From Deltaproteobacteria bacterium (lineage in GTDB: Bacteria > Myxococcota > JACRCW01), in the NCBI GenBank assembly GCA_016218805.1, contig JACRCW010000058.1, positions 1 to 38,110 on the forward strand: a stretch of 38,110 nucleotides of DNA. Direction: 5' to 3'. Each line of letters opens with the position of its first letter. Position 1 is the stretch's first letter. The position numbers and the translations under genes were made by a program. The notes beneath the pieces were generated by a model. It did not search any database. It was not told the origin of the DNA and saw nothing but the letters and a program-made list of their open reading frames with translations. Of the stretch, positions 1 to 38,110 are shown one piece after another.

Positions 1-290
1 CCACAACGCGGCCAATCTCATTGCAATGATATTCCTCTGCTGCTCTGGTCTTGTTCTCCAATCAGTCCACAAGACCCCGGTTCCTGCATGACATCTCACT
101 ACGGAGCCACGACGTGCCTCACCCAATTGTCAGGAGAACCCCAAAAAGGGGGGCGGGTACGCATGCACGCAGAGCGTGCATGCATTCAGACGTGCCAGTT
201 GTGGAACAGGCGCCGGCTCAGGATTGGATCCGCCTCGGGGTGATCCAGGGCATGGCCCGGCCAGCCGCCTCCGGAGACCGGGCGGCAGAT

Positions 291-612
291 TGCGCACCCC
301 GGGAACGCGCCTGCAGAGGTGGGTGGCACCGATCGCAGACCACGGGGAAAGGACTGCAGGGGTGGGTGGGAACCGATTGCGACCCCCGGGAGGCCGACTG
401 CATGGGCTGGTGGGGCTGATCACGCCCCCCGGGGGGCCGGCTGCAGACCCCGGGAAGCGCGTGGCAGACCCCGGGGAGCGGCCTGCAGAGGTGGGTGAAG
501 GTGGCTGCAGAGGCCGGGAAGCCGGAATGCAGACCCCGGGGAGCGGCTTGCAGTGTCCGGGAAGGTCTTTGCAGACCCCAGGCGGCGGGGTTGCAGGGGT
601 CGGGAGCACGCC
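291..612. repeat. Degenerate tandem array, ~15 units of 21-23 bp with a TGCAG...GGG core
   Basis: Unit starts at about 291, 312, 334, 355, 378, 399, 421, 442, 463, 484, 506, 528, 549, 570, 592. Examples: TGCAGACCCCGGGAAGCGCGT, TGCAGACCCCGGGGAGCGGCT, TGCAGAGGTGGGTGAAGGTGGC. Unit lengths of 22-23 bp break any reading frame. Confidence 0.8.
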
Positions 613-667
613 GGTTGAGGGGCGCGTCGCCTCCACCGGCCCACGCATTTGACCCGCCCCTGCCCGC

Positions 668-2017
668 TCACTTCAACCGGAGAATCACGCGGCGGTTGCG
701 CCCCTCTTCGGAGTCGGTCTTCACCTCTGGGCGCGTCTCACCAAACGCGCCCGTTGACAGGCGGGACCGCGCCACGCCCAGCCCGGCCAGCCCTTCCACC
801 ACGGCCTTCACGCGCCGCTTGGACAGGTCCAGGTTGTAGTCGCCTTCGCCGGGCAGGCTGGTGTGCCCCTCCACAATGACGTGCACCTGCGGATGCGCGG
901 CCAGCACCTTGGCCACCTTGGACAACGTGGCACGCGCCGCGGGTGTGAGGACGTCCTTGTCAAAGTCAAACAGCACCGTCTCCTGGAGCGCCACCTGGAC
1001 GCCGTCGTCGCGTTCGGTGACGGGCGTCTCCGGGCCCAGCGCGTCGGTGAGGGCCTGCATGAGCTTGGTGGGTGACCCGCCGGGCCCCAGTGATACCGCG
1101 CCGCCCTGGCCGCCGGTGCCACCCTGCCCGCCGCGCGAATCGCAATTGCAGGTGCACACGCTGCTGCGCTTGGCGCATTCGCGCAGGTCGTCACGCGCGG
1201 CGTCACGCACCGCGTCCACCTCCTTGCGCATGGCCGCCACCTCAACCAGGGCGCGCTTCACGCGGGCGGCGCCGCCCTCCAGCTGCGCCTGGCACTTCTT
1301 GGCGGTCATGCGCGCGCTGGGGGGCGTGCGGTCCGGCATCCGCGGCATGCCCTTCCAAGGGTCCAGCGCGGAGATGAGGGACCGGTTCCGGTAGGCCCAG
1401 ATCTCCGCCACCTTGTGGAAGTGATCCTCCGCGGCCTGGCGGCGCAGCTCGTCGTGGCAGTCGTTCTCGCGGTCCGTGCGGTAGGACGCCAGCGGCGCGG
1501 AATGCCCCAGGCCGGAGACGGCATACAGCGTCACGCGGCGCCCCTCTCCCTCGCGGGTGTGGATCACCTCCAGCCCCTGCCGCCACAGCCAGAACGCGGA
1601 GATCAGCCCGGTGATCAGCATGGAGACTGCGGTCCCCGCGCTGCCAAACGACGCCACGCACAGCAGTCCCGCGCCCAGGCGGAACCGGTCCGCGGTGGTT
1701 CCATTCAGCCCGGGCTCAAGACTGCGGAGCAGCGCCACGGAGGAAATGGTCCCTTCCGCCGCGGCCGCGGCCAACGCCATGGGCCACAGCGCCAGCCCGC
1801 ACGCCGCCACGCCCAGGAACACGGTGGGCAGGATGTTGGGCGCCTCGTGGGTGGGCTCGCAGACCAGGTATTCGCCGCCGTCACAGGGGCCCGCGCTCCA
1901 GGCGGTGCCGTACTCGCAGAAGCTGGGACGGTCGGCGTCGCTCACGCAGCCGGGGTCCGCGCCCGACGAGGGTTCCGCGGCAAGAAGGAGGGCGGCGACG
2001 AGGGAGAGAATCGGCAT
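668..2017 (-). CDS. Membrane protein with C-terminal OmpA/MotB-like peptidoglycan-binding domain
   Basis: Signal-like N-terminus MPILSLVAALLLAA and hydrophobic segments. The C-terminus VLFDFDKDVL...VEGHTS...NLDLSKRRVKAV...GETRP...NRRV is a typical OmpA_C domain. Start taken at ATG 2017. Confidence 0.85.
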   Translation of the reverse strand: MPILSLVAALLLAAEPSSGADPGCVSDADRPSFCEYGTAWSAGPCDGGEYLVCEPTHEAPNILPTVFLGVAACGLALWPMALAAAAAEGTISSVALLRSLEPGLNGTTADRFRLGAGLLCVASFGSAGTAVSMLITGLISAFWLWRQGLEVIHTREGEGRRVTLYAVSGLGHSAPLASYRTDRENDCHDELRRQAAEDHFHKVAEIWAYRNRSLISALDPWKGMPRMPDRTPPSARMTAKKCQAQLEGGAARVKRALVEVAAMRKEVDAVRDAARDDLRECAKRSSVCTCNCDSRGGQGGTGGQGGAVSLGPGGSPTKLMQALTDALGPETPVTERDDGVQVALQETVLFDFDKDVLTPAARATLSKVAKVLAAHPQVHVIVEGHTSLPGEGDYNLDLSKRRVKAVVEGLAGLGVARSRLSTGAFGETRPEVKTDSEEGRNRRVILRLK

Positions 2018-2082
2018 GGTGAGGTACCCCGGCCCGCGCGGTGGCTGCACCGCGGAGGGGCCGGAGAACCTCTAACCCGCAC

Positions 2083-3558
2083 TCACGGAAGCACGCACGC
2101 GAACAGCGGAGACTCGGCCTGCACGCGCAGGTGCACGTCCACCACGGCGCCGGTCCGCGTCCCGCCGGCGGGGTCGCGCCAGGTCATGCCGGCGCGCTCC
2201 ACCTCGCAGTTGCCGCGCCCGTCACACGTGGCGCCGGTGGTGTAGGCCAGGTTGAACTTCAGGATGCCCAGCGCGGAGACCGGCACCAGCTCCGCGGGCT
2301 GGGACACGCGGTCACCGTTGTCACTCCAGGCCAGCAGCCGAGCAAACGCGGGGTCCCGGGCGTCCAGCACGCCGTCATGGTTGGCGTCATGCGCGGCCAG
2401 CGCGGCAAACCCGTTGCGCGGGGCGCCCGGGGAACCGGAGCCCAACAGTTCCCGGCCACTGTCAATGCGCCCGTTCCCGTCAAGGTCAATGGCCAGCCAG
2501 GGCGTGGCGGCGGTGGGCCAGTCATGGCGGTGGCCGGAGGGGTCCCCGCGGCCGGAGACGTCAAACCGCGCAAACCCGTCATACGCGCGGTAGGCCACGC
2601 GGCGCGCCGGGTCCAGCAGGATCACCAGCGGCGTGCGGCACTGCCAGCGGCGGCCGTCGGAGCCGTCACAGTGGAACAGCGCGTAGTTCTCGTCGGTCAG
2701 CTCCACCGCGCCGTCGCAGCGGTCATCCACCCAGGTGCGCAGGTAGCCGTACCAGATGTCCGGGTAGGCGCTGTTGCGGCGGTTGCACCACGCCCAGAAC
2801 CGGTCCGGGCTGCAGCCGCCCGAGTTGTCCTCGGCGGCGCAATGATCGCCGTAGCCCGGGTCACCGCCGCAGTTGTTGCCCTCGGTCTCCGTGCAGTCAT
2901 TCACGCAGCGGTCCGCCTGCGAGCAGTCCGGGTCCAGGCAGTCCACCAGCTCGTCGCAATCGTCATCCGCGCCGTTGCCGCAGGCTTCCGCGCGCGGCGT
3001 GCAGGTGCGGCAGTGCTCGTGGTTGGCGCAATCGGAGTCCGCGCAGTCCACCAGGCCGTCGCAGTCGTCGTCCAGGCGGTTGTCGCAGGTCTCGCTGCCG
3101 GGCGCCGTGCACACGCGGCAGGCCGCGTCCTCATCGCAGTCGCGGTCGTCGCAGTCGGTCGCTTCGTCGCAGTCATCATCCACGCCGTTGCCGCAGGTCT
3201 CCGCGGTGCCGGTGGGGTTGCACCGGCGGCAGGCCGGGTCATTGGCGCAGCCCGGATCCGCGCAATCCACCGTCCCGTTGCAGTCGTCGTCCAGCCGGTT
3301 GTCGCACGTCTCAAACTCGGCCGGCTGGCAGCCGCAGCTGCGGTGCTCTGCGCAGTCCGTGTCCTCGCAGTCGGCCTTGCCGTCGCAGTCGTCGTCCGCG
3401 CCGTTGCCGCAGATCTCCATATCTGAGCCGCACTGCCACGCCTCGCCCGCCACCAGCGACGCGGAGCCCGGGCCACTGCCCAGTTCCATCTCCGTCATGC
3501 AGGCGGTGCTGGCAGCCAGGACGACCAGGGCGGACAGGATTGAACGGGACAGCAACAT
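2083..3558 (-). CDS. Lipoprotein with five Cys/Asp-rich metal-binding-type repeats and a C-terminal calcium-binding domain resembling the FrpC self-processing module
   Basis: Lipobox-like LAASTAC and RBS GGAGG. Five repeats of ExCxNxxDDDCDxxxDCxDxDC. C-terminal TPLVILLD...WLAIDLDGNGRIDSGRELLG...NGFAALAAHDANHDGVLDARDPAFARLLAWSD...SQPAEL...LGI. Confidence 0.85.
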   Translation of the reverse strand: MLLSRSILSALVVLAASTACMTEMELGSGPGSASLVAGEAWQCGSDMEICGNGADDDCDGKADCEDTDCAEHRSCGCQPAEFETCDNRLDDDCNGTVDCADPGCANDPACRRCNPTGTAETCGNGVDDDCDEATDCDDRDCDEDAACRVCTAPGSETCDNRLDDDCDGLVDCADSDCANHEHCRTCTPRAEACGNGADDDCDELVDCLDPDCSQADRCVNDCTETEGNNCGGDPGYGDHCAAEDNSGGCSPDRFWAWCNRRNSAYPDIWYGYLRTWVDDRCDGAVELTDENYALFHCDGSDGRRWQCRTPLVILLDPARRVAYRAYDGFARFDVSGRGDPSGHRHDWPTAATPWLAIDLDGNGRIDSGRELLGSGSPGAPRNGFAALAAHDANHDGVLDARDPAFARLLAWSDNGDRVSQPAELVPVSALGILKFNLAYTTGATCDGRGNCEVERAGMTWRDPAGGTRTGAVVDVHLRVQAESPLFACVLP

Positions 3559-3724
3559 GGCGCACCTCCGGATCCACTGTGGGGCATTGTGGTCTGCGGG
3601 AGCAGCCGCGTGCGTCGGGGAACCGACCGAGACCCGTTGACCGACGGTCCAATGACGTAGGCCGGCGGGCGAGGGAGCGGCGGTGTCGACGTGGCCACCG
3701 GGGCGGGGTGATACTCAGCGCGCC

Positions 3725-4276
3725 ATGACGGAGATCCCCGGCGGCCCGCCCCGCTTCCGCCTACCGACCGATGCCCAGCCCCGCGCGGAGCGCAAAGCGC
3801 CCGCGCAAAAGGGGGGCGCCAAGGCGGGCGCGGCCAAGGGCGGCAGCCCGGACAGCCCGGCGCGCACCACGCTGGGCCAGGACAGCTTCAGCCGCGCGGT
3901 GACGGGGACCGGAGGCATCAACACGCCGTCCCAGGAGGGGCCGCGGGCGCGGATCCGTTTTGCGGCGGCGGGGCCCCCCACGCTGCAGGGAGAGCTGCGC
4001 GAAGGCGGCCGGGTCACGCTGGAGTACCACCCCGACCGCCAGGGACCCGGGATGACACCGTGGGTCACCGTGCGGTTTGAGCCGCGCGGCGAGCAACACG
4101 AGCGGCAATGCGCGGAGGTGGAACTGGTGGCCGGCCGTCCCACCGGGAGGATGCGCCCGGCGCCGGTGACGCTGGATGTGCCGGTGCCGGCGCAGGCCAT
4201 GGAGGTCCGGTTCGGCCCGCGTGCTGACGGGCCGCACCGCTTCCCCATCAAGCCGCGCGCCCGCGTGGGTCCCTGA
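3725..4276 (+). CDS. Hypothetical protein: low-complexity N-terminus plus DUF6209-like beta domain
   Basis: Coding-like GC3. RIRFAAAGPPTLQGELREGGRVTLEYHPDR...VRFEP...VTLDVPVPAQAMEVRF...RFPI resembles DUF6209 (from memory). Confidence 0.6.
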   Translation: MTEIPGGPPRFRLPTDAQPRAERKAPAQKGGAKAGAAKGGSPDSPARTTLGQDSFSRAVTGTGGINTPSQEGPRARIRFAAAGPPTLQGELREGGRVTLEYHPDRQGPGMTPWVTVRFEPRGEQHERQCAEVELVAGRPTGRMRPAPVTLDVPVPAQAMEVRFGPRADGPHRFPIKPRARVGP

Positions 4277-4286
4277 GGCCACGCGG

Positions 4287-5657
4287 ATGCGCTGGGGCCG
4301 CATACTGGGCTGGGCCGTCGTGATCGCGGTGATTGTCATCGCCGCCACGTGGCAGACGCCGGCGGCCGGACCGCGCCGCGCGCCGCGGGCGGAGCGGGAG
4401 CGCCCGGCGCCCGCCCGCATGCCCGTTCCCGCGCGGGCGGACGCGGGATGGGCCCCGGATGCGGCCAAGGCCACCGTGATGCAACCGCCCACCGCGGGTG
4501 ACCCGGGCGGCTATTGCGACGGTCCGGCCGGGCCCGCGGGCTACGCGCGGCCCAACGCGGGACATGAGGTGGGAGGGTGGCTGGCCAACCAGGAGCACCC
4601 GTTGCCGGCGGGGGCCATGGAGGCGGTGCGGCAGGCGTGGGCGTCCCACAGCGCGGAGGAGGCGCTGGAACTGGCCGGGGAGGCAACGCGCGCAGCACCG
4701 GGTCACGCGGGTACGCAGGCCACGCTGGGACTCATGGCCCGGCGGGCCGGGCGCCCCTTCCTGGCGGCGGAGTCCCTGGCGCGCGCGGTTTCCCTGTCCG
4801 GTGATGAGGGCGCGGTGCTGCGGGAGCTGGCGGATGCGCTGGCGGTGACGGGCCGGACCGCCGAGGCGCTGCACCATTGGCGGCGCTACGCCACCGCGCA
4901 TCCGGACGACTGGGAAGCGCAACGGCGCGTGCGCCTGTTGGAGACGGCGCGCGAGGTGGAGGCGGATTTCCGGACGCACGCTGACCCCTGGTTCCCCGTG
5001 AGCAGCCACCCGGATGTGCCCGCCGAGCGCGTGGCCGCGGTGCAACAGGCCCTGCGCAACGCGCTCCCGCGCGTGGTGGCGCTGCTGGGCCCGCTGCGGG
5101 ACCCGGTGGCGGTCTCCATCTACCGGGAACGCGCGGACCTGCTGGCCACAACGTGCGCCCAGGGCTGGGCCCATGCGGTGTTTGATGGGCAGATGCGCTT
5201 CCAGGACGAGTCCGGGGGTGTGCTGCGGCGTCCGGAGGCGCTGGAGAAGGTGGCCGCGCATGAACTCACGCATGTGCTGCAGCGGCGGACGCGCGCGCGC
5301 GCGGACGGGTGGCTGACGGAAGGCGTGGCGCGCTGGATCGCCCACGAGGAGGACCGCGGCTACCTCCGCACGCTGGCTGCGTTGGCCGCCAACGGAACGT
5401 GCATCCCGTTCTCGTCCATGATGGGGCCGTTGATGGTGCTGGAGCACGCGGAGGACAGCGCCCTGGCGTATGACCAGGCGCTGATGATGGTGCACTGGGT
5501 GGTCTCCCGCGTGGGCGCGGACGGACTGGCCGCGCTGCTGCGCCATGAACAGCGCGACGGTGAGGCCGCCCTGGCCGGCGTGCTGGGCCTGGGGCGCGAT
5601 GCGCTGACCTCCTCGTTCATGGACTGGGCCCGTGGCGCGGCACCGCGCGGTGATTGA
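4287..5657 (+). CDS. Membrane-anchored TPR protein with peptidase MA-like (gluzincin) domain
   Basis: N-terminal TM helix, then TPR-like helices, then AHELTHV followed by WLTEGVARW (HExxH plus EGxA). Confidence 0.8.
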   Translation: MRWGRILGWAVVIAVIVIAATWQTPAAGPRRAPRAERERPAPARMPVPARADAGWAPDAAKATVMQPPTAGDPGGYCDGPAGPAGYARPNAGHEVGGWLANQEHPLPAGAMEAVRQAWASHSAEEALELAGEATRAAPGHAGTQATLGLMARRAGRPFLAAESLARAVSLSGDEGAVLRELADALAVTGRTAEALHHWRRYATAHPDDWEAQRRVRLLETAREVEADFRTHADPWFPVSSHPDVPAERVAAVQQALRNALPRVVALLGPLRDPVAVSIYRERADLLATTCAQGWAHAVFDGQMRFQDESGGVLRRPEALEKVAAHELTHVLQRRTRARADGWLTEGVARWIAHEEDRGYLRTLAALAANGTCIPFSSMMGPLMVLEHAEDSALAYDQALMMVHWVVSRVGADGLAALLRHEQRDGEAALAGVLGLGRDALTSSFMDWARGAAPRGD

Positions 5658-5706
5658 CGTGCTTTGCGCTTGCCGCATTCCGCCGTTTGTGGAACACGGA
5701 CCCATC

Positions 5707-6465
5707 GTGGAACGCGACGAACTCCTCCGTCTGCTGGAGCAGGTGGCGCGCGGCGGCACGTCGCCGGAGGCGGCCGTGCGCGCGCTGGCGGACGGGTACG
5801 CCGATGTGCCGGGTGTGGCGCGGGTGGACCTGGACCGCGTCCACCGGCGGGGCATCCCGGAGGTGGTGTTTGGCGAGCGCAAGAGCGCGGCCCAGGTGGA
5901 GTCCATCTTCCGCCACCTGCTGGAGCACGGGCAGGACGCGCTGGTGACCCGCCTGGACGACGACAAAGCGCGCGCGCTCAAGGCGGCCTTCCCGCAGGGC
6001 GAGCACAACGCGCTGGGGCGCACCTTCCTGTGCCGGGCGCGCCCCTTCCGCGACGTGGGGCGCGGGCACGTGCTGGTGGTGTGCGCGGGCACGTCTGACC
6101 TGCCGGTGGCGGAGGAGGCCGCCGCCACGCTGGATGCAATGGGCCACCGCGTGCAGCGGCTGGTGGACGTGGGCGTGGCAGGCGTGCACCGCCTCATGGC
6201 TGAACGCGCGCGCCTGGATGACGCGGAGGTCATCATCGCCGTGGCGGGCATGGAAGCGGCGCTGCCCAGCGTCATTGGCGGGCTGTGCGCGCGGCCGGTG
6301 ATCGGTGTGCCCACCAGCGTGGGTTACGGCGCCGCGTTTGGCGGGGTGGCCGCGCTGCTGGCCATGCTCAATGCGTGCTCGTCAGGCGTCACCGTGGTGA
6401 ACATTGATAACGGATTTGGCGCGGCGTTTGCCGCGGCGCTGTACAACCGGCGGAAGGAGGACTGA
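5707..6465 (+). CDS. larB: Nickel pincer cofactor biosynthesis protein LarB (AIR-carboxylase-like)
   Basis: Motifs GIPEVVFGERKS, AGTSDLPVAEEA, DVGVAGVHRL, AGMEAALPSV, VPTSVGYGA, VVNIDNGFGAA. GTG start at 5707 is inferred. Confidence 0.93.
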   Translation: MERDELLRLLEQVARGGTSPEAAVRALADGYADVPGVARVDLDRVHRRGIPEVVFGERKSAAQVESIFRHLLEHGQDALVTRLDDDKARALKAAFPQGEHNALGRTFLCRARPFRDVGRGHVLVVCAGTSDLPVAEEAAATLDAMGHRVQRLVDVGVAGVHRLMAERARLDDAEVIIAVAGMEAALPSVIGGLCARPVIGVPTSVGYGAAFGGVAALLAMLNACSSGVTVVNIDNGFGAAFAAALYNRRKED

Positions 6466-6466
6466 G

Positions 6467-7801
6467 GTGGCGCGCACGCTGCTCCACTTTGACCCCGCCG
6501 CCGGCGCATCCGGGGACATGGTGCTGGGCGCACTGCTGGACGTGGGCGTGCCCGCAGAGGTGGTGGACACCGCGGTGCGTGCGGTGGGCGTGATGGCCCG
6601 CCTGGAAGTGAACCCGGAGCTGCGGCACGGCATCCGCGGCCTGAAGGTCCGGTTCCTGGCGCCGTCCGGCGCTGCGGTGGACCCGCTGGATTCAGACCAC
6701 CCGCCGGAACTCATCCCGCCCCTCATGGTGGACCGCCGCGCCGGGACGGCGGGCCCGCTGTGGCGCCACGTGGAGCAGAAGACCGCGCACACCCACGCGC
6801 ACCACCCGTGGCGTGAGGTGGCCAAACGCATCTCCGCGGCGCCCCTGGCCACGGACGTGCGGGACCTGGCGCTGCGCTTCCTGGGACGGCTGGCCGCGGC
6901 GGAGGCGCAGGTGCACGGCATCCCGCTGGATGACGTGGCCCTCCATGAAGTGGCCGCCGATGACAGCGTGGCCGACCTGGTGGGCGCGGCGGCGGCGTTG
7001 TGCCACCTGGCGCCGGACCGGGTGACCTGTGACGCGTTTGGCGTGTGCAGCGGTTTCATCCGGATGGAACACGGCAACATCCCCGGCCCGGGGCCGGCCA
7101 CCGCGCAGTTGCTCATGGGCGCGCCCGTGGTGGGCCTGGCCGGACGCATGGAGACCGTCACGCCCACGGGCGCCGCCATCCTGACCACGGTGGCCCACTC
7201 CTTTGGCCCGCCGCCGGCCATGGTGCTTGTGGCGCAGGGGTTTGGCGCCGGCCGCAAAGACCCGCCTGAACGCGCCAACCTGTTGCGCGCCTGGCTGGGC
7301 GAGGAGGGCCGCGCGGCGCACCGCGTGCCGCCGGGAGACGCCGTCCTGCTGGAGACCAACGTGGATGACATGACGCCGCAGGACCTGGCCGTGACGGCGG
7401 AGCGGCTGCTGGCGGCGGGGGCGCTGGATGCGTGGGTCACGCCGGTGGTGATGAAGAAGGGCCGGGCCGCCTGGACGCTGCACGCGCTGGTGGAGCCCTC
7501 GCGCCAGGCCGCCGTGGTGCGGCGCCTGTTCCAGGACACCACCACGCTGGGCGTGCGGATCCAGCCCGCCACGCGCATGGTGGCCGAGCGCGTGCACGAG
7601 CGCGTCCGGACCCCCTGGGGTGACGTGCGCGTCAAGGTGGCCCGCGTGGACGGCGTGGAGACCGCGGCCGTGCCGGAGTTTGATGACTGCGCGCGCCTGG
7701 CTGCGCGCGCGGGTGTCGCCGTGGGCCAGGTGCGCAACGCGGCGCTCACGGCGCGCGCACCCGCGGCGCGCCGGCGTGCGCCGCGGAGGAGCCGGCGATG
7801 A
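6467..7801 (+). CDS. larC: Nickel insertion protein LarC (fused LarC1-LarC2)
   Basis: Motifs GASGDMVLGAL, His patch HTHAHH, AEAQVHG...HEV, TPTGAAIL, ETNVDDMTP, MKKGR, TTTLGVR, PEFDDC. GTG 1 nt after the larB stop. Confidence 0.92.
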   Translation: MARTLLHFDPAAGASGDMVLGALLDVGVPAEVVDTAVRAVGVMARLEVNPELRHGIRGLKVRFLAPSGAAVDPLDSDHPPELIPPLMVDRRAGTAGPLWRHVEQKTAHTHAHHPWREVAKRISAAPLATDVRDLALRFLGRLAAAEAQVHGIPLDDVALHEVAADDSVADLVGAAAALCHLAPDRVTCDAFGVCSGFIRMEHGNIPGPGPATAQLLMGAPVVGLAGRMETVTPTGAAILTTVAHSFGPPPAMVLVAQGFGAGRKDPPERANLLRAWLGEEGRAAHRVPPGDAVLLETNVDDMTPQDLAVTAERLLAAGALDAWVTPVVMKKGRAAWTLHALVEPSRQAAVVRRLFQDTTTLGVRIQPATRMVAERVHERVRTPWGDVRVKVARVDGVETAAVPEFDDCARLAARAGVAVGQVRNAALTARAPAARRRAPRRSRR

Positions 7802-10011
7802 AGGAACCGCAGATCCTGCTGCTGGATGACCGCGGGACGTGGGAGGGTGCCGTCCTCAGCGCGCTTTCCAGTGCGGGCTTCCAGGTGTTCGCCGGGCAGG
7901 GTGAGCCCGCGGAGGCGGTGGCCCGGCACCAGCCGGAATGCGTGGTGCTCAGCACCTCCGTGCCGCTGAGCACGCTGGCACAACTGGTCACCGCCTGCCG
8001 GTCCGCCGCCCGCATGGACATCTCCGTGGTGGCGCTGCTGGAACGGGATGACGCGGATGCCGTCCCCGCGGCCATGGCCGCCGGCGTGGATGAATTCGCG
8101 TTCCTCCCCGCGCGTGAGGACGAGGTGGTGGCCCGCGTGCGCACCTGCCTGGGGCGGCGCGCCGCGGTGAGCGAGATTGAACGGCACCGGCGTGACGCGG
8201 CGGCCCTGCTGGAACTGTCCCAGACGTTGTCCTCCAGCCTGCAGATCCCGCTGATCCTCCACGCGGCCTCCCGGCTGATGGCCAAAATCATTGACGTGGA
8301 GCGCTGCGCCATTGTGCTGCTGGACAAGGACCGCAATGAGGGCGTCATTGTGGCGGTGAGCGAAGACCGCAGCGTGCGGGACCTGCGCATTGCGCTGCCC
8401 AAGTACCCGGAGATCATGCGCGTCATTGAGACCGGTGCCCCGCTGGTGGTGGCCGACCTGAGCGCGGACCCGCTGCTGCGCACGGTGCGTGAGACGTCGC
8501 CGGAACTCACCGGCACCGCCATCCTGTTTCCCATCCTCATTGAGGAGCGCGTCCAGGGCGCGTTCTTCCTGCGGTCCCGCCAGGTGCGCCGCAGCCCGGA
8601 TGACCATGAGATGCAGTTTGGCCAGACGGTGGCCAACGCCACCGGGGTGGCCATCCGCAACGCGCGCATGTTTGAAGGCGCGCGCGCCAGCAACGAGCGC
8701 ATGACCCGCGAGCGCGAGCACACCGAGGAGCGGCTGCGCAACCTGCAGAAGTTTGAGCAGTTCTTTGAGGAGGCCGCGGACGGGATGGTGATCCTGGACC
8801 GTGACGGCGTGGTGCTCTACTCCAACCTGGAGGGCGCCGCGCAGTTGGGCCTGGCGCGGGACGAACTGTCCGGACGCCGCCTGGCGGACAAGCTGGCGCC
8901 GGACAGCGCGGGGCTGCTGGCCACCGTGGTGGCGGAGGTCATGCGCGGGCGGTTCCGCCGCACCTTTGACCTGTACGCCGTGCGTGATGACGGGTTTGAG
9001 CGGTGCCTGGCGTGTTCCGCGGGCGCGGTGGCCGACCCCGACGGCGGACGCGTGTGCATGATCAGCTTCCGGGACGTGACTGAGCTGCGCGAAATGCAGA
9101 TGGAACTCAAGACCACCAAGGAGTTCCTGGAGAACCTCATTGACTCGTCGGTGGACGCCATCATTGCCGCGGACATCCACGGGCACGTGATGCTGTTCAA
9201 CAAGGGCGCGGAGCGCGTCTACGGCTACCGCGCGGACGAGGTGATTGGGAAGCTGCACGTCAGCGCGCTGTACCCGGAGGGCGTGGCCACGGAAATCATG
9301 GAGCAGCTGCGCAGTGAACAGCATGGCGGCCGCGGCAAGCTGGAGGCCATGCGCAAGGCCATTGTCGTCAAGGGCGGAGACCAGGTCCCCGTCAGCCTCA
9401 CCGCGTCCATTGTCTATGAGGGCGGCGAGGAGGTGGCCACCGTGGGCATCTTCACGGACCTGCGCGAGCGCATCAAGATTGAGGACAAGCTGAGCGCCGC
9501 GCAGGAACGGCTGCTGGAGACGGAACGGGCCACGGTGGTGGCGCAGCTGGCCGGCGCCGCCGCGCATGAACTCAACCAGCCGCTCACGTCCATCCTGGGT
9601 TACGCGGAGATGCTCAAGCGCAAGGTGGCGGAGGCGGACCCCATGCGCCGCAGCGTGGACATCATCTTCCGCGAAGGCGAACGCATGGCGGACATTGTCC
9701 GCAAGATAGGCAGCATCACCCGTTTTGAGACGAAGAACTACGTGGGCAACACGCGGATTGTGGACCTCAACCGGTCCCAGGGTGACGGGCCGGATGCGCC
9801 ACTGCCGCCCGTCAGCGTCCCGCCCACCCCCGTTGCGGCGGCGGCCGCAGCGCTGTTCAAGCCGCCGCCGCCACCGCCCGGTCCGCGCCCGGTGATTGAC
9901 CCCGCGTCACTGCCGCCGGCGCTGCGCCCGCCCGCGCCCGCGGCGCCCTCCGGGGCCGTGACGGACCCCGGCCGCCCCGCGCGCCCGCCGGACAAGGACG
10001 GCAACGCTTGA
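7798..10011 (+). CDS. Signalling protein: pseudo-receiver + GAF + 2 PAS + HisKA, lacking HATPase domain; Pro-rich tail
   Basis: ATGA overlap with larC. PAS motifs ADGMVILDRDGVVLYSN and DAIIAADIHGHVMLFNKGAERVYGY. H-box AAHELNQPLTSILG. No N/G1/G2 boxes follow. Confidence 0.88.
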   Translation: MKEPQILLLDDRGTWEGAVLSALSSAGFQVFAGQGEPAEAVARHQPECVVLSTSVPLSTLAQLVTACRSAARMDISVVALLERDDADAVPAAMAAGVDEFAFLPAREDEVVARVRTCLGRRAAVSEIERHRRDAAALLELSQTLSSSLQIPLILHAASRLMAKIIDVERCAIVLLDKDRNEGVIVAVSEDRSVRDLRIALPKYPEIMRVIETGAPLVVADLSADPLLRTVRETSPELTGTAILFPILIEERVQGAFFLRSRQVRRSPDDHEMQFGQTVANATGVAIRNARMFEGARASNERMTREREHTEERLRNLQKFEQFFEEAADGMVILDRDGVVLYSNLEGAAQLGLARDELSGRRLADKLAPDSAGLLATVVAEVMRGRFRRTFDLYAVRDDGFERCLACSAGAVADPDGGRVCMISFRDVTELREMQMELKTTKEFLENLIDSSVDAIIAADIHGHVMLFNKGAERVYGYRADEVIGKLHVSALYPEGVATEIMEQLRSEQHGGRGKLEAMRKAIVVKGGDQVPVSLTASIVYEGGEEVATVGIFTDLRERIKIEDKLSAAQERLLETERATVVAQLAGAAAHELNQPLTSILGYAEMLKRKVAEADPMRRSVDIIFREGERMADIVRKIGSITRFETKNYVGNTRIVDLNRSQGDGPDAPLPPVSVPPTPVAAAAAALFKPPPPPPGPRPVIDPASLPPALRPPAPAAPSGAVTDPGRPARPPDKDGNA

Positions 10012-10103
10012 AAACGCGCCGGGCCTCTGCTGAAGAACGCGGTCCGCTGCCACGTCTGACCCCCCGGGAGGCGCAGCGGCATCCCGAGGCGAGGTGGTCC
10101 CTG

Positions 10104-10919
10104 ATGAGTCGTTTCCCCCGCGCGGCGCTTGGCGCCACCGCACTGTCCCTGTGGACCACGTTGGCCTTTGCGCAGGCGCCCGCACCCGCGGCGCTGGGCG
10201 CGGAGGACCTGGTCAAGCAGGCCTATGAGCGCAACACGGCCGCGTACTCCAACATCCGCGCCAACCTGAAGATGACCCTCACCACCACCAAGGGTGAGAC
10301 CAAGGTGCGGGACCTGGAACTGCGGGGCGTGCGCAATTCGGCGGGGCTGGTGCGGACCATTGTGCGCTTCCGGTCCCCGGCGGACGTGGCGGGCACCGCG
10401 TTCCTGGTGCTGCAGAACAACTCCGGCCCGCCGGACCAGTACCTGTACCTGCCCAACCTCAAGAAGGTGCGCCGCATTGCGGCGGGCCAGGCCAGCCAGA
10501 GCTTCATGGGCAGTGACTTCACGTTCCTGGACATGAGCCCGGTGCCCGCCGCCGGCACCACGGACCTGAGCTACCAAAAGATGCCGGACGCGGAGGTGGG
10601 CGGGCAGGCGGCGTTTGTGGTGGAGATCAAACCGCGGGTGCAGGGCGCGCCGTACAGCCGCGTGGTCATCTACGTTCAGAAGGAACTGCTCATCCCCATC
10701 AAGGCGGAGTTCTTTGACGCGGTGGGCGCGCCGCTCAAGACGCTGCTGGTGCGCAAGCTCAAGAAGCTCAAGGCCGCGGACGGGCCGCGCGTGGTGCCGC
10801 TGGAGACGGAGATGCGCAACCTGCAGAAGGGGTCCTCCACGGTGCTGGCGCTGGAGGATGTGGACGTGGAAACCAAACAGGCCGAGGCGGACTTCACACC
10901 CGCGGCACTGGAACAGTGA
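10104..10919 (+). CDS. Outer-membrane lipoprotein-sorting (LolA-like) protein
   Basis: Signal peptide and RBS GAGGTGG. FRSPADVAGTAFL...DQYLYLPNLKKVRRIAA...SFMGSDFTFLD is characteristic of the LolA_like family. Confidence 0.85.
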   Translation: MSRFPRAALGATALSLWTTLAFAQAPAPAALGAEDLVKQAYERNTAAYSNIRANLKMTLTTTKGETKVRDLELRGVRNSAGLVRTIVRFRSPADVAGTAFLVLQNNSGPPDQYLYLPNLKKVRRIAAGQASQSFMGSDFTFLDMSPVPAAGTTDLSYQKMPDAEVGGQAAFVVEIKPRVQGAPYSRVVIYVQKELLIPIKAEFFDAVGAPLKTLLVRKLKKLKAADGPRVVPLETEMRNLQKGSSTVLALEDVDVETKQAEADFTPAALEQ

Positions 10920-10934
10920 GACGGCGGAGGGGCC

Positions 10935-11438
10935 ATGAACCGGAAGCTGTGCGCGGGGGTGCTGGCGGCGGCGTTGGGCGCGTCGGGCTGTTACGGCTCG
11001 TTTGCCGCCGTGCGCCGCGTCCATGATTTCAACGGTGGCATCACGGACAGCAAGTTTGTCCACACGCTGGTGATGTACGCGCTGGTGATCTTCCCGGCGT
11101 ACTCCATTGCCATCTGGGTGGACGTGGTGATCCTCAACGTCATTGAGTTCTGGACGGACAACAACCCGCTGGCGCGCGCGCCCGCCAGCGCGGACACGCG
11201 GCTGGCGTCCGTGGACGAGCCCGCCGGCGGGGTCACGCTCACGCGCGGCGGGCACCGCTACACGCTGCGGCCGGAGGCTGACGGCACGCTGGCGGTGATG
11301 GTTGACGGGAAGCTGGTGGGGCACGCGGTGGTGCGCGCGGATGGCGGCGTGGACCTGTTTGCGGCGGATGGAACCGCGCTGCGCTCCGTGGACGGGGACA
11401 CCGTGGCGGCAGCGGGCCGGGCCGTGGCGGTGCGCTGA
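10935..11438 (+). CDS. DUF3332-family lipoprotein
   Basis: Lipobox ASGC. GCYGSF...FN...KFV...PAY...DVVILNVIEFWTDNNPLA motif. Confidence 0.8.
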   Translation: MNRKLCAGVLAAALGASGCYGSFAAVRRVHDFNGGITDSKFVHTLVMYALVIFPAYSIAIWVDVVILNVIEFWTDNNPLARAPASADTRLASVDEPAGGVTLTRGGHRYTLRPEADGTLAVMVDGKLVGHAVVRADGGVDLFAADGTALRSVDGDTVAAAGRAVAVR

Positions 11439-11441
11439 GCC

Positions 11442-11993
11442 GTGGTGTGGGCGCTGGCGCTCGCCGCGGTGCCGGTCGTCCTGGTGGTCGCGCTGGTGTG
11501 GCAGGGGACGCGCGTGCCGCGCCGCCACGTGGCCACCGTGAGCGCCGCGCTGCCGGGGGCGGCCATTGAGACCTGGAAGATTGTGTCAGACCTTGGCGCG
11601 TGGCCCATGTGGCACGCGGAGGTGCAGCGCACGGAACGGGTGCCCCAGGCGGCAAGCGAGACGTGGCGGCTGTTCCAGCGGGGCCGGGCGCTGCCCGTGC
11701 GCGTGGTGGAGCGGCGGGCGCCGGCCAACGGCGCGGCGGGCGTGTTTGTCACCGAGATTGCGGACGCGGGGTTGCCGTTTGGCGGGACGTGGCGCTGGGA
11801 GATTCTGGACACCGCGCGCGGGGTGGAGGTCACGGTGACGGAGGATGGGTTCATAGACAGCGCGCTGTTCCGCGCGTTGGCGCACCGGTGGCTGGGTTAC
11901 ACGCGCACCGCGGAGGGCATGCTGCGCGCGCTGGCCCGGCACCGCGGCGCCACCGTGGTGGTGAAGTCCCACGTGACGCACCCGGCGGGCTGA
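11442..11993 (+). CDS. SRPBCC (START/polyketide cyclase-like) family protein with N-terminal TM helix
   Basis: WKIVSDLGAWPMWHAEV...LPFGGTWRWEI...VTVTEDG pattern. Confidence 0.75.
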   Translation: MVWALALAAVPVVLVVALVWQGTRVPRRHVATVSAALPGAAIETWKIVSDLGAWPMWHAEVQRTERVPQAASETWRLFQRGRALPVRVVERRAPANGAAGVFVTEIADAGLPFGGTWRWEILDTARGVEVTVTEDGFIDSALFRALAHRWLGYTRTAEGMLRALARHRGATVVVKSHVTHPAG

Positions 11994-11997
11994 CCGC

Positions 11998-13659
11998 TCA
12001 CCGCCCCGGCCAGGCCGAACTCCCGCCGGTGCGCGTGAGCACCACGCGGTCCTTGGCCGCATCCACGTGCAGCCCGGCCTGGCGCCCCAGCACACTGACC
12101 AGCTCCGCCTCCGCCTTGCCAAACTCCGCGCCCAGCGCGCGCGCCAGCGGCGCCCACGGGGCCACGCGTGCCTCGCCCTCCGCCGCGCCGTGGAACGCCA
12201 GGTGCTCCAGCGCGCGCGCCATCATCCGCGCGTCCTCCGCGGTGGTGCGCAGCCCCGTGGCGTGCGCGTCCAGCTCGCGGAAGCGCGCGGCCAGCGCTTT
12301 GACAAACGTACCCATCCAGTGCCGCTCCACCAGCTGCTGCTCCAGCGCCTCGCGCGTGACCACCATGACGGTCAGCTCCGTCACCGCGCGCACGCTGGCG
12401 GTGCGCGGCTTGGACGTGAAGATCGCCGTCTCACCAAACACGTCCCCCGGTCCCATGGTGCGCAGCGGCGTCTTGCGGCCGTGCTCCATGTGGAACACCT
12501 CGCAGGACCCTTCCGTGATGATGTACGCCGCGTCCGCTTCGTCCCCCTCCTTCACCACCACCGTGCCGGGCGCAAAGGTCTCCGTCGGGAACCAGTAGCC
12601 GCCGCGGAAACGCTCCAACTCGCGCCGGAAGTCCTCAATGGTCTGGTAGCGGTCCTCCGGCGGGCGCCGCATGGCGCGCATGGCCACCTGGCACAGCGCG
12701 GGCGGCAGCGGGCGGTCCGCCACTTCACCGGGCAGCGGGATGCGGCCCTTCTGCGCCGCCATCACCTTCTCCAGCGGTGTGGCGCCGCCGTACGGCGGCC
12801 GGCCGGTGAGCACCTGGTAGAGCAGCGCGCCCATCGCAAACACGTCGGTGCGCTCGTCAATGTGGTCGTTCTCGCCCAGCGCCTGCTCCGGTGCCATGTA
12901 CGCAAACGTGCCCACCACCGTGCCGCGCGCGTCCGCGTTGCCCGCCTTGCGCGCAATGACCACGGGGTCCTCCACCTCGCCGCCGCTGCGCGCGCCCGCC
13001 ACCAGCATGGCAATGCCCCAATCCATCACGTAGACCTGCCCAAAGGCGCCCACCATGATGTTGTCCGGCTTCAGATCGCGGTGGACCACGCCGCGGCTGT
13101 GCGCAAAGGACAGCGCGTCGCACACGCGCACCAGGATCTCCAGAATCTCGTCCAGCCCTTCGCCCGTGGAAGCGGCGTCCGGGTGCTTCTTGAGGATCTG
13201 CGTGAGCGTCTCGCCGCGCACCAGCTTCATGGTGAAGAAGTGGCGGCCCTCGCCGTCAAGACCCAGCTCGTGCACCGGGACAATGTTGGGGTGGTCCAGC
13301 TGCCCGGTGATCTGCGCCTCCTCCACAAAGCGCAGCCGTGCCTTGGGCGCGCCTGCGCGTTCGGGGTCCAGCGTCTTCATGGCCACCATGCGCTTGAGGT
13401 CGTGGTCGTACGCGCGGTGGATGGAACCAAACCCGCCCCGCGCAATCACCCCGCGGTCCTCCACGCGGTGCCGCGCCGCGGGCCCCGGCGCCGGCAGCTC
13501 GTCTGAGGCGGAGGAACCGGCGGGGGCGTCCGGATGGAAGGTCGCCGTCGCTGCGCTGGGCGGCGTGGGGTGCGCCTTCAGCCACTCAGGCAGCGCCACC
13601 TGCACGCTGTCATCCAGCGTCTTGCGCGGCGGCTTCTTCTTTCCGGGCTCCTGGGTCAT
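11998..13659 (-). CDS. Ser/Thr protein kinase with C-terminal cyclic-nucleotide-binding domain
   Basis: Kinase motifs GGFG, VAMK, HRDLKPDN, DWG, GTFAYMAPEQ, TDVFAMG. cNMP domain motifs FAPGTVVVKEGDEAD...GDVFGE...PRTASVRA. Confidence 0.93.
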   Translation of the reverse strand: MTQEPGKKKPPRKTLDDSVQVALPEWLKAHPTPPSAATATFHPDAPAGSSASDELPAPGPAARHRVEDRGVIARGGFGSIHRAYDHDLKRMVAMKTLDPERAGAPKARLRFVEEAQITGQLDHPNIVPVHELGLDGEGRHFFTMKLVRGETLTQILKKHPDAASTGEGLDEILEILVRVCDALSFAHSRGVVHRDLKPDNIMVGAFGQVYVMDWGIAMLVAGARSGGEVEDPVVIARKAGNADARGTVVGTFAYMAPEQALGENDHIDERTDVFAMGALLYQVLTGRPPYGGATPLEKVMAAQKGRIPLPGEVADRPLPPALCQVAMRAMRRPPEDRYQTIEDFRRELERFRGGYWFPTETFAPGTVVVKEGDEADAAYIITEGSCEVFHMEHGRKTPLRTMGPGDVFGETAIFTSKPRTASVRAVTELTVMVVTREALEQQLVERHWMGTFVKALAARFRELDAHATGLRTTAEDARMMARALEHLAFHGAAEGEARVAPWAPLARALGAEFGKAEAELVSVLGRQAGLHVDAAKDRVVLTRTGGSSAWPGR

Positions 13660-13749
13660 GGGCTGGTCTCCGGGCGGGCGGCGCATTGTGGCCTGAATGC
13701 CCGCGCCAGGTCGAACGCCGCGCGGAACGCGGTCGCGCTCCGCGCAGGG

Positions 13750-14655
13750 TCATGAGCCCGTCGGGTTTTCTTTGCGCGCCGCCTCCGGCGCCGCCTGGCG
13801 GCGCACTGACACGCCAAGCCAGCCGCCCAGCCGCTCCGCCCATTCCTCTGCCACCGCCATGGGGGCCGCGCCGACATGGTGTTGCTGCTGCCCGCCCGCC
13901 AGCTCCAGCCACACGCGGGCCATGGTGCGGGACGTCTCCACCACTACGCCCAGCACCTGGCCCGGAAGGAATTCACGGGAAACCGGCGTGGACCAGGGAG
14001 ACTCCAGGGTGAGCAGGAGATTGGTGCCCTTCATCCGCAAGGTGGAGCGGATCCGCGTGAACCGCGTCCCCAGCCAGCCCAGGAGCGCCGCGCCGAAAAT
14101 GAGCCAGGCAGGAAACACGGCGGCGGTCTGATCCAGTTCAAAGCGTGCGCTGGCTTTTGCCGGGTCGCCGAGGAATGCATCGATTTCCGCCTGGAACCGG
14201 CGCGCTTCACCCATGCTCATGATGTTGCCGATCCAGCGCACATCACCCCCCGGCTGCCTGTTCGGGTGGATGTGGTACGGCCAGGAGTCGCCGCGGCTCT
14301 TGCCCCCGCGGGATGCCCGGATCTGCACGGAGCCCATCCCGTCGATGCGCTCTACCCGCACTTCGTCGCCCAACGGGTACGCCTGCGCCGCGGTGCAGGT
14401 GCCGGCGGCGCGGTCACAGCTGACCGTGGTGGTGCTGGGGAACTTGAGCACCCAACACGCGCCCGGGCAGGAGGCCAGCGTGGAGAAGAGCGCCAGCAGG
14501 ACGACCCAGCCGACAGGCCGCGAGTGGACGATTGGCCGGTCCACCAGGATTCCCGCGGAAACGGGTGAATGCGGAATGTCCGTGTTCAAGGTGCGCCGCT
14601 GGTACCACGGCCGGACGTCACCGGCCAGCGGCTGATGAACGCGTAAGAAATCCAA
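13750..14655 (-). CDS. Hypothetical membrane protein (two TM segments); start uncertain
   Basis: Two hydrophobic helices flank a Cys-containing soluble domain (TVSCDRAAGTCT). The true start may be about 100 bp downstream of 14655. Confidence 0.6.
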   Translation of the reverse strand: MDFLRVHQPLAGDVRPWYQRRTLNTDIPHSPVSAGILVDRPIVHSRPVGWVVLLALFSTLASCPGACWVLKFPSTTTVSCDRAAGTCTAAQAYPLGDEVRVERIDGMGSVQIRASRGGKSRGDSWPYHIHPNRQPGGDVRWIGNIMSMGEARRFQAEIDAFLGDPAKASARFELDQTAAVFPAWLIFGAALLGWLGTRFTRIRSTLRMKGTNLLLTLESPWSTPVSREFLPGQVLGVVVETSRTMARVWLELAGGQQQHHVGAAPMAVAEEWAERLGGWLGVSVRRQAAPEAARKENPTGS

Positions 14656-14945
14656 AATGGCGTGCGTGAACAGACGGGTGGAGTCCGTCGACGAGGCGGA
14701 GCCGAACCTGAGCGACGTCGTACGGCCGTGCCCGGTTCACTCGAACGCGAGCGCACGGGCGAAGGCATGGCCGAGGCGGATGCCTGCGGCAGGCCCGCCA
14801 CGCGTCATGGAAAGGGCCTGCGTTGCTCCGGCCCACGGGTTCTCGCTCACCCGCTTGCTCAGGATCGAAACTGCCTCGGCCGTGACGGTGCGCGACCGGA
14901 CCTGTTGGGACCGGGATGAGCCATCCCCTCATACTGACGCGGCAT

Positions 14946-15215
14946 CCCGGGAGGACTCGGCTCCTGCCGAGCCCAGCGTCACGGGGCCAACCACGGAGGC
15001 CACAATGAAGCCAGTTATCGGCCCGGGCGACAAGGCGATATCGGGCCGGGTTTGTTGCGGAGGCGGTCCCATCTGCTGGCGTGGGAGTCGCCGTAACCCC
15101 CGCGCGCGTGCACACGGTGAGAAACAGCCCCGGACGCCTACCGGACCGTGCGCGGGATGACGGCGTCTCTGTGGGGTGACCGCTGAGGGCTCGGCAGGAG
15201 CCGAGTCCTCCCGGG
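14946..15215. repeat. Perfect 29-bp inverted repeat pair (REP/REPIN- or MITE-like), each arm with an internal hairpin
   Basis: 14946-14974 CCCGGGAGGACTCGGCTCCTGCCGAGCCC is the exact reverse complement of 15187-15215. Each arm contains the stem-loop CTCGGC-TCCT-GCCGAG. Confidence 0.8.
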
Positions 15216-15394
15216 CCCGGATCGCCCTCATCCTGGCTTGGACCGGCAAATGAGGGGATCCCTCAGGGGACCGGGTTGTGGGGCACGTATTCAATGACCC
15301 AAACGGAGGCCTCTCTTGGGGCAGAAAGGTTACCAGGCTGCCCGCAGGGCCGGGGTCTTGGACTGCGCTGGCCGCCTGCCAACGCTGCAGGAGA

Positions 15395-15599
15395 GCGCCA
15401 ATTGCGTCCCGGCCAGCCCCGAACGCGATCGGCAGCCGCCAATTGTGATCCCAGCCACACGGGAACGCGATGGGCAGCCGCCAATTGTGATCCCAGCCAC
15501 ACGGGAACGCGATTGGCAGCCGCCAATGTGATCCCAGCCACACGCGAACGCGATTGGCAGCCGCAGAATGTGATCCCCGCCACGCGCGCGCGCGATGGG
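15395..15599. repeat. Tandem array of ~4.5 copies of a 42-bp unit
   Basis: GAACGCGATNGGCAGCCGCCAATTGTGATCCCAGCCACACGG units start at 15421, 15463, 15505 (41 bp) and 15546, with degenerate partial copies at both ends. Confidence 0.92.
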
Positions 15600-15633
15600 C
15601 GGTGAAATGGGTCTGCCTCCCACCCGCACCCGC

Positions 15634-16383
15634 TCAGCCTTGCGGGGGCGCTTCCAGGCCCACATCTCCCTGCGTCTGGCCCGGGCGGCGCAGCGAGGGC
15701 CGCACCTTGCCGGCCAGGTCCTTCTCATCCACGGCCTCCAGCAGGGCGCTGGTGAGGTTGGCCACGCGGGAGAAGGTCGTGTCGTACGCTTCCACGGCGC
15801 GCGTCTTCTCGGCCAGGGTCGCGTCAGCTTCCTTGGACTCACGGGCCACGTCCGCCAATGCCGCGGTGAGCGCGTCATGGCGCGTCTTGAGCGGATTGGA
15901 AAACGCCGCGGCATTGTATGCGTAGCCGGGGAGGCGGGACGCCGGGGCGGGCAGCGTCCCCAGGTTGGTCAGCACCAGGGCGGCGGTGCGGGAGATGGCC
16001 ACCGGGTCCACCGGCACCGTCCCGCCCAGCCCCAATCTGGCCACAAACTCGGCGCCAAACGCCCCCGTCAGTGCCTCCTTGGTATCCAGCAACAGCGCGT
16101 GCGTCTGCTCCGCGGCGGCATCCCGGCGCGCGCGCGGTTCGTTGTCGTCTCCCAACTCCTGCACGTGTTTCTCATCCGCGGCGGTCATGGTGCGCGTGGC
16201 GGTCTCCAGCTTGTCCGCGTGGCGCTGCACCACCTTCTCGAGGATTGGCGCCACGCCGGGCTCATTGATCTCCGCCGCGAGCTGCGTGCCGATGCGCGTG
16301 GCGTGGGTCCGGGCGGCATTCACCACGCTCGTGGACGACTTCAGCTTGTCAGTCACCATCTTGGACAATTGGACGATTGCCAT
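15634..16383 (-). CDS. Uncharacterised alpha-helical protein (249 aa)
   Basis: ATG at 16383 with RBS AAAGAGGGG. Ala/Thr/Glu-rich amphipathic helices; no signal peptide, TM segment or recognisable catalytic motif. Confidence 0.85.
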   Translation of the reverse strand: MAIVQLSKMVTDKLKSSTSVVNAARTHATRIGTQLAAEINEPGVAPILEKVVQRHADKLETATRTMTAADEKHVQELGDDNEPRARRDAAAEQTHALLLDTKEALTGAFGAEFVARLGLGGTVPVDPVAISRTAALVLTNLGTLPAPASRLPGYAYNAAAFSNPLKTRHDALTAALADVARESKEADATLAEKTRAVEAYDTTFSRVANLTSALLEAVDEKDLAGKVRPSLRRPGQTQGDVGLEAPPQG

Positions 16384-16452
16384 GGGAATCCCCTCTTTGT
16401 TGTGGTTTCCCGCCGGATAGCAGGAGTTGCTGAAACCGCACAAGCGCGGCGC

Positions 16453-17604
16453 CTACCCCGCCAGCCGCGCTTCCGCCGCGCGCACCAGCCCTTCAGCGGC
16501 CTGCTCCACCTGGGGCCCGGCCACCGCGCGGTCCACTTCTTCCACCAGCTCCCCCAGCGTGTGATCCACCGGCGCGCGCCCCAGTCCCGGCAGCACGCGG
16601 CGCGCAGCGCGCCACAGCGCCCACACCTGCCGTTGCACCGGGTCGTCCACGTCCAGCCCCTCGGTGAGCGGGCGCGGCTTTCCCCCCGCCGCGCGGTGCA
16701 CGTTTTCCGCGAACAACCGCCGTTCATGCAGCGCCGCCACCAGCACCAGCGCGCGGGCCACCACCCACGGCGGCAGCGCCGCCACGGACAGCAGCTGCCC
16801 CACCGCCTGTGACACCGCGCGCACCGGCGGATGGAACCCCGCCTCCATGGCGTGGTCCGTCAGCAGCGTGCGCAGCGGCGCGTAGTCCACAAAGCGCAAC
16901 GACGCGTACGTGTTCCCGTCCGGGGATGCCTGCCGCAGGTCCAGCGGGAAGGGCAGCGCATCCTCCGCGGCAAACAGCAGCGGCGTCAGCGGTGACACCG
17001 CCATCATGGCGTCCAGCAACGCGCGGCGGCGCGTGCGCAGGCGTGCGCTCCCCGTCTCCAGGCCCGCGCGCACCAGCGGGACGCGCCGCTGCTCCTGCCG
17101 AACGCGCCGCACCCCGGGCCAGGCCAGCAGGCGCGCCGGGGGTGACTGCCCGTGGAAGTCGGCGCTGCCCGTCCACCAGGCCACGTGCACATCCACGCGC
17201 ACCGCGGTGAGGGCGGCGGCCACCGCGGCGTGGCGGGTGAGCGCTTCGGCCAACTCGTCGGGCGGGCCCACCTTCCACAGTTCCTCTGCGTGTTGTCCCA
17301 GGCCGCGGCCGTGCAGGCCCAGCACGTGCGGCGCATCCGGGTGCGTGCCCGCCAGCAGGTCATGCGCGGCGGCGCACAGCCGCGTGAAGGCGACGGTGGG
17401 GTTGGCGGGCGGACGCGCGTCCAGGCCCGCGGCGCGCGCGCGCACGCCGTCCCAGGTGGCTTCGGCCCCTGGCCGGCCGCGGATGGGAAAGGCGCCCATG
17501 GCGCCGGCGGCGGATGCACCCACGTACGGACCGCACGCGGGACGGCCGCCCGCCAGCAACGGGGCGACAAAGCGGCGCAGGAACTCGTCGGTCCCGACGG
17601 CCAC
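16453..17604 (-). CDS. Hypothetical protein resembling FtsH-ternary-system X6 domain proteins
   Basis: GTG start 6 nt after the upstream stop, with RBS GAGGGG. Motifs FVAPLLAGG, HDLL..THP, RHA, WWTGSADFHGQSPPARLLAWP..RRV, SPLT. The family call is from memory only. Confidence 0.6.
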   Translation of the reverse strand: MAVGTDEFLRRFVAPLLAGGRPACGPYVGASAAGAMGAFPIRGRPGAEATWDGVRARAAGLDARPPANPTVAFTRLCAAAHDLLAGTHPDAPHVLGLHGRGLGQHAEELWKVGPPDELAEALTRHAAVAAALTAVRVDVHVAWWTGSADFHGQSPPARLLAWPGVRRVRQEQRRVPLVRAGLETGSARLRTRRRALLDAMMAVSPLTPLLFAAEDALPFPLDLRQASPDGNTYASLRFVDYAPLRTLLTDHAMEAGFHPPVRAVSQAVGQLLSVAALPPWVVARALVLVAALHERRLFAENVHRAAGGKPRPLTEGLDVDDPVQRQVWALWRAARRVLPGLGRAPVDHTLGELVEEVDRAVAGPQVEQAAEGLVRAAEARLAG

Positions 17605-17609
17605 GGGCG

Positions 17610-19151
17610 CTACCCCTCGCCCGGCGGGCGGCCGCCACCGCCGGTGCCATCCCATCCGCGCAGCGCGCTTCCCGTCGGGTGGTAGACCACCGGTTCGCCG
17701 GCGGTGTTCACGGCGGGCAGCAGCGTCACCGCGTCCAGCGCGGCCGCCATGTCCTGCGGGTGCACCGCGGCGCGGCTCAGCGGGACAAAGGCCCCACGGC
17801 TCACGGCAAACGGCGCCCCGGCCCCCGCCGGCGGGAAGAACACCACGTGGTCATTCGCGGCCAGGGACAGGTGCTCCGTGATGAGCTGGTCATCCAGCCG
17901 CGGGCTGAACCGCGTCCCCAGCGGCAGGAACACGCGCGGGTGCACCGCGCCCAACGCAATGCCCAGCGGCAGCGCGCGCACGCCCGGCGGCGCCAACACC
18001 ACGGCCCACGGGTGGGCCAGCACCACCTCGCTGCCCTTCCACAGCGCGGCGGGGAGCAGGTGCACCATGGCCAGCATTTCCGGCAGCCGGTCCACGGAGA
18101 TGATGGCCGCCTCAGCCAGGCCGCGCGCCTCCGGGTCCGGCACCATGCGAACTTCCACGCCCAACGCGTCCACGTCCTGCGTGGACAGCACCTCGGTGGC
18201 GGCCACCGGCGCGCCGTCCGCCTGCCGCAGGTCAATGCGCGTGATGTCGTCCAGGTTCACCGGGCGCAGCGGGCCTTCCAGCCGTTCCACCGTCCGCCGG
18301 GCCGCGGCAAACAGGATGATCTCCTCGCGCGGAAACAGCGCGGAGCAGCCGTCCAGGGACACCGGGTGCCGCCAGCCGCGTTCCACCAGCACGTTCTCCA
18401 GCACCGCCACGTACACCTCCACGCCGGGCGTGGACTGCAAGAGCGTGAGCGAACCGGCCGGCAGCTCGCGGCAGCGGAACAGCGCCACCTCGCCCGTGCC
18501 GCCCTGGAACAGCCCCGCCGCGCGCGGGCGCACCAGGCTCATCTCCGCATCCACGCGGCGGCGCCACAGGTAGCCCTGCACGTGGTCCAGCAGGCCGCGC
18601 GGCACGCGCACCATGAACGCGTCCGGGCGGGTTTCGCGCAGTTCCTTGGGGCGCATGGGCAGCGGGTTCATGCGCAGCAGCAGGTCCCGCACCTCCAGCC
18701 GCTGCCCCGCCACGCGGCGGTCCGCGCCCGCGTCCGTGTACAGCACGTAGCCCGCGTCCGCGTTCTGCAGCAGCGCGGCGTCCTGCAGATCGCACCCCAA
18801 GGGGCGGACGCTGTCCCGGTAGGGGACGTGGTGGCGCACCGTGCCGGTGAACACCTGCGCGCCCACCGCGCGCGCTGCCGCCGCGCACCCGTCGCCCTGG
18901 AAGCTGCCCGCCACGTCAAACCCCACCGCCACCTCACGCAGACCGGAGGGCGCGCTCACTTCCTCCATCAGCAGCGCGCCCAGGATGTCCTTGAGCCCGC
19001 CGCCGCGGCTGAGCGCGCGCAGAAACCCCAGCGCGCGTGCCAGGTCCGGGAACAGGCACAGCAGGCGCCGGCCCATGGCCACGCCGCGCTCGTCGGCGGA
19101 CAACCCCGGGCAGTTGAACCGCGCCTGCCCCAGCGCCACCGCTTCAATCAC
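17610..19151 (-). CDS. Hypothetical protein resembling FtsH-ternary-system X7 domain proteins
   Basis: Motifs PGLSADERGV..G..L.LFP, FTGT.RH.VPYRD...PLG.D, VERGWRHP..L, VFLPLG..F.P.L. The CDS is secure; the family call is from memory. Confidence 0.65.
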   Translation of the reverse strand: MIEAVALGQARFNCPGLSADERGVAMGRRLLCLFPDLARALGFLRALSRGGGLKDILGALLMEEVSAPSGLREVAVGFDVAGSFQGDGCAAAARAVGAQVFTGTVRHHVPYRDSVRPLGCDLQDAALLQNADAGYVLYTDAGADRRVAGQRLEVRDLLLRMNPLPMRPKELRETRPDAFMVRVPRGLLDHVQGYLWRRRVDAEMSLVRPRAAGLFQGGTGEVALFRCRELPAGSLTLLQSTPGVEVYVAVLENVLVERGWRHPVSLDGCSALFPREEIILFAAARRTVERLEGPLRPVNLDDITRIDLRQADGAPVAATEVLSTQDVDALGVEVRMVPDPEARGLAEAAIISVDRLPEMLAMVHLLPAALWKGSEVVLAHPWAVVLAPPGVRALPLGIALGAVHPRVFLPLGTRFSPRLDDQLITEHLSLAANDHVVFFPPAGAGAPFAVSRGAFVPLSRAAVHPQDMAAALDAVTLLPAVNTAGEPVVYHPTGSALRGWDGTGGGGRPPGEG

Positions 19152-19161
19152 GGGACGGACC

Positions 19162-20142
19162 TCACACCTTCAGCAGCACCTTGCCAAACCCGTGGTTGGT
19201 CACCACGTGCTCCTGCGCCTTGCCGGCCTCCGCCAGCGCAAACACGCGGTCCACCACCGGCCGCACAATGCCCGCCGCCAGCCACGGACACAGGTTCCGT
19301 TCCAGCACCTGCGCCGCCAGGATCTTCTCCTCAATGGGCCGGCTGCGCAGCACCGTGCCAATGATCTCCACGCGCCGCGTGAGCACCATGCGCAGGTCCA
19401 CGTCCACGTGCCCGCCGCCCGTGAGTCCCACCAGCACCACGCGCGCACGGTGCGCCGCCGCGTTGAGGTCCTCCTGCACGTAGGAACCGCCCACCAGCTC
19501 CAGCACCACGTCCGCGCCGCGGCCGTGCGTCATGCGCCGGACCTCGTCCGCAAACAGCCCGCGGGTGACGTGCACGCCCATCTGCAGCCCCAGCGCGCGC
19601 GCCTTCTCCAGCTTCTCCGCCGTGCGGGAGGTCCCAATGACAAGACATCCCAGTGCGCGCGCCACCTGCACGCCCGCCGTCCCCACGCCGCTGCCGCACG
19701 CGTGCACCAGCACGTTCTCGCCCGGCTGCAGCCGCCCGCGCGTCAACAGCGCGTCGTACGCGGTGACAAACGCCTCGGGCACCGCGGCCGCCGCCTCGTC
19801 GTCCAGCGCGGGCGGGACGGGCACCGCCTCGCGCTCATGCACCACCACGCGGTCCGCGTACGCGCCGCCCGCCACCAGCCCAAACACGCGTTCCCCCGGC
19901 TTGAAGCGCGTGGCGCCCGCGCCCACCGCGTCCACCACGCCCGAATACTCCAGCCCCGGCACATCCGCGGGCACGCCCGGCGGTGCGGGGTAGCCGCCCA
20001 GGCGCTGCAGCACGTCAGCGCGGTTCACGCCCACGTAGCGGACGGCCACGCGGATGTGGCCATGGGGAATCTCCGGGTCCGGGCGCTCCACTTCGCGGAG
20101 CACTTCCGGGCCGCCCGGCTCGGTGATGGCAACGGCACGCAC
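19162..20142 (-). CDS. NAD(P)H:quinone oxidoreductase, PIG3/MDR family
   Basis: RBS GAGGAGG with GTG at 20142. Motifs GGPEVL, GVNRADVLQRLGGYPAPPG, PGLEYSG, PEAFVTAY, HACGSGVG, IIGTVLRSR, HGFGKVLL. Confidence 0.93.
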   Translation of the reverse strand: MRAVAITEPGGPEVLREVERPDPEIPHGHIRVAVRYVGVNRADVLQRLGGYPAPPGVPADVPGLEYSGVVDAVGAGATRFKPGERVFGLVAGGAYADRVVVHEREAVPVPPALDDEAAAAVPEAFVTAYDALLTRGRLQPGENVLVHACGSGVGTAGVQVARALGCLVIGTSRTAEKLEKARALGLQMGVHVTRGLFADEVRRMTHGRGADVVLELVGGSYVQEDLNAAAHRARVVLVGLTGGGHVDVDLRMVLTRRVEIIGTVLRSRPIEEKILAAQVLERNLCPWLAAGIVRPVVDRVFALAEAGKAQEHVVTNHGFGKVLLKV

Positions 20143-20201
20143 GGTTGCGTCAACCTCCTCTATCGTCGGGATGGCCCCGGGGCGGGCACCATACCACGCA
20201 C

Positions 20202-21950
20202 TCAGGGCGCGAAGGTCACCGTCAGCAGCGGCACGCCGTCCACGTGGACCACTGCGTGGGGGCGCGTGGTGGCCCAGCTGTTCACGACGTCCATCCACTG
20301 GTCCTTGAACTCTCCCTGCGGCTGCACGCTGGCCACCGCGGCGCCCGCCACCGTGTTGGAGAAGCCCATGTCCTTCCGCAGCAGCGCATCGCGCACGTAC
20401 ATGCGCCAGTCGTCGTAGTTGGTGTCACCAAAGTGGATGCTGCCGCGCTCGCGCGTGCGTGCGTTGATGGCGGGCAGGACGGCGCGCGGTTCGTGCCCCC
20501 AGAAGGTGCGCTGGAAGCCCACGTTGGCCGCGCCCCGGGCAAACCCCACCAGCTCATTGTAGGACGACAATCCGTACGGATGGACGCGCGCGGACATGAT
20601 GAAGCCGGGCAGCACCGTGAGCGCCGCGGCCAGGCCCCAGGCGCGCGCCCACGGGACGGCGGCCGCGCGCTGCCAGGCGGAACGCGCGCGCTGCAGCGCC
20701 TCCTCCAGGGCCCACGCCGCCAGGATGCAGAGGAACGGCATGGCGTTCATCCAGTGCTTGGTCCCGCCAAAGATGGGCGTGGTGTCCGGGATCCACAGCG
20801 CAAAGGGAAAGGCCGCATTCCCCAGCAGCAGCAGCGCGCCCCAGCCGGTGGGGTCGCCATGCCGGCTGGTCAGCCCCACGCGTGTCACCTCATCAGCTGG
20901 CCGGCCGGCGTAGCGGCGCCAGGTCAGGCGCAGGCCCGCGTACGTGGCCATCCCGGTGCCCAGGACCATCAGCACGCAGAGCGCCAACGGCGCGGTCACC
21001 GCTGTCATCACGTACACAAACGCGTGCGGGAACGGCGGGCGCGTCAGCAGCTCACCAAAGTACAGGATGGGATAGTGCTCGTGGTTGAGGTGGAACCCCA
21101 GGTACCACCCGTAGCGCGCGGCAATGTCCGGCCACAGGTAGGGCCAGTGCGCCAGGAACACCAACGGCCCAAGGACCGCCATGGACAGGAACGCGAGGGG
21201 AACGGGCGGCAGGATGAGGAAGGCGCCGTCACGCCGCACGCGGGAGCCCTCGGCCATCACCCAATGGATGAGCAGCACGCCGGGCACAATGAGGACGTTG
21301 TGCTTGATGGCCGCACCCAGGCCAAACGCGATTCCGACGACGAGCGCGCCGCGCCAGGAATGCCGGCCGCGCACGTAGGTGAGGACCAGCCAGGTGTGGG
21401 CGGCGCACACCGGCACGTCGAAGCAGGCCAGGTGCATGTGCCAGAACGCGTGCGGCATCGAGAGCCACAGCAGCGCAGCAACGACGCTGGTGGAGCGGCG
21501 CAGGAACTCGCGCGCGAGCAGGTAGGTGAACGCCACGCTGAGTCCCGCGGCGAGGAAGGCGGGGAAGCGGAATGCGGTGGAGTGGAGGCTGAACAGGCCC
21601 CACTGCTCCTTGAGCACGCCCCAGGACAGGCCAAACAGCGCCTTCATGAGGACGGGGTGCTCGTGGTTGTAGGACCAATAGCGGTCAATGACGGCGCGGG
21701 AGAACGGCGCGCCCAAGTCACCGCGGCCCCAGGCGGCGGCCCATTCGCGGAACCAGCCGAAGTAATCCTCAGCGGCCTTGAAGTAGTAGCCCTCGTCGCG
21801 CGTGAAGCCCACGGACTCGGAAGTGAGCCCAACAAGCAGGGCAGTGCCGACAAACAGCGCCAGCGCAATGCCTGCCTCCCCCACCCGGGGGGAGGCCGCC
21901 GAGGCGCCTGGCGCCGAGGCGGGTGGGGGAGGTGCGACGGCGTCGGTCAC
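20202..21950 (-). CDS. GT-C fold glycosyltransferase (ArnT/PMT-like, family 39-type)
   Basis: Multi-TM protein with first-loop TRDEGYY, NHEHPVLMK, HLACFD and KHN motifs. Confidence 0.85.
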   Translation of the reverse strand: MTDAVAPPPPASAPGASAASPRVGEAGIALALFVGTALLVGLTSESVGFTRDEGYYFKAAEDYFGWFREWAAAWGRGDLGAPFSRAVIDRYWSYNHEHPVLMKALFGLSWGVLKEQWGLFSLHSTAFRFPAFLAAGLSVAFTYLLAREFLRRSTSVVAALLWLSMPHAFWHMHLACFDVPVCAAHTWLVLTYVRGRHSWRGALVVGIAFGLGAAIKHNVLIVPGVLLIHWVMAEGSRVRRDGAFLILPPVPLAFLSMAVLGPLVFLAHWPYLWPDIAARYGWYLGFHLNHEHYPILYFGELLTRPPFPHAFVYVMTAVTAPLALCVLMVLGTGMATYAGLRLTWRRYAGRPADEVTRVGLTSRHGDPTGWGALLLLGNAAFPFALWIPDTTPIFGGTKHWMNAMPFLCILAAWALEEALQRARSAWQRAAAVPWARAWGLAAALTVLPGFIMSARVHPYGLSSYNELVGFARGAANVGFQRTFWGHEPRAVLPAINARTRERGSIHFGDTNYDDWRMYVRDALLRKDMGFSNTVAGAAVASVQPQGEFKDQWMDVVNSWATTRPHAVVHVDGVPLLTVTFAP

Positions 21951-22861
21951 GGCGTGCTCCCATCCGCCACGGCATACGCATCAAACGCGAAGTGGTTGTT
22001 GGCATCGCGGTCGGTCTCAATGCGGAACACCACGCGGTGGGGCGCACCGGCCAGCGCGCGCGTATCCATCTCCTCGGGCACAAAGTCGAACCGGGGCACG
22101 CGCCTGACCACGCCCACCTCCACCCCGTCGACCAGCACGCGCAGGCGCACCTCACCGGTAGCGCGGTCAGCGCCGTCACGGGTATGCCCCGCGCGCACGA
22201 CGATGGACGGGCCCAGCGTCACGCCGTCGTAGGCGATCTCCACGGCTTGCCCCGGGGGTGGCGGGTGCGCCCACAGCGCCTCGTCGCCGTTCTCAGTCAC
22301 CAGCAGCCACTGCCGGGTCACGCGCTGCCAGCCGCCGCGGCCGGCGCAGGACACGCCCCCGCGCGCGGGCTGGTTGCATTCCACCAAGGTGCCCGCCGCG
22401 TTCACAATCCGGACGGCCGCCTCCGCCACGCGGGCGGTGAAGTCATACGCCACGCGCGGACCTCCCAGGTCCCACCGCCACACGCCCAGCCGGCCCGCCT
22501 CCACGCGCTCCACGGGCGGCCCCAGCCGTGCCACCAGCGGCTCCAGGTGTGGCTCCGCGTCCGGCTCCACCACGACGAACAGGCGCGCGTACCGGTGCAG
22601 CGGGCGGCGCGCCAGCCCGTCACCGCTGATGAGCCGCAGGTCCCCCATGGCCTGCCAGGCGCGCAGTGACCACGGCGGCAGCACCGCCCACGCGTCCTGC
22701 GTGGACTGGAAGCCGCTGCGTTCCACCACCGCGCGCGCGGCCGCGTAGTCACCGTCAGCGGGAACGTGCAGCGGGTAGGCGGCCAGCCGTCCCCACGAGA
22801 AGGCCCAGGCCGCCAGCAGCGGCACCAGGAGCAGCGCGGCGACGCGGGCGTCCTTCCCCAT
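21947..22861 (-). CDS. Hypothetical membrane-anchored protein with beta-rich extracytoplasmic domain
   Basis: N-terminal TM helix, coding-like GC3, and stop overlapping the GT start (GTGA). Confidence 0.75.
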   Translation of the reverse strand: MGKDARVAALLLVPLLAAWAFSWGRLAAYPLHVPADGDYAAARAVVERSGFQSTQDAWAVLPPWSLRAWQAMGDLRLISGDGLARRPLHRYARLFVVVEPDAEPHLEPLVARLGPPVERVEAGRLGVWRWDLGGPRVAYDFTARVAEAAVRIVNAAGTLVECNQPARGGVSCAGRGGWQRVTRQWLLVTENGDEALWAHPPPPGQAVEIAYDGVTLGPSIVVRAGHTRDGADRATGEVRLRVLVDGVEVGVVRRVPRFDFVPEEMDTRALAGAPHRVVFRIETDRDANNHFAFDAYAVADGSTP

Positions 22862-22915
22862 GGGCGGGGCGTTGATGGCAAGAGGGAGCGGGGTCCTGCA
22901 ACCCCGTCGGGTGGT

Positions 22916-23488
22916 TCAGGACCGCAGCCAGGTCTCCGCCATGCCGCGCAGGGAGGCGTTGAAGGGGTCCAGCGCCAGCGCTTCGCGCGCGTGGCGGGCC
23001 GCCTCCTCCGGCTGTTTCCCGTCGTGGGCGCGCATGGCCGCCCGCGCGTGCGCGTTGGCCGCGGCCGCCGCGTCCGGGAACAGGCGGACCCAGCCCATGC
23101 GGAGCGCGTCCGCATCCGGGGACGCAAATTCCGTGGCGGTGGGCACGGTCCCCTGGGCGAACGCCAGGTGCACCGTCCGGCGGGCCGAGGGGTTGAGGAG
23201 CGCCACGCCCAGGAAGCGCAGCGCCTCCAGCGCTTCATCCAGGACCAGCACGCCGTTGCCGCGGGCCACGGCGCGGGCCTGGCTCCAGGCCGCCCAGCGC
23301 GCTTCCAGGATCGCGCGGATCTCGTCGCCGGAAGCCAGGGCGTTGACGCCCAGGGCGTCGTACATGCGGCCGGCCCGGATGAGGGACTTGATCTCGTCAG
23401 CGCGGGCGCCCTGCGCGGAGGGACCGGACGGCGTGGAGGGCGCCGGCGGCACCCAGGGCGGCCTTCCAGTGGAGTCAGAGAAGCTCAT
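22916..23488 (-). CDS. Hypothetical protein with degenerate J-domain-like region and C-terminal TPR
   Basis: YDALGVNALASGDEIR...LLNPSARR resembles J-domain helices but has no HPD. EEAARHAREALALDPFN is TPR-like. Confidence 0.6.
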   Translation of the reverse strand: MSFSDSTGRPPWVPPAPSTPSGPSAQGARADEIKSLIRAGRMYDALGVNALASGDEIRAILEARWAAWSQARAVARGNGVLVLDEALEALRFLGVALLNPSARRTVHLAFAQGTVPTATEFASPDADALRMGWVRLFPDAAAAANAHARAAMRAHDGKQPEEAARHAREALALDPFNASLRGMAETWLRS

Positions 23489-23629
23489 GGGCGGACCTCG
23501 CAAGACAGCTACACCCGGCCCTACGTCCCGCTCCGTCCGTGCGGCTCACTTTTTATGCTTGAAAGGGTCCTGCCCTTTGGGCAGGTTGCACGGCCCGCCG
23601 TGGTGTGTGCGGGCCACGGGCGGAAGCAC

Positions 23630-25630
23630 ATGGGATTCAACATCATTGGCCAGGACGTGGTGGATGCCCCACCTCCGCCCACCCCCACGGGTGACCGGCG
23701 GCTGGTGGCGCCCTTCCTGCCCGCCAGCCCGGAGGAAACGCGCGCCCGCGGGTGGGACGCGGTTGACGTGGTGTTCGTCACCGGCGACGCCTACGTGGAC
23801 CATCCCAGCTTTGCCATGGCCGTGCTGGGGCGCGTGCTGGAGGCCCGCGGCTACCGCGTGGGCATCCTGGCGCAGCCGGACTGGCGCGCGCCGGACGCGT
23901 TCCGCGCGTTTGGGAAGCCGCGGCTGGCCTTCTGCGTCTCAGCGGGGAACCTGGATTCCATGCTGAACCACTACACGGCGCACAAGCGGCCGCGCCGTGA
24001 TGACGCGTATTCGCCCGGAGCGCGCGCGGGGCTGCGCCCGGACAAACCCACGCTGCAGTACACGCAGCGCTGCCGGCAGGCGTGGCCGGAGGTTCCCGTC
24101 ATCGTGGGCGGCATGGAAGCCTCCATGCGGCGCCTGGCCCACTATGACTACTGGTCGGACACGGTGAAGCGGTCCATCCAACTGGACGCCAAGGCGGACC
24201 TGCTGGTGTACGGCGCCGGGGAACGCCCGCTGCTGGAGATTCTCGCCCGCCTGCGTGCGGGTGAGGACGTGCGGTCCATCCGTGACGTGCGCGGCACGGT
24301 GTACGCGCTGGGCGCGTCTGAGGCGGCGGAGCTGTTGGGCGCGCGCGAATCCGCACCGTCCGGTGTACGGGAGTTGGCCGCGCCGCTGCACGGCTTTGCC
24401 GCGCTGGAGTTGGCTCCGTTTGACCTCATCCGCGCGGACAAGCCCGCGTTTGCGCGCGTGCAGCACGCGTTCCACCGCGAACAGAACCCGCACAACGCGC
24501 GTGCCCTGGTGCAGCGCCACGGCGACCAGGCGGTGGTGCAGAACCCGCCGCAGCCGGCGCTGACGACGACGGAGATGGACTGGCTCCACGGGCTTCCCTA
24601 CAACAAGCTCCCGCATCCCTGCTACGGCCAGCAGCGCATCCCCGCCTACGAGATGGTGCGCTTTTCCATCCAGGTCATGCGCGGGTGCTTTGGCGGTTGC
24701 ACGTTCTGCGCAATCACTGAACACCAGGGCAAGACCATTCAATCCCGCTCTGAGGCGTCCATCCTGCGCGAGGTGGAGGACCTGCAGCGCGTACCCGGCT
24801 ACACCGGCGTGGTCAGCGACCTGGGCGGCCCCACCGCCAACATGTTCCGCCTGCAGTGCGGCGCCCCGGAGACGGAGAAGGTGTGCCGCCGCCACAGCTG
24901 CGTGCACCCGACCATCTGCACCAAGCTGGTGGTGGACCAGGGGCCGGTGACGGACCTGATGCGCCGCGCGCGCCACGCGCCGGGCGTGAAGAAGGTGCTC
25001 ATCGGGTCAGGGGTGCGGATGGACCTGGCTGACGACGCGTATATCCGCGAACTGGCCGCGCACCACGTGGGCGGGCACCTCAAGGTGGCGCCGGAGCACG
25101 TGGACGAGGAGACGCTGGCGCGCATGAAGAAGCCCGGCGTGGACGTGTTTGTGCAGTTCAAGCAGAAGTTTGACGCGGCCAGCCGCGCGGCGGGCAAGGA
25201 GCAGTACCTGGTGCCCTACTTCGTCTCGTCACATCCCGGGTGTGACATGGACGGCGCCATTGCCCTGGCCAACTTCCTCAAGGAGGGCAACTTCCGCCCT
25301 GAGCAGGTGCAGGACTTCATCCCCACGCCCATGACGCCGGCCACCTGCATGTGGTTCACCGGCATTGACCCGCTGACGCTTCGCGCGGTGTACGTGGAGC
25401 GTGACGGGCAGAAGAAGAAGCAGCAGAAGGCGCTGATGCAGTACTGGCGCCCGGAGAACCACGGCCTGGTGAAGGACGCGCTGCGCGGCGCGGGCCGCGC
25501 TGACCTGCTGGGCACGCACCGCACCGCGCTGGTGGAGGAATACCAGCGCATGGGCTGGCAGCCGCCGCGTGACAAGGGGAAGTTCCATGGCCGCCCCAAG
25601 CGGAAGACCCACCCGGGCGCGCGGGGCTGA
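23630..25630 (+). CDS. ygiQ: YgiQ-family radical SAM protein
   Basis: Motifs VTGDAYVDHPSF, GNLDSMLNHYT, EASMRRLAHYDYWSD, RGCFGGCTFC (CxxxCxxC), DLGGPTANM, LKVAPEH, QVQDFIPTPMT. ATG at 23630. Confidence 0.95.
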   Translation: MGFNIIGQDVVDAPPPPTPTGDRRLVAPFLPASPEETRARGWDAVDVVFVTGDAYVDHPSFAMAVLGRVLEARGYRVGILAQPDWRAPDAFRAFGKPRLAFCVSAGNLDSMLNHYTAHKRPRRDDAYSPGARAGLRPDKPTLQYTQRCRQAWPEVPVIVGGMEASMRRLAHYDYWSDTVKRSIQLDAKADLLVYGAGERPLLEILARLRAGEDVRSIRDVRGTVYALGASEAAELLGARESAPSGVRELAAPLHGFAALELAPFDLIRADKPAFARVQHAFHREQNPHNARALVQRHGDQAVVQNPPQPALTTTEMDWLHGLPYNKLPHPCYGQQRIPAYEMVRFSIQVMRGCFGGCTFCAITEHQGKTIQSRSEASILREVEDLQRVPGYTGVVSDLGGPTANMFRLQCGAPETEKVCRRHSCVHPTICTKLVVDQGPVTDLMRRARHAPGVKKVLIGSGVRMDLADDAYIRELAAHHVGGHLKVAPEHVDEETLARMKKPGVDVFVQFKQKFDAASRAAGKEQYLVPYFVSSHPGCDMDGAIALANFLKEGNFRPEQVQDFIPTPMTPATCMWFTGIDPLTLRAVYVERDGQKKKQQKALMQYWRPENHGLVKDALRGAGRADLLGTHRTALVEEYQRMGWQPPRDKGKFHGRPKRKTHPGARG

Positions 25631-25730
25631 CGCTCCCACCGCCACGCGCGGACGTCGTCGTGCGCGCGCGGTTGCGCAGGCGCCCGCTACCCACTGAGGA
25701 TGGCCGCCCATGTCCGCCTCCCCGTCGACG

Positions 25731-26135
25731 ATGATCCTCCTCGCGGCCGGCCTGCTGGTTGCGTCCGCGTGCCGCCCCGCGGCCGAGCCGCCGGGTCCCA
25801 CCCCCGCACCTGCCACGCCGCCCCGCCTGGACGGGGTCCAGCGCCCGCCCACTGAGGGCGACGGGCGACCGCCGGCGGTCGTGGCGTTGGTCGCCCTGGA
25901 GAGCGTGGACGTGGGAGACCAGACGTTCTTCAGGTTTGACCAGCGCGGACGCGCCGGCTGGGCCGCCGTCGCCCGGCGCTCCATGCCGCCCGGCACGCCG
26001 GTTCGCTTGCGGGTCACCGGCGCCGAGCGCAACCACGCCGTCACTTTCATGAAGGAACCGCTTCCCGTCGTGCTGTTTGGCGTGGTGCTGGACAGCCCTG
26101 CGGGAGCGGCCGCCGCCCCCATCCACAATCCATGA
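25731..26135 (+). CDS. Small lipoprotein, possible NrfJ-like OB-fold domain
   Basis: Lipobox VASAC and Pro-rich linker. LESVDVGDQTFFRF...WAAV resembles the LETMDxGGYTYxR...WAA family (from memory). Alternative start at 25710. Confidence 0.55.
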   Translation: MILLAAGLLVASACRPAAEPPGPTPAPATPPRLDGVQRPPTEGDGRPPAVVALVALESVDVGDQTFFRFDQRGRAGWAAVARRSMPPGTPVRLRVTGAERNHAVTFMKEPLPVVLFGVVLDSPAGAAAAPIHNP

Positions 26136-26183
26136 ATTGAAGCAGGTCCCAGGCAGGGGCGGGCCCAAGACCCCGTATTCCTG

Positions 26184-26200
26184 CTGGCATGCACCCTGCT
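26184..26200 (+). promoter_or_regulatory. Putative sigma54 (-24/-12) promoter
   Basis: CTGGCATGCACCCTGCT has GG at 26186-26187 and GC at 26198-26199 (GG-N10-GC). It lies about 45 nt upstream of ATG 26246, in front of an operon encoding a sigma54 activator. Confidence 0.65.
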
Positions 26201-26245
26201 CTGCCCCCGTCCGCCGGCGTGGTGGGGCCGGGAGGACGGTGCACC

Positions 26246-26851
26246 ATGCTGGCGGCGCTGCTGATCACGGGGTGGCTGGGCGGGCAGGCGGGCGCGGCGG
26301 GGGATGCCCCGCGGGTGGTGGCGCCGGTGCTGGCGTATGGCGCGCCGGAGGGCGCGGCGCGGGTGGTGGCGTACTTCCCGTTCGGCGGGTCCAAGGAGCT
26401 GCAGCGGGACGAGCGCACCGGGATGTGGCGGGGGCGCGCGCTGTTGGGCGCGGCCGTGCCTGAGGGGAGCTACCCGGTGGCGCTGGTGGTGGAGGCGCAG
26501 GACGGCAGCCGGATGGTGCGGCACGAGCAGCTGCAGGTGCGCGCGGATGGGCAACCGTTCCAGGCGCGCGTGGCCGACGAGGCGGTGGCCCCCGGTGGCG
26601 TGGTGGAACTGGTGGTGGACGCCGTGGAGCCCGCGCTGGCGGTGACCGCGCGCGCCCCCACGCTGTGGACGGGTGCGCGGCCGCTGGGGCCGGCCACGTG
26701 GGGATCACGCACGGACTGGGGGGCGCTGTGGGTGGTGCCCGCCGACGCCGCGGCGGGCGACCACACGGTGGAGGTGAGCGTGACCGACCGCGCCGGCCGC
26801 ACGTTCAGCCGGGGCCTGGTGCTGCGGGTGGTGCGCGCCGAGGCGCGCTGA
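26246..26851 (+). CDS. Secreted protein with two beta-sandwich-like domains
   Basis: Signal peptide. Two similar modules end in VPEGSYPVALVVEAQDG and VPADAAAGDHTVEVSVTDRAG. Confidence 0.75.
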   Translation: MLAALLITGWLGGQAGAAGDAPRVVAPVLAYGAPEGAARVVAYFPFGGSKELQRDERTGMWRGRALLGAAVPEGSYPVALVVEAQDGSRMVRHEQLQVRADGQPFQARVADEAVAPGGVVELVVDAVEPALAVTARAPTLWTGARPLGPATWGSRTDWGALWVVPADAAAGDHTVEVSVTDRAGRTFSRGLVLRVVRAEAR

Positions 26852-26862
26852 AGGAGGATGCC

Positions 26863-27288
26863 ATGAACGAGGAGCTGCTCACGATGAACCCGCCTCACCC
26901 GTCCTCCGCGCCGCCCGACCCGCGGGAGCTGCTGGCGGACCTGGCACATGACCTGGGCAAGTACCTGCGGATGCCGGTGGCCTTCCTGCCCGCCGCCGCG
27001 TCCGACGACGAGGTCCGTGACGCCGCACGCCGCGCGCTGCTGGAGACGCGCGTGACACCGACGGGTACGCGCGGTGCACGGGCGCTGTGGGAGGCGTTCC
27101 TGGCCGAGGGCGGGGACGCGCTGCGGGGCCGGGAGGGGTTTGACGAACTTGAGCGCGCGGTGGCCCGGGCCCTGGCCTGGGAAACCCGCGTGCGGGACGG
27201 AGGGAGCGCACTGGAACGGCCCGCCCTGGTGGCGGACTTCTCCGCGGTCTCCGCCGCCATCCGCGCGCTCAGCCAACGGTTGGACTGA
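26863..27288 (+). CDS. Small helical protein with His-box-like motif (LAHDLGKY)
   Basis: RBS AAGGAGG and ATG at 26863. DLAHDLGKYLRMP resembles a HisKA H-box; the rest is helical. Confidence 0.75.
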   Translation: MNEELLTMNPPHPSSAPPDPRELLADLAHDLGKYLRMPVAFLPAAASDDEVRDAARRALLETRVTPTGTRGARALWEAFLAEGGDALRGREGFDELERAVARALAWETRVRDGGSALERPALVADFSAVSAAIRALSQRLD

Positions 27289-27392
27289 CGGGACGCTCCA
27301 TCGCGCCCCGGGAAAAGGAACGCGCTATGGTTTCCATGCACGCCCCCATGACGGGGGCGGTGGCTGAGCTGCCGCCTCTGCAGGTTCCCCGG

Positions 27393-29105
27393 ATGAGCAA
27401 GCGCAAGCCCAACATCCTCGTCGTTGACGACGGGCTGACCTACGCGCGGGTGGTGGCGGACCATCTGCCGGAGCTGCGGCTGGTGACCCCGGACGGGCAG
27501 CCCTGCCTGCGGGATGGTCCCTCCGCGCTGGCGTGGCTGGACCGCCACGTGGATGAAGTGGACCTGGTGCTGCTGGACATGCACTTTGACGTGCCCGACG
27601 AGAAGCTGCTGCCGCTGCCCAATGAGCCCAGCCTGCGGCGCCAGAAGCGCTTCCAGGGCGTGGCCATTCTCCGGGAAATCCGGCACCGCCACCCCGCGCT
27701 GCCCGTGGTGCTGCTGACGGCGGAGCAGGACCTGTCCCTGGTGGACGTGGACGGCCAGCTGGCTGCGCAGTCCATGACCTACGTGCTGGACGGCGAAGAC
27801 CTGGACACCCTGCGCATCCGCATCAACGCGGCGCTGCAGGAGGCGTCCCAGGGCCTGGAGGAGGATGACCTGCTGTGGGGCGGGCACCGCGCCATGGCGG
27901 CCATCCGGCGCCGGCTGGAGGTGCTGTCCCGCGGGAGCATGCCCGTCATCATTGAGGGCGAAACCGGTACCGGGAAGAGTTTCCTGGCCGAGCGCTACCT
28001 GCACCGCAAGAGCGGGCGGAAGGGCGCGTTCGTGACGCTGGACCTGTCCGCGGTGCCCACTGAGCTTGTCGCCAGCCACCTGTTCGGCGCGCTGCGCGGG
28101 TCGTTCACCGGCGCGGTGGCGGACCGCAAGGGCGTGTTTGAGCTGGCCCACCACGGCACGCTGTTCATTGACGAGATCCAGAACGTCCCCATTGAGGTGC
28201 AGAAGCAGCTGCTGGTGGTGCTACAGGAACGCAAGGTGCGCCCCATCGGCGCGGCGCGCGAGATCGACGTTGACGTGAAGGTGGTGGCCGCGTCCAACCA
28301 GCCGCTGGCGCTGGCCGTGGCGGAAGGCCGCTTCCGGCAGGACCTGTACATGCGGCTGGGGCCGGCCACGCGCGTGGTCATCCCGCCGCTGCGGGAGCGG
28401 CTGGGGGACTTGCCGTTCTTTGCGCGGCGCATTGTGACGCGGGCGGCGGAGGACCCGGAGAACGCGCCGCTCAAGGCGGAAGTGGCCCGCGCCGCGGGGC
28501 TCACCAGTGAGGCGCCCATGCACGTGCTGCTGGGCCGGTCCGACACGCCGCCCCCGTCCCACGCGCTGGCGCTGGTCCTGCCGGAGCCCGCCTGGAAGGT
28601 GCTGTCCGCGCACCGCTGGCCCGGCAACATGCGCGAGCTGCACTCGGTGATGCACCACCTGGTGGCGTTCACGCTGGTGGCCGCCGCGGACGCGCTGCGC
28701 AGCGGGATGCCGCTGAAGAACCCGCGCCTGCAGGTGGACGTCGGGCTGGTGGGTGAGCTGCTGTCCGCCTCCCAGGCGCTCAACGCGCCCCGCGCCGCGG
28801 CGCCAGCTTCCCCGGCGGCCCCCGCCCCCGCGCCGGTGCACTCGCAGGTGCGCGGGGTGACGCCGCTGCCCGCGGTGGACACGGACGCGCGCGACACCTT
28901 CCTGGTCAAGGTGCGCCCGCTGGGCAGCCTCAACGCCGTCGCCGTGGACGTGGAGCGGCAATACTTCTTTGCGTTGTACAAGCGGTTTGGCGGCGACTTT
29001 GCCCGGATGGCGGAGGTGCTGCTGGGTGACCCGGCCAAGGAGCGCGCCATCCGGCTGCGGTTCAACCAGATGGGCCTGAAGGTGCGGGAACTGCGGGGAC
29101 GATGA
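27393..29105 (+). CDS. Sigma54-dependent response regulator (receiver + AAA+ + atypical HTH)
   Basis: Receiver motifs ILVVDD and LVLLDM. Walker A GETGTGKS, GSFTGA loop, Walker B FIDEI, RFRQDLYMRL, WPGNMREL. Alternative starts at 27327-27348. Confidence 0.92.
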   Translation: MSKRKPNILVVDDGLTYARVVADHLPELRLVTPDGQPCLRDGPSALAWLDRHVDEVDLVLLDMHFDVPDEKLLPLPNEPSLRRQKRFQGVAILREIRHRHPALPVVLLTAEQDLSLVDVDGQLAAQSMTYVLDGEDLDTLRIRINAALQEASQGLEEDDLLWGGHRAMAAIRRRLEVLSRGSMPVIIEGETGTGKSFLAERYLHRKSGRKGAFVTLDLSAVPTELVASHLFGALRGSFTGAVADRKGVFELAHHGTLFIDEIQNVPIEVQKQLLVVLQERKVRPIGAAREIDVDVKVVAASNQPLALAVAEGRFRQDLYMRLGPATRVVIPPLRERLGDLPFFARRIVTRAAEDPENAPLKAEVARAAGLTSEAPMHVLLGRSDTPPPSHALALVLPEPAWKVLSAHRWPGNMRELHSVMHHLVAFTLVAAADALRSGMPLKNPRLQVDVGLVGELLSASQALNAPRAAAPASPAAPAPAPVHSQVRGVTPLPAVDTDARDTFLVKVRPLGSLNAVAVDVERQYFFALYKRFGGDFARMAEVLLGDPAKERAIRLRFNQMGLKVRELRGR

Positions 29106-31918
29106 ACGCGTGCCTGCTCGCCCTCAGTGCCTGGCTGGCCGGCCAGTCCCCACCTGCCGACGCGGGCGCGGCCGACGGCGCCGTCCCCGCCGGTGAGATG
29201 GCGGCGCTGCTGCAGCAGACGCTGCAGAAGCTGGCGCAGAAGAACACGGAGGACGGGCTGGCCAACTTCCGCGCGGGCAACCTTCCCGCCGCGCTGGAGC
29301 AGCTGCGGCAGGCGCGCGAACTGGACCCCGAGTCTCCGGACGTGCTGCTGCACCTGGGAAACGTGCACCAGGCGCTGGGCAACACCGACGCGGCGGAACA
29401 GTCCTGGCGTGCTGCGCTGGTGCTGGCCCCCGATCACCAGGCCGCGCGCCTGGCCCTGGCGGACCTGCTGGCGGCGCGGCATGACCCGCGGGGTTTTGCG
29501 GAGGCGCAGGCGCTGCTGCAGCGCGTGCGTGAACTGCGCGGCAATGACCCGGACGTGGTCCTGCGGCAGGCACGCGTGGCCGCCCGCGCCGGGCGCGTGG
29601 ATGACGCGGAGCGTTTCTATGACGACGTCATTCGCCTGGGCCGCACCCCACCGGAGACGCGCATGGAGGTCGCTGACTTCCTGCAGGGCATGGGGCGCGA
29701 CCGCGACGCGCGCGCGCTCTACGAGCAGCTGCGCAACGAATCCGCATGGAGCCGCCGCGCCGCCGAGCGGCTGCGCCAGGTGGCGGTGGAGGAACAGGCG
29801 CGCCGCCTTGGGTGGTCGCGCCCGTCGGGCGAAGTGCCCGCCCCGGCTCAGGCGCTGCTGGCGCGTGCGCGCTCCGCGGCGGCGCAGCAACGGCGCGCGG
29901 AGGCGGAGGAGGCGCTGCGCGAGTGCCTGCGCATGGCGCCGCAGTTCACCGACGCGCGCCTGGATCTGGCGGGGCTGCACCAGGCGGCTGGCCGCATGGG
30001 GGATGCGGAGCTGGAGCTGTTGCGCGCGCTCGCATTTGACCAGCGCAACGCGGAGGTGCACGCGCGCCTGGGGCTGATGCTGCTGGACGCGGAGTCCCCG
30101 CGCGCACCGGAGGCCGCGCTGTACCTGTCCCGCGCGCTGCTGCTGCGCCCTGAGCGCAGCGAGTGGAACCTGGCGCTGGCGCGCGCCCTGCGCCTGGGCG
30201 GGGACTTCCGTGGTGCGCTGGCGCGCGTGGACGCGTTCCTCCAGGGCGACGGGACCGAGGAGGCCCGGCGCGAAGCGCTGTCCCTCAAGCTGGCCCTGCA
30301 GCGCCTGCTCCCCACGGACAGCCCGGACCCCACTGACGTGCCGCGGGCCACCGGGACCGACACGGCACTGGTGGACCGCCTGGGCCGCGCGCGCGCCTAC
30401 CTGTCGCGCGGGGAGACGGACGCGGCGCTGGCGGAACTGCGCGAGGTGGGCGGTACCGACCGCGACGCCGAGGTGCGCGGCCTGGAGGGGCGGATCCTGA
30501 TGGCCGCCGGCCGGCAGAGCGAGGCCGCCGCGGCGTTCCGCGCGTCACTGGCGGTGCACGCCGCGCAGCCGGACATCCATGAGCAGCTGGGGCTGGTCCT
30601 CTCCCGCCTGGGCGAGGAGGCCGCGGCACGCGCCGAACTGGAGCGCGCGGAAGCCACCGGCGCACCGGAGGCGACCTATCACCTGGCCCGCTTGGCCCTG
30701 GAGCGCGCCCAGCGCAAGCCGCTGGCGTGGACGGTGCGCCTGCACGCCGCCTGGCGCGCGCGCGCAAGGCTGGATCACTTCCTCACCGCGGCGCCCCCGG
30801 GCGCCCTGCGCAGCGACGCCTGGGCCATGCGCGACTCTGTCGACCGGCTCCTCGCCACGCTGCTGCTGCCGGGCGCCGCGGCGCTGGCCCTGCTGCTGGC
30901 CCTGCTGGCGGTGGCGATGGAACGGCGGTTTGGCGGCACGGATCTGCGCGGCCTGCTCACGCGCCATCCCGAGGTGGGGCCGGCGGTGCAGCGCATCCTG
31001 GCTGCCATCCGCCACGAGGTGCTCAAGCACAACACGCTGGTGCTGTCCGGCGTGGTGGACGCGCTGGAGCGCGGGGATGACGTGTCCGCCCACGCCGCGC
31101 ATCTGCGCTCCACGCTGCTGGAGGGCGGCAGCGGTCCCGCCGTGCTGGACCGCCTGCACGGCTACGAGCTGGAGCTGGCCTCCCTGGGCCGCGCCCACGG
31201 CGTGCGCCTCAACCTGCACCACCGGGACCGCGCGCTGTCCGCGCTGCACCGCGGCTTCACGCTGCTGCGCCGGGTGGAAGCGCGCCTGTCCCGCGCCGCG
31301 TCGCTGGGACGCCTGCGCCGCCGCCTGCTGCTGGGGGACGTGCGCCGTGCCACCGCCCTGCTCAACGCGGACGCGTACGAGGCCGTCCGCGCGCTGCTGG
31401 ACGAGCTGCGGGTGCTGCGGGTGGACGAGGCCTTCCTCCGCTCGGTGTACGCCCGCGTGTCCCGCGAGCCGGCGTTCCGCCCGGCGCAGCTGCGGCCGCT
31501 GGCGCTGGACGCGCGCGTGCCGCTGCCGGTTGGCGTGGGCATCCCCCGCGCGGCGCTGGAGGACGCGCTGTTCAACCTGCTGCGCAATGCCCTGCAGGCC
31601 TCCCTGCGCGAGGGCCTCTCACCCGTGGAGGTGGGCCTGGGCGTGGACCTGCAGGTGGACGCGGTCACCGGCCTGGAGCGCGTGGTGTTCAGCGTGCGTG
31701 ACCGCGCACGCGCGCGGCTGGACCCTGACACGCTGGCGCGGCAGCGCATCACCGGCGGGCTGGGCCTGGTGCGGGACGTGGCCGGCCGCTACGAGGGCTC
31801 CGTGGACGTGACCGGACCGCACGACGGGTGGCAGAAAGCGGTGGTGCTCAAGCTGCCGCGCGAAGAGTTGCCCGGCGCCGCCCCGGCGCACGGCCCACCG
31901 CTGCTGGAGGCCGGTTGA
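29102..31918 (+). CDS. TPR-repeat membrane sensor with divergent histidine kinase core
   Basis: Signal peptide, many TPRs and a TM helix (LLLPGAAALALLLALLAVAM). H-box-like IRHEVLKHN, N-box LFNLLRNALQA, VRD and GGLGL. ATGA overlap with the upstream gene. Confidence 0.85.
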   Translation: MNACLLALSAWLAGQSPPADAGAADGAVPAGEMAALLQQTLQKLAQKNTEDGLANFRAGNLPAALEQLRQARELDPESPDVLLHLGNVHQALGNTDAAEQSWRAALVLAPDHQAARLALADLLAARHDPRGFAEAQALLQRVRELRGNDPDVVLRQARVAARAGRVDDAERFYDDVIRLGRTPPETRMEVADFLQGMGRDRDARALYEQLRNESAWSRRAAERLRQVAVEEQARRLGWSRPSGEVPAPAQALLARARSAAAQQRRAEAEEALRECLRMAPQFTDARLDLAGLHQAAGRMGDAELELLRALAFDQRNAEVHARLGLMLLDAESPRAPEAALYLSRALLLRPERSEWNLALARALRLGGDFRGALARVDAFLQGDGTEEARREALSLKLALQRLLPTDSPDPTDVPRATGTDTALVDRLGRARAYLSRGETDAALAELREVGGTDRDAEVRGLEGRILMAAGRQSEAAAAFRASLAVHAAQPDIHEQLGLVLSRLGEEAAARAELERAEATGAPEATYHLARLALERAQRKPLAWTVRLHAAWRARARLDHFLTAAPPGALRSDAWAMRDSVDRLLATLLLPGAAALALLLALLAVAMERRFGGTDLRGLLTRHPEVGPAVQRILAAIRHEVLKHNTLVLSGVVDALERGDDVSAHAAHLRSTLLEGGSGPAVLDRLHGYELELASLGRAHGVRLNLHHRDRALSALHRGFTLLRRVEARLSRAASLGRLRRRLLLGDVRRATALLNADAYEAVRALLDELRVLRVDEAFLRSVYARVSREPAFRPAQLRPLALDARVPLPVGVGIPRAALEDALFNLLRNALQASLREGLSPVEVGLGVDLQVDAVTGLERVVFSVRDRARARLDPDTLARQRITGGLGLVRDVAGRYEGSVDVTGPHDGWQKAVVLKLPREELPGAAPAHGPPLLEAG

Positions 31919-32382
31919 CCACGCTGCACGGCCGCACGGTGCTCATCGTCGAAGACGGTGACGAGTACCTGCACAACCTGGCGCGGTTTGTCCCCGGGCC
32001 GCGCTACCTGCAGGCCCATGACGGCCGCGAGGCCTGCGCGTTGCTGGCCCGCGAGCCCGTGGCGCTGGTGTACCTGGACATGCGCTTTGACCGCGTGCCG
32101 CTGGAGAGCCTGCTGGGGGACCACGCCGCCGCCACCCGCGAGCAGAACGGGGACCCGGCGCGCGGCTGGAAGTACCTGCAGAACAACCAGGGCCTGTTTG
32201 TGCTGGACGCCATCCGGCGCGCGGGCTTTGCCCAGGTGCCGGTCATCCTGGCGTATGACTTCTCACGCGAAGAGAAACGCCTCGCGCACCTGCGGCGGGC
32301 GAACCCGCGGCTCAACTGGGTCCCTGACGCGGTCACACCCGCGGAGATCACCGCGCTGATGGAGAAGGTGCTGGCGGCGTGA
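31915..32382 (+). CDS. Single-domain atypical response regulator
   Basis: TTG start overlapping the upstream TGA. Motifs VLIVEDGD, LVYLDMRFD, QGLFVLDAIR, VPVIL. Confidence 0.82.
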   Translation: MTTLHGRTVLIVEDGDEYLHNLARFVPGPRYLQAHDGREACALLAREPVALVYLDMRFDRVPLESLLGDHAAATREQNGDPARGWKYLQNNQGLFVLDAIRRAGFAQVPVILAYDFSREEKRLAHLRRANPRLNWVPDAVTPAEITALMEKVLAA

Positions 32383-32388
32383 ATCCGG

Positions 32389-33246
32389 TCACGCCTTGGC
32401 CGCGCGCTCCGCCGCCTTGGCCCGGTCCCACAGCGCGTTGAGTTCGTCCATGGTGCACTGCTCCGGCGTGCGCCCCTGCGAGCGCAGCGCATCCTCCATG
32501 AACATGAACCGCCGTGTGAACCGCTCAATGGTGAGGCGCAGCGCGTCCTCGGCGGACTGCTGCAGCAGCCGCGCCAGCTGCACCGTGGCGAACAACAGGT
32601 CCCCCAGCTCGTGGCGCACCTCGTCGGCCACGCCCGCCGCCATGGCCTGCTCCAGCTCGGCCAGCTCTTCGCGCACCTTGGCAATCACCTGGTGCGCGTC
32701 TTTCCAGTCAAACCCCACGCGCGCGGCCTTCTCCCCCACGCGCTGGGCGCGCAGCAGCGCGGGCAGCGCGGGCGGCACGCCGGACAGGATGCTGGCCCCG
32801 CCCCGCTCCGCGCGCTTGAGCTGCTCCCACTTGTTGAGCACGCCCGCCGCCGTGGTGGGGTGCATGCCCTCACGCGCCGCGTCCGCGCCAAACACGTGCG
32901 GATGGCGCCGCACCAGCTTGTCCCGGATGCCGCGGCACACCTCCGCCGCGTTGAACCCATCCTCCTGCTCGCTGGCCACGCGCGCGTGGAACACCACCTG
33001 GAACAACAGGTCCCCCAGCTCTTCGCGGTGCGCCGCCACGTCACCTGCGTCCATGGCGTGGAGCACCTCATAGGTCTCCTCCAGCAGGTACGGCTTGAGC
33101 GTCTCATGCGTCTGCACCCGGTCCCACGGGCAGCCCGTACGCAGGCGGTCCATCACCCGGCACAGTTCCTCAAACGCCTCCCCCGCCTCGCCCGGCGCGG
33201 CCGCGCCCGGTGCGGGTTGACTGGCCACGGACGTCATGGGGCTCAC
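32389..33246 (-). CDS. mazG: Nucleoside triphosphate pyrophosphohydrolase MazG
   Basis: Motifs GCPWDRVQTHETLKPYLLEETYE, EELGDLLFQVVFH, KLVRRHPHVF, GFDW, ELGDLLF, RFTRRF. Start at 33246 (GTGA overlap) or 33237. Confidence 0.95.
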   Translation of the reverse strand: MSPMTSVASQPAPGAAAPGEAGEAFEELCRVMDRLRTGCPWDRVQTHETLKPYLLEETYEVLHAMDAGDVAAHREELGDLLFQVVFHARVASEQEDGFNAAEVCRGIRDKLVRRHPHVFGADAAREGMHPTTAAGVLNKWEQLKRAERGGASILSGVPPALPALLRAQRVGEKAARVGFDWKDAHQVIAKVREELAELEQAMAAGVADEVRHELGDLLFATVQLARLLQQSAEDALRLTIERFTRRFMFMEDALRSQGRTPEQCTMDELNALWDRAKAAERAAKA

Positions 33247-34721
33247 AACTCCTCGGCAATGATCCGCGCCACCACCTGCTCCACCTTCTCGCGGTGGTCC
33301 GCATCATCAAACAGGAACTGCAGGCCAAAGCCCGCCTCCGGCCCGTCACGGTGCCAGGTCACGCGCCCGCGCACGTCCACACCGCTGCGCATCCCGCTGT
33401 GCGGCTTGAGGGAGACGTTCACCTCGTCACCCACGGGGATGAGCTCGTGGGAGAGAATGAACAGGCCGCCTTCACTGATGTCATCCACGTGGTCCTTGCG
33501 GGACTTCTGCTGGTGCTGGACCTTCACGGTCAGCCCGGCACGCACGCGGCTGTGCACGCGGTCCTGCGCGGAGCGCTCCCGGCCGTGGGCCTGCGCCAGC
33601 AGCCGTTCCACGGCAGGCTTCTCCGCCGCCAGGAACTCCACGCCGGTGCCGGCCTTGAGCTGACCCGCCCCGCGCCGGCGCTTCCACGCCACCTTGCCCT
33701 TGATCTCCACGGTCCGAGGGGTGCCGCCGCCGCCGTCCTCAAACCGCAGCACCAGCGTCACGGGCTGGCCCAGGTCCGCCTCCAGCTGGCTGGACACCAG
33801 GTAGCCACCGGCGTCGCCGTGGGGGAAGTACCCGGTCAGGAAGGACGCGGCCTTGGCCAGCGGCACCTCGGTGCGCGGCGGGCCGCCGGTGGGCGGGACG
33901 GACGCGCGGGTCTCCATCCCGGTGGAGCTTTGCCGGCGCGGCGGCGGCTCCGAGGCCGGGCGCTTGGAGTCGTAAACCCGCTCGGAGACCTTCTGCGTGG
34001 TGAAGTAGGTGGACCCGCCGGCGGGCGCGCTGGGCTGGAAGGGCAGCGGCGTGCGCTCCTCCTTGAAGGACTTGCCAGCCCAACCGGCAGGCGGGCCGGA
34101 CGGCGTGGCGGTGCTGGGTGCGCCCGCCGCGGGAAACGGTGGAACGGTGGGCGTGCGCGCGGGCGGCGGCGGCACCGGCGGCAGCGACGGGGACGACCCG
34201 GTGGGCGCACTCACCGCCGGTGGGGGCCGAGGCTCCGCCCGCGCGGCCAGCGGCGGGTCGGAGGTGGGAATCAGGTCCGCCCACTCCAGGCCGCCGCCGC
34301 CACTGCGCGCCGCCACCACCGGCGGCGGGGGCGCAGGCGCGTCCGGCGTGGGCAGCGGCGTGGCGGCGGCAAACGCCGTCGCCGCCGTCGCCGCGGGGGT
34401 CTCCACGTGATCCGTGGTGGGCGCCTCCTTGGGCGTGTTGCCCAGCAGCGTGCGGATCTTGTCGTCGTGCGCACCCGCTTTCAGCTCGCGCAGCACCGCC
34501 TTGTGCTGCGCCTGCATGAGGTCCTTGATGAACTCCGGGCCGGAGGTTGGGTCGTAGTTGAGCTTCTTGGTGGCGAGGATGGTGCCCGCGTGGAACAGGT
34601 GCGTGATGAGGTGCGCCTTGTCCACGCCGGAATCCTCCGTCTGGAGGTGGAACTCCCACCCCAGATGCAGGATGTTGTGGTTGTAGCCAACCACGGGCGA
34701 ACGGCGCTGCTCGGTCACCAC
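33243..34721 (-). CDS. Tandem PilZ-domain (TIGR02266-like) protein with conserved N-terminal domain and Pro-rich linker
   Basis: N-terminal GYNHN...HLQTEDSG...ITHLF..GTILA.KK..Y...LMQAQHK. First PilZ is degenerate (GKVAW...GVEF); second has RVHSR and DISEGG. Start inferred at GTG 34721 or 34718. Confidence 0.85.
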   Translation of the reverse strand: MVTEQRRSPVVGYNHNILHLGWEFHLQTEDSGVDKAHLITHLFHAGTILATKKLNYDPTSGPEFIKDLMQAQHKAVLRELKAGAHDDKIRTLLGNTPKEAPTTDHVETPAATAATAFAAATPLPTPDAPAPPPPVVAARSGGGGLEWADLIPTSDPPLAARAEPRPPPAVSAPTGSSPSLPPVPPPPARTPTVPPFPAAGAPSTATPSGPPAGWAGKSFKEERTPLPFQPSAPAGGSTYFTTQKVSERVYDSKRPASEPPPRRQSSTGMETRASVPPTGGPPRTEVPLAKAASFLTGYFPHGDAGGYLVSSQLEADLGQPVTLVLRFEDGGGGTPRTVEIKGKVAWKRRRGAGQLKAGTGVEFLAAEKPAVERLLAQAHGRERSAQDRVHSRVRAGLTVKVQHQQKSRKDHVDDISEGGLFILSHELIPVGDEVNVSLKPHSGMRSGVDVRGRVTWHRDGPEAGFGLQFLFDDADHREKVEQVVARIIAEEL

Positions 34722-34814
34722 GATGGCTTTGTCCCCGGAGGGGTTTCTCCCCGTGAAATCCGAGTCAAAGCCCGGCGCGCGGCCGGTTGTCAAACCCCGG
34801 GTCTACCGGGCGCG

Positions 34815-35345
34815 TCACGGCGAGGCGGGCGCGGCCGGGGCCTGCACCGGGAGCGGCTCGCCGCGGACGGCGGTGAGCTCCGCGCCAAACAGCTTCTCCG
34901 GCGGTGGACCGTTCTGCCTGGCGTGGCAGTCATTGCAGGACTGTGCCAGCCCGCGGACCCGGTCCACGGCGTCCGGCGCACCCGCGCGCACGGCGGCGGC
35001 GGCGGCGTCCGCGCTGGTGCGCAGCGCCACCACGTTGTCCGCCGGCACCTTGTGTTCCACGCGGCTGTGCTGCAGTTCCTCGGAGAAGTCTGCAATGACC
35101 AGCAGGTTGGCCAGCGTGCGCTCCGTGTCCCGGCGCGCCAGCGCGTCATTGGCCCGCCGGTAGTGGGTCATGAACTCGCGCATCTGCGCGGTGATGGCGT
35201 CACGCACCTGGCCCTCCTCCTTGCGCGCGGAGGACATGGCGGGCGGGTCCGGCGCCATCTTCATGCTCCACAGCCCGAACAGCCCCCCCACCACGGCCAG
35301 CACCAGGCCTCCGCCCGTCAACATCGCCCGCAGCTCCGAGTTCAT
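34815..35345 (-). CDS. Membrane-anchored monoheme cytochrome c (class II / c'-like)
   Basis: RBS GGGAGG, N-terminal TM helix, helical body and a single CNDCH heme motif near the C-terminus. Confidence 0.75.
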   Translation of the reverse strand: MNSELRAMLTGGGLVLAVVGGLFGLWSMKMAPDPPAMSSARKEEGQVRDAITAQMREFMTHYRRANDALARRDTERTLANLLVIADFSEELQHSRVEHKVPADNVVALRTSADAAAAAVRAGAPDAVDRVRGLAQSCNDCHARQNGPPPEKLFGAELTAVRGEPLPVQAPAAPASP

Positions 35346-35432
35346 GGCCACCTCCCTGTCGCGGGCGCGTTGTGCACGCCGCGCGCCCGGGGAGATCCCT
35401 GTTAATGCAGGTATTCCAGCGCCCGTCCGGCG

Positions 35433-37472
35433 TCAGGACTGCGCGCGCGCCCCAGCTTCCGGCACCGGCTTCGCGGCGTGGGCGCTGACCGGCTGCACCT
35501 CCAGCGGCACGCGCATCAGGAAGGTGGTGCCGCGGCCGGGCTCGCTGTCCACGGTGATGTCTCCGCCCATCAGCCGTGCGAACTTGCGGCTCAGGGCCAA
35601 CCCCAATCCCGTCCCGCCGTAGCGGCGCGTGGTGGACGCCTCCGCCTGGCTGAACGCCTGGAACAGGCGCCCCACCTGGTCCGGCGTCATGCCAATGCCC
35701 GTGTCCTGCACCCAGAACGCCATGCCCGGCACACCGTCGTCGGTGATGGGCTGCATGCGCAGCGTGATGGTGCCCTGCTGCGTGAACTTGCACGCGTTGC
35801 TCAGCAGGTTGAACAGCGCCTGCCGCGTCTTGGTGAGGTCCGCCTTCATGGTCACCGGCTCGGGGGGCAGCTGCGTGACCAGCGTGTTGCCGTTCTTGTC
35901 CACCAGCGGGCGGATGATGTCCACGATTTCGTCCGCCATCTTGTTGACGCTGAACGCCTCCACGTAGACGTCCATCTTTCCCGCCTCCACCTTGGAGAGG
36001 TCCAGGATGCCGTTGATGAGCTCCAGCAGGTGCTTGCCCGCGGTGCGGATGCGGCCCAGGTCCTTGAGCATCTGGTCCTCGCCCATGTCCTCGGCTTCCT
36101 CCATCAGCGTCTCGCTGTAACCCAGGATGGCGTTCATGGGCGTGCGCAGCTCATGGCTCATGTTGGCCAGGAACATGCTCTTGGCCTGGTTGGCCTGCTC
36201 GGCCGCCTCGCGCGCGCGCAGCGCGTCCTCGGTGGCGCGCGCCAGCTGGCCGGTGCGCTTCTCCACCTCATCCTCCAGGTTGCGGTTGACCTCCCCCAAC
36301 TTCTGGTTGGACAGCGTCAACTCCCGGCTGGCCGCCGTGAGGCTGGCGGTCATCTCCAAGTTGCTGAGCACCAGCGCGCTCTGGTTGGCCATCAGCGTCA
36401 GCAACTCCAGGTCCCGCCGGCGGAACCGCCCCTGCAGCCGCCGGCTCTCCACCTGCACCAGCCCGCGAATCTCCTTGTGGTCCCACAGCGGTGCCACCAG
36501 TCCGCTCTTGAGTTGCGCGGCCAGCATGCTGTCGGAGTTGCGCAGCGCCTGGTCGGCGTCGGTGAAGATGATGGACTCGCGGCGTTCCGTGACGTGGTGG
36601 ATGAGTGTCTTGCTCACGGACACGCTCTGCGCCCAGGGGTCATCCGGGTCACGCGCGCGGTGGTGTGCGGGAACAAAGCTGCCGTCAGGTTTCCGCACAA
36701 AGATGGACACGTGCGTGGCCTGCGGGAAGGTCACCAGCGTCCACTGTGACAGCGCCTGGAACAGTGCGTCCTTGTCCGCCAGGCGGTTGAGCTGCTTGAG
36801 GAGCCGGTAGAGGCAGCGCATGCCCTCCACGTCGTCCTCCACGCGGACGAACAGATCGTCCACGTCCTCCACGCGGCTGGTTTCGTTGATGAGCTCGCCG
36901 CTTTCAGCGGGGCCCGGGTCCGCCTCCAGCATGCTCTCCACCGCCATGCTGCGGAACGGCCGCCCTCCCGCCGTCATGGGCTTGCCAAACGCGGCCGGCG
37001 GCAGCGGCGGCGTGCCCGCGGGGATGGGGATGACCGCGCGCTGCCGCGTCAACGTGGTGTGCCCCGGCGCGCGTGCGCTCACCACACCCTGCTGCACCAC
37101 CGCTCCGCCCCCGGCGGCCGGGGACACCCACTGTGCCGGCGGCGCCGCCTTGGGCGTCTCTCTCGCGCCCACCCATTCCGTCGTCAGTGTCCAGGCGCCC
37201 AGCTGGATGTGTTCGCCGCCGGCCAGGTAGGTTTCCTTCACGCGCTGGTTGTTCACCAGCGTCCCCAGGAGCGTCCCGTAGTCCTGCAGGTGCACTCGCC
37301 CATCCGGCTTGTGGCTCAGGCGCAGGTGCATGCTGCTGATGGCCGGGTCATCAAGGAGCAGGTCGCAGTCCATGCTGCGGCCCACAATCATCGCCTGCCC
37401 GCGTCGCAGATCCACGACGCGGGACTCGGCGTTCTGCCGGACCAGGCGGAGTCGGAAAGTTCGGTCGTCCAC
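35433..37472 (-). CDS. Cytoplasmic sensor histidine kinase: FHA + GAF + HisKA + HATPase
   Basis: FHA motifs VGRS.DCD...ISSMH. H-box [15 protein letters not shown]-box [11 protein letters not shown]1 DTGIG, G2 GGTGLGL. GTG start at 37472 is inferred. Confidence 0.92.
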
Positions 37473-37561
37473 GCGTGTCCCCGAGGTGCGCCACGCTCCC
37501 ATGCCGGGGATGGCCACGCAATGGAAACTCGCCCGGGGCTGTGCCGGCACGCCCCAGGCGG

Positions 37562-38074
37562 TCAGTAGCGATCGACCCCGTGGCGCGGGTTCGTTTCCCA
37601 CTCCCCGGCCTTGTGAAGGTGAAAGATCGCCCAGGCGGTGAAGGGTGCGTCCAGCAGGACCGCCGGATCCTTGCGCAAGGCGCCGGCCAGGGGCTGCTCC
37701 TGCACGTCCTTGTCGAGGTAACGCTGCAACTTCTCAATCGGGGCGCCGTTCTGGTCTTCTGTCCGTGCCATCGCAGGGTGAAAACACGCATTCCTCAGCA
37801 GCAACAGCGGCTCATGAAGGGCGTCCCGCGGCTTGTCGCCGTGCATGCCATAGGTATCACCGGTGGTGGATTCATGGATAAGTTCAGCGAGCAACGCGCA
37901 GTGAGACGTCGCCACAAACCAGCGTTTCCACCGGACCGCACGTGCCAGCTGGTCCACCAGGCGCTCCACGGTGGGTGTGATCGCCCATGGTTGTGGTCCC
38001 TGCCGGTGGGGCAGCCACAGGATCCCAAAGTGCCGTTGTGGTGTGGCACAGCCGCCCCGGCTGTGCCGGTGCAT
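37562..38074 (-). CDS. Hypothetical protein with Rx4H (HEPN-like) motif; start uncertain, frame open to window edge
   Basis: Lower-GC helical ORF containing LRNACFHP (37778-37795). No in-frame stop up to 38110. Possible alternative GTG start at 37969. Confidence 0.45.
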
Positions 38075-38110
38075 GGCGACGTCACGGGTGTCCCGCTGGC
38101 GTCCCGGCCG

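Follow-up and report, generated by a model that had tools for sequence, protein, structure and literature searches.

The His-Asp systems closest to the locus described here include the four-step His-Asp-His-Asp phosphorelays, exemplified by KinA-Spo0F-Spo0B-Spo0A in Bacillus and CckA-ChpT-CtrA in Caulobacter. Atypical receivers are treated in PMC12632262, whose passages on a five-residue test class a receiver that has lost its Lys as a pseudo-receiver, regard the switching of bacterial pseudo-receivers as an open question, and state that some atypical regulators keep the Asp for binding, not phosphorylation. For yeast Ypd1, passages of PMC6341664 place the side chain four residues after the His (His+4) in the same space as receiver K1195 and report that large residues at His+4 impair transfer.

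Here we analyse a window (the whole stretch of DNA under study, 38,110 nucleotides) carrying a set of atypical two-component genes behind a sigma-54 promoter element (Table 1). A literature search, conducted largely outside subscription journals and in main texts, found no description of this cassette.

Table 1. Features of the locus, with positions in the window.
Feature	Position	Strand	Description
Predicted operator (UAS) TCCATGAATTGAAGC	26129-26143	.	15-bp palindrome, consensus KCTRY-N5-RTAGM
Sigma-54 -24/-12 element TGGCATGCACCCTGCT	26185-26200	+	consensus as in PMC6615313; rpoN present
Gene 1	26246-26851	+	probably secreted 201-aa protein, two Ig-like domains
Gene 2	26863-27288	+	141-aa His protein, H29-D-L-G-K33; predicted monomeric four-helix bundle
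Gene 3	27327-29105	+	sigma-54 activator: Lys-less receiver, AAA+, divergent Fis-like C-terminal domain
ATGA overlap, genes 3/4	29102-29105
Gene 4	29102-31918	+	exported TPR array, one transmembrane helix, His domain, GHKL ATP-binding domain
TTGA overlap, genes 4/5	31915-31918
Gene 5	31915-32382	+	stand-alone receiver with long beta3-alpha3 insertion

Layout and conservation of the cassette

The first-pass annotation of the window proposed a five-gene operon with overlapping genes downstream of a sigma-54 promoter. The five co-oriented ORFs, their overlaps and the sigma-54 box are all real, and neither a sigma-70 promoter nor a terminator was found between positions 25500 and 32600. The five-gene unit itself does not hold: only 8 of the 106 loci have the gene-1 domain beside the cassette (the window, L018, L056, L060, L062, L075, L078 and L084), and the five-gene order recurs only in the closest relative, L056. 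Conservation of five genes was thus rejected; the conserved unit comprises genes 2-5, namely the His mini-protein, the receiver-bEBP, the TPR-membrane kinase and the lone receiver, and is complete in 52 of the 54 long loci.

This four-gene cassette is widespread among mostly uncultured myxobacteria-like bacteria, the lone receiver being detected at E≤3e-26 in 86 of 401 genomes (phylum of a Myxococcota match). Pairwise identities of the cassette genes are correlated across 54 loci (Spearman 0.78-0.91, figures inflated by relatedness alone; the tree of the loci is a quick tree). Co-variation is strongest (0.91) between the kinase and the lone receiver, which are also still paired in two loci, L068 and L069, where genes 2 and 3 are missing. 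The earlier suggestion of a co-evolved, insulated and apparently undescribed sigma-54 system is supported by this co-occurrence (52/54), by the correlated identities and by the reciprocal atypical residues described below.

Gene 1 is a detached C-terminal region of VIT-vWA proteins and most likely a target of the regulon outside the cassette core. It shares 34% identity with the ends of VIT-vWA proteins in L053 and L054, lacks the VIT and vWA domains, and retains only the C-terminal two-domain region. Atlas searches with gene 1 returned Ig-like leads only, and a dedicated search for longer forms returned none, whereas genome searches did find them. For genes 1 and 4, signal peptides were assigned by visual inspection and by comparison with homologues.

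Two His proteins and two receivers

Gene 4 matched TPR families and contains one strong hydrophobic segment at residues ~580-610; its HATPase_c match lies below the cut-off. The catalytic boxes of this kinase had been called degenerate, a description that is only partly apt. The G1 (DxGxG) glycines and the F box are gone and the ATP lid is short, but the N-box Asn, G1 Asp and G2 Gly (N825, N829, D867 and G886) are kept in 99-100 of 100 sequences (N829 100/100; D867 and G886 99/100). Because these residues are retained, we regard gene 4 as reduced rather than decayed. Its model aligns with kinase catalytic domains (Z 16.2, rmsd 3.0, 140 aligned) and has the GHKL fold. The His box reads H638-E-V-L-K642, with the family motif H-[ED]-V-L-K-H, and Lys at His+4 is found in 25 of 25 loci identified without use of the H-box pattern. 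No HisKA match was obtained in 25 family members. The surrounding His domain is modelled as ~150 residues in five helices, matches monomeric bundles at Z 12, and does not fit the dimeric two-helix DHp with its HE-x-x-T/N-P signature. Gene 4 represents a type of kinase unrecognised by Pfam.

Judged from profiles and predicted models, the gene-2 mini-protein probably represents the single-chain four-helix His domain of the kinase in free form, and it is a candidate phosphotransferase or phosphatase. Profile comparison aligns it to the kinase His domain over 88 columns (probability 73%, P 3e-5; two control regions P≥0.2); this match needed deeper alignments trimmed to the His domain, and shallow comparisons of the two gave nothing or little. 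The predicted models share the same five-helix order, with the gene-2 bundle at pLDDT 93. Across the family, the His is kept in 151/151 sequences and K or R occupies His+4 in 151/151. Structural comparison of the gene-2 model returned generic bundles (best Z 9.5, rmsd 3.3, 115 aligned), with CheA P1 at rank 49 (Z 7.6, rmsd 3.0, 103 aligned). No DHp or Spo0B/ChpT structure was among the matches listed, which does not exclude them, and Foldseek gave no match at E≤0.001; across these comparisons, no HPt or DHp match was distinctive. None of 55 family members matched Pfam Hpt (PF01627) or HisKA; a domain search made no call for gene 2, and atlas searches gave no usable feature match. The cassette defines an unannotated family of His proteins (503 clusters at 50% identity).

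Both receivers have Response_reg matches below the cut-off and keep the acidic residues of the active site. The gene-3 receiver retains D34, D35, D84 and T131; in its family, the acidic pair and phospho-Asp are present in 59/59 complete sequences, the conserved Thr/Ser in 61/61 with sequence, and R108 is invariant. Gene 5 retains E13, D14 and D55, has no Thr or Lys, and carries invariant R60 and D115. Lone receivers have the acidic pair and phospho-Asp in 98/98, Tyr, Ala or His in the Thr column (Thr in 1/98, with Ser one column earlier in 44/98) and Asp at T+1. The two receivers had been said to share the same insertion. They are indeed paralogues (hhalign 98.5%) with an insertion at a common position, but neither the length nor the sequence of the insertion is the same in both.

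The most marked departure concerns lysine. At the end of beta5, Lys is found in 0 of 98 lone receivers and 0 of 61 activator receivers in either possible register, compared with 121 of 131 Asp-bearing receivers of the same genome; by the five-residue test, genes 3 and 5 both qualify as pseudo-receivers (PMC12632262). Conversely, both His proteins carry Lys at His+4, against 0 of the 67 ordinary HisKA domains of the genome. There thus appears to be a reciprocal change in sequence, with Lys present on His+4 of both donors and the catalytic Lys lost from both receivers. The families average only 28-48% identity, yet the His, the Asp, the acidic pairs and the ATP-binding Asn/Asp/Gly are near-invariant.

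In the output protein, gene 3, the Sigma54_activat domain is matched at E 3e-52. An alternative start at 27393 is possible, and most homologues begin there. Its AAA+ domain has the features of sigma-54 enhancer-binding proteins (Walker A/B, arginine finger and sensor II), and G-TGK-S, DE, D-L-x-M-R and GN-RE are invariant or nearly so in 62 sequences; it also bears a ~45-aa lid insertion. The loop is GSFTGA in gene 3 and mostly G[AS]YTG[AS] in the 62 sequences. A passage of PMC6615313 lists GSFTGA and GAYTGA as functional variants; the loop ends in -TGS in 24 of the 62 members, which falls outside the variants covered by that passage. The C-terminal domain has no HTH_8 match; DNA binding is predicted from a conserved motif in the domain and a conserved operator.

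Predicted operator and sigma-54 regulon

The genome encodes rpoN. A loose form of the -24/-12 motif, taken alone, is no more frequent in the window than expected by chance (2 matches versus 3.55 expected); TGGCAYG-N5-TGCW, the strict form, has only 15 matches in the whole 6.4-Mb genome. Next to cassettes in other loci, comparable boxes are over-represented: 130 kb of flanking DNA contains 22, against 4 within 238 kb of coding sequence of the cassettes. A strict box is adjacent in 12 of 56 upstream and 10 of 87 downstream flanks, so most cassettes are without one, and no sigma-54 promoter was found to be conserved immediately ahead of gene 2 across all loci.

A palindrome upstream of nearby sigma-54 promoters is predicted to be the operator of the cassette's activator. 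The motif scores 12.8 bits against a shuffled maximum of 8.55 (null models that ignore relatedness). The window's copy, into which the stop codon of the preceding ORF extends, scores 14.1 bits when left out of training and is the best site in its own genome. Under left-out scoring, 17 of 19 training promoters reached at least 8 bits compared with 0 of 34 other sigma-54-like sites of the genome, and the operator was found again in 11 held-out loci; in L056, which has the same five-gene layout, it is weak (5.5 bits). The raw operator-plus-promoter pattern does not separate genomes with the cassette (10/40) from those without (8/40), while matrix scoring finds the pair in 6/40 versus 0/40, at a threshold chosen afterwards. 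The clade-B motif TTCTATAGAA resembles a sigma-70 -10 box, but we rejected the view that it is nothing more; it also forms half of the operator, and therefore the two readings may both hold.

Most of the predicted targets encode secreted or envelope proteins (LysM, VIT-vWA, DUF2914 and SPFH), and the same promoter precedes unrelated genes in other clades. On these motif data, a small set of sigma-54-dependent genes for such proteins is very probably under the cassette's control. Feedback of the system on its own promoter, proposed earlier, gains support because the predicted operator lies 56 nt before the -24 box, which itself precedes all five genes.

A proposed relay, its alternatives and known systems

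Our main reading, to which we assign a probability of roughly 0.55, is that genes 2-5 form a self-contained His-Asp system in charge of this small regulon. The TPR array would read a signal from outside, most likely a protein or the state of the envelope, and thereby set the activity of the membrane kinase, which would autophosphorylate H638 on its single-chain four-helix bundle. Phosphate would then pass to D55 of the lone receiver, to H29 of the mini-protein and finally to D84 of the activator receiver. At each His-to-Asp step, the His+4 Lys would stand in for the Lys absent from both receivers, a role in keeping with the space that a His+4 side chain takes up in Ypd1 (PMC6341664). The activator would bind the palindrome and open nearby sigma-54 promoters, in this genome driving gene 1 and the cassette itself in positive feedback. 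Several observations weigh against this reading: the missing Thr and the Asp at T+1 of the lone receiver, the reduced boxes and short lid of the kinase, the invariant Arg of each receiver as a possible substitute for Lys in cis, the impaired transfer with large His+4 residues in Ypd1, and the generic character of the gene-2 bundle. On the regulon side, the same holds for the raw motif pattern that fails to separate genomes, the scarcity of adjacent strict boxes and the weak operator of L056. That the system is phosphorylated at all we consider likely; supply of the missing Lys in trans falls just short of an even bet, and the order of transfer is offered tentatively. Equally provisional is the wider proposal of an orthogonal chemistry, in which the transition-state Lys would have moved from both receivers to His+4 of both single-chain donors, an undescribed family, leaving receivers complete only with their cognate partner bound. 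The pathway would be insulated because the His+4 Lys should clash with ordinary receivers and, if Lys is indeed provided in trans, cross-talk would be blocked in both directions.

The near-invariance of the His, the Asp, the acidic pairs and the ATP-binding residues, which exceeds what binding alone would need, makes phosphate-free partner switching very unlikely. Under that scheme the receivers would be true pseudo-receivers, their acidic pockets would be held by salt bridges to the His+4 Lys, and binding of the mini-protein would inhibit or release the activator with no transfer of phosphate; the outcome of the five-residue test, the Asp kept for binding in some atypical regulators (passages of PMC12632262) and the reduced kinase boxes all speak for it. 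Phosphorylation might also proceed with the missing Lys replaced in cis by a receiver Arg, the His+4 Lys serving only as a specificity or phosphatase residue. R108 and R60 are each invariant in their family; they sit at different positions, whereas the His+4 Lys is common to both His proteins, and we find the cis alternative rather improbable.

A branched wiring of the RedCDEF kind would retain the same chemistry and outputs, with the kinase phosphorylating the activator directly, the lone receiver acting as sink or switch and the mini-protein dephosphorylating the activator. The abstract of PMC2755868 describes RedE as a kinase-like His protein that takes phosphate from one receiver and dephosphorylates another; in addition, the lone receiver is without the Thr needed for conformational output, and the motif common to the two His proteins might let either of them dock on either receiver. 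The kinase and lone receiver nevertheless co-vary most and survive as a pair without genes 2 and 3, as would befit a primary pair, and we rate the branched scheme as unlikely, though not markedly so. On the input side, the specific ligand of the TPR sensor might be the secreted product of gene 1 or one of its VIT-vWA relatives, in keeping with the gene-1 domain adjoining the cassette in several branches, where no other observed target family does so as often. Against this, 98 of the 106 loci, many of which are short, lack the domain in their flanks, gene 1 as a query had no match in 2 of 5 cassette genomes, and other clades drive LysM, DUF2914 or SPFH genes. Since its presence varies, gene 1 is unlikely to be a universal ligand, and we give the specific-ligand idea little weight.

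The relay with Lys supplied in trans would give one answer to how pseudo-receivers are switched, an active site completed by the partner, and the cassette offers a precise and cheap test of it. If true, a class of pseudo-receivers would be phosphorylated after all, genomes that encode about 140 receivers would contain a ready-made insulated module, and orthogonal two-component systems could be designed by the same rule. With the predicted operator, the regulon can be traced in the genomes of uncultured bacteria, and several secreted families that are still uncharacterised become linked to a single response.

Like four-step phosphorelays, the cassette combines a kinase with a single-domain receiver, a separate His protein akin to the His domain of the kinase, and a transcription factor at the end. 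Unlike them, it has all four genes in one operon, a sigma-54 activator as output, predicted single-chain bundles in place of dimeric hairpins, receivers without the catalytic Lys, and Lys at His+4. RedCDEF of Myxococcus xanthus likewise combines four linked two-component proteins, including a non-autophosphorylating His protein and a single-domain receiver; compared by description, it differs in that RedE is kinase-like with a degenerate ATP-binding part and RedD is a dual receiver, and the abstract names no DNA-binding output (PMC2755868). NmpRSTU, from the same species, is also multi-component, and its final component is an NtrC-like activator for which an operator and a sigma-54 regulon are defined, but it has two kinases and senses oxygen, and the abstract names no mini His protein or exported TPR sensor (PMC11841059). 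With NtrB-NtrC the cassette shares the receiver-AAA+-DNA-binding activator and the GHKL kinase domain; it falls below every equivalog cut-off (gene 3 scores 212 bits with NCBIfam ntrC, cut-off 559), has extra components and lacks HisKA and HTH_8 matches. HPt proteins (Ypd1, CheA P1) are monomeric four-helix bundles, the fold predicted for gene 2, and likewise have an invariant His, but passages of PMC6341664 give Gly as conserved at HPt His+4, as opposed to Lys in the gene-2 family, and the gene-2 His lies on the first helix. Finally, gene 4 resembles EL346 (PMC10359499, as described in its passages) and the BCK/PDK kinases in placing a GHKL domain after helices that need not dimerise; in EL346 a LOV domain covers the His hairpin, whereas the gene-4 bundle is predicted to be completed by extra helices of its own.

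Architecture and distribution of the cassette

The first-pass annotation described a five-gene sigma-54 signalling operon, and its five open reading frames, its -24/-12 box and both gene overlaps (ATGA, TTGA) were all confirmed in position. Genes 2-5, referred to here as the cassette, encode a His mini-protein, a sigma-54 activator, a TPR-membrane kinase and a lone receiver. Pfam recognised the AAA+ domain of the activator (E 3e-52) and the TPR repeats of the sensor; the kinase domain and both receivers gave Pfam matches below cut-off only, gene 2 gave none, and no NCBIfam equivalog cut-off was reached.

Using the activator as query against species genomes, we obtained 11 loci, eight of them full-length relatives (54-60% identity; seven labelled Myxococcota), and all eight carried genes 2-5 in order with gene 1 absent. 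The best 80 of 162 metagenome loci were added to the synteny set and, with these included, all four genes stood in order in 52 of the 54 loci long enough to judge. In locus L069 the kinase and lone receiver have no genes 2-3 directly upstream and are preceded by an acyl-CoA dehydrogenase-like gene, gene 2 is displaced in L123, and L068, too short for the 54-locus count, holds kinase and lone receiver with neither gene 2 nor the activator directly upstream. The lone receiver was found in 18/401 genomes of the window's phylum, its own genome counted, and in 86/401 genomes of the phylum of one Myxococcota match (E<=3e-26; 11 weaker matches are left out of this count). The distribution is patchy, since nothing matching turned up in the sole further genome of the family to which the window belongs, itself 96% complete.

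The proposed five-gene set held for genes 2-5 and not for gene 1, as genes bearing the gene-1 region adjoin the cassette in only 8/106 loci. Six of these were recognised by profile (the window, L056, L060, L075, L078 and L084), while L062 and L018 are cut at contig ends and were linked by BLAST; over the stretches inspected, L060 and L062 are nearly identical in sequence. The five-gene layout is repeated solely in L056, the window's closest relative in the tree. Gene 1 shows 34% identity to the two C-terminal domains of VIT-vWA proteins ~800 aa in length, and the VIT-vWA gene that this genome has on a different contig is without the region. In two genomes, a VIT-vWA gene with the gene-1 region at its end has a beta-propeller (Reg_prop) gene after it. 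On these findings, gene 1 behaves like a recurring regulon target.

A quick tree divided the cassette loci into three clades. Clade B activator receivers contain an insertion rich in cysteine (C-x5-PCQVC-x6-C-x3-C), which may be a metal or redox site and is absent from the window's protein.

His proteins, receivers and the position of the lysine

By the tests applied, the cassette proteins lie outside the HisKA, HPt and canonical receiver families. The gene-2 family comprises 503 clusters, with lengths nearly always of 110-185 residues among the best 150; its His is invariant (151/151), His+4 is either Lys (148/151) or Arg (3/151), and none of 55 members matched Hpt or HisKA. Its predicted structure is an up-down helical bundle (pLDDT 93) with generic structural matches only. 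The model of the cytoplasmic part of the kinase (pLDDT 94) contains a GHKL domain (Z 16.2, rmsd 3.0, 140 aligned) preceded by a domain of ~150 residues resembling monomeric four-helix bundles (Z 12). Stand-alone His proteins of known phosphorelays include Spo0B and ChpT. Profiles of gene 2 and of the kinase His domain could be aligned helix for helix, starting at a common H-[DE]-x-x-K motif (probability 73%, P 3e-5, versus P>=0.2 for controls), and we consider a common origin moderately well supported by this alignment. The Asn, Asp and Gly of the ATP-binding site are present in 99-100 of 100 kinases, which are without G1 glycines and F box and have lost part of the lid.

In both receivers the acidic pair and the phospho-Asp are invariant. 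Lys at the end of beta5 occurs in 0/61 activator receivers and 0/98 lone receivers, the latter also being without Thr. Both fit the pseudo-receiver definition of PMC12632262, according to which a receiver may still be phosphorylated after losing one residue. Lys was found at His+4 of the kinase in 25/25 loci collected without use of that motif, and in 100/100 of a larger set whose count is in part circular, 80 of its loci having been picked by the motif. Within the same genome, 0/67 ordinary HisKA domains have Lys at this position and 121/131 Asp-bearing receivers retain theirs. The simplest reading, by analogy with another fold family, is that the catalytic Lys may have changed sides, from the receivers to the His donors. 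Alternatively, an Arg could substitute for the missing Lys, and each receiver does have invariant Arg residue(s). The cassette itself is real and widespread, and the putative Lys shift would be its one bold feature.

A predicted operator and regulon

Taken alone, the sigma-54 promoter motif occurs at chance level within the window; its strict form has just 15 copies genome-wide, and rpoN is present in the genome. Sigma-54-like boxes are concentrated beside cassettes, with 22 in 130 kb of flanks (12/56 upstream and 10/87 downstream flanks) versus 4 in the 238 kb that code for cassette proteins. Sixteen of the 22 flank sites (six were dropped by eye, four as poorly placed and two as near-duplicates) and three others formed a training set of 19 promoters, from which motif sampling returned a palindrome of 15 bp, KCTRY-N5-RTAGM. 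Its information content was 12.8 bits, versus a maximum of 8.55 in 25 locally shuffled sets, a null that ignores relatedness. In leave-one-out scoring, 17/19 training sites reached at least 8 bits versus 0/34 other sigma-54-like sites of the genome. With the window's own site excluded from training, the window operator was the top-scoring position of 6.4 Mb (14.1 bits; next, 12.9). Eleven loci outside the training set, some of them close kin of training loci, combine an operator of at least 11 bits with a sigma-54-like box after it, and gene 2 is preceded by a site scoring 8 bits or more in 15/43 held-out loci versus 3/177 coding controls. Across 80 further genomes, the fixed pattern did not separate carriers (10/40) from non-carriers (8/40); a matrix score of at least 14 bits, a threshold chosen post hoc, was reached in 6/40 versus 0/40. 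Predicted operators lie 43-146 nt ahead of the -24 box, nearer than in Clostridiales, for which PMC6615313 gives 100-250 bp.

Behind operator-bearing promoters are genes for LysM proteins (in three genomes), DUF2914, VIT-vWA, SPFH, beta-propeller and extensin-like C-terminal domain proteins, and several uncharacterised proteins whose N-termini are hydrophobic. An unannotated, probably secreted family is encoded behind a promoter just downstream of the cassette in L002, L006, L086 and L001. The suggestion that the system feeds back on its own promoter gained support: an operator-bearing promoter runs straight into the cassette in the window's genome, L091, L113 and L152, and reaches it with a single gene in between in L056, L099 and L118. 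This layout implies positive feedback. Among clade B loci, 9/10 have the operator overlapping a -10-like TAGAAT that stands 10-13 nt ahead of gene 2, suggesting that these cassettes may repress themselves.

Coordinates of features in the window and in related loci (L, loci in genomes or metagenomes; G000:C, contigs of the window's own genome)
Feature	Location	Strand	Remarks
Gene 1	window 26246-26851	+	probably secreted protein
Gene 2	window 26863-27288	+	His mini-protein (H29)
Gene 3	window 27327-29105	+	activator with receiver (D84)
Gene 4	window 29102-31918	+	TPR-membrane kinase (H638)
Gene 5	window 31915-32382	+	lone receiver (D55)
Operator	window 26129-26143		predicted
141-aa lipoprotein-like ORF	window 25710-26135	+	stop codon inside operator; no Pfam match; no counterpart beside cassettes in 11 loci tested
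Kinase K912	window ~31835		second Lys, W-x-K motif, last catalytic-domain strand, 99/100 kinases
Proline-rich PilZ protein gene, then MazG	window 33243-34793	-	convergent on cassette
FHA-GAF-HisKA kinase gene	window 35433-37601	-	convergent on cassette
AIRC and Ni_insertion gene pair	window 5632-7801	+	LarB-like and LarC-like
Ser/Thr kinase fused to cNMP-binding domain	window 11998-13686	-	
VIT-vWA and beta-propeller neighbourhoods	L053:2922-7285; L055:4634-8700		
Related propeller gene	L005:5334-7037		own operator and promoter
Clade B activators with cysteine-rich insertion	L018:936-1445		also activator genes of L037, L040-L046, L049
Six tandem paralogous small genes	L049:293-3069	+	120-174 aa; downstream of clade B cassette
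Unannotated downstream family	L002:8551-9135; L006:15058-15555; L086 from 3463; L001:5803-5922		L001 copy has a stop after 40 codons
Operator and sigma-54 box	L037:7257 onward	+	ahead of no gene of at least 35 codons with coding bias; product possibly a small RNA or peptide
Candidate target L157	G000:C155:23208		operator 12.7 bits and sigma-54-like box; MORN-repeat lipoprotein-like gene
Candidate target L158	G000:C150:59753		operator 10.2 bits and sigma-54-like box; very large secreted-looking beta-rich protein

Proposed relay and known systems

Most likely, the cassette forms a relay in which the TPR sensor would act on H638 of the kinase, H638 would pass the signal to D55 of the lone receiver, D55 to H29 of the mini-protein and H29 to D84 of the activator, which would then open sigma-54 promoters of secreted and envelope protein genes in an operator-dependent manner. 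The order of transfer, the weakest step, is proposed from gene pairing and co-variation (0.91 for kinase with lone receiver, 0.78-0.84 for other pairs); a branched scheme like that of RedCDEF (PMC2755868) would fit as well. The cue read by the sensor may come from the envelope or cell wall, as suggested by the targets only.

No description of the cassette was found in the literature searched, chiefly open-access articles without supplements. The proposed linear relay resembles a four-step phosphorelay whose terminal component is an NtrC-class activator, as it is in NmpRSTU (PMC11841059).
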